Shown here: positions 1-64,000 of the stretch, one piece after another
How the letters are laid out: every line of letters starts with the position of its first letter
How positions within the stretch are numbered: the stretch's first letter is position 1
Source of the DNA: a virus
Length of the DNA: 64,000 bases
Reading direction: 5' to 3' (one strand)
Virus record (IMG/VR): IMGVR_UViG_3300020048_000085
Position numbers and translations under genes: made by a program
The notes under the pieces: generated by a model
What the model was told of the DNA's origin: nothing
The model's database searches: none
The model's input: only the letters and a program-made list of their open reading frames with translations

Positions 1-128
1 GGTATAAATATCAGTTGATATCCAATTTCCAGTAGTGTGGTCATTATCAGATAGCGATATTGTTGCTACAGAGTTTGGTACATCAACTCTTTTTATAATT
101 GAACGGGCATATTCTTCGATTTTAGGCA
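1..128 (-). CDS. Partial CDS truncated by the window edge (start codon at 128 on the minus strand); hypothetical protein
   Basis: Reverse-complement ATG at 126-128 opens a frame that reads MPKIEEYARSIIKRVDV... through position 1. It is absent from the ORF track because it is partial. Confidence 0.3.
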
Positions 129-187
129 TAAATAAATTTATTTTATTTTTATTATATATAATTTTTTAACATTTTAAAAAATTCACA

Positions 188-2323
188 TTAAATAGAATTT
201 AATCCACTATTTATTATATTATAATAATATAATAATGGATCAGTATGTCCAGGATACACAATATTCAATCCCCCATTAGTAACACCACCAAAAGTTTCCA
301 ATGAATCATTTAATCCACCAACTAAAATATAATAACTATTTGTTCCAATAGACGACAACACAGTCAACGGAACTGGAAATCTTGATTTTCTATCTGAACC
401 AATATATATCAACTCAATAGTAGAAAAATATAAAAGTTCATCAACATTTACATTTGAACCCAAATTAAATAATTTTAAAATAAATTCATTATTTTCATTT
501 TCAAATAGAACTCCAGTTGCAAGCAACCTAATATATTCATCCATTACTAATATTTCAGCATAAGATCTACAAATATATTTTCTTTCATTATCTATTTTTT
601 TAATATACCAATCATATGTATCATTCATATAAACCTCATATAAAATATCTGATATATTTTTCAAACCATCTATGTTCTGTATTGATACTAACTGAGTTGC
701 TGGAAAAAATGGAAAAGATGACGGTTTTTCAATTATCATCTCATGTTCATTAACACTATAAATCAATGTTCTACCAGATAAAGTAACACCAGATATATTA
801 ACATATGTATATGGCTTAAAATTACTCAATAAACTTTCTGAATTATCTACTATTCTTATTCTATTATTATCAGTATACTCATATGTAAATCCTGTAAGTA
901 AATATTCATTATAAAAAGTATAACCAGAATTAAGTATTATATCATCAAGTTTATTCAAATTATCATATAATTTATAACTAATATATTGATTTTTACTAGT
1001 GAATCCACTTGTGAACCAATTATTATTATCATTAAATGAAAATATTAATGCATCATAATCAAAATATTTATCATATTCATTTATAATAGCTTTAACTATA
1101 ACCTCAATAAAATCAACATTAAAATCTCTATTAACTATACTATAATATTCAGAATATGGTGTATGATTTAATTTATAAAAAACATCATCCCAATCAGTTG
1201 CAATATTTAAATTATTTACAGAAAATGCATAAGTCTTTAAACTATTTAATATTCTATTTGGTAAAATCTCATCTAAAATTATATAATTCACACTATTAAT
1301 AACAACCAAATCTTTTATAAAAACATCAAGTGTTAATAAAACTGTTGTAGCAGAATTAAAAGTAGAACCACTATAAATATCTAATTTAATATAATCACCA
1401 TCTGAACAATTAAATGTTAATATATCATAAGGTATTAATGTAAATGTATTTAATACTTTATTTGTAATAGTAGATGTTATACCAGAAAAATAAGAGTTCT
1501 CTGTTGTTCCTGATTTTATAATATATGTTGGTTCATGTCTATAATCTATCTTTATTAATTCTGGTGAAAAATATGTTCTATCAATATCAATGTTTATATT
1601 ATCATATATTTCTGAATTTTCATTTAATTGTTTTCTAGCAACATCATAATCAGTAAATAATATTTTAGCAGCATTATTATAATTTGTATATGTACTATTT
1701 AAATCATATTTAACTAAATTTTTAAGTATAAAAGATTTACCCTCAACAAATTGTTTAGGCTCACCTGTGATTGGGAATGTATTACCAGAATTTAATAAGA
1801 AAAATTGTTTATCAAAATTATTTCCTATTTTTATACTACAACTAAATTTATCTGATTTCTCTCTATTATTTAATAAATCAGAATTTATTAAAAAATTCTT
1901 ATTTGTCACTACATAAATATCATTTTCAATATCTAAATCTTGATTTTTCAATAAAACTAAATGACCTGGTTTAAGTTTAACTCCATTTATTTGTAACCAC
2001 TGACTATATATATCAATATTAGTATCAGAAGCAACATCAACCAATGAGATATTTTTCATAACCCTATCAATAACATCATATTCATTATACATATTTATAA
2101 TAGAATAACCATCTCCAGTTAAAATATTTTTACTATAAATATCATCTAAATTATTAACATAAGTATATGTGATTCCAGTAAGATATTTATTAAATTTAAA
2201 ATAAATATCATCAACAGATATAAATCTATTAGAATCATAAGTTTCTAATCTATTTTGTTTGGTATATTTACCATCATCTTGTTTTATCCAATCAAAATTT
2301 CTTGACACTCTATTTTTATACAT
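188..2323 (-). CDS. Large N/Y/T/S-rich hypothetical protein (711 aa), possibly a virion structural or fibre-like protein
   Basis: Long uninterrupted ORF with Asn/Tyr/Thr/Ser-rich, beta-rich composition typical of phage fibres or baseplate proteins. An AT-rich TATATA-like element lies about 25 nt upstream of its start on the minus strand. No catalytic motif was recognised. Confidence 0.5.
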   Translation of the reverse strand: MYKNRVSRNFDWIKQDDGKYTKQNRLETYDSNRFISVDDIYFKFNKYLTGITYTYVNNLDDIYSKNILTGDGYSIINMYNEYDVIDRVMKNISLVDVASDTNIDIYSQWLQINGVKLKPGHLVLLKNQDLDIENDIYVVTNKNFLINSDLLNNREKSDKFSCSIKIGNNFDKQFFLLNSGNTFPITGEPKQFVEGKSFILKNLVKYDLNSTYTNYNNAAKILFTDYDVARKQLNENSEIYDNINIDIDRTYFSPELIKIDYRHEPTYIIKSGTTENSYFSGITSTITNKVLNTFTLIPYDILTFNCSDGDYIKLDIYSGSTFNSATTVLLTLDVFIKDLVVINSVNYIILDEILPNRILNSLKTYAFSVNNLNIATDWDDVFYKLNHTPYSEYYSIVNRDFNVDFIEVIVKAIINEYDKYFDYDALIFSFNDNNNWFTSGFTSKNQYISYKLYDNLNKLDDIILNSGYTFYNEYLLTGFTYEYTDNNRIRIVDNSESLLSNFKPYTYVNISGVTLSGRTLIYSVNEHEMIIEKPSSFPFFPATQLVSIQNIDGLKNISDILYEVYMNDTYDWYIKKIDNERKYICRSYAEILVMDEYIRLLATGVLFENENNEFILKLFNLGSNVNVDELLYFSTIELIYIGSDRKSRFPVPLTVLSSIGTNSYYILVGGLNDSLETFGGVTNGGLNIVYPGHTDPLLYYYNIINSGLNSI

Positions 2324-2380
2324 CTAAACTTATTCTATTTATTTGTATATATTAAATACTACATTTAAAAAACTGATTAT

Positions 2381-2635
2381 ATGATAAATTATAAAATGAA
2401 AAAAGGAGATATTGTAACACAAAGTAATAATTATTACAGAAATTGGATTGATCCTATTTTTTTCATAGAAATAGTTGATGTTAGAGGAGAAATAATAGAA
2501 TTTAAATATGAAATAACAATTACATCAAAACAAAATGTTAAAATAAATGCGAAATGTATGCATATTAGTTATTTTAAATATGACATTCAAAAAACTAGAA
2601 AGAAAAAAATAAAACAAATATATGAGCGAATTTGA
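2381..2635 (+). CDS. Small hypothetical protein with a basic K-rich C-terminal tail
   Basis: 84-aa ORF. Its stop overlaps the next gene start. The tail ...TRKKKIKQIYERI resembles the K-x-K-L-x-K-L-N tails seen on other small proteins in the window. Confidence 0.4.
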   Translation: MINYKMKKGDIVTQSNNYYRNWIDPIFFIEIVDVRGEIIEFKYEITITSKQNVKINAKCMHISYFKYDIQKTRKKKIKQIYERI

Positions 2636-2951
2636 CGAAATAGAATCTTTAAAAGATGATTCAGAAAAAAATAACAAATTAATTGAATATTATAAAGACA
2701 AAGTTAAAATTAATAGTTGGCTAAATACAACAACAAAAAACTCAATAATAGCATTCAAAGATAGAATAGAATATAAAAAAAATAACAAATATCATAGATT
2801 AAATGGACCTGCTATTGATTTTAAGAATGAAGAAAAAGATAAATATTATTATAAAGGTAAATTATATGACACAAAAAAAGAATGGGAGAAAGTAACAATA
2901 AAAGAATTAAGAAAAATTAAAATTAAAAAATTAAATAAACAAAATGAATAA
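2622..2951 (+). CDS. Small protein with a MORN/YwqK-like repeat signature
   Basis: The segment HRLNGPAIDFKNEEKDKYYYKGKLYD resembles MORN_2 (YwqK-type) repeats of the form G-P-A...Y-x-N-G-K. It ends in KELRKIKIKKLNKQNE and is followed by a hairpin terminator. Confidence 0.35.
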   Translation: MSEFDEIESLKDDSEKNNKLIEYYKDKVKINSWLNTTTKNSIIAFKDRIEYKKNNKYHRLNGPAIDFKNEEKDKYYYKGKLYDTKKEWEKVTIKELRKIKIKKLNKQNE

Positions 2952-2982
2952 AAAAGCTCAGATTTAACTCTGAGCTTTTTTC
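2951..2982. terminator. Bidirectional intrinsic terminator between convergent genes
   Basis: Stem agctcaga / tctgagct (2955-2976) with loop tttaac, flanked by an A-run upstream and a T-run downstream. Confidence 0.6.
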
Positions 2983-3253
2983 ATTTCTTATATATTATAC
3001 AATATGGAGTATTATCACACAATTCTAATACATTTTGATATTTTTTTCTAACCAAATCTGGTTCTGGATTTGGATTTAAATCTGATAACGGTATTACTTT
3101 TTTCAATACTTTATAATTAATATCATTAGGTTCTCCTTTATATATTACTTTATCTATTTTATCTGATAATATAAAATTAACAATATCTTCATTTAATTTT
3201 ACCCTCTTATCATATGTTTTAAAATATATATTATCTTTAAGATTAATTTCCAC
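2981..3253 (-). CDS. Hypothetical protein (90 aa)
   Basis: ORF only. It sits directly next to the terminator hairpin. Confidence 0.4.
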   Translation of the reverse strand: MEINLKDNIYFKTYDKRVKLNEDIVNFILSDKIDKVIYKGEPNDINYKVLKKVIPLSDLNPNPEPDLVRKKYQNVLELCDNTPYCIIYKK

Positions 3254-3312
3254 TATGTTTCTTTTTTTCTTAATATATAATCATTTAGAAAAAAAGTTTA
3301 TATTGTAAGTTA

Positions 3313-3753
3313 TTATATATTGAATTTATTAACATCATAATAATATATAATATCATCATATGTCAAATTTTCAAACATAGCAACAACTTTATCATAATCA
3401 AACAATTTAATTTTTATTGTATCATATATCACGTATTCAACACCTCTTTCATGATGTTTATGCTCAATTTTTACTATTTTTTTAATATTATCTATTATAT
3501 AATCAATAATAAATCTATGTTTTTGTGAATCACCTCCTCGATAATTAGAAAATTCTACAATTATATCATCTTTTTGTTTTTTAAAATAAATTTCTGAATA
3601 TAAAAAACTACTATCTTTATTTTTCTCAAATCTAATACTTGTGCCTTTATATGCATAATAAACTTTATATCTTTGTCTTAAAAAATTAAACATAACTGTT
3701 ATTAAATCTACACAAAAAAAAGTACTCTCAAACAATTTAAACTTTTTTATCAT
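3313..3753 (-). CDS. Member of the N-terminal FKxFE paralog family (MIKKFKLFES... ...DVNKFNI)
   Basis: It has the shared N-terminal motif M-I-K-K-F-K-L-F-E and the shared C-terminal KFNI tail. Confidence 0.55.
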   Translation of the reverse strand: MIKKFKLFESTFFCVDLITVMFNFLRQRYKVYYAYKGTSIRFEKNKDSSFLYSEIYFKKQKDDIIVEFSNYRGGDSQKHRFIIDYIIDNIKKIVKIEHKHHERGVEYVIYDTIKIKLFDYDKVVAMFENLTYDDIIYYYDVNKFNI

Positions 3754-3762
3754 TATTAATTA

Positions 3763-4548
3763 TTAATTATTAATTATTTTATCAACATGAACATCACCTT
3801 TCATAATAACTTCAGATTCTTCTCCTCCAATAAATATAGCAACATCATCAAATAACACCTCTGAAACTAAAATTGTTTGTTTAGTTGAATATATTGGTTT
3901 AAATTGTTTTCCTCCAGTAAATATATATTTTGAAAATCTTTCTGCTTCATTTAAACTAGTTGTCCAACAAGAATATTCACTTTTAATATTTGGATTATAA
4001 TCACACTTCAGACCTCGATAAATTACAATTTTTTCTGGTATATTACCATCAAACATTTCGAATGCTGTTTTATAATTCCATTTATCAATATGTCTTGTTT
4101 TTGATATTTTATCTAATATATTAGTGAGTGCTCGTTGAGAATTAAAATGATCAACAATCAAATCACTTATTCTATCAAAAGATTTATCTATATTAGGGTT
4201 CTTATAACATACAAATAAACTATATGGTATTCTACTAATTTTGTATGATTTAGTATCATATTTTCTAAGCTCATTTTGTAATTTAAAAATATCACCAAAA
4301 GTTTTTACTCCAAAAAAATCATCAATTATCTTCTTACATTCAATTGTTGAGGTTATATATTCATTTCCAATACTAACACATGGAAACTTACTAAATGATT
4401 CCATACAATCAACACCCATTCTACTATCATTTATCCAATTTTTTATTAACATTTCTCCATTATAAACATAGTATAAAAAATACAACCAAGCAACATCACA
4501 ATATAATATCTCAGCCATTTTTTCAAATTTTTTAAATTCTATTATCAT
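3763..4548 (-). CDS. Putative mono-ADP-ribosyltransferase (R-S-E class) carrying the family N-terminal motif (MIIEFKKFEK)
   Basis: Ordered motifs are present: aromatic-Arg (VIYRG), an STS-like WTTSL, and GGEESEVIM (E-x-E) about 45 aa downstream. This is the R/STS/ExE triad of C3/iota/Alt-type ARTs. The call is by motif only. Confidence 0.45.
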   Translation of the reverse strand: MIIEFKKFEKMAEILYCDVAWLYFLYYVYNGEMLIKNWINDSRMGVDCMESFSKFPCVSIGNEYITSTIECKKIIDDFFGVKTFGDIFKLQNELRKYDTKSYKISRIPYSLFVCYKNPNIDKSFDRISDLIVDHFNSQRALTNILDKISKTRHIDKWNYKTAFEMFDGNIPEKIVIYRGLKCDYNPNIKSEYSCWTTSLNEAERFSKYIFTGGKQFKPIYSTKQTILVSEVLFDDVAIFIGGEESEVIMKGDVHVDKIINN

Positions 4549-4907
4549 TTTTTATTCTCTAATTTTTCATAAATTGAAGCTCCATATTTAGTATTGAATA
4601 TATCTTGTTTAGAAACAAAATAATCACCACTTGTAAATAAATAATCCAATCTAATATATTGAGCTAAGACTATTGATTTTTTAGATCCAGTCATCAAACT
4701 ATATCTTTTAGCAACATCAAACTCTGTAGTAAAAAATGTACCACTCTTAAATTTACCAGTATAAATAATCTTGTTAAAATTGTTTTTATTTGTACCATGA
4801 TATAAATAGATATAATAATTACCATCAATAACAATTTTATCTATACCACGTTTATTTATATTATCTAATAACATATCACTAATATAATCTTCAAATATCT
4901 TAATCAC
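4545..4907 (-). CDS. FKxFE-family protein (MIKIFEDY...) with a YHGT motif
   Basis: ATGA overlap with the downstream gene. LYHGTNKNNF resembles the H-G-[ST] nicotinamide-pocket motif of H-Y-E class ARTs and Tpt1/KptA enzymes. This is weak evidence. Confidence 0.4.
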   Translation of the reverse strand: MIKIFEDYISDMLLDNINKRGIDKIVIDGNYYIYLYHGTNKNNFNKIIYTGKFKSGTFFTTEFDVAKRYSLMTGSKKSIVLAQYIRLDYLFTSGDYFVSKQDIFNTKYGASIYEKLENKK

Positions 4908-5809
4908 ATGAAACTCTTTTTTTTAATTAATATATCAACATTTGATAAATAACCACTCTTAATATGAACATTACCATTATCTTCATATAATATATCTTCA
5001 TTCTCATATTCAAAATCAAAAATATATAAGTCATAATCATCTCTTGCTGCAGGTAAATTAATAAAATTATTATTTTTGCTTAAATACAAGTTATCATAAT
5101 CATATCCAATAACTAATTTTTCAATTTCACCATTTCTATTATCAAGTGGTATTATATTATCAACTAAACCAATATTTTTTATATTATTTGATTTTTTATA
5201 TCCTCTCCAATACAAACAATAACCATGATTTATAATTTTTATCTTATAATTTATAATACTATCAATCCAAGCATCATTTTTTTCAATTTTAATACCATCT
5301 TGAACATATATTTCACCAAAAATTTCCTTTATTTTTGGTATATATTCTTTAAAAAAACTAGGTAAATTTATTCTAGAATGATTAAAATGACCACCATCAC
5401 TATCAAACCAACCACAATGTTTCAAATGTTCAACTCGTTCTTTATTTATTATAAACTTATTAGTATATTTACGTATATTTGGAATCTTATTTGTTTTGAT
5501 TTGCTCTTCAAATTCTTGTAATCTTATCTTTTTTATTGAACCATAGCCTACCTCATTTGACGGATATGTAATTGGATTTATTTTAAACTTATCACTTAAT
5601 TTATCACCATCCAATTCCAATTTAAAAATAGAAACAGGTGAATCACCAATATAATAAGACATATTCTTATTTCTAGTTGTAGAAATATTTGAGAATTTAT
5701 ATGAACTCAACGAATTAGTACTCAATATATAATCACATTTCTCCAAATCAAAAATATGATATAATTTTCCTAATTTTTTACCTTCAAATAATTTAAAATT
5801 TGTAACCAT
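4904..5809 (-). CDS. FKxFE-family protein (MVTNFKLFEG...), 301 aa, function unknown
   Basis: It has the N-terminal family motif and an ATGA overlap with 4545..4907. A TATATATA-like element lies upstream of its start. Confidence 0.5.
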   Translation of the reverse strand: MVTNFKLFEGKKLGKLYHIFDLEKCDYILSTNSLSSYKFSNISTTRNKNMSYYIGDSPVSIFKLELDGDKLSDKFKINPITYPSNEVGYGSIKKIRLQEFEEQIKTNKIPNIRKYTNKFIINKERVEHLKHCGWFDSDGGHFNHSRINLPSFFKEYIPKIKEIFGEIYVQDGIKIEKNDAWIDSIINYKIKIINHGYCLYWRGYKKSNNIKNIGLVDNIIPLDNRNGEIEKLVIGYDYDNLYLSKNNNFINLPAARDDYDLYIFDFEYENEDILYEDNGNVHIKSGYLSNVDILIKKKSFM

Positions 5810-5877
5810 AATGTTTATATATTATTTTTTACATATAAGAAAATGTTTTTTTATATATATAAGAAAAAATCATTTTT

Positions 5878-8800
5878 GTGGACAATAAAAGTTTTTTATT
5901 CTTTAATAAAGAAGGGTATCCTCACAACTTCACATACGACACCAACACAGAAAGTTGGAATGGTAAAATAATATTTGACGAAAATTCTGATCAAACATTC
6001 AAAACTCAAAGTTTATATATTTTTGAAAGTGTTGAACCGATAACTTTTGATATTGATGCAGATTTAATAGAAATGAATTATCATAATAATAGTGGAATTA
6101 CCATTGTTTCTGATACAACGTACACAAATCAAGAAATTACAAACATAATAAAAACAAACGAATCTAGTGATTTTTATTCAAAATGGGTATATGGATTAGA
6201 TTTTCATAAGAAATTTCCAATAGGAACTGTAGTATATTTATCTGGTGTAACAGGAACAACATCCACAGATTTTAATGTTGATAATTATTTTACAGTTTTA
6301 GCAGTAAAAAAGAACGCATTTCTAATAGTAACTGAAACAAGTAATGATATATTTAACTTTAGTATATTATCTGGCTACACTAGCTCTCTGAATATGATAT
6401 CAATTAATGATTATAATAGAGATTTATCAACAAATAATACATTAATACAAAACTTATACCCAAATAAAAAGTTTTCAATCATAGATTCAATATCAAATGA
6501 TTCAATAGTAACTGTTAAACAATCTGGTATAACAACATCATATTTAAATGAGATTAAAATAGATGATGAAATAGATAAAATTTTTACATTATCTCTACAA
6601 CTTTTTACTCAAAAACCTATTTTATTACAAAATAATATAATATTATATTCAGACACAATTACAACTGGAACACTTAATGTTGGCAAATATGCTTATTTAT
6701 TATCACCAGAAATAATATACACAAACACTGGTCAAGATATAAGCAAAAAAACTGTTACATTTGAAGATGAACTAGGTAATCAATTATTTGGTGGAATTGA
6801 ATTTACTATAGATTCATTAATCACAGAATCTGTATTAGGCACTAAAGATTTAATATTTAAAACTTTCTATGATGAATCTAAAGTTAAATATAGATCATAT
6901 AGTGTTATAAGTAACACAACAAAATGGAACACAATTCAATATGATAATCAATTAGATATTAAAATTGGAGATATTATATCACTAAGCGGAGTAACAACAA
7001 GCGGAAACACTGGTGCTACTTACTTAATGAATAATAGAGAATTTAGTATAATAGATGTTATTTATGATCCAATTAAAAATACAACTATGTTATTTGTATC
7101 TGGTTATATTATAGATGAAAATAATTCTGCATATATAATAACTAAAAAATTACAATCTAATCAAATAAAAAGTGTAAATTTTAGTTCAAGTGGTGATATA
7201 TCACTATTTACTGGCAATACAAATAATGCATATTGTTATTCAACTTCAAATATATTAAATTACTCACAATCTTATATTAGTGGAAATACAAATAATATAT
7301 CATATGATACTATCACAGCATTTTTAAAAAAATATAAAAATGTTTTAAATACATATGGTATAGATGCTTATTATACATCAAGAAATAATACTGATTATTT
7401 ATCTGTTGAAAGTCTATATGGTGCAAAATATAATTATTTTTCAGTATCTGGTTATACAAATGATGTTAAAATAGTAGATAATTTTGATTTAAGTGTTAAT
7501 GGAACAACAAACAAATATGATATTATAATAAATGAAAAATTAATAAATGAAAAAACAAATAAATCAGACACTGGATTATATAAACCTGATGCACATTCTG
7601 AGATTGTTTTAAATTTACAAAGTGATAATGATAGATTTGGTTTTAAATTAACATTAAATAGTATAGAATATAGTATAGATTACTCAGTTGATAGTCAAAC
7701 CACAATTAATAACTTTATAAATATATACTATGACATTATGTATAGTAATGGTTATAATATTTATAGCGGTTATACTTCTGAATATAGTGGTTACACTCTA
7801 AATATACAATCAGATATCGATATTTGGAATTTAGAAATAATAACAAATATATTATCAACATATAAAATAATTGAAAATCAAAGAAATAAATCAATATTAC
7901 TTTCAGGTAATGAATTAAAAACAACAGCAGATTTATTCAACTTAGAATTATCAACAGGTATGTTATTGAAAATAACTGGTAGTACATATAACACTAACAA
8001 CAAAGAATATAATATCATATCATTAACTGAAAATAACATAACATTATCATACCAAGGTGTATTCACAAGTGATATTAACATCATAATCACTGGAACAACA
8101 AGAGAGTTCATTAGAAAACCTAGAGGTGATTATAATAGAGATGTATATCTTAATGTTTCTTGGAAAAAACCATATGAAAATAATATAGATGAATCAATAT
8201 TTTTTTATGATATATCAGGTGATCAATTAACACCTTATAATAATATTGAAAATTTAAGATATACAGGACCAACACCATTAATAAATTTAAATGAAAATAA
8301 TATTGTTATACTAAATAACGAAGCTAATAATAAAATATCAGAGGTTAATAATCCAAAAGCACAACAAACAATATTTAATGAACTCAATTTTAAATTAGAG
8401 CAATTAGATTCATCTCTTGCTTATGATTATATACCAGAACCATTAGAAATATTTTTCGGTTACAATTCAACTGAAGAAGGCTTTAACACAAAAACAATAA
8501 ATATTAAAAAACTAATAAAATCAGAAAATAACAATAATTATTTTTCGATTAGTGGATATACAAATCCAATATCATCAATATCATTAATTAATTTTACATT
8601 AATAGATAATATTATAAATATATCAGCACCAATTAATTTTAATTTTAAAAACTATTTTGAAATAGGACAACTTATAAAATTAGAATTTATTGATCAAAAT
8701 GAATATAAACAATTAATACAAGAAAATATTAACATATATAAAATTTCAGATATATCAAGAAATAAAATATATATTGACACAGAATATACATATGAAAATG

Positions 8801-10116
8801 AAACTGGTGATTATGTATATTCTGACTCAGGTTTTACATATTTTAATACAACTGGTAATACATATTATTATAAAATCGAGGTACAACCAAAAGAAATTTT
8901 ATCTTGTGTATTATATGGACAAACAGAAATAGAAGATATTAGATTTAAAGTAAATTTAAATAATCTTGGTGTACAATTAGAAGATGATATATATGAAATA
9001 TTATATCAATCTGATATAGAAGATAAAGCAATAGATTATATATTATTAAATAAGAAAAGAAAAGAAATGCTATTAAATTATAGAGAGATTTATGATTATG
9101 TAGGTTCATATAAAGCATTAATAAATGCCATAAACTTTTTTGGATATAATGATTTATATTTATATGAATATTATAGAAATATTAATAAATCATCAGCTCT
9201 ATATGGTAAATTACATAAAATATTAATTCCTGATATGTTTGATAATAGTGTACAAGGTTGGACAGAAACAGATTTTATTAGTGCTAAATATCAAAATAAT
9301 TTATCATGGAAGAAAACCAATTTATTTAACTTATCATATTCTATAACTGATAATGATGGTGATAATATATTAATATATTCATTAGATGAAGTGCAATATA
9401 AATTAACTAAATTAAAAACATGGTTAAGAAAACATATTATACCATTATCAACAAATTTAGTGGATATAACAGGCGTAGCTAATACTGAACAAACATTATA
9501 TCAAAATTATGATGAATCAAATCAAGTTAAAAAAACAGTAGTAAATAGAAAATCTACAGTTGTTAATTTCAATTATACATCTACTTTAAATTTTGGAACA
9601 GATTATTTAGTGACAGTTAATTTTTATGTATTATCTGGTACCACTGGTACAATTTTAGACAATAATGAAATTCCAAATGAATTTTCAGTTAAAATTAAAA
9701 CTTTTTATCTTTCAGGTGAAACATTTAATAACCCAACAGAAACTTTAATTCCTGTTCAATACATAAAATTACACAAAACAGATTTAACATCATTTAGTTT
9801 CAGTTTAAATAAAAATGTGGATCCATATATTTATATTGAAACAACAACTTATGATAATGATGGTAATGGTATTGGATATATTAATAACAAATTATTCTAT
9901 TATGATGAACCAAGAAATTATTGGTTAGTTAATCACAATTTTGATTTAACAAAAATGGTATACTTACAAACAGAAAATTATATTGATAATAATAAACAAA
10001 CAGACACACAAAATATTATATATGATAATAGTACATTAATACCATCATCAGTTGAAACTATTGTAAAGGTAAATACATTAAATCAAACATATATATCACA
10101 AATATCAACAAATTAA
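5878..10116 (+). CDS. Very large (about 1400 aa) N/T/S/Y-rich hypothetical protein, probably a virion structural protein; the start is uncertain (GTG at 5878, first in-frame ATG near 6070)
   Basis: Continuous 4.2-kb frame. A TATATATA element sits about 20 nt upstream of 5878. The composition is typical of phage fibre or baseplate proteins. No motifs were recognised. Confidence 0.55.
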   Translation: MDNKSFLFFNKEGYPHNFTYDTNTESWNGKIIFDENSDQTFKTQSLYIFESVEPITFDIDADLIEMNYHNNSGITIVSDTTYTNQEITNIIKTNESSDFYSKWVYGLDFHKKFPIGTVVYLSGVTGTTSTDFNVDNYFTVLAVKKNAFLIVTETSNDIFNFSILSGYTSSLNMISINDYNRDLSTNNTLIQNLYPNKKFSIIDSISNDSIVTVKQSGITTSYLNEIKIDDEIDKIFTLSLQLFTQKPILLQNNIILYSDTITTGTLNVGKYAYLLSPEIIYTNTGQDISKKTVTFEDELGNQLFGGIEFTIDSLITESVLGTKDLIFKTFYDESKVKYRSYSVISNTTKWNTIQYDNQLDIKIGDIISLSGVTTSGNTGATYLMNNREFSIIDVIYDPIKNTTMLFVSGYIIDENNSAYIITKKLQSNQIKSVNFSSSGDISLFTGNTNNAYCYSTSNILNYSQSYISGNTNNISYDTITAFLKKYKNVLNTYGIDAYYTSRNNTDYLSVESLYGAKYNYFSVSGYTNDVKIVDNFDLSVNGTTNKYDIIINEKLINEKTNKSDTGLYKPDAHSEIVLNLQSDNDRFGFKLTLNSIEYSIDYSVDSQTTINNFINIYYDIMYSNGYNIYSGYTSEYSGYTLNIQSDIDIWNLEIITNILSTYKIIENQRNKSILLSGNELKTTADLFNLELSTGMLLKITGSTYNTNNKEYNIISLTENNITLSYQGVFTSDINIIITGTTREFIRKPRGDYNRDVYLNVSWKKPYENNIDESIFFYDISGDQLTPYNNIENLRYTGPTPLINLNENNIVILNNEANNKISEVNNPKAQQTIFNELNFKLEQLDSSLAYDYIPEPLEIFFGYNSTEEGFNTKTINIKKLIKSENNNNYFSISGYTNPISSISLINFTLIDNIINISAPINFNFKNYFEIGQLIKLEFIDQNEYKQLIQENINIYKISDISRNKIYIDTEYTYENETGDYVYSDSGFTYFNTTGNTYYYKIEVQPKEILSCVLYGQTEIEDIRFKVNLNNLGVQLEDDIYEILYQSDIEDKAIDYILLNKKRKEMLLNYREIYDYVGSYKALINAINFFGYNDLYLYEYYRNINKSSALYGKLHKILIPDMFDNSVQGWTETDFISAKYQNNLSWKKTNLFNLSYSITDNDGDNILIYSLDEVQYKLTKLKTWLRKHIIPLSTNLVDITGVANTEQTLYQNYDESNQVKKTVVNRKSTVVNFNYTSTLNFGTDYLVTVNFYVLSGTTGTILDNNEIPNEFSVKIKTFYLSGETFNNPTETLIPVQYIKLHKTDLTSFSFSLNKNVDPYIYIETTTYDNDGNGIGYINNKLFYYDEPRNYWLVNHNFDLTKMVYLQTENYIDNNKQTDTQNIIYDNSTLIPSSVETIVKVNTLNQTYISQISTN

Positions 10117-10126
10117 AAATATTAAT

Positions 10127-10444
10127 ATGACAGATTATAACACTCTTTATAATAGAAGTTTTTTTGGAGCAACAGGTAGCACAAATATTAGTAGTAACAC
10201 TATCAGTGGTACTACTAATATTTATCAATTTATTGATGATAGTGGTAATGTAACTCAAATATCAAAAATTAAAAAAAATAAATTTAAACATTATATTGAT
10301 GCACCAGAAAAAGCGATTTATCAAGGATGTATGATAGGAGTAAGTGATTCAGATAAAAACGATTTAGATCAAAACATACCATGCACATATGGTATAGCAT
10401 TAGGACTTGGAGATAATAATATGGGACTTGCTAGTTACGAGTAA
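10127..10444 (+). CDS. Hypothetical protein (105 aa)
   Basis: ORF lying immediately downstream of the large structural gene. Confidence 0.4.
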   Translation: MTDYNTLYNRSFFGATGSTNISSNTISGTTNIYQFIDDSGNVTQISKIKKNKFKHYIDAPEKAIYQGCMIGVSDSDKNDLDQNIPCTYGIALGLGDNNMGLASYE

Positions 10445-10730
10445 TTATATAATCCATATATAATCCATTCATAAATTTATCTATTGTGATACAAATCGGA
10501 AATTTTCCAAAAATATCATTTTTTTCATTATAACATCTAAAGCCAACATTTTCAATAAAATATAATCTTATTAATTTATTATCAATTAATAATCCTTGTC
10601 TTTGTGATATCATTCTAAGTTGTTCTTCATCAAATTTAATTAATAAATAATCAATAGTAGAATTTATATTCACATCATAATTTCTATATCTAAGTTTTGT
10701 TAAACTATTAACAAGTGAAAAATTACTCAT
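10431..10730 (-). CDS. Hypothetical protein (99 aa)
   Basis: ORF in a run of three minus-strand genes with 4-nt overlaps. Confidence 0.4.
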   Translation of the reverse strand: MSNFSLVNSLTKLRYRNYDVNINSTIDYLLIKFDEEQLRMISQRQGLLIDNKLIRLYFIENVGFRCYNEKNDIFGKFPICITIDKFMNGLYMDYIITRN

Positions 10731-11107
10731 CTGTTTTTAGTTTTATTTTTAGAGTCTTCTATACAAGAAACCAACAAATCATTTAAATCTCCATTTCTAT
10801 ATAATTTTGATAATACATCATCATTATCATGTTTTATTGTATAAATAGAAATATCTTTAATACTCATAAACGTATCATATGTTCCAGACATACTACTATC
10901 TATTAAATCATCCAAATTACTATCATTTATCTCTTTTGTACCATCTTTAAATATTACACTAACTACTGATAATTGACATCTCTTCATGTCTTTATAAGTA
11001 TCATGATCAGATATACTCACACCATCTCTTATTCTATTTGTTTTTGGATCAAGAATAAATAAAACCAAATTTTCAGCAATTCTAAATACAACACCATCAA
11101 ATTTCAT
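10727..11107 (-). CDS. Hypothetical protein (126 aa)
   Basis: ORF that overlaps both neighbours by 4 nt. Confidence 0.4.
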   Translation of the reverse strand: MKFDGVVFRIAENLVLFILDPKTNRIRDGVSISDHDTYKDMKRCQLSVVSVIFKDGTKEINDSNLDDLIDSSMSGTYDTFMSIKDISIYTIKHDNDDVLSKLYRNGDLNDLLVSCIEDSKNKTKNR

Positions 11108-11339
11108 ATAAGTTCTTTAATTTTAAATACCTCATTAAAGGTTTACTTTGTGCAACTAATTTATTTCTATCTATTATAACATCATTTATAGATAAAAATT
11201 CCATATCAATAACATTATAAACTATAAATTCTACTAATTCCACTCTACTTTTAAAAAAATTGTTTTTTGGAATACCATTTTTTTTAGCATAAATTATATT
11301 ATATCCTTCTATTTTTTCCTTTATTATATTATCAATCAT
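11097..11339 (-). CDS. Hypothetical protein (80 aa)
   Basis: ORF. It is divergent from 11389..12102 and shares with it a TATATATA-containing intergenic region. Confidence 0.35.
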   Translation of the reverse strand: MIDNIIKEKIEGYNIIYAKKNGIPKNNFFKSRVELVEFIVYNVIDMEFLSINDVIIDRNKLVAQSKPLMRYLKLKNLYEI

Positions 11340-11388
11340 TTAAGAGCACATTTTTATTTATATATATAAAAAAAAATCAAAACAGTTT

Positions 11389-12102
11389 ATGATATTTATT
11401 GGATTAGATGTATCTAAAATTTCAACTGCTCTATGTATTGAAAAAAATGGAATAACTAAACTATATAGTTACTCTACTCAAAAAGATAATAATATTTGGG
11501 TTAAAGAAACAACATCATTTATTACTTATAGACATATTAAATATTCATATTTAGACGAACCTGATTATAGTAAATCAGAAATATTAAAATTACAAAACTT
11601 TGATGATGTAACAGACTTAATTATAAATGATATTTATGATAACGTCGGAATACTAGATAGTATCAGAATAGGAATAGAAGGATTCTCATATAATTCAAAA
11701 GGACCAATATTTGATTTGATAGAGTTTACCACTTTACTTAAACATAAATTATTACATAAATTAAATAAATATGGAGATATACAAATATTCGCTCCAATCA
11801 CACTTAAAACTGAAGCATGTAAAATGGCTTATAATCCAAGAATAGAAAAAAAAGGGGTTAGAGTAATAAAAGAAATTATTCATATAGAAAATGAAGAAGG
11901 TAAATGTGCAAAAGATTTTGATAAATGGGACATGCTTTACGCACTACTTAAAAGTAATATAGAATTAGAACTAAAAGAATGGGTATTTAATAATAAAGAT
12001 AATATAACAAAAATAAAAAAAGTACCTAAACCAATAGACGATGAAATAGACGCAATATTTCTAAAGGAAATAGTCAAAAGAATTTATTCAAAAAATAATT
12101 AA
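11389..12102 (+). CDS. RuvC-like (RNase H fold) Holliday-junction resolvase candidate
   Basis: The N-terminal MIFIGLDVS resembles the first acidic motif of RuvC, A22 and IS110-type DEDD nucleases. There is an internal GIEGFSY (Glu) and a C-terminal DDEIDAIFL (the D-A motif at the RuvC C-terminus). Confidence 0.4.
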   Translation: MIFIGLDVSKISTALCIEKNGITKLYSYSTQKDNNIWVKETTSFITYRHIKYSYLDEPDYSKSEILKLQNFDDVTDLIINDIYDNVGILDSIRIGIEGFSYNSKGPIFDLIEFTTLLKHKLLHKLNKYGDIQIFAPITLKTEACKMAYNPRIEKKGVRVIKEIIHIENEEGKCAKDFDKWDMLYALLKSNIELELKEWVFNNKDNITKIKKVPKPIDDEIDAIFLKEIVKRIYSKNN

Positions 12103-12246
12103 TATATAATACAAATAATTACGAGAAATATAAATTATATATATAATATATCATGATCTTGCATCTTTTTTATATTTATATGAGTATTAAGTAGTTGTAA
12201 AAATGTTAAATATCAACTTTATTGAGTATAATTTATATAAGATATT

Positions 12247-12456
12247 ATGTTATTAACCAAAGAAATAAAAATAAAAGTAAATTCAACAACATTTAAACAT
12301 TATAAGGAATGCGGATATGATTTTAAATGCGGAGAAGAAATAATAATAGATGTGAATCATTTAACCAAATCATCAGAATATAAAGTTAAAGTTAAATGCG
12401 ATGTTTGTAGTAGTGAAAAACAATTATCATATGGTAAATATTTAAAAAATATATGA
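12247..12456 (+). CDS. Small Cys-containing (zinc-ribbon-like) protein
   Basis: CGYDFKCGEE ... KCDVCSSEK give two Cys pairs within 69 aa. Confidence 0.35.
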   Translation: MLLTKEIKIKVNSTTFKHYKECGYDFKCGEEIIIDVNHLTKSSEYKVKVKCDVCSSEKQLSYGKYLKNI

Positions 12457-12485
12457 TTCTGGAAAAATAAAATTTAAATTTAAAA

Positions 12486-13388
12486 ATGTTTAAAGAAGGA
12501 AAAGAATATAAAATAAATAGTAAATACATAAAAGTATTTGGTCCTAAAATCAATGAAGAACAACAAATAGATCCAAATATAATACCAAATTTTCCTATAA
12601 ATAAACCAGTTAAATTTGATGTTGAGTTGATGAAAAAAGCAATTAAATATGGTTTAGTTATACTACTCTCATATCGTGGTGAAGATGATAAATGGCGTGG
12701 TGGTAGAGAAAGAACAGTTCAACCAATGGTACTAGGTTTAAATCTTAACACTAAGAATATGTTGTTGAGGGGATTTCACCTAGAGGGTTGGTCTGTATCT
12801 CAAAGAGCAGAAACAAAAAAAGTATGGAGATTATTTAAAACAGATAATATTATATCAATGACATTCACTGGAAATTTTTTCCGTATGCCACCAGTTTCCT
12901 ACAAGATGAACGATAGAATTATGACAGAGAAGATTTTAGCAAAGGCTGATTTTAATGATATAAGAAGAAACCAGAACACTTTGTTGAAAGGTGGACAAAT
13001 TCAAGCAGAAGAAGAAACAACTATCTCAAAAGAATCCGGAGGTGTAGTTAGCATTGAGATATCTAACTCTAATAGTCAAATCGATTTGAGATATCCATCT
13101 AAGAATTTACTTATAAATAAAAATAATTATAATCCAACTAGATTTTCTAAAGATTCTAGTACGCTTTCTATGAAATTTTCAGTTATGAAAAGTATGTTTG
13201 GAAATAAATATCTTGTCATTGTTGGTGCAATTGGTACTATTAATAGACAAGTTAAAGTATACGAAGGTAAAGTATTATTAGGTAATTATAGATGCATAAA
13301 ATCATTCTTAGGTTCAGATTTAGCTAACAATAAAATTGCTGATGGTAAGAATATTTTTGATTTGTATGTATTCAATAGAAAATTATAA
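12486..13388 (+). CDS. Hypothetical protein (300 aa)
   Basis: ORF only; no motifs recognised. Confidence 0.45.
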   Translation: MFKEGKEYKINSKYIKVFGPKINEEQQIDPNIIPNFPINKPVKFDVELMKKAIKYGLVILLSYRGEDDKWRGGRERTVQPMVLGLNLNTKNMLLRGFHLEGWSVSQRAETKKVWRLFKTDNIISMTFTGNFFRMPPVSYKMNDRIMTEKILAKADFNDIRRNQNTLLKGGQIQAEEETTISKESGGVVSIEISNSNSQIDLRYPSKNLLINKNNYNPTRFSKDSSTLSMKFSVMKSMFGNKYLVIVGAIGTINRQVKVYEGKVLLGNYRCIKSFLGSDLANNKIADGKNIFDLYVFNRKL

Positions 13389-13390
13389 TT

Positions 13391-13665
13391 ATGATAAAAT
13401 TATTTGAAGAATTAATTTAATAGAAGAACCTGAAAAAGATGAAATATTAATTTGTGAAATTAAAAATAATAACAAAATTATATTTATTATTAAAATTACG
13501 TCAATACCAACAATAAGTAAAGTATATCCAAAAAGTTTTAAATTTGATACTATAGACTTAACTGAAAATTATAATGCTGAAATTTATTATAATTATATAG
13601 ATAAGTATTTATTCTCTGTAAGTGGAATACATTGTGAATTATTATTTAGAATATTTAATTTATAA
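13391..13665 (+). pseudogene. Decayed member of the FKxFE/KKFNL paralog family
   Basis: It begins ATG ATA AAA TTA TTT GAA GAA (MIKLFEELI) and then stops. The region ends ...gaatatttaatttataa (RIFNL-stop-like), which mimics the family junction. There is no long ORF in between. Confidence 0.35.
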
Positions 13666-13700
13666 AATTAATATATAAGTATACAAAAAAAAATAAAAAT

Positions 13701-14081
13701 ATGAAATATTTAAAAACTTTTGAATATAATTTATCAAACAAATCAATTTATTATAAAATAATAATTGATGGTTCATTTGATAAATTTACAATTGCTCTTG
13801 AAAAATTGGGTATGTTAGAATCTTTTTTATTTGATTGGGATATAAATGATTTTGATGATATTGAAGTAGAGAGTAAATATTTATTTTCTAATGAATATAT
13901 ATATTTAGCAATTGCTAAAAGTGAATATAGTAATAGAAGATATATTACTGATTTTACTCCAACCAATTTCATTGTCAGAAGATATATTACTGATTTTCCA
14001 GATTCTATACAAAAATTTGAATATGGTGGTGAAATAAAAATAGAAGATTATGAAATAGATTCAAAAAAATTTAATTTATGA
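13701..14081 (+). CDS. FKxFE/KKFNL family paralog (MKYLKTFEYN ... SKKFNL)
   Basis: It has both the N- and C-terminal family motifs and an ATGA overlap with the next gene. A TATATA element lies about 25 nt upstream. Confidence 0.6.
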   Translation: MKYLKTFEYNLSNKSIYYKIIIDGSFDKFTIALEKLGMLESFLFDWDINDFDDIEVESKYLFSNEYIYLAIAKSEYSNRRYITDFTPTNFIVRRYITDFPDSIQKFEYGGEIKIEDYEIDSKKFNL

Positions 14082-14422
14082 AACACATAAGATTATTTGA
14101 AGAGTTAGAATCACAATATAAAGTAGGTGATTATGTGTTAATTAAATATATACCTAAATCTAAATCATTATTAGAATTAATGAAATTTGTAAATAATTCA
14201 ATAGGTAAAATGATGTTTATTGATGAACGTAGTGTTATTTTAGAATATGTTGATATACCAGATAATATAAAGCATTATTTTAATGATAAAAATGTTGGAA
14301 ATAAAAAAATTAAAAATTCTGCTTTTTTTTGGTATCACAATAGTATAATAAATAGATTAGCTACTGAAGATGAGATAAAAGAATTTAAAGTTAAAAAAGA
14401 TTTAAATAAATTTAATTTATGA
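14078..14422 (+). CDS. FKxFE/KKFNL family paralog (MKHIRLFEEL ... LNKFNL) with a KVGDYV small-barrel motif
   Basis: Family motifs at both ends, with ATGA overlaps on both sides. Confidence 0.6.
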   Translation: MKHIRLFEELESQYKVGDYVLIKYIPKSKSLLELMKFVNNSIGKMMFIDERSVILEYVDIPDNIKHYFNDKNVGNKKIKNSAFFWYHNSIINRLATEDEIKEFKVKKDLNKFNL

Positions 14423-14820
14423 AATATATAAAAACATTTGAAAATAAAGAAAAATTTATAAAAATGACAGATAAGAATAAACTCAATAGAAACATTTATT
14501 ATTATTTGTTGTATGTGGATTCAATTGAAAAATTTGACTTCGCATTAGATAAAATAGGTATAAAAGATGATTTTTATGATGATATATGGGGTGCACAAGT
14601 TAATATTGATGAATATATTATACCTAAATTAGAAAAAGATAAAAAAATATATTTGAGTGTAGATTATTTTATTGAAAATTTTGACGTTTTTAATCATGAA
14701 CCAAGTGATGAAAAATTAGTATCACTGAGAGATGATAATGATAGAAAATGTAAAATAATATATGGTGGAGAGATATCAGTATATGATTATGAAATTATAG
14801 CAAATAAATTTAATTTATGA
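14419..14820 (+). CDS. FKxFE/KKFNL family paralog (MKYIKTFENK ... ANKFNL)
   Basis: Family motifs and ATGA overlaps. Confidence 0.6.
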   Translation: MKYIKTFENKEKFIKMTDKNKLNRNIYYYLLYVDSIEKFDFALDKIGIKDDFYDDIWGAQVNIDEYIIPKLEKDKKIYLSVDYFIENFDVFNHEPSDEKLVSLRDDNDRKCKIIYGGEISVYDYEIIANKFNL

Positions 14821-15158
14821 AACATATTAGAAAATTTAATGAGAAGAGACGACTAAAGACAGGAGATTATGTTTTAGTTAAATTAGATACTTATACACAA
14901 TCAACTGATAGAATTATACAAGCAAAAGAATATATAAACACACATATTGGTAAGTTGATTAATATAAATAATACTAGACTTGATGATGTTCGTATTGAAT
15001 ACAGAGATGTACCTGAACACATAAGAAGCTATTTTGGAACTTCTAACAAAGATGAAAATGCTTATTATAGATCAGTTGATATTGATAAAATAGTTGAATT
15101 TGGTTCAACACCAGAAGAATTAGAAGTATTTTTACAATCAAAAAAATTTAATTTATGA
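14817..15158 (+). CDS. FKxFE/KKFNL family paralog (MKHIRKFNEK ... SKKFNL)
   Basis: Family motifs and ATGA overlaps. It carries the TGDYVLVK motif. Confidence 0.6.
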   Translation: MKHIRKFNEKRRLKTGDYVLVKLDTYTQSTDRIIQAKEYINTHIGKLININNTRLDDVRIEYRDVPEHIRSYFGTSNKDENAYYRSVDIDKIVEFGSTPEELEVFLQSKKFNL

Positions 15159-15502
15159 AACACTTAATATTATTTGAAGATTTAAAAAAATCATCACCAA
15201 AATATAAAGTTGGAGATTATGTTCATATTGATATGGAACCAGATTTTGATTATGATGTTTGTTTAGCAAAAATTGTTGATGTTGATAATAATGGATTTTT
15301 AATTGAACCAGAAGATAAAGAAAGTAATGATTTTAACGATTATATTAACAAATATAATCCATTTCCATATTCAGTTAAATTTTATAAAAATGGCTGGAAT
15401 GTCGAAGAAAATTTAATAGATAGATATTTAACTGAAGATGAAATTGTATATTTTAATTTTTTAATAAAACATGGAACAGAAATAAAAAAATTTAATTTAT
15501 GA
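15155..15502 (+). CDS. FKxFE/KKFNL family paralog (MKHLILFEDL ... IKKFNL)
   Basis: Family motifs and ATGA overlaps. It carries the KYKVGDYVHID motif. Confidence 0.6.
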   Translation: MKHLILFEDLKKSSPKYKVGDYVHIDMEPDFDYDVCLAKIVDVDNNGFLIEPEDKESNDFNDYINKYNPFPYSVKFYKNGWNVEENLIDRYLTEDEIVYFNFLIKHGTEIKKFNL

Positions 15503-15765
15503 GTAAACTAAGTAATGATATTCACAAAATGTTAGGATATCTTAAAATAATACAACAATATAATTTTTTTGCACAATTAGGAAACGAAGATGATATAGAT
15601 TATTTAAAAGACAAAGTAGATAATTTATATTATATTGATGATAATGAACAACTTATTAAAGATTTTGAATGGTGTGCAAATATGGTAAATATGCTTTATG
15701 ATGAAGTAGATTCAGACTTCAAAAAGAGATTATTAATTGAAGAAAATGAAAATATAGATAATTAA
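15499..15765 (+). CDS. Hypothetical acidic small protein (88 aa), last gene of the plus-strand array
   Basis: It is translationally coupled (ATGA overlap) to the preceding gene and is followed by a hairpin terminator. Confidence 0.45.
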   Translation: MSKLSNDIHKMLGYLKIIQQYNFFAQLGNEDDIDYLKDKVDNLYYIDDNEQLIKDFEWCANMVNMLYDEVDSDFKKRLLIEENENIDN

Positions 15766-15796
15766 AAAAGTCAGATTAAATCTGACTTTCTTTTTA
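15765..15796. terminator. Bidirectional intrinsic terminator
   Basis: Stem aagtcaga / tctgactt (15767-15789) with loop ttaaa, flanked by an A-run and a T-run. It lies between convergent genes. Confidence 0.6.
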
Positions 15797-16270
15797 TTTA
15801 CCATATCTTTCACCTGGATATGTATTCTTAATTTCTTTCCACATATCAAAAGAGCGTTTGAGTAAATCAATTTTATTATTAATAAAGTCTATCACACCAT
15901 CGTCTGTAGTTACATCAATATCAAAATGATCAATAACACCTTGTGGTATAGCATTTAAATATTGTTTTACACTACCAAAATAAAAATTGTCTCTATTATC
16001 AATTCTATATTTTTCAGCAGCATTAATTAATGATTCAATAAAATGTTGATCATGATGACCATTCAATTTATCTCCCATCAAATTTATTTTTCTTTCATCG
16101 TTCTTTTCTCTTTCAATATTATATGCAGTTTGAGTGATAGATGATGATGTTGGTAATTTATCAAAATCTTCATCTTTAATAGTTTTTTTATGTTCACCAC
16201 CAATATTACCACCTTGTGGAAATTTTATATACTCTTTTATATATTCACCAAAATCTACTATTTTTCTCAT
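15794..16270 (-). CDS. Hypothetical protein (158 aa)
   Basis: ORF only. Confidence 0.45.
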   Translation of the reverse strand: MRKIVDFGEYIKEYIKFPQGGNIGGEHKKTIKDEDFDKLPTSSSITQTAYNIEREKNDERKINLMGDKLNGHHDQHFIESLINAAEKYRIDNRDNFYFGSVKQYLNAIPQGVIDHFDIDVTTDDGVIDFINNKIDLLKRSFDMWKEIKNTYPGERYGK

Positions 16271-16300
16271 AATGTTATTTTTTTAAATTATATATTAATT

Positions 16301-16621
16301 TTATAAATTGAATTTATTTGTAGCTAATAATAAATCAATATCTTCAAATTTCATTATTTTCCAATTTTCTCTATTTGTCCATTCATTATCATGGTATTTA
16401 TGAATAACAAAATCTAATCTTTTATTAGCAGCATCAATAGAGTCGAAATATGATATATTATCAATATTAATATCAATATCATTAATATTTTTTACTGTTA
16501 TAAAATCTTCTAAACCATGTCTACATAATAATAAAATTAAATAAATTTGTTCTATTGGACGATGTAAAATTAACACATATTTTTCTTTTTTCTTGAAAAT
16601 ATTAAATCTTTCTATTATCAT
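16301..16621 (-). CDS. FKxFE/KKFNL family paralog (MIIERFNIFKK ... ATNKFNL)
   Basis: Family end-motifs. Confidence 0.55.
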   Translation of the reverse strand: MIIERFNIFKKKEKYVLILHRPIEQIYLILLLCRHGLEDFITVKNINDIDINIDNISYFDSIDAANKRLDFVIHKYHDNEWTNRENWKIMKFEDIDLLLATNKFNL

Positions 16622-16624
16622 AAG

Positions 16625-17239
16625 TTATAAATTAAATTTATTTGCATCAAATAAATATGAATATTCTTTTTTTATTCTATAATGTATTTTCTCATCTTTA
16701 AATATTTTAATAAACTCAGAAGTATGCATTTCAATAAACACCTTTTGAAAATTATAATCAGTATTATAACTAAAATAATTAAAATTAGATATATCAGCAT
16801 TATTTTCTAATAAATATATAGCAACATCCCAATAATTATTTAATGCTGATGTCATTAGTGGTGATACATTACTATCATTTGATATATCTATATTTGCGCC
16901 ATTCTCAACCAACAATTTAACTATATCTAAATATCCATTATGAGCTGCTACATATAATGGAGTTGCATTAATACTATTGAAACTATTCACATTAGCATGA
17001 TATTTAATCATCAATTTAACTAATTTGATATCAGCAATATATACAGATAATGATAACATATTACCATAACAATTATTGTCATCATATATATTTGGATTAG
17101 CTCCATTTTTTAATAAATATTCAACTTTTTTTAAATTTGGTTTATTTAAACTAGCCACACTATTAATAAAATATAATAGATAGTCAATTAAATATTTAGT
17201 TTTATCTATATATTTTTCAAATTGCTTAATATATTTCAT
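16625..17239 (-). CDS. Ankyrin-repeat protein that is also a member of the FKxFE/KKFNL family (MKYIKQFEKY ... ANKFNL)
   Basis: It has at least three canonical ANK repeats, for example TPLYVAAHNGYLDIVKLLVENGANIDISNDSNVSPLMTSALNNYWDVAIYLLENNADI. Confidence 0.7.
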   Translation of the reverse strand: MKYIKQFEKYIDKTKYLIDYLLYFINSVASLNKPNLKKVEYLLKNGANPNIYDDNNCYGNMLSLSVYIADIKLVKLMIKYHANVNSFNSINATPLYVAAHNGYLDIVKLLVENGANIDISNDSNVSPLMTSALNNYWDVAIYLLENNADISNFNYFSYNTDYNFQKVFIEMHTSEFIKIFKDEKIHYRIKKEYSYLFDANKFNL

Positions 17240-17583
17240 AGATTGAATTTCTTTAAGTTTTTATTTATTTCTAATTCTTCTAATGTCTTTCCAGTTGCAA
17301 CAACATCAGAATATTTAAAACTTTTTATTCCACAATTATTTTTTTTGTCAATGAAAAACATTTTTAAATCATCTGGAATATTATCATATTTAACATAAAT
17401 TCTATACCATTGGTTTGATGGTTTTGCATAATCATCAAGTAAAAAACTATCAATTATTCCAATTGTATTATTTATAAAATTTCTCAAATCAATTAATATT
17501 TCACTCGGATAATTCGTTAATATATAATCACCAACAGAAAATTCTGGTATCATATTTTCAAATATTTTAAATTGTGTTATCAT
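17236..17583 (-). CDS. FKxFE/KKFNL family paralog (MITQFKIFEN ... LKKFNL)
   Basis: Family motifs and ATGA overlaps. Confidence 0.6.
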   Translation of the reverse strand: MITQFKIFENMIPEFSVGDYILTNYPSEILIDLRNFINNTIGIIDSFLLDDYAKPSNQWYRIYVKYDNIPDDLKMFFIDKKNNCGIKSFKYSDVVATGKTLEELEINKNLKKFNL

Positions 17584-18005
17584 ATATTAAATTTTTTTGA
17601 ATTTGTAATATATTTTGGTGTTTTATTTATAGCACGTTTAAATACATAAAATACATATTTAGTTATTGGATCACCAATATTATCTATTCTTGCATTATCT
17701 AAAATATATTTTATTTTATCATATAATAATATATCTTTTTCAAATTCTACGATTATTAATTCAATAGCATATTTTTTTACTTCATTGCGTATTCTATCGT
17801 CTATTTTATTATTTCCTTTTTTCCATGTGTTTGAACTGTAATATAAATTATATAATATAGAAAATATATAACTAAATTCTTCTGGTACCTTAAATATATT
17901 TTGAATAAATGATGTATCTTTTTTATACATTCTATCATAATAATTTAAATAATAATCAACCATAGATTGATCATATTTTTCAAATATTTTAAATTGTGTT
18001 ATCAT
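17580..18005 (-). CDS. FKxFE family paralog (MITQFKIFEK ... SKKFNI)
   Basis: Family motifs and ATGA overlaps. Confidence 0.6.
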   Translation of the reverse strand: MITQFKIFEKYDQSMVDYYLNYYDRMYKKDTSFIQNIFKVPEEFSYIFSILYNLYYSSNTWKKGNNKIDDRIRNEVKKYAIELIIVEFEKDILLYDKIKYILDNARIDNIGDPITKYVFYVFKRAINKTPKYITNSKKFNI

Positions 18006-18436
18006 AAATTAAATTTTTTAGCGTTCTCAATTAAAATCAACTTGTTTATTATATCTTTTTTTCTAGGTGGAATATAACCATAAATTGTAAATGGTGAATT
18101 AACATCAACTGAGTGAATAATATGTTCATCATTTTTTAAAATTAAATCTAATGATACAAACTCTTTTACTCTTTTTTTAGCTGTTCCTGTATAACCAATA
18201 CCACATCGTTCAACTTTACTAATAATACCATTATGTTTATTTTCATAATCAACAAGTACCTTTTTAATATTATTAAAAGAATATTTACTATAAAATTTAA
18301 CATTAGTACCAGGAATCAATAAATCAGTTAGAAATTTTTTAATTTTTGTATAACTACCATTATAATATTCTAATAATGTATTTAACATAAATGTTATTTC
18401 TTCTTGTGTATCAAATGAATCAAATTTAGTAATCAT
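18002..18436 (-). CDS. FKxFE/KKFNL family paralog (MITKFDSFDT ... AKKFNL)
   Basis: Family motifs and ATGA overlap. Confidence 0.6.
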   Translation of the reverse strand: MITKFDSFDTQEEITFMLNTLLEYYNGSYTKIKKFLTDLLIPGTNVKFYSKYSFNNIKKVLVDYENKHNGIISKVERCGIGYTGTAKKRVKEFVSLDLILKNDEHIIHSVDVNSPFTIYGYIPPRKKDIINKLILIENAKKFNL

Positions 18437-18442
18437 ATAATT

Positions 18443-18826
18443 TTATTTTTTTCTTAAATATGAAAAAACAACATCAAAAAATATTAGTTTAATACAAAAT
18501 GCTATTATAACCCATAAGAATGAAAAATTTAATACTATTATAATAGAAGCAATAATCATTAATAATTCAGATAAAAACCAAAATAAATGCCACGCATCAG
18601 TAAAAATAACAAATATAGTAGTACTACCTAAAAATTTTTCACCACTATGTGGATCATTATTTTTATATTTATTTAATGAACCTAATCCTTGCTCCCAAAA
18701 ATTTGGATTTAAATGATATTTCAAATATAATTTAGATTTATAAAATAAATTAGGAGATGATGATAAATCAGTAATTGATTTTGCAACTCCAGATAGGAAC
18801 AATAGTATTATAATTAATATTATCAT
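18443..18826 (-). CDS. Predicted small integral membrane protein (at least 3 hydrophobic helices)
   Basis: MIILIIILLFLSGVAKS... followed by a long hydrophobic C-terminal stretch. It is embedded in the paralog array. Confidence 0.4.
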   Translation of the reverse strand: MIILIIILLFLSGVAKSITDLSSSPNLFYKSKLYLKYHLNPNFWEQGLGSLNKYKNNDPHSGEKFLGSTTIFVIFTDAWHLFWFLSELLMIIASIIIVLNFSFLWVIIAFCIKLIFFDVVFSYLRKK

Positions 18827-18828
18827 AT

Positions 18829-19248
18829 TTATAAATTGAATTTTTTTGTTTCTTTATTTATATTTATTTCATCTATGATATCTTTAATATCATCAGGAAT
18901 AATACCATAAATATTCATTGGAGAATTTGTGTCTACATCATGTTTATATCTTATTCCTTTTAATTTTATTGTTAAAAAAATATAGTTAAATTCTTTATTA
19001 AAACCATAACCAAATCCCCTCACAACACCTTTATGTTGTTTATTTGAGTGCATGAAATAATTTAATCCTTTAATATCTTCTGTGCATTTTTTACATTCGA
19101 ATTTAATAACATTATTTTTAATTTCAAGTAATTTAAATATAAAATCACTTATAGATTCATTATCACCATTAAAATAACCAATAATATCATTTATTGTTAA
19201 TGTTACTTTATTTCCTGTATTTTCAAATAATTTGAATTGAGTTATCAT
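18829..19248 (-). CDS. FKxFE/KKFNL family paralog (MITQFKLFEN ... TKKFNL)
   Basis: Family motifs. The element ttatatatac lies immediately upstream of its ATG on the minus strand. Confidence 0.6.
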   Translation of the reverse strand: MITQFKLFENTGNKVTLTINDIIGYFNGDNESISDFIFKLLEIKNNVIKFECKKCTEDIKGLNYFMHSNKQHKGVVRGFGYGFNKEFNYIFLTIKLKGIRYKHDVDTNSPMNIYGIIPDDIKDIIDEININKETKKFNL

Positions 19249-19302
19249 ACAGGTATATATAATTATTTAAAATTATTTTTTAATGTTTAATTTAATGAAT
19301 AA

Positions 19303-20322
19303 TTAAAATAATTCCTTTAAAATATGTGTTCTTGATGCATAATTATATGCAACTTTTTCATTTTTTATAAAATCTTTTTTATTATTATATTTAGATGCGA
19401 CTTCTAAACATAATTCTTTATTCCAAAATAATCTACCATTTTTCATATGTGAACACACATCATCTATCCAATTACTTCTAGAACATCTTAAATATGATCC
19501 AGTTGAATTTTCATAAAAATCTTTTTTACAATTATATTTTAACGCTTCTTCTTTACATTTATTTTTTGTCCATTTTATAATACTACCACCTACACCTCCG
19601 CCTTTTATCTCATTTAATATATTATAATTGTTATTTCTATATTCTTCAATTTTCTCATCTTCCATTTTTTTAATAATATCAATATCTAAATAATCTGTCA
19701 ATTGTTTAAATATATAATTTACTTTTGTTTTGTGTTTATATTTGTATACTTGACTTTTTTTGTTGGTTTTGTGATAATAATTTCTAATATTTATATCATA
19801 TGTTAACCCTATATACACAGAATTATCATCAAATTCATAAATATATAAGCATCTTCTTTTTAAATTTCCACGATATATCATATGTTCACAAATTTCATCT
19901 ATCCATTTATTTTTGTGTGATATACTATATGCTGACATAGAATTAAATTTAAAATCGCTTTTATTATCATATTTTAATGCTTCTTCTTTACATCGTTCAA
20001 AATTCCAATAGTTTTTACATTTTTGATATTCTATCATATGCTCACAAATTTCATCCAACCAGTTATTTTTTCTTGAATATTCATAATATTTTTTGGAATT
20101 TTTTTGAAAATCAGTTCTTTTTGAATATTTATTTGCTTCATTTTTACACTCTATTTTAGAATATATTTTACAATTTTTATGCTTCATGTGTGAGCAAACA
20201 TCATCTAAAATATGATTGAAATATGCATAATTATATGCATAATTATCATTATTCATAAAATCTTGTTTAAATTTATATTTTAGTGCTATTTCTTGACATA
20301 ATTCTTTTGTGTATTTTATCAT
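19303..20322 (-). CDS. GIY-YIG endonuclease with tandem Cys/His-containing repeats of about 40 aa (W..E.C..HM / YxKCKE..LKY modules); the start is placed at the internal Met (MIKYTKELCQ), although the longest ORF extends to 20358
   Basis: GIY-YIG core YIYEFDDNSVYIGLTYDINIRNYYH, flanked by repeats such as KNKWIDEICEHM. The 20322 start is chosen because an RHH ORF occupies 20325..20498 in another frame, mirroring the paralogous cassette at 61809..63182. Confidence 0.55.
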   Translation of the reverse strand: MIKYTKELCQEIALKYKFKQDFMNNDNYAYNYAYFNHILDDVCSHMKHKNCKIYSKIECKNEANKYSKRTDFQKNSKKYYEYSRKNNWLDEICEHMIEYQKCKNYWNFERCKEEALKYDNKSDFKFNSMSAYSISHKNKWIDEICEHMIYRGNLKRRCLYIYEFDDNSVYIGLTYDINIRNYYHKTNKKSQVYKYKHKTKVNYIFKQLTDYLDIDIIKKMEDEKIEEYRNNNYNILNEIKGGGVGGSIIKWTKNKCKEEALKYNCKKDFYENSTGSYLRCSRSNWIDDVCSHMKNGRLFWNKELCLEVASKYNNKKDFIKNEKVAYNYASRTHILKELF

Positions 20323-20324
20323 AA

Positions 20325-20498
20325 TTATAATTTTATTTTTGATGTATTTATTCCACATTTATTAAAATAATCTAGCATTGCAAATTCTATATATTTTGAC
20401 TTGTTTGTAGTACTATCTAAAATCAAATCGTGTAATTCTGGAGACATAGAAATAGAAATTCTTATTTTTCTATCTTCTTCTTTTTTTAATGTTTTCAT
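20325..20498 (-). CDS. Small ribbon-helix-helix (CopG-like) protein immediately upstream of the GIY-YIG gene
   Basis: A 57-codon ORF (MKTLKKEEDRKIRISISMSPELHDLILDSTTNKSKYIEF...KIKL) with a beta-strand/helix-helix pattern. It is a paralog of the ORF at 63024..63182 and is too short for the ORF track. Confidence 0.35.
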   Translation of the reverse strand: MKTLKKEEDRKIRISISMSPELHDLILDSTTNKSKYIEFAMLDYFNKCGINTSKIKL

Positions 20499-20615
20499 AA
20501 TTTTCTTTTTATTGTATATATAAATATTTTAAAGTCAAAAGGTGTAATTATATAGTAATTTTAAAAATATTCAAACATTTTCTATAAAAAATTATATTAT
20601 ATAATAAATTATAAT

Positions 20616-20623
20616 TATCTTTG
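20616..20623 (+). promoter_or_regulatory. TATCTTTG promoter -7-like motif abutting the RHH gene start
   Basis: An exact copy of the recurring 9-mer TATCTTTGT. It matches the Bacteroidetes sigma-A -7 consensus TAnnTTTG. Confidence 0.35.
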
Positions 20624-20624
20624 T

Positions 20625-20789
20625 ATGAGGAATAGAATTAAAAATGAAGAAAAAAATGTTAAAGTTGGAATTACAATACATCCAGATTTATCTAAAATAT
20701 TAGATGAATATTCAAAAGAAAATAAAATAACCAAATCTAAAGTCATTCAAAATATTATGAATGAGCATTTTAAAAATAAAAATAAATAA
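20625..20789 (+). CDS. Small ribbon-helix-helix (CopG-like) protein, divergent from the minus-strand RHH and immediately upstream of sbcDC
   Basis: MRNRIKNEEKNVKVGITIHPDLSKILDEYSKENKITKSKVIQNIM... A paralog is at 63290..63481. It is under 60 aa and so absent from the track. Confidence 0.4.
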   Translation: MRNRIKNEEKNVKVGITIHPDLSKILDEYSKENKITKSKVIQNIMNEHFKNKNK

Positions 20790-20792
20790 ATA

Positions 20793-23700
20793 ATGAAAAT
20801 TGTACACTTGGCTGATGTTCATATCAGAAATATTGAAAGACATGATGAATACAATACTATTTTTAGTAAAATAGTAAATAAATTAAAAGAATTAAAACCA
20901 GATAGAATAGTTATAGTTGGTGATTTGTTTGAAAGTTATATTGAAATTTCAAATGAAGCACAAATTATTGCAGGATTTTTTTTGACTGAATTATCTAAAA
21001 TTGCTAAAGTTATAATTACTCGTGGTAATCATGATATTCGTAAAAAGAATATAAACAGAGTAGATAGTATAGAAACAGTTATAAAATTGCTCAATAATAA
21101 AAATATTAATTACTATGATAAAACTGGTTTTTATGATGATGAAGATGATTTTGTTTGGGTTGTATATGAACACGCAGACAAATTAAATAATCCTTGGTCA
21201 AATAAGAAAAAAGAAGATGATAAAATATATATTGGTTTATTTCATGATCCAATTTTAAACGTCACGTCTAATACAGGTAGAATATTTAATGATTCTGCTA
21301 AATATAAAAATATTAATTATTTTAAAAATAATAATTTTTTGATGATTGGTGATATCCATAAACGCCAATTTTTAAGAGAAAATAAATCTGCTGCATATTG
21401 TGGTTCAACAATTCAACAAACATTTGGAGAAACAGTTGAAAAACATGGTTTCCTATTATGGGATATAAAATCATCTACTGATTTTGATATTACTGAATGT
21501 GATATTAAAAATGAATATACATTAATAAATTTATTTGTTGATGAAAATTCTGATTATGATAACTTAAATTTATCTGCAGATAATATTGGATTATATCCTG
21601 AATTTAAAGTACATTGGAAAGATTATTCTTCTAATATTAACACAGTAAATGAAAAAAAGATACGAGATTATATTAAAGAAAAATTTAATACAACTCAAGT
21701 AATTTTTGATAAAACTTATTTATATACAGATGTTTTATCATCTAAAATGCTTTCAGAATCTATTGATTTGACAGATGCTCAAACACAAAGAGAAATATTT
21801 GAAGAATATTTAAAAGAGCAAAAATATAAAACAGATGATATTGAATCAATACTTAATATTGATGATATTATTAATAGTAGAATTCAATTAACAGAACAAT
21901 TAAAAAATAATGAATGGAGTATTGATAAATTTTGGTTCAGCAATTTTAAATCTTATGGTGATGATAATGTTGTTGATTGGAGTGATATTTCAGGTTTAGT
22001 ACAAATTCATGGAGAAAATCAAGAAGGTAAAACTACAATTCTTGATGCTCTTATGTATATACTATATGGTAAAACAACCACAACATTAAGTCCAGAAAAA
22101 TTTGGAGATAATAGATATATAAACAATAAAAGGGATTTAAATAGTGTTAGTGGTGGAGCAATAATTAGTACTAATGGTAATAAATTTGTTATTCAAAGAA
22201 GCACAGAAAGAGTTTGGAATAAAAATAAAACTGCTTTAAGTGGTTGTCCAACTGTGTTAGATTTTTATAAGAGTGATGTTATTTGTGAAGAAAATAAGAT
22301 AACTGGTGAGCTTAAAAGTACAACACAAAAAGAATTAGATATAATATTAGGTGATTTGAAAGATTTCATTAGACTATCATTCACAAATGCTGATAATTTA
22401 AATGATTTATTATCTGAAACTAGAAGTGTGTTTATGGATAGTATTATTAGAGATGCTGGATATGATATATTTGAGACTAAATTAAATGAATTTAAGGAAT
22501 ATAAGAAAGAATTAACAGAAGAAAAATTAATAATTAATATTCAAGATTCTGAATTAACAATAGCTGATTTGAAATCTGATATTGATAGTAAGAGAGAAGA
22601 TATAAAGATTAATGATATTCAAATAATAGAATTTGTTGTTGATTTAAAAACAAATAATAAAAGTAGAGATAATTTAAATAAAAATTTAAATAATATTGAT
22701 TCTTCTATGATTAATTTTGATGAGGATTTGAATTTAAATTCAATTGAAAATTACAAAGATAAAATTGAAGAAGCGAAAATACAAACAACTATTTTAAATA
22801 GAGAAATTGATAAATTACCAGATAATTTTGATCCAACTAAATTAAATGAGTATAAAATTAAGTTAAAACAAACAAACAATAAAATATCTGAAAGGAAAGA
22901 TGAAATATCAAATCTTAGAAGATCATTAACAGAATCAGACAATAAAATAGATAAGGTAGATTCTAAAATAGTAGAATTGAAACAATCTGAAATTAAAAAG
23001 ATTTCTTTGAAAATTAGTGATAATGAATTAAATATTGAAGTTATTAAGAACAAAAAAGAGAATATAATAAAAGATGAATTAAAACAATTAACATCATCTA
23101 TTCAAAAAATTGAATTGGATAAAAGTGAAATAACATCTCAAATGAAACTATTACAACGAGATGGTGTAAATTCTAAAAAGTCGAATGATGAATTAGATAA
23201 AGAAATTGAAACCTTTAGAGATTCAAAATCTTGTCCAAGTTGTGGTCGTGATTATGATAAAAATGATCCAAAATATTCAGAGCACATATTACATTTAGAA
23301 GAAAAAATTAAAAGTCTTGAAAATAAAAAAGATGCTAATGATTTAATAATTCAAAAAAGTCTAAGTGAATATAATAAATTGAAATTGTCTATATCTGATT
23401 TTGATGATAAAATATCAAAATTAAAAGATAATAAAGATGATATAATAAAAGGAGTTTACTCAGAAGATATTCTAACTAAATTGAAAGTTGTTGGTAGTAG
23501 TAACCAATTAAAACAAGATAATATTGATTTAAATATATTAATAAATAATATAGAAAATGATAAATTTGAAAATTTAGATTCATTAAAAGAAAATATTGAA
23601 AAAGGTAATAAATTAAAAGAAAATATTGAAAAAAGTAAATCAGATACATTATTAGTCATAAAAAATATTGAATCAGAATTAAAAAATTTTGATATAGATG

Positions 23701-24542
23701 GTATTGAAAATGATATATCTATTGAAGAAACAAACAGAGATAATTTTGAATTAAGAAATAAAAAAGTTTCAAAGAAAGATAATATACAATTAACTATTGA
23801 AAATTTTAATTTAAAAATTAAAGATTTAAATTCAGAAATTGATAAATATCAATCACACAAAATTAAAATAGAAGAAAATAAACTAATACAAGATGATATT
23901 GATGAAATTGATAAAAAGATAACATCTATTAATGATGAAATTAAAAAATTAGAACAAGATAATATCAACAAGGAAAAGGATATGCTTCTTAAGCAAAATG
24001 AGATTCATTTAATTGTAACTAAAATTGAAAAGTATTTAGAACAAAAGAAAAAAGAAGAATTGCTGAAAGAATATCAGAAATGTATATCAAGAGATGGTTT
24101 ACCAACATTCTTATTGAAAAAATCTATTCATCTAATCAATAAAGAAATGTCTGAATTGTTAGTTAATGTTGATTTTACTTTATTTTTTGATGAAAATTTA
24201 ATATTAAGACTTAGTGCAAATGATAGATTGGATGTTAGTCAAAATGCAATTGAGAGTTCAGGTAAAGAAAGAACATTCTGTGCATTAGCACTTAAAATTT
24301 CATTAAGACAAATAAATGTAAAATCAAAACCAACATTTATAGTATTAGATGAAATAATGGGGAAATTAATTGATGGTAAAAAAACCAAATCAATAGAGCA
24401 ATTTGCAAATTTCTTAGATGATTTAAAACACAAAGTAAATAAAATAATAATAATTGAACATGTGCATAATATAAATTATGATGCATTAATTGAAGTTGAA
24501 AAAGATGAAAATTTAATTTCACATTTGGAATTAAATTATTAA
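20793..24542 (+). CDS. sbcCD: Single-polypeptide SbcD(Mre11)-SbcC(Rad50) fusion, a DNA double-strand-break processing nuclease/ATPase
   Basis: N-terminal calcineurin-like phosphoesterase motifs (DVH, VGDLF, RGNHD). These are followed by the Rad50/SbcC Walker A GENQEGKTT, a long coiled coil with a CPSCGR zinc hook, and a C-terminal Walker B/D-loop FIVLDEIMGKL. Confidence 0.8.
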   Translation: MKIVHLADVHIRNIERHDEYNTIFSKIVNKLKELKPDRIVIVGDLFESYIEISNEAQIIAGFFLTELSKIAKVIITRGNHDIRKKNINRVDSIETVIKLLNNKNINYYDKTGFYDDEDDFVWVVYEHADKLNNPWSNKKKEDDKIYIGLFHDPILNVTSNTGRIFNDSAKYKNINYFKNNNFLMIGDIHKRQFLRENKSAAYCGSTIQQTFGETVEKHGFLLWDIKSSTDFDITECDIKNEYTLINLFVDENSDYDNLNLSADNIGLYPEFKVHWKDYSSNINTVNEKKIRDYIKEKFNTTQVIFDKTYLYTDVLSSKMLSESIDLTDAQTQREIFEEYLKEQKYKTDDIESILNIDDIINSRIQLTEQLKNNEWSIDKFWFSNFKSYGDDNVVDWSDISGLVQIHGENQEGKTTILDALMYILYGKTTTTLSPEKFGDNRYINNKRDLNSVSGGAIISTNGNKFVIQRSTERVWNKNKTALSGCPTVLDFYKSDVICEENKITGELKSTTQKELDIILGDLKDFIRLSFTNADNLNDLLSETRSVFMDSIIRDAGYDIFETKLNEFKEYKKELTEEKLIINIQDSELTIADLKSDIDSKREDIKINDIQIIEFVVDLKTNNKSRDNLNKNLNNIDSSMINFDEDLNLNSIENYKDKIEEAKIQTTILNREIDKLPDNFDPTKLNEYKIKLKQTNNKISERKDEISNLRRSLTESDNKIDKVDSKIVELKQSEIKKISLKISDNELNIEVIKNKKENIIKDELKQLTSSIQKIELDKSEITSQMKLLQRDGVNSKKSNDELDKEIETFRDSKSCPSCGRDYDKNDPKYSEHILHLEEKIKSLENKKDANDLIIQKSLSEYNKLKLSISDFDDKISKLKDNKDDIIKGVYSEDILTKLKVVGSSNQLKQDNIDLNILINNIENDKFENLDSLKENIEKGNKLKENIEKSKSDTLLVIKNIESELKNFDIDGIENDISIEETNRDNFELRNKKVSKKDNIQLTIENFNLKIKDLNSEIDKYQSHKIKIEENKLIQDDIDEIDKKITSINDEIKKLEQDNINKEKDMLLKQNEIHLIVTKIEKYLEQKKKEELLKEYQKCISRDGLPTFLLKKSIHLINKEMSELLVNVDFTLFFDENLILRLSANDRLDVSQNAIESSGKERTFCALALKISLRQINVKSKPTFIVLDEIMGKLIDGKKTKSIEQFANFLDDLKHKVNKIIIIEHVHNINYDALIEVEKDENLISHLELNY

Positions 24543-24557
24543 AAATAATTATAATGA

Positions 24558-24815
24558 ATGGGATTTATTAGAACAATTAAGGGTGAAGATAATAAACCTT
24601 TTATTTCACTAGAAGATTTAATTTCTGAAATTGAATATACTAAGAATTTTAATAATGAATATAAAAAAGAATTTTCACAGAATATAAATTATATTGATAT
24701 ATTTTTATCAACATTATATAAAATGGAAGAAGATTATTATGGTGATTTTATATTTAGATTAAATAAAGATGATGAAAATGATGATATTGAAAAAAAGAAA
24801 AAAAAGAAAAAATAA
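24558..24815 (+). CDS. Hypothetical small protein with a poly-Lys C-terminus
   Basis: ORF. The C-terminal KKKKKKK is encoded by an A-rich homopolymeric tract. Confidence 0.35.
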   Translation: MGFIRTIKGEDNKPFISLEDLISEIEYTKNFNNEYKKEFSQNINYIDIFLSTLYKMEEDYYGDFIFRLNKDDENDDIEKKKKKKK

Positions 24816-24817
24816 TT

Positions 24818-25156
24818 ATGACTGGAACTACATTAAATTTATCATATATTCAATGTCCAAATTTACTAACTATACATACACCATCAGACAATTCTAAAGA
24901 TTTGTTACAAATAACCAATAATGGCGAAGTGTATTATAGATATAATGATGAGATGTTGAAAGTTAATTGTCCAGATGATGTCACAGAAGCATTAACTTAT
25001 ACTGTATTAAATTATAACAATTCTTCAATAGAAGATATCTTATTTAATAAATATTTGAATAAAATTTCAACTGGACAAATCACCAATGAACAAACTAGTA
25101 TGCTTGAAAATGTATTTAGAAAATTAAAAATTCAAAAATTAAATGATAATAGATAA
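24818..25156 (+). CDS. Hypothetical protein (112 aa)
   Basis: ORF only. Confidence 0.4.
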   Translation: MTGTTLNLSYIQCPNLLTIHTPSDNSKDLLQITNNGEVYYRYNDEMLKVNCPDDVTEALTYTVLNYNNSSIEDILFNKYLNKISTGQITNEQTSMLENVFRKLKIQKLNDNR

Positions 25157-25700
25157 TAATTTAATACAAAAATCTATTTATAAATGGGCTCCTATTATGA
25201 TTTCATTAGGACTAAAAAATAATAGATTAGCAGGTACACTTTCTTTATTTGCTGAATTATATTCATATAACACAATATATAACCATAATAATAAACTAAT
25301 TATTAATTTAAATGATAGAATTAATGCTACTTTATTACCAATAATGCTGAGAACATTAACATCTTTAAATTTAGAACTAGTCAATTTAATTATAGATAAT
25401 GATAATAAATATGAATTAAATACATATAGCATTAAATTAAAACATATTATTGATGATATTGATGATATTGATGATAGTTTTTGTGTTGATAAATTAATAA
25501 TAGATACTATAACAAATGAAATAAACGAAAAAATTAAAAAAGAAAAATCAGATAAAATGATAATTAGATATGATTTTATCAATTGTGATGTTTCAGAAAA
25601 TTATATAAATTTAACATTAAATTATCTATTGACTAGTATAAAAAAAGAAAGAAGTGATAAAATAAATAAAATAAATAAATTATTAATAACAAATAAATAA
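25143..25700 (+). CDS. Hypothetical protein (185 aa)
   Basis: ORF. It lies directly upstream of the M16 peptidase gene with a 1-nt gap. Confidence 0.4.
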   Translation: MIIDNNLIQKSIYKWAPIMISLGLKNNRLAGTLSLFAELYSYNTIYNHNNKLIINLNDRINATLLPIMLRTLTSLNLELVNLIIDNDNKYELNTYSIKLKHIIDDIDDIDDSFCVDKLIIDTITNEINEKIKKEKSDKMIIRYDFINCDVSENYINLTLNYLLTSIKKERSDKINKINKLLITNK

Positions 25701-26855
25701 ATGGTAATAAACGTAAAGAGTGAGACTGCAATGTCTGGATTTTATATTATATTTAAAGGATCAACTATGAATGAAAAACCTGGTTGGTATGGAATTAGTC
25801 ACCTATGTGAACATATTCTTTGTAAGGCTATATTTCATTTACAAGATACATATCAACAAAAAAATATAAAATGGAATGCATATACTTCGGTAGATACTGT
25901 AGTTTTTTATATGACAGGGATTGATAGACACATAAACAAATATAAAAATGATTTTTTAAATTTATTATTAGATTTTAAACCTACACAAAAACAATTGGAT
26001 AATGAAAAGAAAATTGTTTTAGAAGAGTATAAAATGAGTTTCAATTCACAAATTGAATCTCACTATTTTAATTTACAGAGAAAGATGTTAAGTTATTATA
26101 ATCCTATTGGACTCAGATCTGATATTGAAAATATAACATTACAAGATTGTAATGATTATTTAGATTTATATTTTAAGAATCCAACAAAAATAATAAATGT
26201 ATCAAAATTTAATGATTTTGAAACAGATATAAAATTCAAAGTTGAGATAGATGTTAAACCATTTGAATTTAAAATAAATGATAATTTGTATATTATAACA
26301 TCTGACGATAATACAGATGTACCTAAAGGTATGATACCATTAGAAATTATCACAGAATTTAAAAATAAAGTTAGTATAATTGATGTCTCAACTATGCTTA
26401 CAAAAGATTTTGCATATGCATCATTTGTGTGTGAGATGTTAAGTTCAGGTTTAAATTCTCCATTATATAAAGAGGTTAGAGAAAAATTAGGATTAGTTTA
26501 TTACATAAGTTGTTCATTAGATAAATTAAATGATAAATCTTGTTCAATAAGTATTATCACTAACACATCTAAAAATAATATTGAACGTGTACAACATGAG
26601 ATAAAGAATATATTACAAAACAAAGAAATATATTTAACTCAAGAAAGATTTGATATCATAAAAGATAAGCAACTCACAAAAATTGAAGAAAATGAGATTT
26701 TAAATAATAATATTTCTAAATATATGGAAAATCCTGAATGGATGATTGAAAATATTATAAACACTATAACATTAGATGATGTGTATAGAGTGGTTGATGA
26801 ATATCTAAATTGGGATAATATGTATAAATCTGTAGATATTAATGAATTTTCTTAA
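25701..26855 (+). CDS. M16-family (insulinase/pitrilysin/MPP-like) zinc metallopeptidase
   Basis: An inverted zinc-binding motif HxxEH in the typical context GISHLCEHILCK, close to the N-terminus. The size is consistent with one M16 active unit. Confidence 0.55.
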   Translation: MVINVKSETAMSGFYIIFKGSTMNEKPGWYGISHLCEHILCKAIFHLQDTYQQKNIKWNAYTSVDTVVFYMTGIDRHINKYKNDFLNLLLDFKPTQKQLDNEKKIVLEEYKMSFNSQIESHYFNLQRKMLSYYNPIGLRSDIENITLQDCNDYLDLYFKNPTKIINVSKFNDFETDIKFKVEIDVKPFEFKINDNLYIITSDDNTDVPKGMIPLEIITEFKNKVSIIDVSTMLTKDFAYASFVCEMLSSGLNSPLYKEVREKLGLVYYISCSLDKLNDKSCSISIITNTSKNNIERVQHEIKNILQNKEIYLTQERFDIIKDKQLTKIEENEILNNNISKYMENPEWMIENIINTITLDDVYRVVDEYLNWDNMYKSVDINEFS

Positions 26856-26967
26856 TTAATATATAAATATATTTTTTTAACTATATTATAAATCACTAAT
26901 TATCAATAAGTTATAATTATTATTCAAAATATATAATAAAATGTTTTTTTATTATGATTATTATTAG

Positions 26968-26975
26968 TAAATTTG
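26968..26975 (+). promoter_or_regulatory. Weak TAAATTTG (TAnnTTTG-type) candidate promoter upstream of clpS
   Basis: It matches TAnnTTTG about 50 nt upstream of the clpS ATG. There is no clear -33 TTTG. Confidence 0.2.
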
Positions 26976-27026
26976 CACTGTCAATTAATAATTAAAAATT
27001 ATAATAAAGTTAATATATAACAAATT

Positions 27027-27323
27027 ATGGAAATAAACACAAAAACCAAGTCTTTGGAAGAAATTTTATCTGAGAATGGAATTTCTACAAACACAGAAAA
27101 AGAAAGTAAATTGATATTATGGAATGATGATGTCAACTCTTTTGAATGGGTAATAATATGTTTAATAATGTATTTAAAGTTTACACCAGAAAGAGCAGAA
27201 ACAACAGCTTATAATGTTCATCTTAAAGGAAAAGATATTATTAAAACTGGCTCAAAAGAAGATTTAGAGCCATATAAAAAATTACTAGAAGAAAGAGGAT
27301 TAAGTTTAACAATAGAAACATAA
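27027..27323 (+). CDS. clpS: ClpS, the N-degron (N-end rule) adaptor for ClpA/ClpC
   Basis: LILWNDDVNSFEWVI...AYNVHLKGK aligns with the ClpS core, including the NDD substrate-pocket residues and the conserved His. It has the size and operon position of canonical clpS-clpA. Confidence 0.8.
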   Translation: MEINTKTKSLEEILSENGISTNTEKESKLILWNDDVNSFEWVIICLIMYLKFTPERAETTAYNVHLKGKDIIKTGSKEDLEPYKKLLEERGLSLTIET

Positions 27324-27324
27324 A

Positions 27325-27555
27325 ATGAAAAAAATAATAATAAATTATATTTTATATGTTTATCACAATTATATTCAAAATGATGAATTTGATAATATAT
27401 ATAAAGAGTGGGCTAAACCTTTTATGATGGTACTTAAATATATACACAATGTATACATGTGGATATTTTGTATTATATTTTTTCCAGTTATTTTAATCTT
27501 AATGATGATTGATAGCTATATGAAAAAAAATAGAAAAAAAATAAAAAAATTATGA
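27325..27555 (+). CDS. Small hydrophobic protein between clpS and the unfoldase gene
   Basis: 76 aa with a predicted TM helix (IFCIIFFPVILILMMI). It is tightly packed with ATGA-type overlaps on both sides. Confidence 0.35.
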   Translation: MKKIIINYILYVYHNYIQNDEFDNIYKEWAKPFMMVLKYIHNVYMWIFCIIFFPVILILMMIDSYMKKNRKKIKKL

Positions 27556-30095
27556 ATTATTCAAAAGATGTAGAATTTGCGATTAAAACAAGTAAGGATA
27601 TTGCTATTAAAATTGGCTCAAATACAATTAGACCTGAGCATATTTTTTTAGCTATGATTGAGGATGAATATTCTGACGCATGTCTTATTATGAAAGAGTT
27701 AAACTTAAATGTTGACGCAATCAAACAGACTATTTATCAGTGGTCTATGGTTGAACAATCAGGTAAAGGAATAAACAATCTTAGGAAAAATGCAGCAATT
27801 CCTCTTGATATGGAAACAGAGAAAATATTAAAAAGTTCTGTTGTTTTTGCCAAATCAATGGAATCAGATGACGTAGAGATTGATCATGTTTTTTATTCAA
27901 TTTTAGATAATGAAAACAATATAGTTAATTTATTATTAAATAAATCGCCTGGTATTTTAAATAGTTTAAAACGTAGATTGAAGAATGAAGATATTGATGA
28001 TTATACAAACAACTTAAATGAAGATAGTATGGAAGAAGGTATGGAAGAAGGAGAAGTAAAAACAGATTCAAAAAATAAATCAAAAACAAAATTACTTGAT
28101 CAATTTGGTACAAATTTAACAAACTTAGCAAAAGAAGGTAAGTTAGATCCAGTGGTTGGTCGTGTAAATGAGATTAAAAGAATCTCACAAATTTTATCCA
28201 GACGTAAGAAAAATAATCCTGTTTTGATTGGTGAGCCAGGTGTTGGTAAATCAGCTATTGCTGAAGGAATTGCTCAATTAATTGCAGATGGTAAAGTACC
28301 TGAAAATTTACAAAACAAGAGAATCATCACACTTGATATGGGTTCGTTAGTTGCGGGAACTAAATATAGAGGTGAGTTTGAGCAAAGAATGAAAGGTATT
28401 GTTAAAGAAATGGAAGAGAATAGTGATATTATTCTTTTCATTGATGAGATACATACTATTATTGGCGCTGGAGCATCACAAGGATCTCTAGATGCATCTA
28501 ATATGTTAAAACCAGCTTTGGGAAAAGGTACTTTTAGATGTATTGGTGCAACAACATTAGATGAATATCGTAAATATATTGAAAAGGACCCAGCATTAGA
28601 ACGTAGATTTCAAAAAGTTATAGTTGATTCTACTACAAAATCTGAAACATTAGAAATTCTTAAAAATATAAAAGCTCAATATGAGACTCATCATAAAGTT
28701 AAATATACTGATGACGCTTTAATCGCTTGTGTAGAATTATCAGATAAATACATATCAGACAAATTTTTACCTGATAAGGCAATTGATGCACTTGATGAAG
28801 CAGGTGCTATGGTTCATGTTAATAGAACAAGTGATATTCCAGATAAATTAGTAAATCTAAATAATAAAATCAAAGAATCTACTATTTTAAAATTAGATTG
28901 TGTAAAAAATCAAAAATTTGAATTGGCTGCTGAACACAGAGACAATGAGAAACAATGGAAATTAGAAGTTGATGAAATAAGAACAAATTGGAAGCAAGAA
29001 ATATCTAATACTATATCAACTGTAACTAAAGATGATGTGGCAGCAGTTATTTCACTTATGACAAAAATTCCAATTGATAGTGTATCTACAGATGAAAATG
29101 ATAAACTTATCGGTATGCCAGAAAAAGTTAAAAAACTTGTTATTGGTCAAGATGACGCAGTAGATAAAATTGTACAATCTGTTAAAAGATCAAGAATTGG
29201 ATTAAATAGCCATAATAAGCCAGTAGGTACATTTATTTTCTTAGGACCAACAGGAGTAGGTAAAACATACTTAGCAAAAATTATGGCAAAAGAATTATTT
29301 GGTTCCGAGGATTCATTAATTAGAATAGATATGAGTGAATTTATGGAGAAATTTTCTGTATCTCGTTTAGTTGGTGCACCTCCAGGATATGTTGGATATG
29401 AAGATGGTGGAAAATTAACAGAAGCAGTTAGACGCAAACCTTATTCAATTGTTCTTTTCGATGAAATGGAAAAAGCTCATTCAGATGTTCAAAATATTTT
29501 ACTTCAAGTATTAGATGATGGTTTTTTAACTGATAGTAATGGTCGCAAAGTTGATTTTAGAAATACTATTATTATTATGACATCAAATGCTGGTTCTAGA
29601 AAAGTAAAAGATTTTGGGAATGGTATTGGATTTGGTAGTATCTCTTCAAATAATCAAGAAAAGAGAAATGATGTTATAAAAAAAGAACTCGAAAAATTAT
29701 TTAGTCCAGAGTTTTTAAATAGAATTGATGAAATTGTAAATTTCAACTCTTTAAGTAAAGAAAATATCATTTCTATTATTGATGTAGAATGTAAATATTT
29801 GATTAATAATCTTAAAGAAAAAGGTTATGATGTCACAATATCAAACTCACTTAAAGATTACTTAGTTGAAAATGGATATGATGAAAATTATGGTGCAAGA
29901 CCACTCAAGAGAGCAATACAAAAACATATTGAAGATAGACTTATAGACGCTATCATAAGTAAAGAAATTGCTGTAGGTGATACAATATCATTATTATATG
30001 ATACTGAAAGTCAATCTGTTAAAATTTCAAAATTATCACCAAACTTTTTGGTTGATAATGTATTAAAATTAAATGAAAGTACTCCTGAAGTTTAA
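27552..30095 (+). CDS. clpC: ClpA/ClpC-type Hsp100 AAA+ unfoldase (Clp_N domain, two AAA modules, IGF ClpP-docking loop)
   Basis: Clp N-domain at the N-terminus. Walker A motifs GEPGVGKSAIAEG and LGPTGVGKTYLAK. A short UVR-like linker rather than a ClpB M-domain. SNAGSRKVKDFGNGIGFGS aligns with the ClpA IGL ClpP-binding loop, which is absent from ClpB. Confidence 0.85.
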   Translation: MNYSKDVEFAIKTSKDIAIKIGSNTIRPEHIFLAMIEDEYSDACLIMKELNLNVDAIKQTIYQWSMVEQSGKGINNLRKNAAIPLDMETEKILKSSVVFAKSMESDDVEIDHVFYSILDNENNIVNLLLNKSPGILNSLKRRLKNEDIDDYTNNLNEDSMEEGMEEGEVKTDSKNKSKTKLLDQFGTNLTNLAKEGKLDPVVGRVNEIKRISQILSRRKKNNPVLIGEPGVGKSAIAEGIAQLIADGKVPENLQNKRIITLDMGSLVAGTKYRGEFEQRMKGIVKEMEENSDIILFIDEIHTIIGAGASQGSLDASNMLKPALGKGTFRCIGATTLDEYRKYIEKDPALERRFQKVIVDSTTKSETLEILKNIKAQYETHHKVKYTDDALIACVELSDKYISDKFLPDKAIDALDEAGAMVHVNRTSDIPDKLVNLNNKIKESTILKLDCVKNQKFELAAEHRDNEKQWKLEVDEIRTNWKQEISNTISTVTKDDVAAVISLMTKIPIDSVSTDENDKLIGMPEKVKKLVIGQDDAVDKIVQSVKRSRIGLNSHNKPVGTFIFLGPTGVGKTYLAKIMAKELFGSEDSLIRIDMSEFMEKFSVSRLVGAPPGYVGYEDGGKLTEAVRRKPYSIVLFDEMEKAHSDVQNILLQVLDDGFLTDSNGRKVDFRNTIIIMTSNAGSRKVKDFGNGIGFGSISSNNQEKRNDVIKKELEKLFSPEFLNRIDEIVNFNSLSKENIISIIDVECKYLINNLKEKGYDVTISNSLKDYLVENGYDENYGARPLKRAIQKHIEDRLIDAIISKEIAVGDTISLLYDTESQSVKISKLSPNFLVDNVLKLNESTPEV

Positions 30096-30110
30096 TTATA
30101 AATTGAAAAT

Positions 30111-30148
30111 AAAAAAGCTCAAAATTAAAATTTTGAGCTTTTTTTTAT
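30111..30148. terminator. Bidirectional intrinsic terminator after clpC
   Basis: Stem gctcaaaatt / aattttgagc with a T-run of 9. It lies between convergent genes. Confidence 0.6.
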
Positions 30149-30684
30149 TGTTTATTTTCCAATAATTTAATCAATCCAAATATAGAATAATTAATCATAT
30201 CGAAATAATTAGCATCTATACCTTCTGATATTAATGCTCCTTTATTATCTTCCATTTGTTTTGTTCTATATATCTTCATTAAAATTAAATCAGTATATGA
30301 CTCCATACGCATTAGTCTCCACACTTCATTATAATCATGATTTTTGTTCATCATTAAATTTTTAGCCTGATTAATATATTTATCATATAATATTAAACAT
30401 TTATCATAAGGTAAATCATCAACATCTGAAAAATTAAGTTCTAATTGAATTAATCCTATTATACCATAATTAACAATACCAATTAATTCAGAATCAATTC
30501 CTTCATTTACTTTCTTCTCTATTTTTGTTTCTATACTTCTAATTCTATTTGCTTTAATAAATATTTGATCTGTTACAGATGTTGGTCTTAATATTCTCCA
30601 TGATGCACCGTAATCTTTCATCTTATTTGAAAAAATATTTTTACAAATAGATATTATTTCATCATACTCTTCATTTGTTTCCAT
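30145..30684 (-). CDS. Protein with two tandem repeats of about 85 aa (K..DYG.SWR motif), possibly DUF1599-like
   Basis: Internal duplication: KNIFSNKMKDYGASWRILRPTSVTDQIFIKANRIRSIE versus KNLMMNKNHDYNEVWRLMRMESYTDLILMKIYRTKQME. Confidence 0.35.
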   Translation of the reverse strand: METNEEYDEIISICKNIFSNKMKDYGASWRILRPTSVTDQIFIKANRIRSIETKIEKKVNEGIDSELIGIVNYGIIGLIQLELNFSDVDDLPYDKCLILYDKYINQAKNLMMNKNHDYNEVWRLMRMESYTDLILMKIYRTKQMEDNKGALISEGIDANYFDMINYSIFGLIKLLENKQ

Positions 30685-30685
30685 T

Positions 30686-31300
30686 TTAATTATTTTTTTT
30701 AATTATTTTATTAAGTTTATCTACTCTTTTTTCTTTTATTGATAATGTATTATTCTCATATAAAATATCATCAAATTCAAAATTTACTTTCAAATTACTA
30801 AAATCACAAGTTCCATTATTAAATTTAAAATTATTTTTAATTTTTGTGAAATGAAAATTTGTGTAGCAAAGTGTTAATATATCAGATATTTTTATTTTTA
30901 CTGAAAATTTAGTTTTATTATTTATTAATTGCATAATATATTCATATGGTTGAATTCTATTACCAATAAAATCACAAGAAAAAGAAAAATAATCATCTTC
31001 AATATTAGTCAATGAATCAACTAATAACTTAGTTTTTTCTGTATCCAATAAAAAATCTACATTATATGGTAATATTGATAATTTATTCGGAGTAGTCCAA
31101 ACATAACTATTATTAGTTGTGTTAGTATATCCATATAGTGGATTATTAAAAATTGTGTTATTATCTAAAATATTATGATATACTCCTGTGCTATCTAATG
31201 ATGTATCTATTGCCATATCTGATGATATTGTTAGTGATGATTTTCCTATTGCTGGTGACCATGATGATTCAGATGTTGTACTTTGGTTTGTTGTTGACAT
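30686..31300 (-). CDS. Hypothetical protein (204 aa)
   Basis: ORF with a 2-nt gap to the downstream gene. Confidence 0.45.
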   Translation of the reverse strand: MSTTNQSTTSESSWSPAIGKSSLTISSDMAIDTSLDSTGVYHNILDNNTIFNNPLYGYTNTTNNSYVWTTPNKLSILPYNVDFLLDTEKTKLLVDSLTNIEDDYFSFSCDFIGNRIQPYEYIMQLINNKTKFSVKIKISDILTLCYTNFHFTKIKNNFKFNNGTCDFSNLKVNFEFDDILYENNTLSIKEKRVDKLNKIIKKNN

Positions 31301-31381
31301 AAAAAGTTTTTTTATTATTTATTATTTTTATATTATAAAGTTTATTTTTTTATATATAGAAAAAAAGATAATTAAGGTAAT

Positions 31382-33262
31382 ATGTCAAATAGTTCAAAAA
31401 TTATGAAGATTAATGCAAATGTTTTAATGGAATGGACATTTGATAGTGAAAATAATATAAGTGAAAATTATAAAGTTATAACCAATCTTAACGAAAAAAA
31501 GAAAAGAAGCTTTCTTTCTAATTCTACAACAAATAATATTGATAATAACTTGTTTTTATTGGATTCAGTATTGAGAAAATATACTAATATTAATACATCT
31601 AAATATAATTTTTTACAATATCAGGATTATAATACAGCTCCTATTCCATATGATAAAGTAAAATTATATTTACCAACAAATTATAATTTTGTAACAAATG
31701 GTTATGTAGGTTTATATATCAAAATTTATACATATGATTATTATAATGAAAAAGTTTTTGAGTTATCAAATATATTCTTTGATTCAACATCGAGTGTATC
31801 AGGAATTGCTCAACTATCAACACCATTTATATATGATGAACAAGAATGGGGTAAATATTATGAATTTCAAATACCATCTATAGATTATGTTTCTAATCAG
31901 AGATCAATTTCTATAACTGGTAATACAGTATGGAATAATACAATAAATGATGATTTGACTCTTGGTGTAGGATTAAGTCAAACTTCACCTATATTTGTAG
32001 ATTTTCAATATTTAGTATCAAAAGAAATTGTTCTTGGTACAACATATTATTATTCATCTGAATCTTATCGTACATCATTTCCAAAAGCTGCAGAATATAG
32101 TACATTAGCTGTAAATATAAATGAATCTACAGAAGGTGATTTTTTTGAAATATTTGGAACTTATGATGGCTCCACAGAAAATTTAGATAACTTTATACGA
32201 GAGCAAGAAAATAAAGGTCGTAGAATACGTATTGAATATGATATTTATTTATACGAAGAAAATATTCAAACAAATATGCAAACTGTGGTTGTTGCAGGCG
32301 GTGGTCCAAATGATGATTTTACAAAGAAAATTTTATATAGACCAATTTTAACTTTTTCAAATACAACTGCTTTCATAAAAGTTATTATGAGAGTTATAGA
32401 TTTAGTTGATATTAGTACAATTGAAAGAACAGCAACATTAGGATTAAGTAGTAATATTCAAAAATATGGCAAAAAATTAATAAGTTTGAATATACAAAAT
32501 ATTAACAAATTAAAAATATATAATGCAAAACCAGATGAAATAGTATTAGGTAATGATTATTTATCAGGAAATATTACAACAGAAATAGTAAAAGTAAATT
32601 CTCCACAATTAATAGAAGTTGGTAAAATTATTGTTAATAGTTCAGCATCATCATCAACAAATAGTGAATATAAATCAATGGGTTTACTAAATATAGTTAT
32701 CACACCATTTGATAATATTATTCAATTTAGATTAGCGTCACTTACATCAACTAGTAAATCAACTAATCAACTAGAAATATATAATTTATCCAATATACTA
32801 AATAATGCTGAATTAGTATTAATATTTAAATCTGATACAGAAATAATAGAAAAAACTATTTATAAAGAATCTAATAATGATTATGTAAATGGTATTGTAA
32901 ATTTTAAAATAATAGAAAATGATATAAAAGTATTAAAATCAATATATTCTAAAGGATTTACTAATTTTTATTTGACATTAGTAGCAAATAATCAATCAGC
33001 AACCAGTACAATTCAAGTTATGGGAAAAGATAAGGTTAGAACATTGTTATATTCTGGTACATATACACTATTTGAAAATATCACATTTGTTGATAATAAT
33101 ATTAATTATGTGTCAGATTTAAGTGATTCTATTCCAATATCATCAACTACAAATAATATATCAACAGATAATACTACTATATCAGAACCAGAATGGCCTA
33201 AAGCAGGTAGAACAGTTATTATATACACTAAATATAAAGATACATCTTCTACATCAAATTAA
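31382..33262 (+). CDS. Hypothetical large protein (626 aa), possibly structural
   Basis: ORF with N/T/S/Y-rich composition. A TATATATAGAAAAAAA element lies about 25 nt upstream. Confidence 0.5.
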   Translation: MSNSSKIMKINANVLMEWTFDSENNISENYKVITNLNEKKKRSFLSNSTTNNIDNNLFLLDSVLRKYTNINTSKYNFLQYQDYNTAPIPYDKVKLYLPTNYNFVTNGYVGLYIKIYTYDYYNEKVFELSNIFFDSTSSVSGIAQLSTPFIYDEQEWGKYYEFQIPSIDYVSNQRSISITGNTVWNNTINDDLTLGVGLSQTSPIFVDFQYLVSKEIVLGTTYYYSSESYRTSFPKAAEYSTLAVNINESTEGDFFEIFGTYDGSTENLDNFIREQENKGRRIRIEYDIYLYEENIQTNMQTVVVAGGGPNDDFTKKILYRPILTFSNTTAFIKVIMRVIDLVDISTIERTATLGLSSNIQKYGKKLISLNIQNINKLKIYNAKPDEIVLGNDYLSGNITTEIVKVNSPQLIEVGKIIVNSSASSSTNSEYKSMGLLNIVITPFDNIIQFRLASLTSTSKSTNQLEIYNLSNILNNAELVLIFKSDTEIIEKTIYKESNNDYVNGIVNFKIIENDIKVLKSIYSKGFTNFYLTLVANNQSATSTIQVMGKDKVRTLLYSGTYTLFENITFVDNNINYVSDLSDSIPISSTTNNISTDNTTISEPEWPKAGRTVIIYTKYKDTSSTSN

Positions 33263-33274
33263 AATATTTAATAA

Positions 33275-34528
33275 ATGATAACAACAACTACTACAACATT
33301 AAATAACAAAAATGATTTACAACAAACATTAAATATATCATCTGGTACATCGTTGAGTTATAATTCATCAATTGAGAATATTATCAACACTCAAGGTGGT
33401 ACAGTCTTATATTCGTATGATAATATAATTATTGCATCTGAAATAACTGATGCATTTTATAATGAATTATATAAAAATCCATATATTGAATATATTGAAT
33501 CTGTACCATTAAAAAAATATGGAGATTTAACTAATATACCAAATAATACAACAATTTATACTATCACTGGTATTAATACTGGTACTGATGTTAATGCTGT
33601 TACAAATACAGTCACTACTAGTGGCTATACAAATAGTTTCATAGAAGGAGTTAATATGACAGGTTACACAAATGTTATAACAGATTATATTAACACATTA
33701 AATACTTATACAACAACACTACAAGATGGTGTATCAGGAAAAACAACTCAATTAAATATAAATAAAATTTCTCCTATTATCACAAATAATATTTTTAGTT
33801 TAACTGGAGATACTCTTAATTCATTTGAATATAATATTATATCAACTGGAACAAAACCTATTAAATATGAAATAATAACACCATCTAATTATACTGGAAA
33901 ATTAATTCTAGATTTAAATAAAATTATTGGAACACCAGATAAAGGAGGTATTTATACATTTATTATTAAAGCGATTAATTATTATGGTTCTGATTCAAAA
34001 GAATTGGTATTAAGCACAACTGAATATATTAAAATATTAAATACTAATTTAACAATACTTAATACTTTAGGATCACTTGTAACATATCAAATATTAGCAA
34101 ATGGTAATCCAACATCTTACTCAGCAACATCGTTACCTAGTGGACTAAGTATAAATACAATTACTGGTGTTATTAGTGGAGTTTGTACATCAACTGGAAC
34201 AACAACAGCAACTATATCTGCATCAGGAACAACTGGAATAGATACTAAAGAATTGGTAATAATAGCAGGAAACAAACCAATTATAACAAGTTTAGGTACA
34301 GTAACAGGTAAAACATTTATACCATTTAATTATGATATAACATCAACTGTTAGCAACCCTACATATATAATAATTGGTGATTTACCTAGTGGATTAAGTT
34401 TTAAAAGAAATAATATAAGTGGATATCCTACTACACCAGGAATATCAAACATTAAAATAAAAACAACTAATGATTTTGGTGAGAGTACTAAAGATTTAGT
34501 AATAACAATAACTAATTCATCTAAATAA
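33275..34528 (+). CDS. Protein with two putative-Ig (He_PIG / cadherin-like) repeats and an N-terminal domain that is duplicated in the next gene
   Basis: LPSGLSINTITGVISGVCTSTGTTTATISASG and LPSGLSFKRNNISGYPTTPGISNIKIKTTNDFGESTKDLVITI fit the L-P-x-G-L-S...G-x-P-T Ig-like repeat. The N-terminus TQGGTVLYSYDNIIIASEITDAFYNELYKNPYIEYIESVPLKKYG is paralogous to 34548..34805. Confidence 0.5.
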   Translation: MITTTTTTLNNKNDLQQTLNISSGTSLSYNSSIENIINTQGGTVLYSYDNIIIASEITDAFYNELYKNPYIEYIESVPLKKYGDLTNIPNNTTIYTITGINTGTDVNAVTNTVTTSGYTNSFIEGVNMTGYTNVITDYINTLNTYTTTLQDGVSGKTTQLNINKISPIITNNIFSLTGDTLNSFEYNIISTGTKPIKYEIITPSNYTGKLILDLNKIIGTPDKGGIYTFIIKAINYYGSDSKELVLSTTEYIKILNTNLTILNTLGSLVTYQILANGNPTSYSATSLPSGLSINTITGVISGVCTSTGTTTATISASGTTGIDTKELVIIAGNKPIITSLGTVTGKTFIPFNYDITSTVSNPTYIIIGDLPSGLSFKRNNISGYPTTPGISNIKIKTTNDFGESTKDLVITITNSSK

Positions 34529-34547
34529 TAAACAATAAATAGAATAT

Positions 34548-34805
34548 ATGGCATCATCAACACAAAGCTCATTATTTAAAGGATTATCATATAGCAACGA
34601 AATAAAAAATGAAATTATTTCAAGTGGTGGCACAATCGTTTTCATGAGAGATAATATAATAATGGCATCTGAAGTATCAGAAGCAGAATATAGACAACTA
34701 TTAAATAATCCATATATATCTAAAATAGATGTATTACCACTAAAAAGGTATGGAAATCAAGGTATTCAATATACAATATCTACTGAAACAACAACAATAA
34801 AATGA
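34548..34805 (+). CDS. Small protein paralogous to the N-terminal domain of 33275..34528
   Basis: SSGGTIVFMRDNIIMASEVSEAEYRQLLNNPYISKIDVLPLKRYG aligns with the N-terminus of the upstream gene. Confidence 0.45.
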   Translation: MASSTQSSLFKGLSYSNEIKNEIISSGGTIVFMRDNIIMASEVSEAEYRQLLNNPYISKIDVLPLKRYGNQGIQYTISTETTTIK

Positions 34806-34810
34806 AATAT

Positions 34811-36355
34811 TTAAAAATTATTTGAATATATCATTTTTAAATTACCAGAATCATATATTCTATAATATTTTAGTTCTAACATTATTTCATGTTCTGTTTT
34901 ATTAGAATCGTATCCATTTTTAATTAATATGTTTTTCTTGAAATTGAATCTATTATACCTAATATTATCAATTATATAATAATATTCAGGATTGGTAATA
35001 CTATTCAATTCAAATCCAATTTTTTCATATTTATCTATATTGTTTTTTGTTCTATCTATATGAACTATTATTTTATCATGATTATAATTATTAATAAAAT
35101 AATTAAAAAGTGCTGATATACTATCTATTATATTAGTATTAATTTTATTACAAAATCTTAACATCTCATAATTATTATTTTTATCTTTGTTTTTTATCAT
35201 ACCAAATATCATAATACTAACTAATTCATTTTTATAAAAAAGTCCAATTTTTACTTTAGAGCCAATATATCCTTGAATATGATTAGTATTAAGAAAATAT
35301 TTAACTAATTTATCATCAAAAATTTCTTTTATTTCACAATCAGTAATATCAATATTGTTTTCTAGTAAATATAATTTGTTTAATATCAAAGATTTAATCA
35401 AATCTTGTTTATATAACCACTCATCTTCAAAAATATGAATTAATTGTACTCCTTTTTTTTCACATAAATTAGTTTTATTTAAATGATAATTATTTTCTTT
35501 ATATAATTCAGAATGCCAATGTATTCCATTAAACTCAAATGCTAATTTTAAATCAGGTAAATATATATCAATTTCATATGGTTTAGTAATATTCTTAGAA
35601 TTTAATATTATTATACCATTATAATTATCACTAATAAAATTTTTAAGTTGAATTTCAAGTCCTGATATTTGTTTTGATACAGGATTACAAGTTGTACATA
35701 ATATAGTATTACATTTTTTCCTGGCATAAAAAAGAGTATCATTAATTAAATAATTATTATCACAAATATCACAATGAGCTAAATAATTATGATCTATAAC
35801 ATCAATTATATTATTGTCTATTATCATTTGTTCTCTAATTTTTAAATTATATTTTTTTCTAAATTCTTTATGTTGAAATGTGTTTTTTACTCCATATCTT
35901 TCTATATTTGTTTTTTCTATTTTGTTTTTGAATTCATCATATTGAATAGCAAATTCAACATTATATTTTTTTAACATACTAGATTTCATAAGTTCTATAT
36001 TTTGAAGAGGAGTAGCATAACCATATCTTTCTATGTTTGTATTCTTTTGTTTTTCTTTACATTTATCTAATTTAGATGGATATTCTATTCCATATCTTTC
36101 TAAATTTGTTCGTCTCATTTTTTTTAACACATCTTTATTTTGCGTTGTAGCAACGCAACCATATCTTTCTAAATTAGTAATTTTAGCTTTTTCTGCTGAA
36201 CATTTATGACAATAGCATTTTTCTATCATTCCTTTTGTTATTTTAAAATATGTTCTATATTCCATTTCTTTCTCTCTACCACATATATCACAACTAGTAT
36301 TTATAATATAATGACTACCTTTTGTTAATTCTGTTTGTAATTCTGTTAGTATCAT
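34811..36355 (-). CDS. Putative homing-type endonuclease: N-terminal Cys cluster, at least 5 tandem N[IL]ERYG repeats, and a C-terminal Vsr/PD-(D/E)xK-like nuclease fold
   Basis: Repeats TNLERYGC..., TNLERYGIEY..., TNIERYGYAT..., TNIERYGVKN... The C-terminal EIDIYLPDLKLAFEFNGIHWHSE resembles the Vsr FxDGxFWH core. Confidence 0.45.
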   Translation of the reverse strand: MILTELQTELTKGSHYIINTSCDICGREKEMEYRTYFKITKGMIEKCYCHKCSAEKAKITNLERYGCVATTQNKDVLKKMRRTNLERYGIEYPSKLDKCKEKQKNTNIERYGYATPLQNIELMKSSMLKKYNVEFAIQYDEFKNKIEKTNIERYGVKNTFQHKEFRKKYNLKIREQMIIDNNIIDVIDHNYLAHCDICDNNYLINDTLFYARKKCNTILCTTCNPVSKQISGLEIQLKNFISDNYNGIIILNSKNITKPYEIDIYLPDLKLAFEFNGIHWHSELYKENNYHLNKTNLCEKKGVQLIHIFEDEWLYKQDLIKSLILNKLYLLENNIDITDCEIKEIFDDKLVKYFLNTNHIQGYIGSKVKIGLFYKNELVSIMIFGMIKNKDKNNNYEMLRFCNKINTNIIDSISALFNYFINNYNHDKIIVHIDRTKNNIDKYEKIGFELNSITNPEYYYIIDNIRYNRFNFKKNILIKNGYDSNKTEHEIMLELKYYRIYDSGNLKMIYSNNF

Positions 36356-36465
36356 TTGTTTTTATTATTTTTTAAAACATACCTACTATCAAAGAGTATA
36401 TTTTTACTATATATAATTTTTTATATTCTATATTTTAATATATAGATAAAAAGTAATAAAATACA

Positions 36466-37113
36466 ATGAGAATAAGTTCACAAAATAATCAATTTTTATT
36501 TAATTTTCCTAGTGACTTTATATCAAAGGAAGTTGATGATAGAATTAAAAAATATATGTATAATAATTGGATTCCATATATGGATTCTATGTCATATTTG
36601 AACAGTAGTATTAAGGAAATTGTGTTTCCAAGTATAACATATGAAGGATCTGAGCAAACACATAAATATGGTAAAAAGATTGAATATAAACCAGCAGGAA
36701 ATATTCACGATACATATAATAATACATTAGATATTACTTTTAGAAGTGTGGATTCACATTCTAATTATTTTATGATGCAACAAATTTTTAATGAATATTA
36801 TAATAATACTAAAAAATATTATATCCCTGATATTAGTTTACATATATTAGACAAAGATGGTGATTTTTTATATTCTGTTGTATTTAGATCATCATTACTT
36901 AAATCATTATCAGAAACAAGATTTATGTATCAATCAATAGATGTATCAGAGCAAACATTTACTGTAACATTCAAATTCAATTTTATAGATATATTTTGGA
37001 ATTTAAGTGATGATCCTTATTATAAGCAAGATAATATATTCTATTCTCAGACTTGGGATCACACTAACGAAGTACTTCCTATGAAAAGACCACAAAATAA
37101 TTATAATTTATAA
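36466..37113 (+). CDS. Hypothetical protein (215 aa)
   Basis: ORF with a TATATAGATAAAAAG element about 22 nt upstream. Confidence 0.45.
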   Translation: MRISSQNNQFLFNFPSDFISKEVDDRIKKYMYNNWIPYMDSMSYLNSSIKEIVFPSITYEGSEQTHKYGKKIEYKPAGNIHDTYNNTLDITFRSVDSHSNYFMMQQIFNEYYNNTKKYYIPDISLHILDKDGDFLYSVVFRSSLLKSLSETRFMYQSIDVSEQTFTVTFKFNFIDIFWNLSDDPYYKQDNIFYSQTWDHTNEVLPMKRPQNNYNL

Positions 37114-37154
37114 ACTTTTTATTTATTATTCTATATATTATTTCTAATTTTAGA

Positions 37155-37397
37155 GTGATGATTATAGATAAAAAATATGGTGACTGGAATTTATTAAATC
37201 CCACTGAAAACGATGATTTTGCATATTACTTATATTTGATAGAAACTAAAAACAAATATAATAATAATATACTTTTTTTATCTCAACAAGAGTTTACATT
37301 TATGTTTTATGATTATGATTATACACATAATTCTTATTATATAAAAGCCACAAAAGAAATAAGAAAAATAAAATTGAAAAAATTGAATTTAAAATAA
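37155..37397 (+). CDS. Small protein (MMIIDKKYGDWNLLNPTENDDFAYYLYL...) paralogous to 53758..54078, with an RKIKLKKLN tail
   Basis: Shared N-terminal IIDKxYGxWxLxNP...DxAYYL and a C-terminal K-x-K-L-x-K-L-N tail. Confidence 0.45.
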   Translation: MMIIDKKYGDWNLLNPTENDDFAYYLYLIETKNKYNNNILFLSQQEFTFMFYDYDYTHNSYYIKATKEIRKIKLKKLNLK

Positions 37398-37477
37398 AAC
37401 TTTTTTATTTTTATGTCATATAATCTCTAAATACAAAAAAAAATAAATAAATTATTAACTTTTTAAAAAAAACAAAC

Positions 37478-38638
37478 ATGAACAAAGAATTAATTGAAGG
37501 AGTAAATATTGGAAATTTACCTGATCCATTTCCATACTTAAACAACAATAAAATTAGAAAAATCAAAAGTTCTGGTGATCTTAATGAAGAATACAGGGCA
37601 ATGTACGAAAAAATGGAATTATCTTTATCGACAACTAAAGAAGTTAGAGTAAATGAGGTAGTTACAGGTACAATAAAATCAATAAACCAAAAAGAAATTT
37701 TAATTGATTTTGGATTTAAAGATTTTATATATGTTGAAAAACCAAAATTAAATACAGTAATTACAGAATTAGTAACAGGTGAGATTATTGATGTATTAAT
37801 CACTAGTGTATCAGAAAAACCATATTTAATAAAGGGTTCTATAACTGAACTTATCAAGCAGAATGTTCATAATAAAATGAAATCTTATTATGACGGTAAT
37901 TTAACACTTATTGCAGAAGTTAAATCAATTATTCCAGCAGGATATAATATGAATATTATTATGGATAATGTTAAGATAGAAGCATTTATGCCAAATACAC
38001 TAGCAGATGTAAACAAATTAACAGACTCTGAATCTATCTTAGGTTCAACATTTGAAGTTATGTTAGAAACATTACAACAAGAAAAAGGAGTATATGTTGT
38101 ATCAAGAAGAAAGTATTTACAATCATTAATACCAGAAGAAATAACTAAATTAAAACATGATATTGTTTATCAAGGTTATATTACAGGCACAACACCATTT
38201 GGAATATTTGTTCAATTTAAAGCAACAGAAGATGGTCCTAATTGCTTAACTGGTATGGTTCATAAAGCTAATATTGCAGAAAATTGGCAAAGTAAATGGG
38301 ATAGTATACTTCCTGGTATGACAATCGAATTTTATGTTAAAGAAGTAATAAAAGGAAATAAAATAATCTTAACACAAATATTAAAAGAATCCTTATGGGA
38401 TAGTATTAAAGTTGGCAAAATATTAACTGGTAAAATAAGAGTAATTAAAAATTTTGGTGCACTTATAGCATTAGATGATGAAACTACTGGTTTAATTCAA
38501 ACGTCATATATTAATAGATATGATAAAAAATTAAATGTTGGTGATGAAGTTAAAGTTAAAGTAATATCTTTAATAAAAGATGATAGAAAAATTTATCTAA
38601 ATTTCGCTGATGCAAAATACAAAAGAGATGATGTATAA
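37478..38638 (+). CDS. Ribosomal protein S1-like protein with four S1 (OB-fold) domains
   Basis: Repeated S1 signatures, for example YQGYITGTTPFGIFVQFKATEDGPNCLTGMVHKANI and LTGKIRVIKNFGALIALDDETTGLIQTSYI...VGDEVKVKVISLIKDDRKIYL. Confidence 0.6.
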   Translation: MNKELIEGVNIGNLPDPFPYLNNNKIRKIKSSGDLNEEYRAMYEKMELSLSTTKEVRVNEVVTGTIKSINQKEILIDFGFKDFIYVEKPKLNTVITELVTGEIIDVLITSVSEKPYLIKGSITELIKQNVHNKMKSYYDGNLTLIAEVKSIIPAGYNMNIIMDNVKIEAFMPNTLADVNKLTDSESILGSTFEVMLETLQQEKGVYVVSRRKYLQSLIPEEITKLKHDIVYQGYITGTTPFGIFVQFKATEDGPNCLTGMVHKANIAENWQSKWDSILPGMTIEFYVKEVIKGNKIILTQILKESLWDSIKVGKILTGKIRVIKNFGALIALDDETTGLIQTSYINRYDKKLNVGDEVKVKVISLIKDDRKIYLNFADAKYKRDDV

Positions 38639-38640
38639 AA

Positions 38641-38672
38641 AAAGAGAGAATCAAATGATTCTCTCTTTTTTG
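38641..38672 (+). terminator. Intrinsic terminator after the S1-like gene
   Basis: Stem gagagaatc / gattctctc (38644-38665) with loop aaat and a T-run of 6. Confidence 0.65.
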
Positions 38673-38721
38673 TTTATATTGTTTCTGTATATTATATCAA
38701 TAATATAATCTTTTTTATTTT

Positions 38722-38757
38722 TAATAAAAAAAACACCACAAATTGTGGTGTTTTTTA
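38722..38757. terminator. Bidirectional intrinsic terminator (serves nusG on the minus strand)
   Basis: Stem acaccaca / tgtggtgt with a 3-nt loop, an A7 run upstream and a T5 run downstream. Confidence 0.6.
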
Positions 38758-38764
38758 ATGATAA

Positions 38765-39283
38765 CTAATCTAAATCTTTAATAAATTGTGTTCCAATTAA
38801 ATCTAATATAACTTCTCTGTCGAATACATTAACTGCAACTTTATATTTTTGTTTTTGTTTATTAATATCAATATTCTTTATAACACCTTTGAATGTATTA
38901 AATGGACCATCAATTATTCTTACTTTTTCTTTAATATAAAAAACATCTATATCACTAACAACATCATTAGATGGTGTTTTATCTAATAATCTATTAACTT
39001 CAGATTCTCTTAATGGTTTAGTCAATAATGATTGAACACCATCTATATATTTAACAAATCCAGCAACCTCATTTACCAAATCACATTCAACAAAAATATA
39101 ACCTGGAATAATAATTTTTTCTACATTTATTTTTTTACCATTTCTTAATTGTTGAGCTTTATTTGAAGGTACTAATATATTTATTATTAAATTATTTAGT
39201 TCTTTTCTTTTTAATTCAGCTTCAATTAATTCTTTTACTTTTTTTTCTTTACCATTTGCAACTTTTATAACATACCATTTCAT
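38765..39283 (-). CDS. nusG: NusG-like transcription antitermination/elongation factor (NGN + KOW domains); the start is at the internal Met (MKWYVIKV), not the 39337 start of the longest ORF
   Basis: NGN domain WYVIKVANGKEKKVKELIE... and KOW motif VRIIDGPFNTFKGVIKNIDI...KVAVNVFDREV. The 18-codon upstream extension is rejected because it runs into a 16-bp perfect terminator hairpin. Confidence 0.7.
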   Translation of the reverse strand: MKWYVIKVANGKEKKVKELIEAELKRKELNNLIINILVPSNKAQQLRNGKKINVEKIIIPGYIFVECDLVNEVAGFVKYIDGVQSLLTKPLRESEVNRLLDKTPSNDVVSDIDVFYIKEKVRIIDGPFNTFKGVIKNIDINKQKQKYKVAVNVFDREVILDLIGTQFIKDLD

Positions 39284-39327
39284 GTTTTTTATTTTATTTT
39301 TATAATTATTATATAAACATTTAAAAT

Positions 39328-39362
39328 AAAAGTTCAAAAAATATTATATTTTTTGAACTTTT
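39328..39362 (-). terminator. Strong intrinsic terminator (16-bp perfect stem) between two minus-strand genes
   Basis: aaaagttcaaaaaata - tta - tattttttgaactttt. On the minus strand it is followed by a U-rich tract. It lies between 39367..39837 and nusG. Confidence 0.65.
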
Positions 39363-39366
39363 ATTT

Positions 39367-39837
39367 TTAATATCTTCTTATAATAGTTTTATATTTTGGT
39401 GGTTCTACTGAAGGTATATAATTAGGCTCACCATTAGCTTTATCATTATACTCATCTCTGAATATATTATTTTTTTCTATGTTTTGATTTCTAGGTATTG
39501 ATATAGAATCATCATTTTTTTTTCTATCTCTTTTTTCATCTTTTTTTAATCTTTGATTAATAAATTCTCTAATATAATTATGGGCAGATTTTAAATCATT
39601 CTTCTTTTTATTTCTTAACCTGATGTTTTCACCTTCTGATGTTTTTTTAAAAATCTTACAAATAAAAAAACTACCAGATTTTTCTATTTTAGCAAAATAA
39701 TAGGGAGTACTATTTCCAGATTTATATTTTATCTCACCAGCATATACTTTAGGATTATATTTGGCTTTACCACTAGTAAATAAATTATCATCTATGATAT
39801 TATTTTTCCAAGTTTCGAATGTTTTAATATTTTTCAT
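39367..39837 (-). CDS. Basic protein starting MKNIKTFETW (dispersed FKxFE-family N-terminus), function unknown
   Basis: It has the N-terminal family motif. The C-terminal half is Lys/Arg-rich. Confidence 0.45.
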   Translation of the reverse strand: MKNIKTFETWKNNIIDDNLFTSGKAKYNPKVYAGEIKYKSGNSTPYYFAKIEKSGSFFICKIFKKTSEGENIRLRNKKKNDLKSAHNYIREFINQRLKKDEKRDRKKNDDSISIPRNQNIEKNNIFRDEYNDKANGEPNYIPSVEPPKYKTIIRRY

Positions 39838-39895
39838 ATCATCTATATATAAAACTTTTCATTTTATTTTTTCTATATAAAAATAAATTCAACAA

Positions 39896-40018
39896 ATGGG
39901 TAAGTCAAGAAAAGTAAAAGTTAGTAAAATTAAGAAAAATAGTAAGAATTATACTAAGAATCAGAAGAGAATGCAAGATAATATGAAAATAATTAATGAA
40001 TTAAAAAACAATAAATAA
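39896..40018 (+). CDS. Tiny, highly basic ORF (40 aa, MGKSRKVKVSKIKKNSKNYTKNQKR...)
   Basis: In-frame ATG to TAA with a TATATAAAAATAAA element 22 nt upstream. It is under 60 aa and so absent from the ORF track. The call is speculative. Confidence 0.25.
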   Translation: MGKSRKVKVSKIKKNSKNYTKNQKRMQDNMKIINELKNNK

Positions 40019-40024
40019 ATTAGA

Positions 40025-40300
40025 ATGAAAAATTCTTTCCTAAAAATGAGAATAGATGATGATGAATATCAAAAATTTCAAGAATCATGTGAAAATAAAG
40101 GCAAAACTATGAGCGAAGTTATGAGAGCCTTTATTAACTCATATAATAACGGTAAAAATATAATTCTATTAGATATTGATAATGACACATTTGATCAAAG
40201 TCTAAACTTATGTAAAGAGAAAAAAATTAAACTTAATGATGTTGTGAAATATTTATTGCACAAAGCAATTAAAAATAAAGACAAATTAAATTTTAAATAA
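40025..40300 (+). CDS. Small RHH/CopG-like DNA-binding protein candidate
   Basis: LKMRIDDDEYQKFQESCENKGKTMSEVMRAFINSY is a strand-helix-helix pattern, with a second similar segment downstream. Confidence 0.35.
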   Translation: MKNSFLKMRIDDDEYQKFQESCENKGKTMSEVMRAFINSYNNGKNIILLDIDNDTFDQSLNLCKEKKIKLNDVVKYLLHKAIKNKDKLNFK

Positions 40301-40350
40301 AAACAAATAGTGTCTCTATTTAATTAATAATAGTTATAATAAAAAATAAG

Positions 40351-40385
40351 TCTTGAATAATTTTGTTTGTTCAAGATTTTTTTTT
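40351..40385 (+). terminator. Intrinsic terminator hairpin plus T9, forming part of a repeated terminator-promoter cassette
   Basis: tcttgaataa - ttttgt - ttgttcaaga (one G-U pair) followed by TTTTTTTTT. It is nearly identical to the cassette at 59838. Confidence 0.6.
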
Positions 40386-40392
40386 ATCTTTG
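40385..40392 (+). promoter_or_regulatory. TATCTTTG -7-like promoter element with TTTG 19 nt upstream
   Basis: A copy of the recurring 9-mer TATCTTTGT, about 33 nt upstream of the ATG at 40426. Confidence 0.4.
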
Positions 40393-40425
40393 TATTTCAA
40401 TTTAAAATTAAAAAAATGGAACACA

Positions 40426-41630
40426 AATTTGAAGATTACAATAAAAAAGAACAAAGAGATATAATTTTTGAAATTATCAGACAAAAATATATAAATGATC
40501 CAGATATGAATGGATTTGGTAAAAACACAAAATATATGATTAAAGTCTTAAAAGATTTTGAATCTGATAATATATCACAAGAATCAGCAAAACAAAAAAT
40601 AGTAGATTTTTATGATTATTTTAATACAGAAATAGCATCAGAAGTATTATTTTATTTCTATCATATTGCAGAAGGAGTAGCAGAAGATTCAACTGGAATA
40701 AAATCTGAAAAGTATAGAAAAGTATGTGAAATAATAAGTAATATTATCAATATTGATGATTTGAAAAAAAGAGTACAACCACCAGAAGACAAACTCACAA
40801 ATACAGACAAATCAAATGGTGGATTTGTAGTACAAACTTACAGTAGATATCCAGATCCAAAATCATATGTAGCTCCAACTAAACCTCCAAAAGTACACAA
40901 TTTTCCTAATCCATATATCAATAAAGATTTCAAATCAATTTGTGATTATGTAAGATATAAATTTTTCGAATTAATGGAAGAATCACACATTGAAAATTTT
41001 CAAAATTTAGATGCTGAAATAAGTGTTTCATATTTAGTACCAGATTCAGATGAATTTATTAATTTTCCTCAAGTTGAATATGATGGAGAAGAAGAAGACT
41101 TAGATTTTGAAAATACAGGAGATTTTATTATAAATGATGAAAATAGTATTACCTTTGGTGGTGGTGGAGATTGGCAAGAACCAAAAACATTTAGTTTTAA
41201 ACTTGAAAAGAATGGAAAGGTAAAAGCATTTGATATAGTTGATGATTACGATGATAGTAATTGGACAAGTAATCCTGAAATGATATTGAAAGTAATTTGT
41301 AAATTATTTGGACTTAATATTAAAAATTATAATCCAGACAGTGTAAATCCTGATGATGTAAAACTATTATATGATGATATGGTTGCAAATAAAGATTATA
41401 AGTTGACTGTACCATCAAATATTACAACTGATGATTGTGTTAAAGCAATATGTAAATACTTTAGAAAAAATGATAAATATCTTGATGATATGACAGAACC
41501 AAAAAATTGGAAAAGATTATCAAAAAAAGGTACACACATATGTATTAGAATATTCGAAAATAAAGTAACAAAAAGTCAAGTCAAAGTTACTTCAACTAAC
41601 ACAAAAATTATAAAGGTAGAACAAATTTAA
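40426..41630 (+). CDS. Hypothetical protein (about 400 aa); the start is at MEHKFEDY rather than the upstream extension at 40353
   Basis: The longest ORF (from 40353) runs through the terminator hairpin and promoter motif. The first ATG after the promoter is at 40426. Confidence 0.5.
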
Positions 41631-41672
41631 TTTTATTAACATAATATAATTTGGATATTCAAATAATTAAAT

Positions 41673-41680
41673 TATCTTTG
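41673..41680 (+). promoter_or_regulatory. TATCTTTG -7-like promoter element upstream of nfeD-flotillin
   Basis: TATCTTTGT lies 35 nt upstream of the ATG at 41715. Confidence 0.35.
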
Positions 41681-41714
41681 TTAAGTATTTAATAATAATT
41701 TAAAAATAAAAAGT

Positions 41715-42281
41715 ATGATAGAATTTTTTAACTCTCTAGATATGTTTAGTAAAACATTATTTTTTATGGCTTTTGGAACAGGTGTATTATTTATTATCCA
41801 AAATTTAATTGTGTTTTTAGGAATGGATCATGATAGTGATATTGATACTGATTCAGATATTGATTCAGAACACAACTCTGGTAAATCATTTGGTTGGTTT
41901 TCATTTAAAAACGTTGTTAATTTTATTCTAATTTTTTCATTAGTAGGATTAATAACAGTAGGTTCTGGAATATCAAAACCAGTATCATTATTAATAGCAT
42001 CAATAGCAGGTATTATATTTGTTTATGTGATGATATTATTATTCAATCTAATGAAAAAACTCTCTCAAGATAATACACCAACATTAACTGATTTAGTTGG
42101 AGAAACTGGTGTAGTATATTTAAAAATACCTGCAGTAGGAAATGGAAAAATAAAAATAATGCATGGCGGAGCAATTCAAATATTAGATGCGTGTTCAGAA
42201 GGTATAGTAATCACAAGAGATTCAAATGTTAAGGTGTCTAAAATTGTAGGACATACTATAATAGTAGAAGAAATAAAATAA
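41715..42281 (+). CDS. NfeD-like membrane protein (short form, YuaF/YqiJ-like) partnered with flotillin
   Basis: N-terminal transmembrane helices plus a C-terminal beta-rich OB-like segment (GVVYLKIPAVGNGKIKIMHGGAIQILDA). It sits immediately upstream of an SPFH protein, as in bacterial nfeD-floT operons. Confidence 0.55.
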   Translation: MIEFFNSLDMFSKTLFFMAFGTGVLFIIQNLIVFLGMDHDSDIDTDSDIDSEHNSGKSFGWFSFKNVVNFILIFSLVGLITVGSGISKPVSLLIASIAGIIFVYVMILLFNLMKKLSQDNTPTLTDLVGETGVVYLKIPAVGNGKIKIMHGGAIQILDACSEGIVITRDSNVKVSKIVGHTIIVEEIK

Positions 42282-42328
42282 TCAATAAAAATAATTTATA
42301 AATAAAAACAATTTAATTTAAAAAAAAC

Positions 42329-43831
42329 ATGAGTAGTACATTAACGTTAATTTTAATCGTAGTAGTTGCGATTTCAGTATTTTCAATTATTGTTGCCTTA
42401 GTAAAAAGGTACAAACGTTGCCCATCAGATAAACTTTTAGTTATTTATGGTAAAACAGGCAAAACTGATGGTAAAGCATCAGCAGCAAAAGTAATTCATG
42501 GTGGTGGTGCATTTGTTTGGCCAGTCATTCAGGATTATACTTTCTTAGATTTGAAACCAATTTCAATTGATATTAATTTGAAAGGTGCATTATCTAAACA
42601 AAACATACGTATTGATGTTCCATCAGTATTTACAGTTGCAATATCAGGTGGAGATGGAATACGTGAGAATGCTGCTGAGAAATTACTTGGACTTCAAAAA
42701 CAAGAAATAGCACAATTAGCACAAGATATTATTCTTGGTCAAATGCGTTTAGTTATCGCAATGATGAACATTGAAGAAATAAATGCTGACCGTGACAAAT
42801 TTCTTGAAAATATTCAAAAAAATCTTGAAGATGAGCTTCAAAAAATTGGTCTAAGACTTATTAATGTAAATATCACAGATATTAGTGATGAATCAAACTA
42901 CATTAAATCATTAGGACAGAATGCAGCATCAGGAGCTATTAATGAAGCTGCAATTCAAGTTGCACAGAAGAATAAAGATGGTGCTATTGGTGTTGCAACA
43001 GCAGATAGAGAAAAACGTGTGAGTGTTGCTGCTGCGCAAGCAGAAGCACAAATTGGTGAAGCTGATGCAAGTCAAAAAATGAGAGCAGAAACTGCTGCAT
43101 TAAATGCAAAGGCTATTGCTGGTGAAAATAGTGCATTTGTTGAAATAGCAAAAACTAATGCTAGTAGACAAATTGCAGAAGCTGATGCAAAGAAAGACTC
43201 AGTTACTGCTGAAAATGTAAAAGCAGCAGAAGCAAAACAAGCATCATATGATGCTGAAAAATTAGCAGAAACAAAACGTGCTGAAAGAGATAAAGCAACT
43301 CAATATGCAAATATTGTTGTACCTGCTGAAATAGCAAAAGAAAAACTTATTGTTGAAGCTGCTGCAAATGCAGAATCAACTAGAGTAATTGCAAAAGGTG
43401 ATGCTGATGCAATGTTTGCTAAAATGGAAGCAGAAGCAAGAGGTATAAATGAAATACTAACAAAGCAAGCTGAAGGTTTTGCAAAGTTAGTTCAAGCTGC
43501 TGGTGGAGATGCTGCAAAAGCTGTTCAATTGATGATTGCTGATAAATTACCAGAACTTACAAGAATTCAAGTTGATGCTATCAAAAATATCAAATTTGAT
43601 AAGATTACAGTTTGGGATAATGGTGGAAATGGCTCAGGAAATTCTACTGCAAATTTTGCAAAAAATTTATTTTCAATGATTCCACCACTTACTGACATTT
43701 TCAAACAAGTTGGTGCTGAATTACCAGCATTTATGCAAGGTGCAGGAGAACAAAAAACAAATGAACTTGAAGCAGAAAACTCTGTCACTAAAGTAATAAA
43801 AGACGAAACAACTGATAATAGTAAATCATAA
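42329..43831 (+). CDS. Flotillin-like SPFH/band-7 protein (FloT/YqiK type) with Ala/Glu-rich coiled-coil repeats
   Basis: N-terminal TM anchor and an SPFH core (VIHGGGAFVWPVIQDYTFLDLKP...). There is a long EA-repeat region (AAQAEAQIGEADASQKMRAETAALNAKA...). GC is visibly higher than in the surrounding sequence. Confidence 0.75.
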   Translation: MSSTLTLILIVVVAISVFSIIVALVKRYKRCPSDKLLVIYGKTGKTDGKASAAKVIHGGGAFVWPVIQDYTFLDLKPISIDINLKGALSKQNIRIDVPSVFTVAISGGDGIRENAAEKLLGLQKQEIAQLAQDIILGQMRLVIAMMNIEEINADRDKFLENIQKNLEDELQKIGLRLINVNITDISDESNYIKSLGQNAASGAINEAAIQVAQKNKDGAIGVATADREKRVSVAAAQAEAQIGEADASQKMRAETAALNAKAIAGENSAFVEIAKTNASRQIAEADAKKDSVTAENVKAAEAKQASYDAEKLAETKRAERDKATQYANIVVPAEIAKEKLIVEAAANAESTRVIAKGDADAMFAKMEAEARGINEILTKQAEGFAKLVQAAGGDAAKAVQLMIADKLPELTRIQVDAIKNIKFDKITVWDNGGNGSGNSTANFAKNLFSMIPPLTDIFKQVGAELPAFMQGAGEQKTNELEAENSVTKVIKDETTDNSKS

Positions 43832-43839
43832 AATTAAAT

Positions 43840-43870
43840 AAAAAGTCCTGTTTTTTGCAGGACTTTTTAT
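43840..43870. terminator. Bidirectional intrinsic terminator after the flotillin gene
   Basis: Stem aaagtcctg / caggacttt with a T-rich loop and a T-run. Confidence 0.6.
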
Positions 43871-44079
43871 GTTGTTATAATAAAATTTGCCAATTCTTTA
43901 CAATCAGATTCAATATAATCAATATAATTTACTTTTATTTGATCACCAACTGGGAAATTCATTAAATTATCAAATAGTATAACATAAGAACTATCTTCTT
44001 CTATATTATTGTTTAATAACATAATATATAAACCTTTATTTGATGTACTATTTATGTGCTTATAAATTGTTCCTTGCAT
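43867..44079 (-). CDS. Hypothetical small protein (70 aa)
   Basis: ORF only. Confidence 0.35.
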   Translation of the reverse strand: MQGTIYKHINSTSNKGLYIMLLNNNIEEDSSYVILFDNLMNFPVGDQIKVNYIDYIESDCKELANFIITT

Positions 44080-44102
44080 AATTAATTTTTTAACTATATA
44101 TT

Positions 44103-44135
44103 AAAAAAAAATCCTGCTTTCGCAGGATTTTTTTA
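44103..44135. terminator. Intrinsic terminator (A-run, stem atcctgc / gcaggat, T-run)
   Basis: Perfect 7-bp GC-containing stem with tetraloop tttc, flanked by an A8 run and a T7 run. Confidence 0.6.
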
Positions 44136-44339
44136 TACCCATTCCTCTTCTTCGAGATATTCTGGATTATATATTAAACCAAGTTCATTAATTTTTTTAT
44201 AAATATCATTTTTGTTTCTTGTTTCGAAAAGTTCATTCATAGTCTCTAATTCACATTCAATGTTTTTTAGTAATAAAACATCTTTTGTTTCTGCATCCCA
44301 AATCAATTTCCATACACTACCATTTTCAAGTTTTTTCAT
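44133..44339 (-). CDS. Hypothetical small acidic protein (68 aa)
   Basis: ORF only. Confidence 0.35.
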   Translation of the reverse strand: MKKLENGSVWKLIWDAETKDVLLLKNIECELETMNELFETRNKNDIYKKINELGLIYNPEYLEEEEWV

Positions 44340-44483
44340 AAAAAATTATTTTTTTTTTGTAAATGTTGTTGAAAAATTCAACTTTTTTGTTTTTATTTTA
44401 TACTACATTTTATAGTATTTCAACTCAAGTATATATTAATATTAATAAATTCAAAAAAAGTCAATCATACTAATATATTGATA

Positions 44484-44507
44484 ATCAAGTATATATAATC
44501 ACTTGAT
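44484..44507 (+). promoter_or_regulatory. Inverted repeat ATCAAGT-N10-ACTTGAT enclosing a TATATATA box upstream of tk; candidate operator/promoter
   Basis: Perfect 7-bp arms with a 10-nt spacer. A direct repeat of TCAAGTATATAT also occurs at 44424-44436. Confidence 0.35.
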
Positions 44508-44535
44508 ATTCAACAATAAAAAAAATAATTAAAAA

Positions 44536-45141
44536 ATGGCTAAACTTTTTTATAGATATTCAACTATGAATGCTGGTAAAAGTATTGATTTAATTAGAAT
44601 AAATCATAATTATATAGAAAACGGTAAAAGAACAATGTGCTTTACTTCTAGTAAAGATGATAGATATGGAGTAGGTAAAATAACATCAAGAATAGGTGTT
44701 TCAGTTGATGCAATACCTGTCAATATTGATACAAATATATTTGATATAGTTAATAATTATTTTAGCGTAGATGGTGAAGATGAAATTGCTTGTGTATTTG
44801 TAGATGAAGTTCAGTTCTTAACTAAGAAACATATATTTCAATTATTAGATATTGTTGATGAATTAGATATACCAGTGATGTGTTATGGACTTAGAACTAA
44901 TTATATGTTAGAAATTTTTGAGGGTTCAAAATATTTAATGTCATTATCAGATAATATTGAGGAGATCAAAACTATTTGCGCTCATTGTAAATCAAAAAAA
45001 GCAATCATAAACACAAAAATGAGTGATGGTATAATAATAACAGAGGGTGAGGAGATTCAAATTGGTGGTAATGATAGTTATCAGCCTCTATGTAGAAAAT
45101 GCTATAAGAAACTATTAAAACAACAAATTAATACATTATGA
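44536..45141 (+). CDS. tdk: Thymidine kinase (TK1 family)
   Basis: P-loop STMNAGKS near the N-terminus. The fold order is TK1-like. The C-terminal zinc ribbon is CAHCKSKKA...CRKCY. Confidence 0.85.
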   Translation: MAKLFYRYSTMNAGKSIDLIRINHNYIENGKRTMCFTSSKDDRYGVGKITSRIGVSVDAIPVNIDTNIFDIVNNYFSVDGEDEIACVFVDEVQFLTKKHIFQLLDIVDELDIPVMCYGLRTNYMLEIFEGSKYLMSLSDNIEEIKTICAHCKSKKAIINTKMSDGIIITEGEEIQIGGNDSYQPLCRKCYKKLLKQQINTL

Positions 45142-45368
45142 AAGAAGATTTAGAAAAAAAAGAAGATTTAGAAAAAATTCAAAAGTTAATAGATGAAGGT
45201 AATAAAAGACTTGCAATAGTATCAACAATTTGGGCTGCATCAACAACACCAATAGTTTTTTTATTTCCTGAAAAATATATTCCAGTATTTGTTATCTGTT
45301 GGATGATTTGGGCTATTATTGGAGTTTTTTTATCACCTAAAATTATAAATAAAATATGGCAAAAGTAG
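45138..45368 (+). CDS. Small membrane protein (2 predicted TM helices)
   Basis: IVSTIWAASTTPIVFLFP and VFVICWMIWAIIGVFL hydrophobic segments. It overlaps its neighbours by a few nt. Confidence 0.4.
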   Translation: MKEDLEKKEDLEKIQKLIDEGNKRLAIVSTIWAASTTPIVFLFPEKYIPVFVICWMIWAIIGVFLSPKIINKIWQK

Positions 45369-45769
45369 ATTTTATAACACTAGCAAATATCATCTTTAAA
45401 GATAAAGATAAATATAAATTTGTTTCTGATGAAGAAAAAGAAGATACATTTTTTATGCTTAATAGAAAATTTGCATATAAGTATATAAAGAAAGCTCAAT
45501 TCTTTAATAATAAAAACACAAATAAAGCATCATCTATTGATATTTGGTATAAAATATTCTATAATACAACAAATGGTACTCCTCAATGGTGGTGGCAAAC
45601 AAAACAACCTTCAAAAAATAAAGTTAAATCTGAATTTAATAATAATGATTTGAAATTTATAAAGGATTATTATGATATTAAAGATAGAGATATTGAGTTT
45701 TTGATAAAATATTATAATCAAGAACTAAAAGATGATATTAAAAGACTGAAAAAATTTAGTAAAGAATAA
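45356..45769 (+). CDS. Hypothetical protein (137 aa)
   Basis: ORF followed by a hairpin terminator. Confidence 0.4.
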   Translation: MAKVDFITLANIIFKDKDKYKFVSDEEKEDTFFMLNRKFAYKYIKKAQFFNNKNTNKASSIDIWYKIFYNTTNGTPQWWWQTKQPSKNKVKSEFNNNDLKFIKDYYDIKDRDIEFLIKYYNQELKDDIKRLKKFSKE

Positions 45770-45803
45770 AAAAGTGGATTACAATGTAATCCACTTTTTT
45801 TAT
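45769..45803. terminator. Bidirectional intrinsic terminator
   Basis: aagtggattaca / tgtaatccactt inverted repeat followed by T7. Confidence 0.6.
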
Positions 45804-46561
45804 ATTGTAATGTTTAATGCGACATGACGTTGATTTGTTATATAATATGATTTTGTTGTTTTTATTTTATCTAAATATTTCCCATTTCTTAATATTATTA
45901 TATCATATAAATTACCTCTATTACTCTTTATTTCTCTATATAAACCCAAATAATTAGTATTAAAACTTAATGAACCATCTGATTCAATTTTTATGTTATC
46001 TTCTACTCTACATTGATTAAGAAATGGTTTTACTTGAAGAGTAAATTTTTCATTATTGTATATAAATGAGCCATCAATACCAGAAATATCTTCAGCGACA
46101 GTTGGATTTGTTATTTTACCACCAATAAGTTTTTCAAAAGCTTTTTTCACTTCAATTTCTCCTCTAGAACCTTTGTTTGATGTGCGTGTTATAATAGTAT
46201 ATGAGTTATCAAAAAAAACTCCATCGTAATGAAATAACTGAAATAAATTATTTTTTATATATTTGAAAAAAGTCTCTTTATCTCTTATTTCATTTCTTTT
46301 AATTATACTATTGTAGTTTTTAAAATTATGAATAAATTTACCAATATATTCTGTTTTATATTTTTTATCATTTATTTCAATAATTTTATTTACTCCATAT
46401 ACAAATCCAAATTTAGAATAAACACTATCAAGATATTTATGAATATAATCATCTATTTCATTTAAATCATGTTTCGTTAATTCTATTTCTACATATTCTT
46501 TATTCATATTAATATAAGATAACTTTTTTATTTCAGGTATCTTCTGCGTATTATCTATCAT
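45800..46561 (-). CDS. Hypothetical protein (253 aa)
   Basis: ORF. It is preceded on the minus strand by the terminator of the candidate small RNA. Confidence 0.45.
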   Translation of the reverse strand: MIDNTQKIPEIKKLSYINMNKEYVEIELTKHDLNEIDDYIHKYLDSVYSKFGFVYGVNKIIEINDKKYKTEYIGKFIHNFKNYNSIIKRNEIRDKETFFKYIKNNLFQLFHYDGVFFDNSYTIITRTSNKGSRGEIEVKKAFEKLIGGKITNPTVAEDISGIDGSFIYNNEKFTLQVKPFLNQCRVEDNIKIESDGSLSFNTNYLGLYREIKSNRGNLYDIIILRNGKYLDKIKTTKSYYITNQRHVALNITI

Positions 46562-46599
46562 ATTTATTTAATTAGTTATTAATCAATACAAATATAACG

Positions 46600-46780
46600 A
46601 AAAAAAGTGAAACAACCTAATGTTTCACCTTTTAATTTAAAAAATAAATAAGAGAGATAGCTTACACACACCTAAAAATTATTTAATTCGCCAGGACCTT
46701 ACCCTGAATCTCTCCGTTTGTATAAATACAAAAACCTAGAAAACTTTAAAAAAGTTTCACTAGGTTTGTCATATTTAATA
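46600..46780 (-). ncRNA. Candidate structured small RNA (about 180 nt) with its own intrinsic terminator; function unknown
   Basis: A 330-bp ORF-free island with clearly higher GC. Minus-strand reading gives a long imperfect hairpin (aaacctagtgaaac...gtttcactaggttt on the plus strand at 46732-46767), a closing stem gagagat/atctctc (46652-58 with 46708-14), and a terminal hairpin gtgaaaca-N6-tgtttcac (46607-28) followed by U7. No tRNA-like T-arm was found. Confidence 0.35.
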
Positions 46781-46891
46781 TTATAATAACAGATGTTTTA
46801 TTCATAAATTGTATATTATATATAAATCATTTTATTTGATTTTTTTCTAATAAATATAACTTAATTATTTATTATTTAAATTCTAAATTGA

Positions 46892-47440
46892 TTATAATTT
46901 ACATATTCTATCACCAGCACTAGATGCTCCATATGCAAAAGGCTTACCCATAACTTTATATTTTTCTCCACATAACCAACCCATTACATCATTATATATT
47001 TTGTTTGATTTATTATTAGACATTCTTGCTCCATTTCTTGTGGATTTTGTTGAATTTAAATCTACATGTATCTCAACTAATTTTTCTGGTATTGAATTAT
47101 CATAATAATTTCTATCAAATTTATAGTAGTAATTACCCCTTAAAGAATCATCCAATGATTCAGCAATTTTGTGAGCTGCAACTGCTTCATCCCATAATTT
47201 TGTTATCATATCTTTCTTAGGTACATTATATTTAGTATAAACTACATGAGCACCATTTCTTTTAAATTCATTATAAAATACAACTGTAATAGCATAACTA
47301 GTTTGTCTTGATCGAGTATTAGAATCACAACCAACAATAATTTTACTTTTATTATCTATATTTTTAACATAATTTAATACATATTCATTTATGTTTGAAA
47401 TTTTTTCACCGTTTGCTTTTTTCCATACTAAGTTTGTCAT
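46892..47440 (-). CDS. Hypothetical protein (182 aa)
   Basis: ORF only; no motif recognised. Confidence 0.45.
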   Translation of the reverse strand: MTNLVWKKANGEKISNINEYVLNYVKNIDNKSKIIVGCDSNTRSRQTSYAITVVFYNEFKRNGAHVVYTKYNVPKKDMITKLWDEAVAAHKIAESLDDSLRGNYYYKFDRNYYDNSIPEKLVEIHVDLNSTKSTRNGARMSNNKSNKIYNDVMGWLCGEKYKVMGKPFAYGASSAGDRICKL

Positions 47441-47710
47441 AAGTCTTATTTATTTTTATTAAAAACAATATATTTGTTATTTTCATATAAGTTTATCATT
47501 TAATTGATATTTATTGTTTTTTTATTATAATATAATCTATATAAATAAAATATTATAACAATTACAATAATTATAGAACAATACAATATATTTAGTATCT
47601 TTGATAGTGGTTTATAATAATACTTATATCGTTTTTATAACATTTTTTAATTCAAAAAATATAAACTTATTTGATAATTGTATGTATATATTTCAAAAAT
47701 AATATAAATA

Positions 47711-47947
47711 ATGAAACATTTCAGAATATTACAAATAAAAAATAAGAATAAATATTATATTATTCAATATAATGTTAGTTTATTTATTGGTTTAAACTAT
47801 TGGACTAATTATAATAACATTAAATACAACAAATACGAAGATGCTATTAATATAGTAAAAGAAAATATAAATAAATCAGATTACGAAACAAATTCAATAG
47901 TGTATCATTATATTGACGCTTATAAATTATATAAGATTAAAAAATAA
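47711..47947 (+). CDS. Hypothetical small protein (78 aa)
   Basis: ORF only. Confidence 0.35.
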   Translation: MKHFRILQIKNKNKYYIIQYNVSLFIGLNYWTNYNNIKYNKYEDAINIVKENINKSDYETNSIVYHYIDAYKLYKIKK

Positions 47948-47979
47948 TGACTCAGTATTATTAACTAAAAAAGATTATA

Positions 47980-48708
47980 ATGTCAAAAATTAAAACAAAT
48001 AAAGAATATACTATTAAAATAGAACATCCAACATTAGGTATTTATTACTATTCATATTGTGGATTTAATGATAAATTTAGACCATTTGTATTTACAAAGA
48101 ATTTATCAAAAGTACAAACATGGAAAACAACAAAATTTGTTGAGAAACATATAGAGTCAATTCTATCAAAAATAAATCAAAAGTCTGGTAAAATTTATTT
48201 ATCACTTGGAACTGAACCAGATGAAAATTTATCCAGAGAATTAAAAGAAAATTCTATTATATCAAGAAAAATGAATTATTATATAATAGAAAAAACAGAT
48301 AATATTAGATCAAAGATAGGTTTGATAACAGCAGAAGAAAATATAAAAGAATTAGATGTTACTCTAATACAAGATTCTGATATGATTGCAAATGAATATA
48401 TTAATATTAAAAATAATTTTTATATTAACAAAATAAATAAAATTTCTAATGATAATATAAACGTAAGCGAAATTATAACAAATATTGATAATACATTACT
48501 ATCTATGAATAGTTTTGATTGTATACAAAAAAAATTTTATGATAAAGTAAATAAATATAATAAAGATATATTTTGTTATAAAGAATCTTGTAAAATTATT
48601 AAAGAAGAAAAAAACTATAATGGATTATATTTAGAAATATATGATGCATCTAATAAATTTAGAAAATTAAAGATACAAACATTAAGACAACTACAATCAA
48701 ATGAATAA
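47980..48708 (+). CDS. Hypothetical protein (242 aa)
   Basis: ORF only. Confidence 0.45.
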   Translation: MSKIKTNKEYTIKIEHPTLGIYYYSYCGFNDKFRPFVFTKNLSKVQTWKTTKFVEKHIESILSKINQKSGKIYLSLGTEPDENLSRELKENSIISRKMNYYIIEKTDNIRSKIGLITAEENIKELDVTLIQDSDMIANEYINIKNNFYINKINKISNDNINVSEIITNIDNTLLSMNSFDCIQKKFYDKVNKYNKDIFCYKESCKIIKEEKNYNGLYLEIYDASNKFRKLKIQTLRQLQSNE

Positions 48709-48738
48709 AAATTTGCAATTTGCAAATTGCAAATTTTT
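48707..48738. repeat. Triple TTGCAA palindromic repeat (aaatTTGCAAtTTGCAAaTTGCAAattt) between convergent genes; a terminator and/or operator-like site
   Basis: Three copies of the self-complementary hexamer TTGCAA at 7-8 nt spacing, within an A-run / T-run context. Confidence 0.45.
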
Positions 48739-49348
48739 ATATTAATTCTTTAACCAAGTCAATTTTACTATTAGAACATATCCAACCAACTCTTTTTTGT
48801 CCTGTTTTTGGATCAGTTAAAAATTTATTATACCTGCAACCAATAGACAACAAATCATCTTTAATTTTTCTAGTATCTTCACCAAATATTGCATATGCTT
48901 TATCTGAATATTTAATTATTTCAATATTATCCTTTTTGTCAAATGTGTTTATTGATTTAATGTGTTTTAATTTAGATACTTTTGGAGCTTTTGTAATTTC
49001 AGTTTTTTCAGGTGAATACATCAAGAAAACTTCAGTTAATGACATTAGATTACCTTCTTTATCTTCCCAATGTTGAGAAAAATTGTGTTGAGAAATTTTG
49101 TGTTTTTTTAGTAACGTTCTAACCAAAGCAGTATCAATCTTTGTATTTAAATTTCCAATTTTAACTAATTCTAATGGTGTTGTCCAACTACCCTTACCTA
49201 ATCCACTTTTAACTTTATGAGATTTCATTTCAAGATATACAGAATTATCTTCTTTATCTAATAATATTTCTGCTGTAACATCATTGTAGTCATATTCCCA
49301 TTGATAGTAGCTTTTATTCTTTACTAACACTTCAAGATTATCAATCAT
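48737..49348 (-). CDS. Hypothetical protein (203 aa)
   Basis: ORF. The plus-strand ORF 48720..49076 overlapping it is treated as spurious. Confidence 0.45.
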   Translation of the reverse strand: MIDNLEVLVKNKSYYQWEYDYNDVTAEILLDKEDNSVYLEMKSHKVKSGLGKGSWTTPLELVKIGNLNTKIDTALVRTLLKKHKISQHNFSQHWEDKEGNLMSLTEVFLMYSPEKTEITKAPKVSKLKHIKSINTFDKKDNIEIIKYSDKAYAIFGEDTRKIKDDLLSIGCRYNKFLTDPKTGQKRVGWICSNSKIDLVKELI

Positions 49349-49419
49349 ATTTATAAATTAATTTTATGTTCTATATATAAAAAAATAAACTTTTTTATTT
49401 TTATAATATAAAAACAAAC

Positions 49420-49725
49420 ATGAAAACAATATATTTGACTATTAATAATAATTTAGAATTTAGTTTTGATTTAGAATCAGAGAAAGCTTTTTATAGACAC
49501 AGAAGAGAAATTGAAGAAATGTGTGAAACATATTTATTTGAGTTTAATTCAGAGCAAACTATGACAGAAATAAAAAATAAAATATTACAAATATTAAGTA
49601 CTGATATACAAAATATTAGAAAAAATAAACTCAAAAAAATTGATGAGTCATGTGGAATAAAAAGTGAACAAAAAATGAGATGGTTTGATATAAAATTTGA
49701 AATTACATCAAATAAATTAAATTAA
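49420..49725 (+). CDS. Hypothetical protein (101 aa)
   Basis: ORF only. Confidence 0.4.
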   Translation: MKTIYLTINNNLEFSFDLESEKAFYRHRREIEEMCETYLFEFNSEQTMTEIKNKILQILSTDIQNIRKNKLKKIDESCGIKSEQKMRWFDIKFEITSNKLN

Positions 49726-49735
49726 ATTTAAAAAT

Positions 49736-50185
49736 ATGTCGTTACCTCATTTTACTAAACAAAATTATAATCAAATGTATTCAAATACAATTCATCAAAG
49801 TCAATATGAAGTTATGTTTGAAAATGAATATTTATCGGAGTCTTGCTATGCCATTGAAAATAATATCATGAAATTTAATTTGAATATAATATATGGTAAT
49901 TTACAACCATTTGAATATATTAATTATATGATTATAAATAATAAAAATATAAGATATTTAAAAATAAACAATTATAACAAAGAAGGTGATGTTGTATATA
50001 GTATTTTTCTGAAAAACTTTAAATTTAGTAAAACTAATATATTAGATTTTAATTGGAAAGATAATGATATTAAGGAATTATATGTCAATTTCGAATATGA
50101 AAATATTAAATTGATAACAGCAAAAAATATTAATTCTTTTTTAAGAAAGATTAAGTTGGAGTACTTAAAAGAAAAAGAGTCATAA
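49736..50185 (+). CDS. Hypothetical protein (149 aa)
   Basis: ORF followed by a hairpin terminator. Confidence 0.4.
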   Translation: MSLPHFTKQNYNQMYSNTIHQSQYEVMFENEYLSESCYAIENNIMKFNLNIIYGNLQPFEYINYMIINNKNIRYLKINNYNKEGDVVYSIFLKNFKFSKTNILDFNWKDNDIKELYVNFEYENIKLITAKNINSFLRKIKLEYLKEKES

Positions 50186-50199
50186 TTGACTCTTTTTTA
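50172..50199. terminator. Bidirectional intrinsic terminator
   Basis: Stem aagagtca / tgactctt with loop taat and a T-run of 6. It lies between convergent genes. Confidence 0.6.
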
Positions 50200-50200
50200 T

Positions 50201-50617
50201 TTAATCTTCTTCTTGAATATCATACTGAACATCATCCTGAACATCATCTTCATCTAGAAATTCGATTTCGTCATCATCATCAATATTAATTAATTTAATA
50301 TCATCTGAATAAACAACATATTCTTTAAGTTTTTCTAATTCATCATAGAATTCTATCTCAGATAAATTATCTAGTATATCAGCCAATTCACCTTTAGATA
50401 GCTCATAATTTTCTTCATCTTTATATTCATCTAAAGATATTTCACCTTGAGTATCTAATATTTCTAATATTTGATCAATAGCATCATGCTTATATTCCCA
50501 AAATGATTCTGTTTCTCCATTTATTCTAACTTCCCATTTGTTGTCATTTTCATCTTGTGTATCATCAAGTATATTTTCTTTAACATAGTTAAATTCTGCA
50601 AATTTTTTAAGACTCAT
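50201..50617 (-). CDS. Highly acidic small protein (138 aa), candidate DNA-mimic / anti-restriction-like protein
   Basis: Asp/Glu make up about 35% of residues, with C-terminal DDDDEIEFLDEDDVQDDVQYDIQEED. There are no hydrophobic segments. Confidence 0.45.
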   Translation of the reverse strand: MSLKKFAEFNYVKENILDDTQDENDNKWEVRINGETESFWEYKHDAIDQILEILDTQGEISLDEYKDEENYELSKGELADILDNLSEIEFYDELEKLKEYVVYSDDIKLINIDDDDEIEFLDEDDVQDDVQYDIQEED

Positions 50618-50652
50618 AATAGTTTTCTTTTTTTTGTATATATAAAAAATGC

Positions 50653-51780
50653 TTATTTCAGTTTATCAATAATATCAATTATTTGTTCTAATGATAATCC
50701 TTGTTTCATATATTTATAAACATCAAATCTATCAACATCAAGGCTAGATTTATAATGTTTATATAATTCATTATTTAGTATATTATATTTATTTATATCA
50801 TCCATATTTTTAAACTCATTACCTTCATATCTTATTGATTCAATATTAATTGTTTCTTTTGGGTTGAAAATTGCATATGTATTATGATTATCTTCTTTTG
50901 CTACATATCCACTAAAACCAAGTGCTTTAATTGAACTAGAAACAGAATCATTTTCATAATATCTCCAAGTATTAGATAATTTTATATTTTTTGGTTTTTT
51001 ATTCCATGGTTTTTCTACAGTTTTTGAATAATCTTCCATCATATCTTTTTTACCAATTTCAAATAATTCAACACCTTTATTATATTCTTCATCTGTTAAT
51101 TCAAATCCACCATATGCCTTTTGATGTTTTCTACTAAGAAATAAACCTGTCAAATGATCAGATATATTATATATTGATACTCCTTTATTTTTAACTACAT
51201 CTTTAACATAATCAATAAATTCTTTAAAGTGTTTACGATACTCATATCCAAAGTGATGATTACCATATGATACTGATGATGCTCCTTCTAAATAATAATT
51301 AAAGTTTTTTTTGTCTATTGTATAAACATTATCATCATCTATTCTAACTACAATAAATTTATCAACAGGATATGATGGATCAGGAATTTCATCTCCAATT
51401 TTAGCAGTTAAAATATCAGGATTTGGCTCTATAATATCATCACCTTTTAATAATTCTAATATATCATCTTTTGTAAAATCATGCGGAAAACAAAAATTTG
51501 TCATATAACAAGTCACCTTATCAGGTAATTTATTTTTTAATTTTTGTAAATGTTCTCCATTGTTAGCATCAAATATTTCACCATTTAATTTACATATATA
51601 AACAATAGGCTCAGCATCCATTTCATTATCCATTGATTTTTCACTAGCATATTCCCAAGCAAATTTTGGATTATCTGAAAAAAATGTTATTCTATTTTTA
51701 AACTCACTAAATAAATACGGAGATCCATGATATAATACAAAATTTGACATCATTTTCTCAAAGGTTTTTAAATATTTCAT
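50653..51780 (-). CDS. Protein starting MKYLKTFEKM (FKxFE-family N-terminus) with a VLYHGSPYLF (H-G-S) motif; possible H-Y-E class ADP-ribosyltransferase or Tpt1-like enzyme
   Basis: It has the family N-terminus. The H-G-S motif immediately follows it, as in the PARP/DT-type nicotinamide pocket. The assignment is weak. Confidence 0.4.
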   Translation of the reverse strand: MKYLKTFEKMMSNFVLYHGSPYLFSEFKNRITFFSDNPKFAWEYASEKSMDNEMDAEPIVYICKLNGEIFDANNGEHLQKLKNKLPDKVTCYMTNFCFPHDFTKDDILELLKGDDIIEPNPDILTAKIGDEIPDPSYPVDKFIVVRIDDDNVYTIDKKNFNYYLEGASSVSYGNHHFGYEYRKHFKEFIDYVKDVVKNKGVSIYNISDHLTGLFLSRKHQKAYGGFELTDEEYNKGVELFEIGKKDMMEDYSKTVEKPWNKKPKNIKLSNTWRYYENDSVSSSIKALGFSGYVAKEDNHNTYAIFNPKETINIESIRYEGNEFKNMDDINKYNILNNELYKHYKSSLDVDRFDVYKYMKQGLSLEQIIDIIDKLK

Positions 51781-51831
51781 ATATTATTAATTTTTATTAC
51801 TACTATATATTATTATTTCAAATCTTTTTTG

Positions 51832-51839
51832 TATCTTTG
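51832..51839 (+). promoter_or_regulatory. TATCTTTG -7-like promoter element heading the long plus-strand gene run 51868-61787
   Basis: TATCTTTGT lies 28 nt upstream of the ATG at 51868. Confidence 0.35.
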
Positions 51840-51867
51840 TCTCTTAAATATATTAAATAGTAAAAAT

Positions 51868-52380
51868 ATGGATAATTTTGAGACATTTTTTAAATTCTGG
51901 ATAAATAAGAAAGTAAGAAAACAACTTAATGTGATAGATGAAATTTCAAAAGAAACTGGAATTGATGCTAAGAATTGGTTTATTAATGATTTTTTAGTTA
52001 GAAATATTAATAACCATGCTGGTGATGAATTTTTAGATGTTTTACTTGAAAATTTTCTATTAGAATTGTCAAATAAATTTGAGTATCTATTTAAGGATTA
52101 TATAGAACCAGAAAGGTATAATATTTACAAAGAACCAATCTTTGATATTAATATTAGTCTTGACTATGATTATAAAAACAATTGTATTATTATTGATGAA
52201 TATACTACAGATGATGACAAAGAACATATCATAAAAATAATAAAATCTTTGACTTTGGAACAAAAATTAGAATTGATGAATAATAAAATTTTTTCATATG
52301 TTATAAATAAAACAAAATTAGAAGTTTTTTCAATTAAAGATATAAGGGCTTTAAAATTAAAAAGTCTAAATGGATTATAA
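51868..52380 (+). CDS. Hypothetical protein; the start is moved to MDNFETFF (the track ORF begins at 51829 inside the promoter)
   Basis: It is the first ATG downstream of the TATCTTTGT element. Confidence 0.45.
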   Translation: MDNFETFFKFWINKKVRKQLNVIDEISKETGIDAKNWFINDFLVRNINNHAGDEFLDVLLENFLLELSNKFEYLFKDYIEPERYNIYKEPIFDINISLDYDYKNNCIIIDEYTTDDDKEHIIKIIKSLTLEQKLELMNNKIFSYVINKTKLEVFSIKDIRALKLKSLNGL

Positions 52381-52591
52381 TTTCAAATATAAAGTTGGAG
52401 ATGTTATAGATAAAAATCATTTTATATGTACTATTAAACATTTAGATTATCATTATTATGATATAGAATATTATGATTCGAATAATATTAAAAAATATAC
52501 ATTTGTTGATGCAATATATTTAGACGCAGCATCAAAATTAGAGTTAAAATATAGTAGAAAAGAAAAATTGAAAATAATAAATGAGTCATAA
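52370..52591 (+). CDS. Small protein with a KYKVGD small-barrel motif and an ELKYSRKEKLK tail
   Basis: It is paralogous to 52581..52814 and has an overlapping start/stop. Confidence 0.45.
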   Translation: MDYNFKYKVGDVIDKNHFICTIKHLDYHYYDIEYYDSNNIKKYTFVDAIYLDAASKLELKYSRKEKLKIINES

Positions 52592-52814
52592 GTGTAAATA
52601 TAAAGCAGGTGATATTGTAGTTTATTTTGGAGTATTAATTAATATTAAATTGGTTGATTTTCCTAAATATGGTATTGAATATATTAATCACATTAATACA
52701 CAGTATTCTGCAATTGATTCAAATTTTTTAGATTTAAATTCAGAATTAGAGTTAAAATATAGTAGAAAAGAAAAAATAAAAAAATTAAATGAAACTTCAA
52801 CAATGGTTAAATAG
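52581..52814 (+). CDS. Paralog of 52370..52591 (KYKAGDIV ... ELKYSRKEKIKKLN)
   Basis: It shares the N-terminal G-D-hydrophobic motif and the C-terminal tail. Confidence 0.45.
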   Translation: MSHKCKYKAGDIVVYFGVLINIKLVDFPKYGIEYINHINTQYSAIDSNFLDLNSELELKYSRKEKIKKLNETSTMVK

Positions 52815-53364
52815 TGCATATTTTTTAGAAAAAAATCAATTTGAAAAACGTGAATTATTAAAAGGTAGTATACTCACTGATAATTATTGTAATATCGGTA
52901 ATAATGTTACATGTTTTGATACTGAACCATATTGTTCTAAGATGAATGAGAGATTTTATTCTAAATCATCAAATAAATCTTGTGATTTAACTATTGGTAA
53001 ATCATATGAAATATTAGATCATAGAAAAGGAAAAATAAAAATATCTAATGATAGTAATAAGATAGTGTATGTCACAATTCATAGATTTATGTATTCTATC
53101 AAATATGAAAGAAAAGAAAAATTAATTAATATAAATAACTCAGAAGAAAATATTTTAAATGATACAACAAATAAAAAATTAATTTGTGTGTTGTGTGGTC
53201 AAGAATGGGGTAACATAAATAAATTCACAAATACTTGTGAAAATGAAAATTGTAGAGGATTTTGTACATGGGGATACGAGCCAATGAAACCTGAAAGTTT
53301 TGATATTAACGAAAATAATTTTTGGATTTTAAAAACAATACCTAAAAATATCAATGATTTATAA
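52789..53364 (+). CDS. Cys-rich hypothetical protein (191 aa) with an internal YERKEKLININ motif
   Basis: CVLCGQEW...CENENCRGFC cysteine cluster. Confidence 0.4.
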   Translation: MKLQQWLNSAYFLEKNQFEKRELLKGSILTDNYCNIGNNVTCFDTEPYCSKMNERFYSKSSNKSCDLTIGKSYEILDHRKGKIKISNDSNKIVYVTIHRFMYSIKYERKEKLININNSEENILNDTTNKKLICVLCGQEWGNINKFTNTCENENCRGFCTWGYEPMKPESFDINENNFWILKTIPKNINDL

Positions 53365-53378
53365 TAATTTTTAATAAT

Positions 53379-53768
53379 ATGCTAGATAATATTTCAACTA
53401 AAAAAATAAAAGAACATGTAATTAATACTGGTAAATTAATTGATGTCAAAAGTGGTAGATGTAGATATAACTACAAATGCCATATGAATGCTGTAAGTGA
53501 TGCATTAAGTAGTAAACAGAATAGTATTGGGATGTGTGTTTGTATAAATGATAATAATTGTTTTATTCATTTTGTCAACATATCAAAAAATAATACATAT
53601 ATTGATAATACACTAGGACAATGGTCTATTAATTATGATTATTATTTAATTGATATTATAGACAAAAAAGATTTTTTTAGTGTAAATGAAATATTTACTA
53701 AATATAGAAAGAAATTACACCAAAAATTACCACTATTATTAAGAATGGTAAATACTGTTGAGTTTTAA
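53379..53768 (+). CDS. Hypothetical protein (129 aa)
   Basis: ORF only. Confidence 0.4.
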   Translation: MLDNISTKKIKEHVINTGKLIDVKSGRCRYNYKCHMNAVSDALSSKQNSIGMCVCINDNNCFIHFVNISKNNTYIDNTLGQWSINYDYYLIDIIDKKDFFSVNEIFTKYRKKLHQKLPLLLRMVNTVEF

Positions 53769-54078
53769 TATTATGATTATAGATAAAACATATGGAATTT
53801 GGGATTTAATAAATCCTCCAATAATTGATGATATTGCATATTATTTATGTATGAAAGATTATATTTTTTATTGTAATCATTGTATTTATTTAAATGATTT
53901 TAATGTTATAACAAAATATGATCCACCATGTCAAAGTTGGGTTAAAGTTGTAAGATGTTATAAATGGTGTGATAACATTGTTAATTATTATGAAAAAGCA
54001 ACACACATAGTAGAGAAAAAAATTAGAAAAGAAAAATTAACAAAATTATATAATGAAGAAAAAAGTGGTTGTTTTTAG
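53758..54078 (+). CDS. Small protein paralogous to 37155..37397 (IIDKTYGIWDLINP...DIAYYL ... RKEKLTKLYN)
   Basis: Shared N-terminal and tail motifs. Confidence 0.45.
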   Translation: MSFNIMIIDKTYGIWDLINPPIIDDIAYYLCMKDYIFYCNHCIYLNDFNVITKYDPPCQSWVKVVRCYKWCDNIVNYYEKATHIVEKKIRKEKLTKLYNEEKSGCF

Positions 54079-54718
54079 TGGAGCCGGATTAGATGCTGAA
54101 AGTGGAGTTTCAACTTTCAGAACAGATAACGGATTGTGGGAAAATTATGATGTAAAAGATGTTGCAAATATTGATGGATGGAGAAATAATAGACAATTAG
54201 TATTAAACTTTTATAATGAAAGACATAAACAATTAGATGCAGTAGAACCGAATTCTGCACATTATTATCTTGCTGAATTAGAAAAAAAACATGATGTTTT
54301 TCACATAACTCAAAATATTACAGATTTACTTGAACGAGCTGGTTGTACAAATGTGTTACACCTCCATGGAGAATTAACAAAAATGAGAGGATTTAATAGT
54401 GGAACAATTTATGATTGGGATAAAGACTTTGATATTCAAACTCATAGTGTAGATGAAAATGGTGATACACTTCGTCCACATGTAGTTTGGTTTGGAGAAG
54501 ATGTTCCAAACATGGTAAAAGCTGAGAAATTAGTTAGAGATGCTGATGTGTTAATTATTATTGGCACGTCTTTATTAGTTTATCCTGCAGCAAACTTAGT
54601 ATATAAAGTTAAATTTAGAACTCCTATATATTATATTGATCCATCAAATTCAGATATTGATGATGTTATACACATCAAAGATGTTGCAACAGATGGTGTT
54701 AAAAAATTAAATTTATAA
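54053..54718 (+). CDS. Sir2-family NAD-dependent deacylase / ADP-ribosyltransferase (sirtuin), apparently lacking the zinc-binding cysteines
   Basis: GAGLDAESGVSTFR, TQNITDLLERAG and LHLHGEL are present in the canonical order. No CxxC pairs are visible in the small-domain region. Confidence 0.75.
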   Translation: MKKKVVVFSGAGLDAESGVSTFRTDNGLWENYDVKDVANIDGWRNNRQLVLNFYNERHKQLDAVEPNSAHYYLAELEKKHDVFHITQNITDLLERAGCTNVLHLHGELTKMRGFNSGTIYDWDKDFDIQTHSVDENGDTLRPHVVWFGEDVPNMVKAEKLVRDADVLIIIGTSLLVYPAANLVYKVKFRTPIYYIDPSNSDIDDVIHIKDVATDGVKKLNL

Positions 54719-54722
54719 AAAT

Positions 54723-55142
54723 ATGATAGATTTAGAAAAATTAAAAGAATTATTAAATGATCCTGAAACTCAGTTGAAATGGCAACAAAAAATTCAACTT
54801 GAAGAGAATCAAAAGAATAATAATATTGAAAGAGTCAAAAAAATGTTTAATGATCAAAAAACATTTGATGATTTGATGTTTAAAATATTAAGTAAAAATG
54901 GAGATGAACGTAAAGATATGTGTTATAAGAAAGGATATATGCCATATCCATCTACCTTATTATCTGTTATTTTTGATTTAGCTGAACAAGAAGGTGTAGA
55001 GATAGTTGAGTCAATCGATGATTTGACTGAACATTTTCCTAGTGCTATTTATAATTATAACGATTGGACATTTTCTTTGACTTTTGGACAAGGTACAAGT
55101 AGTAGCATATACTATAATAAAAAATTAATGTATAGTGATTGA
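54723..55142 (+). CDS. Hypothetical protein (139 aa)
   Basis: ORF only. Confidence 0.4.
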   Translation: MIDLEKLKELLNDPETQLKWQQKIQLEENQKNNNIERVKKMFNDQKTFDDLMFKILSKNGDERKDMCYKKGYMPYPSTLLSVIFDLAEQEGVEIVESIDDLTEHFPSAIYNYNDWTFSLTFGQGTSSSIYYNKKLMYSD

Positions 55143-55381
55143 AAACAATAAAATCAAGATATAGTTTAACAACAATTAATTCTAATAATTTTGGAACGTT
55201 ACAGATAAGTGGAACATCACAATATCCAATGTTAACAACTTTAAGTGGTGGTAACCTTACTCAAGGTTATGTTTTTGTTCCATATATAATATCTAATGTA
55301 TTAGAAGATATAATAATGAAAAGAAAATTATTAAGAGAAGAAAGAATACAGAAACTCAATAAAGTAGCAAAAAATGAATAA
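55139..55381 (+). CDS. Small protein with an RKLLREERIQKLNK tail
   Basis: ORF with an ATGA-type overlap. Confidence 0.4.
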   Translation: MKTIKSRYSLTTINSNNFGTLQISGTSQYPMLTTLSGGNLTQGYVFVPYIISNVLEDIIMKRKLLREERIQKLNKVAKNE

Positions 55382-55595
55382 TTCTAAAATAATAGAAGAA
55401 GAAATTTATAAACGAGCGTTTGTAATATTTGTTACATTTATTTCTGTTGAAACTAATATTAGTTATGAAAAAACACTTGATATGATTAGTTATGATGTTT
55501 TTATTTCTGATACGAATAAAATTTGTAATTTTTTAGAATTAGCTAAAAAACAATTAAGAAAAGAAAAACTCACTAAAATCAATAGATATGTGTGA
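55374..55595 (+). CDS. Small protein with a KKQLRKEKLTKIN tail
   Basis: ORF with the tail motif. Confidence 0.4.
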   Translation: MNNSKIIEEEIYKRAFVIFVTFISVETNISYEKTLDMISYDVFISDTNKICNFLELAKKQLRKEKLTKINRYV

Positions 55596-55866
55596 ATTTA
55601 AAATTGGAGATGATGTGATATTTTTTGATAATGATGATCATGATTATGACAATATTTTAATTGTTGGACAAGCATATAAAATAACTCGTGTTTATAGTGG
55701 AAAAATAACAAAAATACAACATATTACTGTCGAAACTCAACTAATATATCCAAAATATACTAGTGGATTTTCAAGTAGATTTTTATCTAAAAAAGATTAC
55801 AATATAAAACAACGAGCACAGAAACTCAATAAACTCACATCAAATGAACAAGTTCAAAAAATATGA
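55588..55866 (+). CDS. Small protein (FKIGDDVIFF ... KKDYNIKQRAQKLNK)
   Basis: It is paralogous to the next gene. Confidence 0.4.
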   Translation: MCEFKIGDDVIFFDNDDHDYDNILIVGQAYKITRVYSGKITKIQHITVETQLIYPKYTSGFSSRFLSKKDYNIKQRAQKLNKLTSNEQVQKI

Positions 55867-56083
55867 ACATGTAGTTTGTATTGAAAATATGTTTTTCAGT
55901 TATAGCTTATGTATAGGTAAAGTATATGTTGTTGTTAAAATCTTATTACCAGATTTTATGATAGTTGAAGATATTAATAAAACTATTGTAACCGTTTCTG
56001 TTCCAATCGAATACTTTATGAGTCAAAAAGATTTCAACATAAAACAAAGAAAAGAAAAACTAATTAAAATAAATTTATTATAA
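55844..56083 (+). CDS. Paralog of 55588..55866 (... QKDFNIKQRKEKLIKIN)
   Basis: Shared tail and an overlapping start. Confidence 0.4.
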   Translation: MNKFKKYEHVVCIENMFFSYSLCIGKVYVVVKILLPDFMIVEDINKTIVTVSVPIEYFMSQKDFNIKQRKEKLIKINLL

Positions 56084-56087
56084 TAAT

Positions 56088-56402
56088 ATGACAAAGATAT
56101 ATTTTAAAGGTGGAAGTGGAATTGAAAATCCAGTTGATTTTTATGGTAATAAAATTAAAGAAGGAGATATATTAACATTTGATTGGTTTATAAAAGATGA
56201 AAATTATTATGAACACTTTCATGAACATTATCCTCAATTATCAGATGAAGAAATAGAAAAAAGAGTTCATGAACCTAGAGTTATAGTAAAATGGAACGAA
56301 AATGGATACTTCTATGGCGAAGGTTTTGATGACAATGAAAGACATAGACTATATATGCATGACTTTTGTTTTAAACACACAAAAAAAATAAATAATAAAT
56401 AA
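56088..56402 (+). CDS. Hypothetical protein (104 aa)
   Basis: ORF whose stop lies inside an AAT microsatellite. Confidence 0.4.
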   Translation: MTKIYFKGGSGIENPVDFYGNKIKEGDILTFDWFIKDENYYEHFHEHYPQLSDEEIEKRVHEPRVIVKWNENGYFYGEGFDDNERHRLYMHDFCFKHTKKINNK

Positions 56403-56431
56403 TAATAATAATAATAATAATAAATAATAAA
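56389..56431. repeat. (AAT)n microsatellite spanning a stop codon and the following intergenic spacer
   Basis: taaataataaataataataataataataataaataataa with about 7 perfect AAT units. The next ATG is at 56437. Confidence 0.7.
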
Positions 56432-56436
56432 AACAT

Positions 56437-56673
56437 ATGAAGATTTTAAGAAAAAATGACATTTTTAAAAAAGTACCTGATAGTAGTATTGTTGATGCTG
56501 TCGCAATTAAAGGTTTTATTGAACAAGGTTGGAAATATTGCTCAAGAAAAGAATATAAAGAATTTTTCGGTGGTGTAAAAGATTTACAACAAAAAGATTT
56601 AAAATCTGAAAATATTAAACCAGAAGATAATATTCAACCAACAAAAAAGAAAAAACACGGTAAAAATAAATGA
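56437..56673 (+). CDS. Hypothetical small basic protein (78 aa)
   Basis: ORF with an ATGA overlap with def. Confidence 0.4.
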   Translation: MKILRKNDIFKKVPDSSIVDAVAIKGFIEQGWKYCSRKEYKEFFGGVKDLQQKDLKSENIKPEDNIQPTKKKKHGKNK

Positions 56674-57107
56674 TTTTAGATATAATTAAGTATACTGATA
56701 CATATTATGGAAAATTGAGAAAACCTAATGTTGATGTTAAAAAAGAAAATCCTTTTTTAAATCAATTAATTAAAGATATGTTTGAAACTCTTAATTATTA
56801 TAAATTTGAATTTGGATTATCTGCACCACAAGTTGGACACAATTTAAATTTATTTGTTATCAATACTCCTGATTTAAAAGAAGTTTTTATTAATCCAGAA
56901 ATACATCTTGAAGGCTTAATTATACAAAATAAAGAAGAATGCCTGAGTTTTCCTGGTATGCAATTTGCAGCAAATAGAAGAAGTAATATCGAAATTAAAT
57001 ATTATGATAGTGATTGGAATCTTAGAATATGTAAATATAAAGATTTAAATTCAATCGCAATACAACATGAATATGATCACTTAAAAGGTAGATTAATAAT
57101 TGACTAA
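56670..57107 (+). CDS. def: Peptide deformylase
   Basis: All three PDF motifs are present: GLSAPQVG (GxGxAAxQ-like), EECLSFPG (EGCLS) and IQHEYDHLKG (QHExDH). Confidence 0.85.
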   Translation: MILDIIKYTDTYYGKLRKPNVDVKKENPFLNQLIKDMFETLNYYKFEFGLSAPQVGHNLNLFVINTPDLKEVFINPEIHLEGLIIQNKEECLSFPGMQFAANRRSNIEIKYYDSDWNLRICKYKDLNSIAIQHEYDHLKGRLIID

Positions 57108-57124
57108 AAAATAATGAATAATGA

Positions 57125-57382
57125 ATGTTAGGTAAAGAATTATTGGATAGTATCTTAGATAATTATCCAGATGAAGAAATTTTATCCGCTGATGGTTTAG
57201 ACGATGCTATAATTGGACTTGAAATGAATTCAATGAAATTGATATACTCAGTTTCAAAATGTCTTGAAAAATTTGTAGAAGATGGTATGACAGAAGATGA
57301 AGCAATTGAATATTTTGAATATAATGTTTTTTGTGCATATGTTGGTGATCACACACCAATATGGTGCTATGATGATTTTTAA
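57125..57382 (+). CDS. Hypothetical acidic small protein (85 aa)
   Basis: ORF only. Confidence 0.4.
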   Translation: MLGKELLDSILDNYPDEEILSADGLDDAIIGLEMNSMKLIYSVSKCLEKFVEDGMTEDEAIEYFEYNVFCAYVGDHTPIWCYDDF

Positions 57383-57396
57383 AAATAATAACTAAT

Positions 57397-57729
57397 ATGA
57401 AAAAATTTTTAGATAATGAATATAGAAAATTTATTTGGAATAGATCTAAAAAATTAATTGATAAAATATCAACAGTCATTGATATTGATAGAGTTATTGT
57501 TCTTGGTAGTTTCACCACAAAGAAAGATAGACCAGCAGACGTTGATTTTATTATTATGATTAAAACGAAGGATAATGACGATGGTTGGTCAACAGATATT
57601 CAATTTGTACCGTCTACAAAATTTGGGCAAGATATCATCATTGATGCTGAAAATTGGATGAAAGAGAAATATGGTAAGGATAATTATCAAACATTTGATT
57701 TTAGTATTGAAGAATTTAAATCTGATTAA
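57397..57729 (+). CDS. Minimal nucleotidyltransferase (Pol-beta superfamily, MNT-like)
   Basis: RVIVLGSFTTKKDRPADVDFIIM matches the G-S-x(9-13)-D-x-D NTase signature. The size is about 110 aa. Confidence 0.5.
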   Translation: MKKFLDNEYRKFIWNRSKKLIDKISTVIDIDRVIVLGSFTTKKDRPADVDFIIMIKTKDNDDGWSTDIQFVPSTKFGQDIIIDAENWMKEKYGKDNYQTFDFSIEEFKSD

Positions 57730-57755
57730 TAATATAATATAATATAATATAATAT
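57730..57755. repeat. (AATAT)5 pentanucleotide repeat filling the intergenic spacer and ending in the ATG of the next gene
   Basis: aatataatataatataatataatATG, lying between the stop at 57729 and the start at 57754. Confidence 0.7.
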
Positions 57756-57960
57756 GATAGAAGATAAAAATGAAGTAGAACAAATATATTTTAATTGGGT
57801 TAAAGAATCTGGAATTAGTAATTTGACTGGAAATCAAGTTAAAGTAATAAAAACACTAATTGAGAATAGAAAAGAATTAATAAATATTGGTGGCTTTTTT
57901 GGTGTAACTAAAAGTATTATTAAATATTTAAAGAATAATCGTGAAAAAATAAAATATTAA
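57754..57960 (+). CDS. Hypothetical small protein (68 aa), possibly DNA-binding
   Basis: ORF only; a helix-turn-helix-like segment cannot be confirmed. Confidence 0.35.
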   Translation: MIEDKNEVEQIYFNWVKESGISNLTGNQVKVIKTLIENRKELINIGGFFGVTKSIIKYLKNNREKIKY

Positions 57961-57967
57961 AAAAATT

Positions 57968-58822
57968 ATGAGTTTAAAAGCATATGATGGTATGATGACT
58001 AGAAATGGTTTAGCATATATACAAGAAGAAATATTAAAAAGATTTGATAGGTTTGAATTAGCATCACAAAACGCATTAGCTAAAACATACGCTAATATGA
58101 TTGTTTCTCATATTGATAAAAAATATGACATAATTGAACAAATATCATTTATGGCAATAAATGAAAGTCAATCAGTAAAATATGAAATTAAAAATATTGA
58201 AATAAAAGACACAACAACATTAATATCATATTTATTTAAAGCAGGAAATATTTTATCAAAAGGACAATATCAAAATGATTTTATGGTAGATTTAAAATTA
58301 TATATTGATTGTATAGATGATAAAATATTAATAAATCCAGGTATTAATGTACAAGAACACAAAAAAATATTATTAGAGTTTCTTACTGATTGGTATTGCC
58401 AAAATCAGTCTGATACTGTCGAAGATGTACCAGAGGATGAATGGAACGAAAGAACAAAAGATTGGTATGCGTTTAATGAGCATAAAGGACTTTCAATGAA
58501 TATTATGATATATGATCCTAAACACTATTGGAATAATTTTAATGAATTTTTTAGAGGAGATATTTTATTTCAGAAAATATTTGAAAATATTCCATCAGAT
58601 GAAAAAAGAAAACGAAAAATTGCAACTAACCTTTTAATTGAGGAAAAATCTAAACAATCAAAAGAAGAAGATTCATATTCAAGAGTATGGAATATAATGA
58701 ACGAATTATCAAAAGATGGTAACACAGAAATAGATGATTATATTAGTTCACATGACATAGAGTTAGTTAAAATAGATTATAATTTTTTAGAAACACAATT
58801 ATTAAAAAACACATCAATTTAA
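57968..58822 (+). CDS. Hypothetical protein (284 aa)
   Basis: ORF followed by a hairpin terminator. Confidence 0.45.
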   Translation: MSLKAYDGMMTRNGLAYIQEEILKRFDRFELASQNALAKTYANMIVSHIDKKYDIIEQISFMAINESQSVKYEIKNIEIKDTTTLISYLFKAGNILSKGQYQNDFMVDLKLYIDCIDDKILINPGINVQEHKKILLEFLTDWYCQNQSDTVEDVPEDEWNERTKDWYAFNEHKGLSMNIMIYDPKHYWNNFNEFFRGDILFQKIFENIPSDEKRKRKIATNLLIEEKSKQSKEEDSYSRVWNIMNELSKDGNTEIDDYISSHDIELVKIDYNFLETQLLKNTSI

Positions 58823-58838
58823 GATGTGTTTTTTATTT
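58806..58838 (+). terminator. Intrinsic terminator overlapping the stop of 57968..58822
   Basis: Stem aacacatc / gatgtgtt with loop aatttaa and a T-run. Confidence 0.55.
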
Positions 58839-58988
58839 TTATATATACATAAAATATAATAACGTAGATGGAAATTTATAATTTTAAAGAATATAACGAA
58901 TATGTTCCAAATGAATTTTATATAACCAACACAGAATATAGAGATATATTAAAATATATGGAAAATTCAGAATTATATAAATTGAATA

Positions 58989-59816
58989 TTGATGCTAATA
59001 AATTTAACTTATAATATGAATAAAAAAATTAAAAATTGGATTTCTTTCATTTTAGAACAACAAAATAATAGTATTAATTTTTCAATATTTGATTGGGATG
59101 ATAATATTTTAATTATGAACACACCTTTGCATTTACAACATTTTGAAAATGGTAGATGGATAAATAAAGATGTATCAATTCAAGAGTTTTCCAATATTCG
59201 TTTAAAATATCCAGATAATTATGTTGATAATTCAGAATGGAAAGCTGATAAAAATTCTTTCATTGAGTTTACTGATTGTGGAACAAGAGTAGAAAATGTT
59301 TTTTTAGATGATGTAAAGGTTGCAATAAAAAATAAAGAATTTGGTCCATCTTGGACAGAATTTATTGACACTTTAAAAAATGGTAACTTATTTGCAATAA
59401 TAACAATTAGAGGACATGAATCAAATTCAATAAGAAAAGCAATTAGACATATTATTGACTATGTTTTAGAACCTAATATAAAAGAACAATTAATTGAAAA
59501 TATTCAAAGATATAATAATCTATTTAAAAACAAATCAATTGATTTAATTGAACAATATTTAGATTGTTGTTATTTTATCGGATTGATGTCACAAGAATTT
59601 AAAGATGAATATAGTTATTCTCCTGTTGGAAATAAACTAAATGAAGGTAGACAAGACGCAATTAATAAATTTAGTAACTATGTTAAATCTATTTATCCAA
59701 ATGCTACAAAAGAAGTATTTGTGAACATGGAGAAATCATTGAATTTTCCTGAAATACAATACACTAGAAGTACTTCTGATAATAAGATTCCTATCGGAGT
59801 AAGAGTAAAAATATAA
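58989..59816 (+). CDS. Hypothetical protein (275 aa), weak HAD-phosphatase-like N-terminal motif
   Basis: SIFDWDDNIL resembles HAD motif I (hhhDxDx[TV]L), but with N in place of T/V. A later IITIRGHE segment follows. The assignment is weak. Confidence 0.35.
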   Translation: MMLINLTYNMNKKIKNWISFILEQQNNSINFSIFDWDDNILIMNTPLHLQHFENGRWINKDVSIQEFSNIRLKYPDNYVDNSEWKADKNSFIEFTDCGTRVENVFLDDVKVAIKNKEFGPSWTEFIDTLKNGNLFAIITIRGHESNSIRKAIRHIIDYVLEPNIKEQLIENIQRYNNLFKNKSIDLIEQYLDCCYFIGLMSQEFKDEYSYSPVGNKLNEGRQDAINKFSNYVKSIYPNATKEVFVNMEKSLNFPEIQYTRSTSDNKIPIGVRVKI

Positions 59817-59837
59817 AAATATAATTTTAAAAATATA

Positions 59838-59872
59838 TCTTGAATAATTTGGTTTATTCAAGATTTTTTTTT
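59838..59872 (+). terminator. Intrinsic terminator hairpin plus T9; the second copy of the terminator-promoter cassette
   Basis: tcttgaataa - tttggt - ttattcaaga is a perfect 10-bp stem, followed by TTTTTTTTT. Confidence 0.65.
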
Positions 59873-59879
59873 ATCTTTG
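59872..59879 (+). promoter_or_regulatory. TATCTTTG -7-like promoter element with TTTG 20 nt upstream, driving ligA
   Basis: TATCTTTGT lies about 40 nt upstream of the ATG at 59916. It is embedded in the repeated cassette. Confidence 0.4.
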
Positions 59880-59915
59880 TTTTTCAAAATATAAACAATA
59901 AAAATAATAATTATT

Positions 59916-61787
59916 ATGAGTGTGTCAGAAATATATAAATTACTAGAAAACGATTTGTTTTCAGAAGCTTCTATTGAAATTAAGAAACTAAATCAGAAAT
60001 ATCGTGATGGTGATCCTCAAATTAGTGATATAGATTATGATAAATTGATTGAATTGTTTCAAAGATTAGATCCAGATAATGAATTTTTTAAATCATCTGT
60101 TGTTGATGATGTTAATCCTGATAGAAAAGAAGCTTTGAAATTTCCAATGTTCTCTTTGGATAAATATCATTCTATTGAAGATATTCATAAGTGGTTAAAT
60201 AATAAAGGAATATCACTAGATGTAGAATTAGTTTGTACATCAAAGTATGATGGTATATCTATTCTTAAAGATGAATTTAATCAACTTGCATGGTCAAGAG
60301 GTGATGGTTTAGTAGGTGAGACTATGCATGAACATTGTAAAAAATTAAAATCTGATAATAAGAAAATCGATTTATTTACTATTGGAGAGATGCTTTTTTC
60401 AAAACCTTTTTTTAATAGTAAAATATTTTATAGAGATAATGGTGAACCATTTAAAAATGCTCGTAATATGATTGCAGGACTTAAAAATTCTGATACAGTA
60501 TCAGAATATTTAGTTGATGCTAAACATATTCGTTATGGATATGCTAATGAAGATTTTTCATTGAATAAATCTGAACAATTAGATTTTATTAATGAAAATT
60601 TCTCTACTGTACCATACAAAATAATTAAAGCAAAAGAATTGAATATTGATATGTTAAATGAGCTTTTTGTTAAGTGGGGCGAAGAGTATGATATTGATGG
60701 ATTAGTCTTTGATATTGATGATAAAAATATCAGAAAAAATCTAGGTCGTGAAAGGAACAACAATCCAGCATATGCCAGAGCGTTTAAAAATCCTCAATGG
60801 TCAGAAGCAAAAGAAACTATAATTCTTGATATAGAATGGAATATCAGTAAGAACGGATTACTTAAGCCAGTTGGAATATTACAACCTATTGATTTAGAAG
60901 GTGTTATAGTTTCAAGGGTGACATTGAACAATGCGAAGTTCGTCAAGGACTTCTGCATTGGAAAGAACACAATTTTGAAAATTTTGAGATCTGGTTTTGT
61001 CATACCAAAAGTGCAGAGTATTATAAAATCTACTGGATATGTTGAACCTGTTGTTGGAAACTCAAAAGTTTTCTGGAACGAAAATGGTGTAGAATTGATG
61101 GTTGAAGGTACGGAAGAACAGGAAATCAAAAAACTCATTTCTTTTTTTGAAATTCTTGGTGCAGAAAACGTGTCAGAAGGTATTATTAATCAATTGTATA
61201 ATTCTGGTTATAAAACTATTAAACAAATTTTAGATTTGACAACTGATGATTTAGAAAAACTTGAACGCTTTGGTGAACGGAAATCACAAATCGTTTTTCA
61301 ATCCATACATAATGCGGTTACAGACTTAAAATTATCTAAACTTATGCATGCAACAAATATTTTTAAAAATCTAGGATCGAAGAAACTTGATTTGTTGATG
61401 CATTTTGAAGGTAAACCAACATTTGAAGAAATACTTAAAGTCGATGGGTTTTCTGATATCTCAGCAAAAGCATATCTTGATGGATATGATGAATTTTATA
61501 ATTGGTTAAGTGATATGACAAAAATAACTATAGAAACTAAAAAAGAAAAAAACATTATGGAAAAAAATGATTTAGAAGGAACAGTATGGGTGTTTACTGG
61601 AATTCGATTAAAAACTGCTGAAGAATTGTTAATTGATAGAGGTGCAAAAATTACAACCTCTGTAAGTAAGAATACCACTCACTTGGTGTGTAAAGATCCA
61701 AATAGCGGATCAAGTAAATTGCTGAAAGCTATTGAGTTAGGTGTAGAAATTATGAGTGTAGAAGACTTTGAAGATTTTTTAAGTTGA
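59916..61787 (+). CDS. ligA: NAD-dependent DNA ligase (LigA type) with a C-terminal BRCT domain; no tetracysteine zinc-finger module is visible
   Basis: N-terminal Ia-like helical domain. Adenylation motif I TSKYDGISI (KxDG). OB and HhH regions. A C-terminal BRCT (WVFTGIRLKTAEELLIDRGAKITTSVSKNTTHLV). No Cys4 cluster lies between the OB and HhH regions. Confidence 0.88.
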   Translation: MSVSEIYKLLENDLFSEASIEIKKLNQKYRDGDPQISDIDYDKLIELFQRLDPDNEFFKSSVVDDVNPDRKEALKFPMFSLDKYHSIEDIHKWLNNKGISLDVELVCTSKYDGISILKDEFNQLAWSRGDGLVGETMHEHCKKLKSDNKKIDLFTIGEMLFSKPFFNSKIFYRDNGEPFKNARNMIAGLKNSDTVSEYLVDAKHIRYGYANEDFSLNKSEQLDFINENFSTVPYKIIKAKELNIDMLNELFVKWGEEYDIDGLVFDIDDKNIRKNLGRERNNNPAYARAFKNPQWSEAKETIILDIEWNISKNGLLKPVGILQPIDLEGVIVSRVTLNNAKFVKDFCIGKNTILKILRSGFVIPKVQSIIKSTGYVEPVVGNSKVFWNENGVELMVEGTEEQEIKKLISFFEILGAENVSEGIINQLYNSGYKTIKQILDLTTDDLEKLERFGERKSQIVFQSIHNAVTDLKLSKLMHATNIFKNLGSKKLDLLMHFEGKPTFEEILKVDGFSDISAKAYLDGYDEFYNWLSDMTKITIETKKEKNIMEKNDLEGTVWVFTGIRLKTAEELLIDRGAKITTSVSKNTTHLVCKDPNSGSSKLLKAIELGVEIMSVEDFEDFLS

Positions 61788-61794
61788 TGAATTA

Positions 61795-61828
61795 AAAAAC
61801 GTGGTGTATTATGCACCACGTTTTTTAT
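61795..61828. terminator. Bidirectional intrinsic terminator between ligA and the convergent GIY-YIG gene
   Basis: Stem aacgtggtg / caccacgtt followed by T6. Confidence 0.6.
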
Positions 61829-63020
61829 ATTTTGGAAAAAATTCATCTAACCAACCATTAATAGAAGAATAATTATATGCACTCCAAACACTTTTTCGAA
61901 ACTCACATCTAGAATTATATTTTTTAGATTCTTTTTCACACAATTCTTTATTATTCCAATATCTAAATATTGTTTTTGTTCTTATTGGATCAAGTAAATG
62001 TTGCCAATCTTTTTTTAGAATTGTAGTATATGCTCCTCCTGAATATTTAATAAAATCTGATAATTTTTCATATTTTTCGACTTCAATTTTACAAGATTCT
62101 ATTGTCCATTTTAAATCATGTGAACCAATTCCACCAGTTTTAACTTCATTTAATAATATCCATCCATTATTTTTATAATCATTAAGAGTTTCACCTTCTA
62201 ATAAAATTGCCAAATCAACATCTATGTAATCTGATTTTATTTTCAAAATAGGTTTCAGATTTGTTTCGTTCATATATTTTTTTACTGAACTTTTATCTTT
62301 TCCTATAATGTGCTGATTATTTCTTCTTTTTATATTTCCAGTTAACCCTACATAACAATGATTATCAGAAAATTCATAAGTATATATTAAACGTTTATAT
62401 TTATTTCCAATTTTCTTCAAATGTGATAATAATTCTAACCAATTTTCTTTATAAATTTTATTGTGTGCTGATACATATTTACTTTTCAACTCCTTTTTTG
62501 TCTCACATTTTAATGCAACTTCTTTACATTTTTCATAAGTCCAATAATTGTTACATTTTACTATCTTCATAGTTTTTGGCATCAATTCACTCCAATTATT
62601 TTTTAATATTTTTTCATATGCTGAACTACACTTACACTTTAATTCTGTGTTAGTTTTACAACTAGATGATATTTCTTTACACTTTTCATATGTCCAATAA
62701 TTTTTAGGTTTTTTATTTTCAAAAAAGTGTGAAAACAATTCTATCCAATTATTTTTCAAAATATTTCTATATGCGGAGCCATACAATAACATAAATTTGG
62801 TTATGCTCTCACATTCTAAAGCGGCATATTTACAATTTTCGTAATCCCAATATCCTTTTGGTTTTTTTCTCGCTATAATATGTGATATTAATTCATTCCA
62901 TTCATTCTTATTAATTGTATAATATGCGGTATAATATTTATTTTTTAATTCATTTTTGCTGGTGCATTACAACGCAGCTTCTTTACATTTCTCATATGTC
63001 CAATAATTTTTAGGTTTCAT
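61809..63020 (-). pseudogene. GIY-YIG endonuclease with tandem YEKCKE..LKC..ELK repeats, interrupted by a single in-frame TAA (plus-strand 62967..62969); the intact ORF is 61809..62792
   Basis: GIY-YIG core LIYTYEFSDNHCYVGLTGNIKRRNNQH. Reading the minus strand from the ATG at 63020 gives MKPKNYWTYEKCKEAAL, then a stop, then CTSKNELKNKYY...; this is in frame with and continuous into the 61809..62792 ORF. The repeat consensus shows a Lys codon at the stop position (AAA changed to TAA). Confidence 0.45.
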
Positions 63021-63023
63021 ATT

Positions 63024-63182
63024 TTACAATTTTATTTTTTTAATTCTATCATCTGCATATTTTTCATTTAAGTCATTATATATCAGCCATTCAATATATT
63101 TTGATTTATTTGAAATTAATTCTATCATTAAGTTATCTAATTCTTTGTTTATAGATATTCTAATATTTGATTTTTTTACCAT
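63024..63182 (-). CDS. Small ribbon-helix-helix protein immediately upstream of the GIY-YIG gene (paralog of 20325..20498)
   Basis: MVKKSNIRISINKELDNLMIELISNKSKYIEWLIYNDL...KIKL. Its stop lies 3 nt before the GIY-YIG start. It is 52 aa and so absent from the ORF track. Confidence 0.35.
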   Translation of the reverse strand: MVKKSNIRISINKELDNLMIELISNKSKYIEWLIYNDLNEKYADDRIKKIKL

Positions 63183-63289
63183 TACCTTTTTTATTGTATA
63201 TATAAATATATAAAAGTTATAAAGTGATTTTTTGGTGATTTTTTATAAACTTTTTTAAAATAAATTTATAATATAAATAAAAATATTAT

Positions 63290-63481
63290 ATGTCAAGACA
63301 TAAACTATCAGATGAAAACAAAAAGCCTAAAATAAGCATAACATTAAATAAAGATTTGGATATTATTTTACAGAATTATATAAAAAATAATGATTTAAAC
63401 CGTTCAAAATATATTGAAAATCTCATAAAGAGTGATATGGAAAAAAGAGGATATAAAATAAAAGAAGATTTTGAGAAATAA
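63290..63481 (+). CDS. Small ribbon-helix-helix (CopG-like) protein, divergent partner of 63024..63182 (paralog of 20625..20789)
   Basis: KISITLNKDLDIILQNYIKNNDLNRSKYIENLI aligns with KVGITIHPDLSKILDEYSKENKITKSKVIQNIM. Confidence 0.4.
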   Translation: MSRHKLSDENKKPKISITLNKDLDIILQNYIKNNDLNRSKYIENLIKSDMEKRGYKIKEDFEK

Positions 63482-63506
63482 GTTTGGTAGATTAAAATAA
63501 TTTTAT

Positions 63507-63514
63507 TATCTTTG
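63507..63514 (+). promoter_or_regulatory. TATCTTTG -7-like promoter element
   Basis: TATCTTTGT lies 22 nt upstream of the ATG at 63538. Confidence 0.35.
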
Positions 63515-63537
63515 TTATACAAAAATAAAGCACAAAT

Positions 63538-63858
63538 ATGGGATGGGGAACAAACTTTAATATGAACTTATATCTTAGTCATATGACATTTGATAGTATT
63601 CAAGATGTAAGAGATAAAATAACTGAAAATGATAATTATATAAATGATGCAAAGCAAAAAATAAAAATGTTTGCATCATCTACTCCTAGTAGTATTGTAC
63701 CAGAAGATTGGAAAGATGAACCAATCAATTGGCTTAATGCTGAAATTGAATCATTAATTGATGAGATGACTGAATCAATCAAAGAAAATGTTTTATTGGA
63801 TCAATACTTTCAATTTTTAGAAAATAAAGAAATTGACAATAATTTAAAAACAGAATAA
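63538..63858 (+). CDS. Hypothetical acidic protein (106 aa)
   Basis: ORF downstream of the promoter motif. Confidence 0.45.
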   Translation: MGWGTNFNMNLYLSHMTFDSIQDVRDKITENDNYINDAKQKIKMFASSTPSSIVPEDWKDEPINWLNAEIESLIDEMTESIKENVLLDQYFQFLENKEIDNNLKTE

Positions 63859-63861
63859 TTA

Positions 63862-64000
63862 ATGACTATAATTGATTTTTTTGACATATTAAAAAATGAT
63901 AATTGTTTTTTAGAATATAATTTTAATTTTAATTCTATAGCACCACATAATGGTTCTAATTTTGATCCTAATATGTTATGTTTTAATATAAAAAATAGAA
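63862..64000 (+). CDS. Partial CDS running off the window end (MTIIDFFDILKNDNCF...)
   Basis: The ATG at 63862 is 3 nt after the previous stop. The frame is open to the window end. Confidence 0.3.
   Translation, partial: MTIIDFFDILKNDNCFLEYNFNFNSIAPHNGSNFDPNMLCFNIKNR

What the first reader, a model, noticed from the sequence alone, without database searches (positions are those of the whole stretch)
19303..20789. Repeated three-gene cassette: GIY-YIG endonuclease plus a divergent pair of tiny RHH regulators (copy 1)
Copy 1 consists of a GIY-YIG gene (19303..20322, minus), an RHH gene 2 nt upstream of it (20325..20498, minus), a 126-bp spacer, and a divergent RHH gene (20625..20789, plus) that abuts sbcDC. 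The identical architecture recurs at 61809..63481, and all three proteins have paralogs there. A divergent pair of RHH repressors flanking a short intergenic control region is the layout of a CI/Cro-type or toxin-antitoxin-type bistable switch. Here it appears to control a homing endonuclease. The endonuclease itself is unusual: its GIY-YIG core is embedded in tandem 40-aa Cys/His repeats (W..E.C..HM).
Basis: seen in the sequence. Interest (0 to 1): 0.75.

Follow-up and report, generated by a model that had tools for sequence, protein, structure and literature searches.

The report
Two-repressor cassette carrying swappable homing endonucleases
Two copies of a small phage gene cassette pair two tiny DNA-binding repressors with a selfish DNA-cutting enzyme, and in related uncultivated huge phages the same repressor pair carries many unrelated selfish nucleases, suggesting a portable control unit that keeps them in check.

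Summary
Both cassettes exist at the stated coordinates. All three proteins of copy 1 have paralogs in copy 2. The small ORFs are real genes (dN/dS 0.08-0.27) and match ribbon-helix-helix (RHH) repressors (SvtR E=2.6e-5, CopG).

Corrections:
- The unit is about 1.5-1.7 kb, not 2.4 kb.
- The copy-2 endonuclease frame carries one in-frame TAA.

Comparative data change the picture. About 35 cassettes in uncultivated phage contigs share one layout: RHH-B and RHH-A face away from each other across a spacer of usually 90-150 bp. RHH-A is followed within -5 to +3 nt (17 measured cassettes) by one nuclease gene.

The nuclease is interchangeable:
- repeat-flanked GIY-YIG
- Seg-like GIY-YIG
- LAGLIDADG
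- DUF7487
- HNH/EndoVII-like
- TnpB

The closest relatives at both window loci lack the cassette. The spacers carry a phage-typical promoter motif and direct repeats spaced exactly 11 bp.

Best reading: an Arc/Mnt-like pair of autorepressors on divergent promoters that throttles a translationally coupled selfish nuclease. The cassette is modular and horizontally mobile. Bistability and toxin-antitoxin function are not supported. A 2026 preprint on Arc repressors in IS605 partly anticipates the idea. This is a new variant of a known kind.

The parts
19303..20322 (-). Cargo 1: repeat-flanked GIY-YIG endonuclease (339 aa). It has three N-terminal and two C-terminal ~43-aa four-helix modules around a GIY-YIG core.
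   Evidence: ORF. phrog_20046 at 4e-57. 37% identical to copy 2, which passes the Pfam GIY-YIG threshold. Y160, Y170, R180, E221 and N237 are invariant in the family alignment. AF2 pLDDT 90.6 with a beta-beta-alpha-alpha-beta-alpha core.
20325..20498 (-). RHH-A1 (57 aa), first gene of the leftward operon. Its stop lies 2 nt before the cargo ATG.
   Evidence: Orthologs are 77-81% identical, with dN/dS 0.08-0.19. The RHH profile matches SvtR and CopG. AF2 gives beta-alpha-alpha, pLDDT 83.
20514..20523 (-). P_A1 core: the phage-typical promoter motif TTATATATAC, 15 nt upstream of the RHH-A1 ATG. A -35-like TTGACT lies at 20533-20538.
   Evidence: The motif occurs 10 times in the window against 3.3 expected. 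All sites lie between the ORFs of at least 90 aa; eight of them lie 4-51 nt upstream of such an ORF on the same strand, and the other two (44489, 58839) have no such ORF close downstream. It is conserved in the cassette spacers examined.
20544..20560 (.). Candidate operator 1: GTAATT-N5-GTAATT, a direct repeat with 11-bp register between the two divergent promoters.
   Evidence: Cassette spacers hold 11 repeat blocks at exactly 11 bp, against none at 11 bp in 17 control intergenic regions. Replicated.
20570..20598 (+). Candidate P_B1 (TTCAAA-17-TATATT) for RHH-B1 and sbcDC.
   Evidence: Consensus scan only. An AAAC(A/C)(A/T)TTT block is shared by spacers of several cassettes, judged by eye. 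Weak evidence.
20625..20789 (+). RHH-B1 (54 aa), first gene of the rightward operon. It ends 3 nt before the fused sbcDC gene (20793-24542).
   Evidence: RHH_3 at 0.005; Arc-like repressor phrog_582 at 1e-5. Orthologs are 67-74% identical with dN/dS 0.10-0.26.
61793..61827 (.). 16-bp-stem hairpin between the convergent ligase gene and cargo 2. It is a likely bidirectional terminator and marks the left edge of cassette 2.
61809..63020 (-). Cargo 2: paralogous GIY-YIG endonuclease frame of 403 codons, with one in-frame TAA at 62967-62969. The open part, 61809-62792, is 327 aa.
   Evidence: (Pfam GIY-YIG 24 bits, above the 22.6 cut-off). The L097 ortholog is 451 aa and intact.
63024..63182 (-). 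RHH-A2 (52 aa).
   Evidence: It is 81% identical to the L097 ortholog, with dN/dS 0.27.
63196..63205 (-). P_A2 core motif TTATATATAC.
63225..63243 (.). Candidate operator 2: GTGATTTT repeated with 11-bp register. It is conserved in the ortholog L097.
63290..63481 (+). RHH-B2 (63 aa), first gene of the rightward operon.
   Evidence: It is 87-88% identical to L097, with dN/dS 0.15.
63538..63858 (+). 106-aa gene after RHH-B2. It may travel with cassette 2, but membership is uncertain.
   Evidence: It is present with the cassette in L097 (77% nt identity, 63450-63828). L098 and L099 show a similar ~100-aa gene in the same position. It is absent together with the cassette in L162. L108 has a 227-aa gene there instead.

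Best explanation
Each copy is a modular selfish-nuclease cassette built around a divergent pair of paralogous ribbon-helix-helix repressors. A short spacer, 107-126 bp in the window, holds two back-to-back promoters.

Leftward operon: promoter P_A carries the phage's own TTATATATA[C/G] promoter motif and transcribes RHH-A. The nuclease gene follows within a few nucleotides and has no Shine-Dalgarno sequence of its own. It is therefore made only by translational coupling, and in proportion to its repressor.

Rightward operon: promoter P_B transcribes RHH-B and then the neighbouring phage operon (sbcDC at copy 1).

Proposed control (inferred): dimers of RHH-A and/or RHH-B bind the 11-bp-phased direct repeats in the spacer and shut the promoters down once enough protein has been made. 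The DNA-cutting enzyme would then be expressed as a short, low pulse, and the flanking phage genes would keep a working, regulated promoter despite the insertion.

The nuclease gives the unit its mobility by homing into cassette-free relatives. The repressor pair is the conserved core, and nucleases of unrelated families are exchanged behind it.

Shown: gene reality, RHH homology, conserved layout, tight coupling, cargo diversity, indel polymorphism, the promoter motif and the phased repeats.

Inferred: DNA binding, repression, which protein controls which promoter, and homing activity.
For: RHH identity and coding:
- Profile matches to SvtR (2.6e-5) and CopG (4e-3) run over the full beta-alpha-alpha length.
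- Arc-like PHROG hit.
- dN/dS is 0.08-0.27.

Layout conservation:
- 10 of 10 sampled RHH-B homolog loci have a divergent RHH-A followed by one nuclease-like gene.
- 33 of 44 IMG/VR loci show the pair by HMM, and more by inspection.
- The gap from RHH-A stop to cargo start is -5 to +3 nt in 17 of 17 cassettes, with no SD-like sequence before the cargo.

Cargo diversity: GIY-repeat, Seg-like GIY-YIG/NUMOD3, LAGLIDADG, DUF7487 ('homing endonuclease' PHROGs), EndoVII/HNH, DUF723/CapR and TnpB.

Cargo swaps at one locus:
- Window (GIY-YIG) versus L092/L115 (LAGLIDADG-type). For L092 the homology breaks exactly at the RHH-A stop.
- L104 versus L110.

The pair behaves as a unit:
- A and B identities covary, r=0.86.
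- L106 and L113 share 94% / 85% identical RHHs but have different cargo and unrelated flanks.

Indel polymorphism:
- At the sbcDC locus, L085-88 are empty and L003, L089, L090 and L091 are partial or degenerate.
- At the ligase locus, L162 and L163 are empty.

Recent nuclease spread:
- The endonuclease is 82% identical to L003's, against 58% for sbcDC.
- L102 and L110 cargo are 82% identical, against 43-60% for flanks.

Promoter and operator:
- The motif is enriched and sits in intergenic regions.
- GC-containing direct repeats number 35 against 4.1 in shuffles, peaking at exactly 11 bp. This peak is absent from control intergenic DNA and is replicated on new spacers.

Precedent:
- Arc RHH represses divergent promoters of selfish nucleases in IS605 (bioRxiv 10.64898/2026.09.24.754181).
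- Homing endonucleases are tightly down-regulated, and their insertion can displace host promoters (PMC2988022).
Against: - No binding or expression data exist.
- The repeats vary in sequence and position between cassette types (distal in types 1/2, overlapping the promoter 3' end in types 3/4). They could have another role.
- At the sbcDC locus the RHH pair shows the same synonymous divergence as the backbone. RHH-B alone persists in L089 and L140. The pair can therefore be inherited vertically and may serve the phage rather than the nuclease.
- Most members of this endonuclease family live without RHH genes, and L003 keeps the endonuclease without them. The repressors are thus not required for nuclease function.
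- The copy-2 nuclease is interrupted while its repressors remain under selection.
- Monomer fold searches of the RHH model found nothing.
Confidence: 0.55

Rival explanations
1. The RHH pair is a resident phage regulatory module: a divergent-promoter controller of operons such as sbcDC. Homing endonucleases merely exploit the slot behind RHH-A as a safe, expressed landing site. The repressors are not part of the selfish element and did not evolve to control it.
For: RHH-B1 stays with sbcDC in L089 and L091 without RHH-A. RHH dS equals backbone dS. The cargo changes while the pair stays put. L003 carries the endonuclease without the pair. P_A uses the phage's general promoter motif.
Against: In about 35 cassettes, RHH-A was followed by an ordinary gene in only one case: L160, an A-type RHH followed by an uncharacterised 198-aa ORF. 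Coupling is uniformly tight for unrelated nucleases. Near-identical pairs sit in unrelated contexts (L106/L113). The closest relatives at both loci lack the whole unit, RHH genes included. The family is essentially absent from 185,579 bacterial genomes.
Confidence: 0.22
2. The RHH proteins act on DNA targets rather than on transcription. For example, they might shield the resident genome's own cleavage site (immunity) or help position the nuclease during homing.
For: They are DNA-binding proteins placed next to site-specific nucleases. The phased repeats sit at the cassette centre. The RHH-A C-terminal tail (SKIKL / KEIIL) is conserved.
Against: The same RHH-A type serves nucleases with different folds and presumably different targets. 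The repeats lie in the promoter region, not at cassette borders. The tail conservation can be explained by the overlapping translation-restart signal.
Confidence: 0.1
3. The unit is a toxin-antitoxin-like or exclusion module. RHH-A would be an antitoxin that neutralises the nuclease by direct binding, or the unit would serve phage-phage exclusion or defence.
For: A small RHH gene sits upstream of, and is coupled to, a potentially toxic nuclease. There is a weak MazE-antitoxin NCBIfam hit for RHH-B2 (0.0027, far below cut-off). Homing endonucleases are known to cause marker exclusion between co-infecting phages (PMC2988022).
Against: RHH-A is 46-57 aa and has no toxin-binding extension. Nearly identical RHH-A proteins pair with unrelated nucleases. 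PADLOC gave no credible hit: the three hits are weak partial matches to unrelated families (ST_Kinase, pAgo, SspB). The second, divergent RHH is unexplained by this model.
Confidence: 0.07

Closest known systems
Phage P22 immI region (mnt <-> arc-ant), controlled by the two RHH repressors Mnt and Arc (own knowledge)
   Same: Two small RHH repressors are transcribed divergently from a short control region. One of them (arc) is the first gene of an operon whose next gene is an effector that must be expressed only briefly. In P22, each Arc dimer occupies one of two operator subsites about one helical turn apart.
   Different: The effector here is a selfish nuclease, not an antirepressor. No specific homology to Arc or Mnt was shown; the best PDB matches are SvtR and CopG. 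The host is an apparently lytic huge phage, and no lysogeny genes were looked for. The module is multi-copy, mobile and carries swappable cargo.
Arc RHH repressors of IS605-family transposons (Moon et al., bioRxiv 10.64898/2026.09.24.754181)
   Same: A tiny RHH protein binds a bidirectional promoter region and represses a selfish nuclease (TnpB) and neighbouring genes. The authors note that Arc genes of that clade also lie next to homing endonucleases. One cassette found here (L149) carries a TnpB as cargo.
   Different: Here two paralogous RHH genes face each other. The context is phage genomes rather than transposons with TnpA and defined ends. The nuclease is directly coupled downstream of the RHH gene. 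No experimental data exist for this family.
Autorepression and translational throttling of T4 homing endonucleases (I-TevI and others; PMC2988022)
   Same: The principle is the same: selfish endonucleases in phage genomes are kept at low expression by operator-promoter overlap and by translational control. Insertion can displace host promoters.
   Different: In T4 the endonuclease itself is the repressor, or RNA hairpins act. Here separate dedicated RHH proteins are encoded, and the same control unit serves many nuclease families.
Anti-CRISPR operons with Aca autorepressors (own knowledge; PMC8434428 listed)
   Same: A strong phage promoter drives a small cargo gene together with a dedicated small repressor that damps the operon. 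The cargo is highly variable behind a conserved regulator.
   Different: Aca lies downstream of its cargo and is usually an HTH protein. There is a single regulator and no divergent partner. The cargo is an inhibitor, not a nuclease.
Free-standing seg/mob homing endonuclease genes of T-even phages and repeat-domain HEGs of ICP1-like phages (PMC2988022, PMC10448857)
   Same: These are intergenic nuclease genes that show presence/absence polymorphism between related phages. Several copies and families occur per genome. They have a 'beads on a string' arrangement of DNA-binding repeats.
   Different: Those genes are not reported with dedicated repressor genes. The repeat module here is a ~43-aa four-helix unit on both sides of the GIY-YIG core, which differs from the CapR/DUF723 zinc fingers.

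Membership tests
GIY-YIG nuclease superfamily (cargo genes of both copies) | GIY...YIG motifs with conserved catalytic Arg, Glu and Asn. | tested here: met
   Copy 2 passes the Pfam GIY-YIG threshold (24.0 against 22.6 bits). Copy 1 has no Pfam hit but is 37% identical to copy 2. Y160, Y170, R180, E221 and N237 are invariant across 50 family members.
GIY-YIG nuclease superfamily (cargo genes of both copies) | The beta-beta-alpha-alpha-beta-alpha catalytic fold. | tested here: inconclusive
   The AF2 model has this topology at residues 156-230, pLDDT above 90. The top five Foldseek PDB hits are UvrC GIY-YIG domains, but with E about 3.5-4.7 and TM 0.51-0.56. The profile hit to T4 EndoII has E=0.02.
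Homing endonuclease gene (functional class) | Presence/absence polymorphism at a fixed site among related genomes, plus signs of lateral spread. | tested here: met
   There are empty, full, partial and degenerate alleles at the sbcDC locus and empty alleles at the ligase locus. The endonuclease is 82% identical against 58% for the flanking sbcDC in L003. Many contigs carry multiple copies.
Homing endonuclease gene (functional class) | Site-specific cleavage of the cassette-free allele, followed by gene conversion. | not testable with these tools
   This needs purified enzyme on L085-like and L162-like empty-site DNA, or phage crosses.
Ribbon-helix-helix (CopG/Arc/MetJ) superfamily | N-terminal beta-strand with alternating pattern, helix A, a G/N-x-S/T turn and helix B, detectable by sequence profile. 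| tested here: met
   The profile of 56 family members matches SvtR (2kel) at 2.6e-5, CopG at 4e-3, an RHH antitoxin and NikR, with full-length alignments. Arc-like PHROG hit at 1e-5. Pfam RHH_3 is below threshold (17.2 against 21.6 bits). Relatives carry precomputed RHH_3 or RepB-RCR_reg hits.
Ribbon-helix-helix (CopG/Arc/MetJ) superfamily | RHH fold of the model, and a dimer with a two-stranded antiparallel sheet inserted in the major groove. | tested here: inconclusive
P22 immI-type two-RHH switch | Two divergently transcribed RHH repressors, one of them leading an effector gene. | tested here: met
   and the conserved layout in about 35 cassettes.
P22 immI-type two-RHH switch | Operators overlapping the promoters, with cross- and auto-repression. 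| tested here: inconclusive
   11-bp-phased direct repeats are enriched in spacers. No binding or repression data exist.
CI/Cro-type bistable switch | HTH repressor pair with a shared tripartite operator that governs lysis versus lysogeny. | tested here: not met
   The regulators are RHH, not HTH. Two to several copies occur per genome, next to nucleases. Lysogeny functions were not searched for.
Type II toxin-antitoxin module with RHH antitoxin | An antitoxin with a C-terminal toxin-binding extension, specific for one toxin family. | tested here: not met
   RHH-A is 46-57 aa. RHH-A proteins that are 75-94% identical precede unrelated nucleases. There is no credible PADLOC or NCBIfam support.
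IS605 Arc-TnpB regulatory arrangement | An RHH gene at a bidirectional promoter of a transposon bounded by IS605 ends and encoding TnpA/TnpB. | tested here: inconclusive
   The layout is analogous, and one cassette (L149) has a TnpB cargo. Transposon ends and TnpA were not searched for. The window's cargos are GIY-YIG enzymes, not TnpB.

The most novel reading that the evidence does not exclude
The conserved, selected core of this element is the repressor pair, not the nuclease. On this reading it is a portable two-repressor 'docking station' that moves between loci and between huge-phage genomes. Any selfish nuclease can be plugged in behind it by translational coupling: at least six homing-endonuclease families, and even TnpB. 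That would be a previously undescribed class of composite mobile element in which regulation is the shared chassis. The second repressor (RHH-B) would take over control of the adjacent phage operon.
Probability: 0.35. Interest if true: 0.72.

Novelty: new variant of a known kind. Interest (0 to 1): 0.6.

Why it matters
How phage genomes tolerate dozens of DNA-cutting parasites is only understood for a few T4 enzymes. There the nuclease represses itself, or RNA hairpins block its translation. The cassette described here would add a different and general solution: a dedicated, transferable pair of tiny repressors that serves many unrelated nucleases.

It gives directly testable material:
- two 52-63-aa proteins from each cassette
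- a spacer of about 110-125 bp
- defined 11-bp repeats
- natural empty-site alleles for cleavage mapping

It also extends to phage homing endonucleases the very recent finding that Arc-type repressors restrain IS605 nucleases.

The system could supply compact, orthogonal repressor/operator pairs.

It would also help annotation of huge-phage genomes, where these 50-aa genes are usually missed.

Tried and rejected
- Chance ORFs: rejected by dN/dS 0.08-0.27 and hundreds of homologs.
- Defence system or TA annotation: PADLOC and NCBIfam gave nothing credible.
- Non-coding RNA or tRNA in the spacers: Rfam and ARAGORN found none in the whole window.
- Fold search of the whole endonuclease: only non-significant GIY-YIG (UvrC) matches, and nothing for the helical repeat modules.
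- Comparing the L003 intergenic DNA (endonuclease without RHH pair) with the empty site or with the window spacer, to decide between deletion and independent insertion: the alignments are no better than shuffled AT-rich sequence.
It was replaced by the type 3/4 RHH-B alignment.
- tblastn of RHH-B2 against GenBank phages: no match, so no cultured phage with the cassette was identified.
- The 735-kb phage LR756501, the closest GenBank relative by sbcDC at 44.6%: it has no RHH at that locus.
- Zinc binding by the Cys/His of the repeats: considered but not testable here. Copy 2 has lost most of these residues.
- Inverted repeats in the spacers: rare, so palindromic operators are not the common theme.
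Full report
**What is in the window**

The window is very AT-rich (about 21% GC). It encodes large phage-type genes:
- a fused sbcD-sbcC of 1249 aa
- an NAD-dependent ligase
- a ClpB-like ATPase
- an SPFH protein
- a DUF7487 nuclease

The closest GenBank relative by sbcDC is a 735-kb uncultured phage, at 44.6%.

- endonuclease 19303-20322(-)
- RHH-A1 20325-20498(-), separated from the endonuclease by 2 nt
- a 126-bp spacer
- RHH-B1 20625-20789(+), ending 3 nt before sbcDC

Copy 2 has RHH-A2 at 63024-63182(-), a 107-bp spacer and RHH-B2 at 63290-63481(+). Its endonuclease frame starts at ATG 63020 but contains one TAA at 62967-62969. The listed ORF 61809-62792 is therefore the downstream 327 codons. 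The ortholog in L097 is intact at 451 aa.

The two endonucleases are 37% identical. The four small proteins align as one family with two subtypes; B has a 4-5-residue longer first helix. No other copies exist in the window.

**Are the small ORFs real RHH genes?**

Yes.
- Orthologs in other contigs are 66-88% identical, with dN/dS 0.08-0.27.
- A database search found 335 relatives.
- A 56-sequence profile matches the RHH repressors SvtR (E=2.6e-5) and CopG (4e-3), an RHH antitoxin and NikR, over the full strand-helix-helix length.
- RHH-B1 hits the 'Arc-like repressor' PHROG at 1e-5.
- The AF2 monomer has the expected topology, pLDDT 83. Fold searches of this tiny monomer found nothing.

**The endonuclease**

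It belongs to a large family: phrog_20046, 413 database hits and 240 IMG/VR loci. It is also found in Vibrio schizo-T4, Rhizobium and Burkholderia phages.

The catalytic Tyr/Tyr/Arg/Glu/Asn residues are invariant. The AF2 model (pLDDT 90.6) shows a GIY-YIG core flanked by five ~43-aa four-helix modules.

Repetitive DNA-binding 'beads on a string' architecture is already known for other phage homing endonucleases (PMC10448857). The architecture is therefore a new module type rather than a new principle.

**Comparative genomics at the sbcDC locus**

| Loci | State |
|---|---|
| L085-L088 (closest relatives, 79% sbcDC) | Empty site: 116 bp replaces window 19269-20771 |
| L005/L006 | Full cassette |
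| L092 and L115 | Both RHH genes, but a LAGLIDADG-type endonuclease behind RHH-A. In L092 homology to the window breaks exactly at the RHH-A stop |
| L090 | Degenerate remnants |
| L091 | RHH-B plus a truncated endonuclease |
| L089 | RHH-B only |
| L003/L004 | Endonuclease without the RHH pair |

The L003 endonuclease is 82% identical to the window's, while sbcDC is only 58% identical. This suggests recent lateral spread of the nuclease.

**Comparative genomics at the ligase locus**

L097 and L108 carry the cassette. The closest relatives L162 (83% identical ligase) and L163 (76%) lack it.

**The general pattern**

Every one of 10 sampled RHH-B homolog loci has a divergent RHH-A followed by one nuclease-like gene. 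A scan of IMG/VR with one RHH-B subtype gave 44 loci.
- In most, the same layout is seen.
- In some, lipoprotein-like genes are inserted between A and B.
- In a few, only B is present.

The gap between the RHH-A stop and the cargo start is -5 to +3 nt in 17 of 17 cassettes. The cargo lacks an SD-like sequence.

Cargo families:
- repeat-flanked GIY-YIG
- Seg-like GIY-YIG with NUMOD3
- LAGLIDADG
- DUF7487 (annotated 'homing endonuclease' in PHROGs)
- EndoVII/HNH-like
- DUF723/CapR
- one TnpB

RHH-A and RHH-B identities covary (r=0.86) and define four clades. Within a clade the cargo differs. L106 and L113 share 94% / 85% identical RHHs but have different cargo and no shared flanks, so the pair itself moves horizontally.

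Only one weak, non-cassette hit was found in 185,579 bacterial and archaeal genomes.

Conversely, only about 6-8 of 78 loci of this GIY-YIG family have the RHH pair.

**Control region**

The motif TTATATATA[C/G] lies 11-15 nt upstream of RHH-A in both copies and is present in the cassette spacers examined. In the window it occurs 10 times against 3.3 expected. All ten sites lie between the ORFs of at least 90 aa; eight of them lie 4-51 nt upstream of such an ORF on the same strand, and the other two have none close downstream. It is most likely the phage's own promoter element. Copy 1 also has a -35-like TTGACT.

The spacers are strongly enriched in GC-containing direct repeats: 35 against 4.1 in shuffles, and 0 of 500 shuffles reach the observed count. 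The spacing is sharply peaked at 11 bp:
- 11 blocks at 11 bp, against at most 2 at any other spacing
- none at 11 bp in 17 control intergenic regions
- replicated on further spacers with 6 blocks against 0.44 expected, although three of those 18 spacers (L118, L133, L144) repeat ones already in the first set

The repeat sequence differs between RHH clades. In the window the repeats are GTAATT-N5-GTAATT (20544-20560) and GTGATTTT x2 (63225-63243). One-turn phasing is what cooperative RHH dimers use. This is suggestive, not proof.

**Interpretation**

The data fit a divergent pair of RHH autorepressors controlling two back-to-back promoters.
- One promoter drives RHH-A and a translationally coupled selfish nuclease.
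- The other drives RHH-B and the neighbouring phage operon.

The closest layouts are P22 immI (mnt <-> arc-ant; own knowledge) and the Arc repressors of IS605 elements. Those Arc proteins were recently shown to repress divergent tnpB/tnpA promoters and were noted to occur next to homing endonucleases. T4 biology supplies the rationale: homing endonucleases are tightly throttled, and their insertion can displace neighbouring promoters.

Bistability is not indicated. A toxin-antitoxin mechanism is unlikely, because the same RHH-A type serves unrelated nucleases and is too short to have a toxin-binding tail.

The main open question is whether the repressor pair belongs to the selfish element or to the phage. 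Vertical inheritance at the sbcDC locus and B-only alleles argue for the phage. The near-exclusive association with nucleases, whole-unit absence in the closest relatives, and near-identical pairs in unrelated contexts argue for the element.

**Verdict**

Conceptually it is a new variant of known themes: RHH autorepression of selfish nucleases, and free-standing homing endonuclease cassettes.

Noticed in passing
window 62967-62969 (minus strand, within 61809-63020): A single in-frame TAA at codon 18 interrupts the copy-2 endonuclease, where the L097 ortholog has Glu. The catalytic core downstream is intact and could be translated from Met at 62792, but it would no longer be coupled to RHH-A2. 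This may be early decay of the nuclease while its repressors stay under selection.
   Followed up: partly
window 19253, 20514, 31350, 36407, 39843, 44489, 49371, 50636, 58839, 63196: TTATATATA[C/G] occurs 10 times against 3.3 expected, always between the ORFs of at least 90 aa. At eight sites such an ORF starts 4-51 nt downstream on the same strand, as close as 4-5 nt at two of them, which might give leaderless transcripts. It is probably the promoter consensus of this phage group, and it is also conserved in related IMG/VR contigs.
   Followed up: partly
window 17236-19248 (minus strand): A tandem array of paralogous ~115-145-aa genes starts MITQFK(I/L)FE... and ends ...KKFN(L/I), directly next to cassette 1. 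The array is also present, with different copy numbers, in L003 and L085. Function is unknown.
   Followed up: no
window 34811-36355 (minus strand): A 514-aa DUF7487 protein matches the PHROG 'homing endonuclease' family at 1e-98 and has a PD-(D/E)xK-like motif. It is the same family that serves as RHH-A cargo in other phages. Here it stands alone, with the promoter motif at 36407 and no RHH gene.
   Followed up: partly
L003 1205-2107 and 7044-7568, versus window 24533-24540 and 19275-19302: The relative L003 has a 300-aa DUF723 (zinc-finger HEG-type) gene inserted just downstream of sbcDC, and an extra 174-aa gene between the endonuclease and the paralog array. Both are absent from the window. 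The locus is a hotspot of insertions and deletions.
   Followed up: no
L094 2862-3416; L121 2233-2904; L127 1844-2887: In several cassettes one or two genes with signal-peptide/lipoprotein-like N-termini (one is DUF4468) are inserted between RHH-A and RHH-B, splitting the control region.
   Followed up: no
L149 1417-2736; also L110 5063-6307 and L097 from 6664: A TnpB (Cas12f1-like) gene sits directly behind an RHH-A in L149. Further TnpB genes lie within a few kb of cassettes in L110 and L097. This links the cassettes to the Arc-IS605 theme.
   Followed up: partly
window 61793-61827: A perfect 16-bp-stem hairpin lies between the convergent ligase and endonuclease genes. It is the only terminator-like site found in the two ~2-kb regions scanned around the cassettes.
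   Followed up: no
window 4904-5809 (-) and 12486-13388 (+): Two ORFs of 300-301 aa have no Pfam or PHROG match. Their size is similar to the 300-aa ORFs seen in L003 and L005. Whether they are related to each other or to mobile genes was not checked.
   Followed up: no
window 63538-63858; L097 3813-4115; L162: The ~100-aa gene following RHH-B2 is present with cassette 2 in L097 and missing together with it in L162. It may be a fourth, facultative member of that cassette. L108 has a different 227-aa gene in that position.
   Followed up: partly

What the first reader, a model, noticed from the sequence alone, without database searches (positions are those of the whole stretch)
25701..26855. 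M16 (HxxEH) metallopeptidase encoded next to the Clp module
GISHLCEHILCK is the inverted zincin motif of pitrilysin / mitochondrial-processing-peptidase-type enzymes, which characteristically clip N-terminal presequences. M16 peptidases are uncommon in phages. Its position directly upstream of clpS-clpC suggests a processing role coupled to the N-degron machinery, or maturation of tagged proteins.
Basis: partly seen in the sequence, partly recalled or inferred. Interest (0 to 1): 0.6.

Follow-up and report, generated by a model that had tools for sequence, protein, structure and literature searches.

The report
Megaphage M16B zinc peptidase gene
The gene is a genuine, probably active insulinase-type (M16B) zinc peptidase kept by a whole lineage of giant marine and freshwater phages, but its position beside the Clp genes is a local accident of gene order, not evidence that they work together.

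Summary

It belongs to a compact subfamily (about 370 aa) seen only on huge uncultured-phage contigs: Mar_Mega_1 (where it is annotated "putative zinc protease"), LR745206/LR756501-4 and 75 IMG/VR loci. PHROGs and cultured phages lack it.

The proposed coupling to ClpS-ClpC is not supported. Clp genes lie within 10 kb of the M16 gene only in the window's own sub-clade, 0.2-5.3 kb away with variable genes between. In more distant relatives, M16, ClpS and ClpC lie 50-280 kb apart.

The R/Y pair and single gene copy indicate a BH2405-like homodimeric peptide-degrading chamber, not an MPP-type presequence clipper. Its substrates are unknown.

Verdict: a new member of a known kind, of modest interest. 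A clade-wide N-terminal tag (MKxIKxFE) and C-terminal tag (KKFNL) on tandem gene cassettes was noticed and deserves its own follow-up.

The parts
25701..26855 (+). Gene for a 384-aa M16B zinc metallopeptidase (two alpha/beta-roll domains)
25722..26045 (+). N-terminal catalytic domain (aa 8-115, Pfam Peptidase_M16)
25800..25814 (+). HLCEH inverted-zincin motif (H34 and H38 zinc ligands, E37 general base)
   Evidence: Aligns to H46-FLE-H50 of BH2405. Retained in all full-length family members.
26004..26027 (+). E102...E109 segment on helix 96-114; E109 is the distal zinc ligand and E102 the conserved upstream Glu
   Evidence: E109 aligns to BH2405 E126 (numbering). E109 present in 333/333 and E102 in 328/333 members. 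Helix assignment.
26400..26666 (+). C-terminal non-catalytic domain (aa 234-322, Pfam Peptidase_M16_C)
26478..26501 (+). R260...Y267 'R/Y pair' (VREKLGLVY), the substrate-clamping motif of degrading-type M16 enzymes
   Evidence: Invariant in A1/A2. R in 332/333 and Y in 333/333 members. Aligns to IREKRGLCY of BH2405. Role of the motif from PMC12731061.
26856..27026 (.). 171-bp AT-rich spacer between the M16 gene and clpS, the only sizeable non-coding gap in the 24.5-30.1 kb gene block
   Evidence: Upstream genes abut or overlap (25700/25701), as do clpS, the small ORF and clpC (27323/27325; 27555/27552). The promoter scan is not informative (51 sites vs 41.7+/-7.8 in shuffles).
27027..27323 (+). 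ClpS N-degron adaptor (neighbour; not shown to be functionally linked to the M16 gene)
   Evidence: Pfam ClpS E=2.7e-15.
27325..27555 (+). Small hydrophobic ORF (76 aa) conserved between clpS and clpC in the sub-clade
   Evidence: Homologues at 42-45% identity in L001 and L002 at the same position.
27552..30095 (+). ClpA/ClpC-type double-AAA+ unfoldase with Clp_N domain and an IGF ClpP-docking loop (aa 692-694)
20793..24542 (+). SbcD-SbcC (Mre11/Rad50-like) fusion protein; the upstream syntenic neighbour of M16 within the sub-clade only
   Evidence: Pfam Metallophos + AAA_23. phrog_35725. Synteny in L001, L002, L009-L011.

Best explanation
The gene encodes a catalytically competent M16B zinc endopeptidase of the bacterial BH2405/YmxG ('peptidasome') type. 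It is a lineage-conserved gene of Mar_Mega_1/LR7565xx-type megaphages.

Proposed mechanism. Two copies of the 45-kDa chain form a clam-shell. In each N-terminal domain H34, H38 and E109 hold a zinc ion, and E37 activates the water molecule. R260/Y267 from the C-terminal domain of the opposite subunit complete the active site. Only peptides or unfolded termini small enough to be enclosed in the chamber are cut.

Proposed role. The enzyme acts in the cytoplasm: the fold begins at residue 2, which leaves no room for a signal peptide. It most likely clears or degrades oligopeptides in the infected cell. It would be one element of a dispersed phage proteolysis kit that includes ClpS, ClpC, ClpP in Mar_Mega_1, M42 and M20 peptidases, and peptide deformylase. 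It is not an operon partner of ClpS-ClpC.

Shown here: family membership, both domains, the full catalytic and clamp residue set under strong purifying selection, the fold, restriction to huge-phage contigs, and non-conservation of the Clp adjacency. Inferred: homodimer, activity, cytoplasmic location, peptide-degrading role.
For: Pfam M16 and M16_C are both above their cut-offs. H34/E37/H38/E102/E109/R260/Y267 are invariant in alignments reaching 36% identity. All six key residues are kept in 326 of 333 distinct members reaching about 27% identity; six of the seven exceptions are N-terminal truncations.

The review states that the R/Y pair marks M16 enzymes other than MPP and the bc1 core proteins, and that prokaryotic M16B enzymes were proposed to be peptidasomes. 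Only one M16 gene is found in the window.

The family occurs on 75 IMG/VR loci (contigs up to 508 kb), on five LR megaphage genomes and on Mar_Mega_1. Mar_Mega_1 encodes ClpS, a ClpA/C ATPase, ClpP, an M42 aminopeptidase, an M20-type peptidase and a separate T4 gp21-like prohead protease, all dispersed.
Against: No biochemical data exist for any member, and no representative is cultured. The physiological role rests on analogy only. No conserved gene neighbour gives a functional hint. The dimeric state was not modelled. The rest of the window's genome is unseen, so a second M16 subunit elsewhere cannot be excluded; one IMG/VR contig and LR756501 carry two copies. A lineage-wide conserved gene could equally have one specific essential substrate rather than a bulk peptide-clearing role.
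Confidence: 0.55

Rival explanations
1. One reading: the M16 enzyme is functionally coupled to ClpS-ClpC. It would clip N-terminal leaders (for example the MKxIKxFE tag family), maturing the proteins or exposing Phe/Leu N-degrons for ClpS.
For: In the window the M16 gene sits 171 bp upstream of clpS-clpC. ClpS keeps its N-degron pocket motif, and ClpC has a ClpP-docking IGF loop. The tag family is real: 13 of 92 first-ATG starts match against 1 of 200 internal ATGs. It contains conserved Phe/Leu residues. It co-occurs clade-wide with M16 >=36% identical (56/1793 against 8/4753).
Against: The adjacency is confined to one sub-clade and is variable even there, at 0.2-5.3 kb with unrelated genes inserted. 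M16, ClpS and ClpC are 50-280 kb apart in LR745206, LR756502 and LR756504, and hundreds of genes apart in Mar_Mega_1. M16-encoding contigs with <36% identity essentially lack the tag (1/458). The enzyme is R/Y-type, not MPP-type. Mar_Mega_1 has a T4 gp21-like prohead protease, the natural candidate for removing T4-style N-terminal leaders. The tag boundary is also conserved at the DNA level together with a C-terminal KKFNL-stop, so it may be a nucleotide-level junction element.
Confidence: 0.07
2. Host-takeover protease: the enzyme selectively degrades host peptides, small proteins or metabolic enzymes to reprogram the cell. The analogue is the Bacteroides M16 peptidase MdpA, which controls the abundance of glycolytic enzymes.
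For: The largest related megaphages are predicted to infect Bacteroidetes (PMC7162821). A Bacteroides heterodimeric M16 peptidase regulates enzyme abundance and the regulator Cur (PMC13081976 abstract). The Mar_Mega_1 authors listed the peptidase among auxiliary metabolic genes shared by these megaphages.
Against: No close cellular homologue was found. Among species-representative genomes the nearest are <=26% identical, apart from two MAG-labelled contigs at 43% and 31%, the former almost certainly a mis-binned phage contig. So the gene is not a recent host-gene capture or mimic. No target can be inferred from context. It is conserved like a core gene rather than a patchy accessory gene.
Confidence: 0.15
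3. Virion-morphogenesis protease, analogous to the poxvirus G1 (M44, clan ME) metalloprotease: it would process structural or packaged proteins during head assembly.
For: The gene is conserved across the lineage. Clan ME proteases occur in poxviruses and giant viruses. In Mar_Mega_1 the gene lies beside a lysin and about 8 kb from a T4 gp13-like neck gene.
Against: Mar_Mega_1 already has a T4 gp21-like prohead protease. In the window the gene sits among DNA-metabolism and proteostasis genes, not structural genes. No structural gene is a conserved neighbour. The M16 chamber excludes folded, assembled substrates.
Confidence: 0.12
4. Leader peptidase for a ribosomally made peptide product (AlbEF/PqqF-like).
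For: Its length is similar to AlbF/AlbE at 366/381 aa. There is a weak sub-threshold hit to PqqF-like_C_4 (16 bits against a 27.5 cut-off). A small ORF (24558..24815) upstream is conserved within the sub-clade.
Confidence: 0.03

Closest known systems
Bacillus (Halalkalibacterium) halodurans BH2405/BHP (PDB 3hdi), a YmxG-type homodimeric M16B peptidase
   Different: Only 17-18% identical. About 30 residues shorter (384 against 413 aa). Family-specific invariant residues (C41 after the motif, W58-N-A-Y-T62). The window's sub-clade carries an insertion of about 18 residues in the inter-domain region. It is phage-encoded. The physiological substrate of BH2405 is itself unknown.
Helicobacter pylori M16B protease (PDB 5euf; PqqE/HP1012 group)
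   Different: About 19-20% identical. The H. pylori enzyme is reported as a secreted virulence factor that cleaves JAM-A (PMC8115454, title and abstract). The phage protein has no signal sequence.
Mitochondrial processing peptidase beta subunit (MPP, M16B)
   Same: Same fold, and the same HxxEH...E zinc site.
   Different: MPP is an obligate alpha/beta heterodimer. Its partner subunit carries a glycine-rich loop and it lacks the R/Y pair. The phage protein has the R/Y pair and no partner gene in the window. The match to MPP covers only the N-terminal domain at the sequence level.
Mar_Mega_1 SLAVMIC_00543 'putative zinc protease' (UniProt A0A8D9CCE3) and unannotated orthologues in LR745206 and LR756501-4
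   Same: Orthologous family: 47% identity, TM 0.92-0.95. The paper lists a peptidase among the auxiliary metabolic genes shared by these megaphages (PMC9723777); which peptidase it means is not stated.
   Different: The genomic context differs entirely. In Mar_Mega_1 the gene is next to a lysin and far from ClpS, ClpA and ClpP.
Giant-virus M16 proteins (Megavirus/Mimivirus L233-type 'putative zinc protease'; IDE-like 900-aa proteins of Klosneuvirinae) and poxvirus G1 (M44)
   Same: Viral clan-ME metallopeptidases; detectable fold similarity.
   Different: Much more distant: TM 0.3-0.68, and E=7.5e-15 or weaker, against 1.4e-46 for the Mar_Mega_1 orthologue. Different domain architectures. They come from eukaryotic viruses.

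Membership tests
Peptidase family M16 (clan ME, insulinase/pitrilysin) | HXXEH inverted zinc-binding motif in the N-terminal domain | tested here: met
   HLCEH at aa 34-38. Invariant in the family. Aligned to HFLEH of BH2405.
Peptidase family M16 (clan ME, insulinase/pitrilysin) | Distal Glu zinc ligand on helix alpha4, about 70-80 residues after the motif | tested here: met
   E109, 71 residues after H38, lies on helix 96-114 of the model. It aligns to BH2405 E126 and is present in 333/333 members.
Peptidase family M16 (clan ME, insulinase/pitrilysin) | Profile match above curated thresholds for both the active (PF00675) and inactive (PF05193) domains | tested here: met
   31.5 bits against 22.3, and 40.5 bits against 23.
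Peptidase family M16 (clan ME, insulinase/pitrilysin) | Two homologous alpha/beta-roll domains (half of a clam-shell) | tested here: met
Peptidase family M16 (clan ME, insulinase/pitrilysin) | Zinc-dependent endopeptidase activity | not testable with these tools
   Requires purified protein.
Subfamily M16B, bacterial 'peptidasome' type (BH2405/YmxG-like) | Single two-domain chain of about 45-50 kDa, not a four-domain 100-kDa chain | tested here: met
   384 aa. Family median is 373 aa.
Subfamily M16B, bacterial 'peptidasome' type (BH2405/YmxG-like) | R/Y pair in the C-terminal domain that completes the active site | tested here: met
   R260/Y267, spaced by 7 as in the aligned IREKRGLCY of BH2405. 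The same spacing in IDE (R824/Y831) is recalled from memory, not from the review. Role of the motif.
Subfamily M16B, bacterial 'peptidasome' type (BH2405/YmxG-like) | Homodimer of identical active subunits | not testable with these tools
   Only indirect evidence: one M16 gene in the 64-kb window and usually one per locus. Some relatives have two copies, both with full catalytic sets.
MPP-type presequence-processing peptidase (eukaryotic M16B) | Alpha/beta heterodimer; the partner subunit carries a glycine-rich loop; no R/Y pair | tested here: not met
   The R/Y pair is present and invariant. The region before it (MLSSGLNSPLY) resembles BH2405, not a glycine-rich loop. No second M16 gene in the window. 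Criteria.
   Clp genes lie within 10 kb only in 6 loci of the same sub-clade, with variable spacing. No ClpS lies within 10 kb in about 70 other loci; one (L077, M16 27% identical) has a ClpC-like AAA+ hit. The genes are 50-280 kb apart in the LR genomes and 211 genes apart in Mar_Mega_1.

The most novel reading that the evidence does not exclude
The megaphage M16B enzyme is the dedicated processing peptidase for the clade-wide cassette proteins that start with MKxIKxFE. This would be a phage-encoded 'presequence' system. Removing the leader would mature or relocate dozens of small proteins. Alternatively it would expose a Phe/Leu N-terminus that the phage's own ClpS-ClpC-ClpP machinery reads as a timer for degradation.
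Probability: 0.05. Interest if true: 0.8.

Novelty: new member of a known kind. Interest (0 to 1): 0.3.

Why it matters
M16 peptidases are almost absent from cultured phages, and the 2025 family review does not mention viral members. Here a compact M16B subfamily, with its catalytic residues kept in essentially every full-length member, is found throughout the largest known phages (genomes of 0.4-0.74 Mb).

This suggests that these phages run part of the cell's protein-turnover chain themselves: an N-degron adaptor, an unfoldase, ClpP, an oligopeptidase and aminopeptidases. That bears on how a phage of near-cellular genome size supplies amino acids and controls proteostasis.

The practical result for this scan is negative for the headline idea. 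The M16-Clp adjacency is a sub-clade-specific accident of synteny and should not be read as an operon.

Tried and rejected
1. The PHROGs hit of aa 281-359 to phrog_8693, 'pilot protein for DNA ejection' (E=0.0019), is weak, partial and contradicted by the full-length M16 fold. Rejected.
2. The NCBIfam YfmF_fam hit (21 bits against a cut-off of 285) and the Pfam PqqF-like_C_4 hit (16 against 27.5) are sub-threshold and reflect only general M16_C similarity.
3. The search for a second M16 subunit in the window found none (phmmer against all ORFs).
4. The search for a conserved functional neighbour used clustering of all ORFs from 84 loci and pairwise comparison of distant loci. Only lineage-restricted synteny blocks appeared.
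5. The promoter/terminator scan of 24.4-27.7 kb gave 51 promoter-like sites against 41.7+/-7.8 in shuffles and no + strand terminator. It is uninformative at 22% GC.
6. PADLOC gave no hit for the M16 protein or the small neighbouring ORFs.
8. Single-sequence AlphaFold of the tagged ankyrin protein, run to see whether the tag is a free extension, gave pLDDT 47 and is unusable.
10. Literature searches combining M16 or insulinase with megaphage, jumbo-phage or huge-phage terms found nothing. PMC9123017 and PMC7162821 do not mention the gene.
11. The scan of species-representative genomes returned a 43%-identical hit on a 425-kb 'Pacearchaeota' contig with the same length as an IMG/VR viral contig, a 31%-identical hit on a 106-kb 'Omnitrophota' MAG contig, and ordinary cellular M16 proteins at <=26% identity. 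The scan is pattern-based, so it is not an exhaustive exclusion.
Full report
**Observation.** The window is extremely AT-rich, 20-32% GC in 2-kb windows and mostly about 22%. It carries an ATG-initiated ORF at exactly 25701..26855 on the + strand. The ORF encodes 384 aa and contains YGISHLCEHILCK, with HLCEH at residues 34-38. The gene abuts the preceding ORF (stop at 25700, start at 25701). A 171-bp AT-rich spacer follows it. Next comes a tightly packed trio: clpS (27027..27323), a 76-aa hydrophobic ORF (27325..27555) and a clpA/clpC-type gene (27552..30095).

**Is it an M16 peptidase?** Yes, by every test available.
- Pfam Peptidase_M16 (aa 8-115) and Peptidase_M16_C (aa 234-322) both exceed their gathering thresholds.
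- A 29-sequence family profile matches B. halodurans BH2405 (3hdi) at E=3.4e-22 and H. pylori 5euf at 1.4e-20.
- In that alignment GISHLMEHL pairs with GISHFLEHM. The second Glu of LEEY pairs with the second Glu of FEEI. Using the numbering of the 2025 M16 review (H46-FLE-H50...E126 for BH2405; PMC12731061), this second Glu corresponds to E126.
- The C-terminal domain carries VREKLGLVY. This aligns with IREKRGLCY of BH2405 and is the R/Y pair that completes the active site in M16 enzymes.
- An AlphaFold2 model built on the family alignment is very confident: pLDDT 93.7, pTM 0.89, first strand at residues 2-6, and the E102-E109 segment on helix 96-114.
- Foldseek ranks 3hdi, 5euf, the Thermus TTHA1264/1265 subunits and the Sphingomonas heterodimer first, at E about 1e-19 to 1e-16 and TM 0.72-0.78.

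**Is it likely to be active?** Alignments reaching 36% identity keep H34, E37, H38, E102, E109, Y110, R260 and Y267 invariant. I also aligned 333 distinct sequences: the 150 cluster representatives from the exhaustive search, the word-index hits and all fetched loci, reaching about 27% identity. Of these, 326 keep all six key residues. Six of the seven exceptions are N-terminally truncated fragments, and one has R260I. This is the signature of purifying selection on catalysis, not of a core-protein-like scaffold.

**What genome is this, and how widespread is the gene?**
- tblastn against 50,697 phage records finds the protein only in five uncultured huge phages: LR745206 and LR756501-4, at 634-735 kb and 36-44% identity.
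- The large protein database returns 624 relatives, several on contigs of 531, 623 and 657 kb. One is OU342829, the marine megaphage Mar_Mega_1, at 47% identity.
- The index-free search gives 1,734 cluster representatives at E<1e-3 and 135 at E<1e-30. Those listed are nearly all 360-390 aa.
- IMG/VR yields 75 loci, many on contigs of 100-508 kb.
- Named members are MAG proteins labelled Bacteroidota or Pacearchaeota. The 'Pacearchaeota' contig of 425,361 bp has the same length as an IMG/VR viral contig, so it is very probably a mis-binned phage.
- The scan of GTDB species representatives also returned a 31%-identical match on a 106-kb contig binned as Omnitrophota, whose origin I did not resolve. 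The remaining hits were ordinary cellular M16 proteins at <=26% identity (pattern-based, so not exhaustive).
- PHROGs has no M16 family. BFVD holds only 14 viral structures of this fold. The Mar_Mega_1 orthologue is by far the closest (E=1.4e-46, TM 0.92-0.95). The rest include giant-virus L233- or IDE-like proteins and a poxvirus G1 protein.

Within this megaphage lineage, however, the gene is common and well conserved.

It is not entirely new to the literature. The Mar_Mega_1 supplement lists SLAVMIC_00543 as 'putative zinc protease'. The paper also mentions a peptidase among the auxiliary genes shared with the five LR genomes (PMC9723777). No paper analyses the gene further, and the M16 review does not mention viruses.

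- Within the window's own sub-clade (M16 58-70% identical) the order SbcCD-fusion ... M16 ... ClpS - small ORF - ClpC is kept. The M16-to-ClpS distance is not: 171 bp in the window, 0.6 kb in L010, 2.6 kb in L002, 2.8 kb in L011, 4.5 kb in L001 and 5.3 kb in L009.
- The intervening genes include an isochorismatase-family (PncA-like) gene, a nicotinate phosphoribosyltransferase and up to nine ORFs in all.
- Conversely, the window has two extra ORFs (24818..25700) upstream that L001 and L002 lack.
- In the remaining roughly 70 loci (M16 27-47% identical) no ClpS lies within 10 kb. Only one locus (L077) has an AAA+ hit.
- In LR745206 the three genes lie at 180 kb (ClpS), 311 kb (M16) and 423 kb (ClpC). 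In LR756502 they lie at 205, 338 and 441 kb, and in LR756504 at 200, 252 and 535 kb.
- In Mar_Mega_1, ClpS is gene 332, ClpA and ClpP are genes 427 and 428, and the M16 is gene 543, next to a lysin.
- Clustering all ORFs from 84 loci found no family other than M16 itself that is a clade-wide neighbour.

The adjacency is thus inherited local synteny in a region that gains and loses genes. It is not a selected linkage.

**What kind of M16 enzyme is it, and what does it probably do?** According to the review, eukaryotic MPP-type processing peptidases are alpha/beta heterodimers. They lack the R/Y pair and use a glycine-rich loop on the partner. The R/Y pair marks the remaining M16 enzymes, and prokaryotic M16B enzymes were proposed to belong to the 'peptidasome' class, which encloses and cuts peptides.

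The phage protein has an invariant R/Y pair and no glycine-rich loop. Its nearest structural relatives are BH2405 (a homodimer) and 5euf. It is the only M16 gene in the window. The fold starts at residue 2, so there is no signal peptide.

I therefore infer a cytoplasmic homodimeric clam-shell with two active sites that cuts peptides or unfolded termini small enough to enter the chamber.

For the biological role I favour peptide clearance or turnover as part of a dispersed phage proteolysis toolkit. The window encodes:
- ClpS with an intact NDD...H pocket motif;
- a ClpA/C-type unfoldase with an IGF ClpP-docking loop;
- a peptide deformylase at 56670..57107.

The annotated relative Mar_Mega_1 additionally encodes ClpP, an M42 aminopeptidase and an M20-type peptidase. 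This role is an inference by analogy and nothing here demonstrates it.

The rival readings cannot be excluded and are scored separately:
- a specific host-takeover target, with the Bacteroides MdpA peptidase as precedent (PMC13081976);
- a morphogenetic role like poxvirus G1;
- RiPP-leader cleavage;

A morphogenetic role is made less likely by the separate T4 gp21-like prohead protease in Mar_Mega_1.

**The 'family N-terminal motif'.**
- Thirteen of 92 first-ATG ORF starts in the window match M-x(2,3)-[FILV]-[KR]-x-F-[EDN], against 1 of 200 internal ATGs.
- The tag heads otherwise unrelated proteins, including an ankyrin-repeat protein. A paralogue of the 'VGDYV' domain family lacks it, so the tag is modular.
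- It recurs throughout loci whose M16 is 36-70% identical: 56/1793 and 6/137 first-ATG ORFs, against 8/4753 and 0/492 internal ATGs. It is essentially absent (1/458) from the higher-GC contigs whose M16 is <36% identical. The M16 family therefore extends beyond the tag-bearing phages.
- Unexpectedly, twelve ORFs also end in [KN]KFN[LI]-stop: eleven in the tandem arrays and one (3313..3753) outside them. The junction DNA in the arrays (AAAAAATTTAATTT-ATG-A, with TGA overlapping ATG) is conserved.
- The 'tag' may therefore be partly a nucleotide-level cassette boundary, serving translational coupling or recombination.
- If it is instead a protein signal, its first seven residues resemble the T4 capsid-targeting leader (MKTYQEFIAE, recalled from memory). 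In that case a gp21-like protease is the more natural processor.

None of this links the tags to the M16 enzyme. It is recorded as a separate lead.

**Verdict.** The mechanistic interpretation, an MPP-like presequence clipper coupled to Clp, is not supported. The gene is a new, uncharacterised, phage-specific member of the bacterial M16B peptidases. It has already been auto-annotated in one relative, and its physiological substrate is unknown. Interest is modest (0.3). The most novel reading still open is a phage presequence or N-degron processing system, to which I give about 5%.

Noticed in passing
window 3313-5809 (-), 13701-15502 (+), 16301-19248 (-), 39367-39837 (-), 50653-51780 (-); also L004-L008 and many IMG/VR loci: About 14 ORFs start with a shared tag, M-[KI]-x-[IFL]-K-x-F-[EN]: 13 of 92 first-ATG starts against 1 of 200 internal ATGs. 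The tag heads unrelated bodies, including an ankyrin-repeat protein at 16625-17239. It occurs clade-wide in megaphage loci whose M16 is >=36% identical, but in only 1 of 458 ORFs on more distant M16-bearing contigs.
   Followed up: partly
window 13701-15502 (+) and 16301-19248 (-), plus 3313-3753 (-): Twelve ORFs (eleven in the tandem arrays, one outside) also end in [KN]KFN[LI]-stop. In the arrays the junction DNA, ...AAAAAATTTAATTT ATG A.., is conserved, with the TGA stop overlapping the next ATG. The N-terminal 'K-x-F-N/E' and the C-terminal 'KKFNL' look alike at the DNA level. This suggests a cassette-boundary element (translational coupling or recombination) rather than, or as well as, a protein tag.
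   Followed up: partly
window 27027-30095 (+): A phage ClpS - 76-aa hydrophobic ORF - ClpA/C-type unfoldase module. ClpS keeps the NDD...H N-degron pocket motif, and ClpC has an IGF ClpP-docking loop at aa 692-694. No ClpP is encoded in the window. The small ORF is conserved in L001 and L002. In the LR megaphages ClpS and ClpC are themselves more than 200 kb apart. In Mar_Mega_1 the ATPase sits beside a phage ClpP.
   Followed up: partly
window 20793-24542 (+): A single 1249-aa polypeptide fuses an SbcD/Mre11-like phosphoesterase (aa 1-189) to an SbcC/Rad50-like ATPase with a long coiled coil (Pfam Metallophos + AAA_23; phrog_35725). Only within the sub-clade is it the conserved upstream neighbour of the M16 gene.
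   Followed up: no
window 24818-25700 and 26856-27026; L001 11168-15532; L002 11171-13660: The interval between the SbcCD fusion and clpS is a gene-gain/loss hot-spot. Relatives carry isochorismatase-family (PncA-like) and nicotinate phosphoribosyltransferase genes, plus up to nine ORFs, between M16 and clpS. The window has none of these, but has two private ORFs upstream of M16.
   Followed up: partly
L047 and L065 (IMGVR_UViG_3300025858_000010, 243 kb); LR756501 (two matching places): Some megaphage genomes carry two M16 paralogues. The pair in L047 and L065 is 39% identical and lies about 60 kb apart. Both retain the full catalytic and R/Y residue set. They could be a heterodimer, or two separate homodimers.
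   Followed up: partly
L084 (JBBACR010000001.1, 425,361 bp) vs L020 (IMGVR_UViG_3300035208_004923, 425,361 bp); P0121, P0167: Huge-phage contigs appear to be binned as cellular MAGs in public databases, under the names 'Candidatus Pacearchaeota archaeon', 'Bacteroidota bacterium' and 'Omnitrophota'. The Pacearchaeota contig has exactly the length of an IMG/VR viral contig.
   Followed up: no
window 56670-57107, 54053-54718, 59916-61787, 38765-39283, 37478-38638, 40025-40300, 41715-43831, 30145-30684: Other cell-like functions are encoded in the window: peptide deformylase, a SIR2-family protein, an NAD-dependent DNA ligase with BRCT, NusG, an S1-domain protein, a RelB-like antitoxin domain, an NfeD/SPFH (Band 7) pair, and a double DUF1599 protein. 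The stretches with higher GC (28-30 kb, 42-44 kb, 60-62 kb) coincide with the most conserved of these genes.
   Followed up: no

What the first reader, a model, noticed from the sequence alone, without database searches (positions are those of the whole stretch)
27027..30095. Phage-borne clpS - (small membrane ORF) - clpA/C operon: a possible virus-encoded N-degron proteolysis pathway
A complete ClpS adaptor with the NDD N-degron pocket is followed by a two-ring Hsp100 unfoldase. The unfoldase has a ClpA-like IGF ClpP-docking loop, so it is not a ClpB-type disaggregase. The operon order is the classic bacterial clpS-clpA one. ClpS delivers proteins with N-terminal Phe/Leu/Trp/Tyr to ClpAP. The effector family in this same window has a conserved N-terminal module in which Phe residues sit at positions 5 and 8 (M-I-T-Q-F-K-I-F-E). 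Endoproteolytic removal of the first few residues would expose an N-terminal Phe, which is a canonical ClpS N-degron. A possible processing protease is the M16 peptidase encoded 200 bp upstream; deformylase is encoded in the same window. The phage could therefore carry a self-contained timed-degradation system for its own accessory proteins or for host targets.
Basis: partly seen in the sequence, partly recalled or inferred. Interest (0 to 1): 0.85.

Follow-up and report, generated by a model that had tools for sequence, protein, structure and literature searches.

The report
Huge-phage clpS–membrane ORF–clpC operon
A very AT-rich huge phage related to the largest known phages carries a conserved three-gene operon for the ClpS N-degron adaptor, a small membrane protein and a full-length ClpC unfoldase; phage copies of these genes are already known, and the proposed link to the phage's own "effector" proteins has no support.

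Summary
Window 27027-27323 encodes a ClpS with conserved N-degron-binding residues. Window 27325-27555 encodes a conserved single-pass membrane protein. Window 27552-30095 encodes a ClpC-type double-ring Hsp100 with intact Walker motifs, pore-loop tyrosines and an IGF ClpP-docking loop. The three genes are packed tightly and end at a hairpin terminator.

The operon is conserved in a large metagenomic lineage related to the Mahaphage huge phages, on contigs up to 711 kb. Both ClpS and ClpC have Bacteroidota proteins as their closest cellular relatives. In the Bacteroidota examined the two genes are unlinked.

No clpP lies in the window. Two syntenic relatives, of 122 kb and 501 kb, carry an intact clpP about 45-55 kb from the operon, so a complete phage-encoded ClpS/ClpC/ClpP set is plausible.

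It proposed that an M16 peptidase trims the "MITQFKIFE" proteins to expose Phe for ClpS. The "Phe5" position is Ile or Leu in half the members. The tag also occurs in a relative in which no ClpS was detected. M16 adjacency is not conserved. The tag resembles a capsid-targeting sequence at least as well.

Phage ClpS, ClpA and ClpP are already described for jumbo phages. Verdict: a new member of a known kind, of moderate interest.

The parts
26856..27026 (+). 171-bp AT-rich intergenic region upstream of clpS; a possible own promoter for the operon
   Evidence: It is the gap between the M16 stop and the clpS start. One sigma-70-like site lies at 26978-27005, but the scan is uninformative in 22% GC DNA: 75 sites found against 58 +/- 7 expected. 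Bacteroidota-type promoters are not covered by the tool.
27027..27323 (+). clpS: 98-aa N-degron adaptor. It has a flexible N-terminal extension (residues 1-27) and a core carrying W32-N33-D34-D35-V-N37-S-F39-E-W-V42 and H65.
   Evidence: Pfam ClpS, E 2.7e-15. The fold matches solved ClpS-peptide complexes at rmsd 0.7-1.2 A. N33, D34, N37, F39 and V42 are invariant, and D35, V64 and H65 are at least 90% conserved, in 43 family members. It is 84% identical to relatives in which neighbouring proteins are 39-79% identical.
27120..27152 (+). ClpS pocket motif WNDDVNSFEWV (E. coli L32-V43 equivalent)
   Evidence: Alignments to E. coli, M. smegmatis, P. falciparum and Bacteroidota ClpS. Coordinates.
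27325..27555 (+). 76-aa conserved membrane protein: an N-terminal aromatic/hydrophobic helix (YILYVY), one transmembrane span at residues 44-62, and a basic tail
   Evidence: It is present between clpS and clpC in every relative examined, at 76-92 aa. Conserved motifs are Y[IL]LY[IV]Y, IYKxWA, PFM, YxWI and FFP. The Kyte-Doolittle 19-residue maximum is 2.0-2.8. No Pfam or PHROG family matched. It starts 1 nt after the clpS stop, and its stop overlaps the clpC start in ATGA.
27552..30095 (+). clpC: 847-aa class-I Hsp100 unfoldase (N-domain, acidic linker, D1, short M-domain, D2)
   Evidence: Best solved match is full-length B. subtilis ClpC, E 3.6e-223. Pfam Clp_N, AAA, AAA_lid_9, AAA_2 and ClpB_D2-small. 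PHROG 4871, E 3.9e-255.
28230..28253 (+). D1 Walker A GEPGVGKS. Also D1 Walker B ILFIDEIH at 28431-28454 and the pore-1 loop KYRG at 28362-28373.
   Evidence: Motif positions; aligned to B. subtilis ClpC.
28911..28955 (+). UVR-like core of the short ClpC-type M-domain (QKFELAAEHRDNEKQ)
   Evidence: It aligns without a gap on B. subtilis ClpC QEFEKAASLRDTEQR. ClpB aligns as two stretches that leave about 70 of its M-domain residues unmatched.
29244..29267 (+). D2 Walker A GPTGVGKT. Also the pore-2 loop GYVG at 29385-29396 and Walker B IVLFDEMEKA at 29448-29477.
29622..29636 (+). ClpP-docking loop G-I-G-F-G (IGF tripeptide, residues 692-694)
   Evidence: It aligns on the B. subtilis ClpC V-G-F loop. 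[I/V/M]-G-F is present in 119 of the 120 family and Bacteroidota ClpCs scanned; the exception is a shorter 771-aa protein.
30111..30144 (.). Bidirectional hairpin terminator between clpC and the convergent DUF1599 gene
   Evidence: A 15-pair stem followed by T-runs on both strands. Only 3 terminator-like sites were found in 6 kb, against 0.7 expected.
25701..26855 (+). M16-family metallopeptidase (384 aa) with HLCEH at residues 34-38. It is a neighbour and not demonstrably part of the module.
   Evidence: Pfam Peptidase_M16 and M16_C; motifs. Its position relative to clpS varies or it is absent in relatives.

Best explanation
This is a conserved operon of a Mahaphage-related huge phage whose host is probably in the Bacteroidota. 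It encodes a cognate adaptor-unfoldase pair for Clp proteolysis.

Proposed mechanism:
- ClpS binds proteins with a free N-terminal bulky hydrophobic residue (Phe, Trp, Tyr or Leu) in its conserved pocket.
- ClpS docks on the N-domain of the phage ClpC and hands the substrate to the ClpC pore.
- The ClpC hexamer unfolds the substrate and feeds it into a ClpP barrel, to which it is attached by its IGF loops.
- ClpP is most likely phage-encoded elsewhere in the genome, as in two syntenic relatives. Otherwise it is the host's ClpP.
- The co-transcribed small membrane protein is an accessory of unknown role, perhaps a membrane tether or regulator.

Biological role: phage-controlled remodelling or quality control of the infected cell's proteome, in a genome that also carries deformylase, S1, NusG and flotillin/NfeD genes.

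Shown: gene identities, motif integrity, operon structure, conservation, synteny, and ClpP co-occurrence in relatives. Inferred: the physical ClpS-ClpC-ClpP interactions, the degron specificity and the substrates.
For: - ClpS family, fold and pocket residues.
- ClpC architecture with all catalytic and pore motifs.
- The IGF loop is present in 119 of the 120 ClpCs scanned.
- Tight gene packing and a terminator.
- clpS-small ORF-clpC synteny in IMG/VR, JGI and ENA contigs of 64-531 kb. ClpS is the best-conserved protein in the neighbourhood.
- 89 ClpS clusters at 60% identity or more; several of the matching ClpC clusters have the same longest-contig lengths, up to 711 kb.
- Intact ClpP on the same contig as the operon in Ga0212088_10000228 (122 kb) and Ga0453684_0000059 (501 kb).
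- Mahaphages LR756502 and LR756504 carry ClpS, a ClpC homologue and ClpP.
- Only the window lineage among 80 viral ClpC loci has both a Clp_N domain and an adjacent ClpS. About 65 of the others are N-domain-less. This fits the established fact that ClpS binds the N-domain.
- Phage affiliation and Bacteroidota link (PMC7162821).
Against: - No ClpP in the window, and none could be located for the closest relatives.
- No biochemical data.
- The gate residue is Phe instead of E. coli Met40, and Met62 is Ala. Specificity may therefore differ, although Bacteroidota ClpS share the Phe.
- The second N-domain repeat of ClpC is divergent; only one Clp_N repeat was scored by Pfam.
- No L/F-transferase or other degron-generating enzyme was identified.
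- The role of the membrane ORF is unknown.
Confidence: 0.7

Rival explanations
1. The M16 peptidase clips the first residues of the MITQFKIFE-tagged accessory proteins and exposes Phe. ClpS-ClpC-ClpP then degrades them on a timer.
For: - The tag is real. It is enriched at N-termini: 14 of 98 ORFs against 5.5% at internal Met positions.
- It is constrained at the protein level.
- An M16 peptidase with HxxEH lies in the same syntenic region in three sub-lineages.
- F-K at a new N-terminus would be a good degron (established ClpS specificity).
Against: - The position equivalent to Phe5 is Ile or Leu in the MKYIKTFE subtype.
- There is no evidence of cleavage.
- M16 is absent from the locus in the closest relatives, which keep clpS-clpC.
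- The tag is also present in LR756501, where no ClpS was detected.
- The tagged proteins belong to unrelated families, including an ankyrin-repeat protein. This fits a targeting signal.
Confidence: 0.05
2. ClpC acts mainly as a ClpP-independent unfoldase or chaperone, for example in assembly of the very large virion or in disaggregation. ClpS acts only as its regulator.
For: - Jumbo-phage AAA+ chaperones have been proposed to act as translocases or assembly aids (PMC7824862).
- No ClpP is in the window.
- Structural-looking genes, a 626-aa protein and an Ig-domain protein, lie just downstream.
Against: - The ClpP-docking IGF tripeptide is present in 119 of the 120 homologues scanned.
- ClpP co-occurs on the same contigs in two relatives.
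- The M-domain is the short ClpC type, not the ClpB/Hsp104 disaggregase type.
Confidence: 0.12
3. The phage ClpS chiefly targets the host. It binds host ClpC or ClpA N-domains to block host adaptors or redirect host proteolysis, and the phage ClpC is incidental.
For: - ClpS is known to switch ClpA substrate choice (titles of PDB entries 1MG9 and 1LZW).
- Iyer et al. propose that jumbo-phage ClpS brings targets to the host ClpAP.
- LR756502 has ClpS, but its ClpC homologue aligns only from residue 176, so it appears N-domain-less.
Against: In the window lineage clpS is co-transcribed with a full-length, N-domain-bearing clpC. That pairing is unique among 80 viral loci, which argues for a cognate pair.
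Confidence: 0.08
4. The genes are host-derived passengers or assembly contamination with no phage function.
For: The closest cellular homologues are Bacteroidota. The region has a higher GC content, 29% against 22%.
Against: - The identities to Bacteroidota are only 52-54% for ClpC and about 40% for ClpS.
- The operon and its flanks are conserved across many viral contigs.
- The genes are unlinked in the cellular genomes sampled.
- All motifs are intact.
Confidence: 0.02

Closest known systems
E. coli clpS-clpA operon with ClpP (bacterial N-degron / Leu-Phe N-end rule pathway)
   Same: The adaptor gene lies directly upstream of the double-ring unfoldase. The ClpS fold and the alpha-amino-binding Asn/Asp/His are shared. 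The unfoldase has an IGF/IGL-type ClpP loop. clpP is encoded elsewhere.
   Different: The unfoldase here is ClpC-type, with a short UVR-like M-domain. A conserved membrane-protein gene sits between the two genes. The pocket gate is Phe where E. coli has Met40, and Ala where it has Met62. The system is virus-encoded.
ClpS-ClpC(1)-ClpP systems of actinobacteria, cyanobacteria and plastids (for example M. smegmatis ClpS, Arabidopsis ClpS1)
   Same: ClpS is paired with a ClpC-type partner. The ClpS model superposes best on M. smegmatis ClpS, at 0.7-0.8 A. The Asn at the E. coli Thr38 position is shared with the actinobacterial protein.
   Different: From my own knowledge, in those organisms clpS and clpC are not adjacent. 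Here they form one operon.
Bacteroidota ClpS and ClpC (Mucilaginibacter, Bacteroidia, Flavobacteriaceae)
   Same: They are the closest cellular relatives: ClpC at 52-54% and ClpS at about 40% identity. They share the pocket signature WND[DE]VN[ST]F..VI.CL and have a VGF ClpP loop.
   Different: The cellular genes are unlinked and lack the small membrane ORF. The phage ClpS has a family-conserved N-terminal extension, KTLEEIL.E.GIS.
ClpS, ClpA/ClpX and ClpP genes of jumbo phages (Iyer et al. 2021, PMC7824862; PHROG 27368 and 4871) and of Mahaphages LR756502 and LR756504
   Same: These are phage-encoded Clp components, interpreted as hijacking or supplementing host proteolysis. The same clade of huge phages is involved, and ClpP is present.
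   Different: In LR756502 the three genes are more than 140 kb apart and the ClpC homologue appears N-domain-less. In the window lineage clpS and a full-length clpC are fused into one operon with an extra gene.
B. subtilis ClpC with the MecA or McsB adaptors
   Same: It is the best solved structural relative of the unfoldase, with the same domain order, pore loops and ClpP loop.
   Different: The adaptor here is ClpS, not MecA or McsB. The second N-domain repeat has Asp where B. subtilis has the Glu that I recall as part of the second phospho-arginine site. That assignment is from memory and was not tested.

Membership tests
ClpS (PF02617, bacterial N-recognin) | Significant match to the family profile | tested here: met
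   Pfam E 2.7e-15, 56.4 bits against a cutoff of 23. The NCBIfam ClpS equivalog models match but below their strict cutoffs.
ClpS (PF02617, bacterial N-recognin) | ClpS alpha/beta fold | tested here: met
   The AF2 model has pLDDT above 90 over the core. Foldseek against PDB returns ClpS-peptide complexes, with target-normalised TM-scores up to 0.93 and rmsd 0.7-1.2 A.
ClpS (PF02617, bacterial N-recognin) | Residues that bind the substrate alpha-amino group (E. coli N34, D35, H66) | tested here: met
   They correspond to N33, D34 and H65 in the window protein. N33 and D34 are invariant and H65 is at least 90% conserved in 43 family members.
ClpS (PF02617, bacterial N-recognin) | Hydrophobic pocket selecting Phe/Leu/Trp/Tyr, with gate Met40 and Met62 in E. 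coli | tested here: inconclusive
   The gate is Phe39, as in Bacteroidota and P. falciparum ClpS, and the Met62 position is Ala61. The pocket is hydrophobic, but specificity cannot be read from sequence.
ClpS (PF02617, bacterial N-recognin) | Flexible N-terminal extension needed for hand-off | tested here: met
   Residues 1-27 have low pLDDT (51-76) and precede the core. The extension is unusually well conserved within the family.
ClpS (PF02617, bacterial N-recognin) | Binds the N-domain of ClpA or ClpC | not testable with these tools
   Indirect support only: the operon partner has a Clp_N domain, whereas N-domain-less viral ClpCs lack an adjacent ClpS.
ClpC-type class-I Hsp100 (ClpP-dependent) | Two AAA+ modules with Walker A/B and pore-loop Tyr | tested here: met
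   GEPGVGKS / ILFIDEIH / KYRG and GPTGVGKT / IVLFDEMEKA / GYVG.
ClpC-type class-I Hsp100 (ClpP-dependent) | Clp_N N-terminal domain | tested here: met
   Pfam Clp_N, E 1.8e-9, for repeat 1. Residues 11-145 align with the B. subtilis ClpC N-domain. Repeat 2 is divergent.
ClpC-type class-I Hsp100 (ClpP-dependent) | Short M-domain with a UVR-like motif (not the long ClpB one, and not absent as in ClpA) | tested here: met
   One continuous alignment to ClpC, including QKFELAAEHRDNEKQ. ClpB and ClpA align in two stretches. Pfam UVR is precomputed on several family members but was not scored for the window protein.
ClpC-type class-I Hsp100 (ClpP-dependent) | [LIV]-G-[FL] ClpP-docking loop in D2 | tested here: met
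   I692-G693-F694 aligns on B. subtilis ClpC V-G-F. [I/V/M]-G-F is present in 119 of 120 homologues scanned.
Self-contained phage N-degron pathway (ClpS + unfoldase + ClpP) | ClpP encoded by the same genome | tested here: inconclusive
   Absent from the 64-kb window. Present with an intact Ser/His/Asp triad on the same contig in two syntenic relatives and in LR756502 and LR756504. The rest of this genome could not be read.
Self-contained phage N-degron pathway (ClpS + unfoldase + ClpP) | A degron-generating activity (L/F-transferase or a defined processing protease) with identified substrates | not tested
   No Leu/Phe-transferase match appeared among the 39 window ORFs scanned with Pfam, but not all small ORFs were scanned. 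The M16 link is conjecture.

The most novel reading that the evidence does not exclude
The conserved 76-92-aa membrane protein wedged between clpS and clpC is a previously unknown Clp accessory. It would act as a membrane tether or anti-adaptor that places the phage ClpS-ClpC-ClpP machine at the host membrane or gates it during infection. A second possibility is that the Phi-K-x-F-E N-terminal tags are a phage-specific degron or targeting code read by this machine.
Probability: 0.12. Interest if true: 0.6.

Novelty: new member of a known kind. Interest (0 to 1): 0.35.

Why it matters
The finding shows that a widespread lineage of huge Bacteroidota phages has assembled its own adaptor-unfoldase operon from host-type genes that are unlinked in cells. 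Relatives also carry ClpP. These phages can therefore probably run regulated proteolysis independently of host gene expression.

This adds to the picture of huge phages taking over core cellular processes such as translation and transcription, and now proteostasis. It also gives a compact, testable system: three small genes plus clpP.

It does not, on present evidence, reveal a new mechanism. Phage ClpS, ClpA and ClpP genes were already catalogued.

Tried and rejected
- Exact look-up of the window ClpC gave no record. The ClpS look-up found only a 3-kb ENA contig, so the remaining 19 kb of the 83-kb source contig could not be read.
- Megablast of 24 kb against the phage collection found no match.
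- The last large protein search, with an AT-rich viral ClpP (L288), returned only Bacteroidota-like ClpPs at 83-89% identity. None was on a contig shared with the ClpS/ClpC family.
- The sigma-70 promoter scan is uninformative at 22% GC.
- A ClpS:ClpC-N-domain complex prediction was not attempted, because a linker-fused ClpS-ClpC N-domain sequence falls outside the sequences the tool description says it accepts.
- Rejected: the ClpB disaggregase reading (short M-domain, IGF loop), the ClpA reading (an M-domain is present), and host contamination (synteny across viral contigs).
Full report
**1. What is in the sequence**

The window is 22% GC throughout, with local rises to 29-31% over a few conserved genes, including the unfoldase. 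At the stated coordinates there are three + strand ORFs:
- 27027-27323, 98 aa.
- 27325-27555, 76 aa.
- 27552-30095, 847 aa.

The second ORF starts one base after the stop of the first. Its stop overlaps the start of the third in ATGA. A 15-bp-stem hairpin flanked by T-runs on both strands (30111-30144) separates the third gene from a convergent DUF1599 gene. A 171-bp intergenic gap precedes the first gene. This is the anatomy of one transcription unit.

**2. ClpS**

- The 98-aa protein matches Pfam ClpS, E 2.7e-15, and PHROG 27368.
- An AlphaFold2 model built on 43 family members has pLDDT above 90 over residues 28-98. It superposes on M. smegmatis ClpS bound to Phe-Ala or Trp-Ser at 0.7-0.8 A, and on E. 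coli ClpS-peptide complexes at 1.2 A.
- In the alignments, E. coli N34, D35, D36 and H66 correspond to N33, D34, D35 and H65. In 43 relatives N33 and D34 are invariant and D35 and H65 are at least 90% conserved.
- Thr38 is Asn, as in the actinobacterial protein.
- The Met40 gate is Phe, as in P. falciparum and Bacteroidota ClpS.
- Met62 is Ala.
- The N-degron-binding apparatus is therefore intact, although its exact specificity cannot be read from sequence.
- The 27-residue N-terminal extension is disordered in the model. It is unusually well conserved within the family (KTLEEIL.E.GIS).

**3. The unfoldase is a ClpC**

- Its best solved relative is full-length B. subtilis ClpC, in one continuous alignment (E 3.6e-223). 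ClpB and ClpA align only in two pieces.
- This shows a short, UVR-like M-domain (QKFELAAEHRDNEKQ). It is not the long ClpB M-domain, and the domain is not missing as in ClpA.
- Both Walker A/B pairs are present, as are the KYRG and GYVG pore loops and the sensor-2 GARP.
- G-I-G-F-G at residues 691-695 aligns on the V-G-F ClpP-docking loop of B. subtilis ClpC.
- [I/V/M]-G-F is present in 119 of the 120 homologues retrieved. The phage family has mostly IGF, and the Bacteroidota have VGF.
The name should be ClpC.

**4. The small ORF is a real gene**

- A 76-92-aa ORF lies between clpS and clpC in every relative examined.
- Conserved motifs are Y[IL]LY[IV]Y, IYKxWA, PFM, YxWI and FFP. There is one strongly hydrophobic span.
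- It has no Pfam or PHROG family.
- An ENA variant of the same phage carries 43 extra bases at its 3' end. That variant has 7 more codons plus a spacer before clpC.

**5. Who carries it**

- The operon and its flanks are conserved in the order SbcCD fusion ... clpS-tm-clpC, then DUF1599 on the minus strand, then a 600-630-aa protein, then S1 and NusG. This holds in IMG/VR contigs of 64-235 kb, a JGI 235-kb contig, an ENA 531-kb contig, a JGI 122-kb contig and a JGI 501-kb contig.
- Between the window and its nearest relatives ClpS is 84% identical and ClpC 77%. Neighbouring proteins range from 39 to 79%. The pair is under strong purifying selection.
- The big protein collection holds 89 ClpS clusters at 60% identity or more. 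It also holds a matching series of ClpC clusters on contigs up to 711 kb.
- Flanking proteins have their only phage-database relatives in the curated huge-phage genomes LR756500-LR756504 and LR745206. The 735-kb phage is the closest, at 42-44% identity.
- These genomes belong to the Mahaphage clade, predicted to infect Bacteroidetes (PMC7162821).
- Consistent with that, the nearest cellular ClpCs are from Flavobacteriaceae and Bacteroidia, at 52-54%. The nearest named cellular ClpS are from Mucilaginibacter and Bacteroidia, at about 40% with the same pocket signature.
- The 501-kb relative encodes a Por_Secre_tail protein next to the locus.

**6. The operon was assembled in the phage**

- None of 80 cellular ClpC loci has a ClpS within 6 kb.
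- The clpS genes of Mucilaginibacter arboris and of a Bacteroidia MAG stand alone.
- Among 80 IMG/VR ClpC loci, about 65 encode N-domain-less proteins of 670-710 aa with no ClpS nearby. Only the window lineage combines a Clp_N domain with an adjacent ClpS.
- ClpS is known to bind the N-domain of ClpA and ClpC, so this correlation is the best in-silico support for a cognate pair.

**7. ClpP**

- The window has no ClpP by tblastn or by a profile built from 28 ClpPs; the best E-value was 0.07.
- Mahaphages LR756502 and LR756504 carry ClpS, a ClpC homologue and a full-length ClpP with the catalytic Ser/His/Asp. The Lak phages also carry such a ClpP.
- More directly, the 121,682-bp contig with the syntenic operon (ClpC 60% identical to the window's) has an intact ClpP about 53 kb downstream.
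- The 501,337-bp contig (ClpC 63% identical) has one about 45 kb away.
- The lineage therefore encodes all three components. For this particular genome that remains an inference, because the window ends 34 kb after clpC.

**8. The link to the tagged "effector" family**

- The tag is real. Sixteen ORFs were collected with M-I-T-Q-F-K-I-F-E or M-K-Y-I-K-T-F-E-type N-termini. Fourteen of 98 ORFs match the strict M-x(3-6)-F-E pattern, 13 of them tag-like, against a 5.5% background at internal Met positions.
- Codons vary synonymously, so the constraint is on the protein.
- Beyond residue 12 the proteins fall into at least three unrelated small families plus singletons, one of them an ankyrin-repeat protein. 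The tag therefore behaves as a shared signal.
- When the two subtypes are aligned on the F-E, the consensus is Phi-K-x-F-E. The "Phe5" of one subtype corresponds to Ile or Leu in the other. A conserved Phe that would become an N-degron is therefore not a feature of the family.
- Residue 2 is Ile or Lys, so Met1 would not be removed by methionine aminopeptidase (established specificity). An unknown endoprotease would have to be invoked.
- The M16 peptidase has HxxEH and a downstream E..V...E. It follows SbcCD in three sub-lineages. It is separated from clpS by 3-4.5 kb of NAD-salvage genes in two of them. It is missing from the locus in the window's closest relatives.
- The same tags occur in LR756502 and in the 735-kb LR756501, where tblastn with the window ClpS found no match.
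- A short N-terminal sequence shared by otherwise diverse proteins is what T4 uses to load internal proteins into proheads (capsid targeting sequence, PMC3012670). The T4 sequence MKTYQEFIAE and its cleavage after L/I-x-E are quoted from memory.
- On that rival reading, cleavage after ...F-E would not create a ClpS degron. Neither reading was tested.

**9. Comparison with what is known, and novelty**

- Functionally this looks like the ClpS-ClpA/C-ClpP N-degron pathway.
- Phage-encoded ClpS, ClpA, ClpX and ClpP have already been noted for jumbo phages. ClpS was proposed to bring targets to the host ClpAP (PMC7824862). PHROGs has families for both proteins.
- Three things are new here. The first is the fusion of clpS and a full-length clpC into one operon in a widespread Mahaphage-related lineage. 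The second is a conserved membrane-protein gene between them. The third is the co-occurrence with clpP.
- That makes it a new member of a known kind, with a small organisational twist. It is of moderate interest.
- The most novel surviving possibility is that the small membrane protein is a new Clp accessory.

Noticed in passing
window 3313-5809 (-), 13701-15502 (+), 16301-19248 (-), 39367-39837 (-), 50653-51780 (-): Sixteen ORFs share an N-terminal tag Phi-K-x-F-E (of the MITQFKIFE and MKYIKTFE types). Beyond it they belong to at least three unrelated small families plus singletons. One of them, 16625-17239, is an ankyrin-repeat protein. The tag resembles a capsid-targeting or other sorting signal. 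It also occurs in Mahaphages LR756502 (L285) and LR756501 (L310).
   Followed up: partly
window 14060-15160 and 17230-18010 (gene junctions): Tandem members of the tagged family are joined by a conserved junction, AAAAAATTTAATTTATGAAA. The upstream gene ends ...KKFNL and its stop overlaps the next ATG. Such junctions could promote recombination or cassette shuffling.
   Followed up: no
window 27552 region versus L081 2430-2475: The window carries a 43-bp deletion relative to an otherwise identical ENA contig. It removes the last 7 codons of the small ORF and the spacer before clpC, creating an ATGA overlap. This is a within-population variant.
   Followed up: yes
proteins P0110, P0122, P0131, P0133, P0145, P0146, P0149-P0151, P0154, P0165 (relatives of window 27552-30095): About a dozen family ClpCs are 1166-1192 aa and carry Hom_end/Hint (intein) Pfam domains. 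The D2 Walker A motif is not found intact in them, which suggests an intein inserted in the D2 P-loop.
   Followed up: no
loci L008, L010-L012, L015, L017, L019 and L021-L080 (IMG/VR): Most viral ClpC homologues are N-domain-less, at about 670-710 aa with KYRG at residues 115-142. They have no ClpS nearby. They form a distinct, abundant class of phage Hsp100.
   Followed up: partly
window 41715-43831: An NfeD-like membrane protein and a 500-aa SPFH/flotillin (Band 7) protein form a pair in a GC-richer patch (31% against 22%). This is another membrane and proteostasis-related host-type module.
   Followed up: no
window 20793-24542: A single 1249-aa ORF fuses an Mre11/SbcD-type metallophosphoesterase to an SbcC/Rad50-type ATPase. 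It is conserved at the head of the syntenic block in all relatives. Partial homologues occur in Tenacibaculum, Sphingomonas and Microcystis jumbo phages.
   Followed up: partly
window 37478-39337, 54053-54718, 56670-57107, 59916-61787: The window carries bacterial-type S1-domain protein, NusG, Sir2, peptide deformylase and NAD-dependent DNA ligase genes. It also carries homing endonucleases: HNH at 34811-36355 and GIY-YIG at 61809-62792. This is typical huge-phage cargo.
   Followed up: partly
L084 5793-9157, L308 6913-9114, L395 1835-4756: In deeper relatives an isochorismatase/nicotinamidase plus NAPRTase (NAD salvage) block sits between the M16 peptidase and clpS. It is absent from the window.
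   Followed up: no
loci L103, L155, L180, L204 (IMG/VR): These are AT-rich viral contigs in which a ClpS lies within a few kb of a true ClpP. They may be another arrangement of phage Clp genes or host fragments.
   Followed up: no
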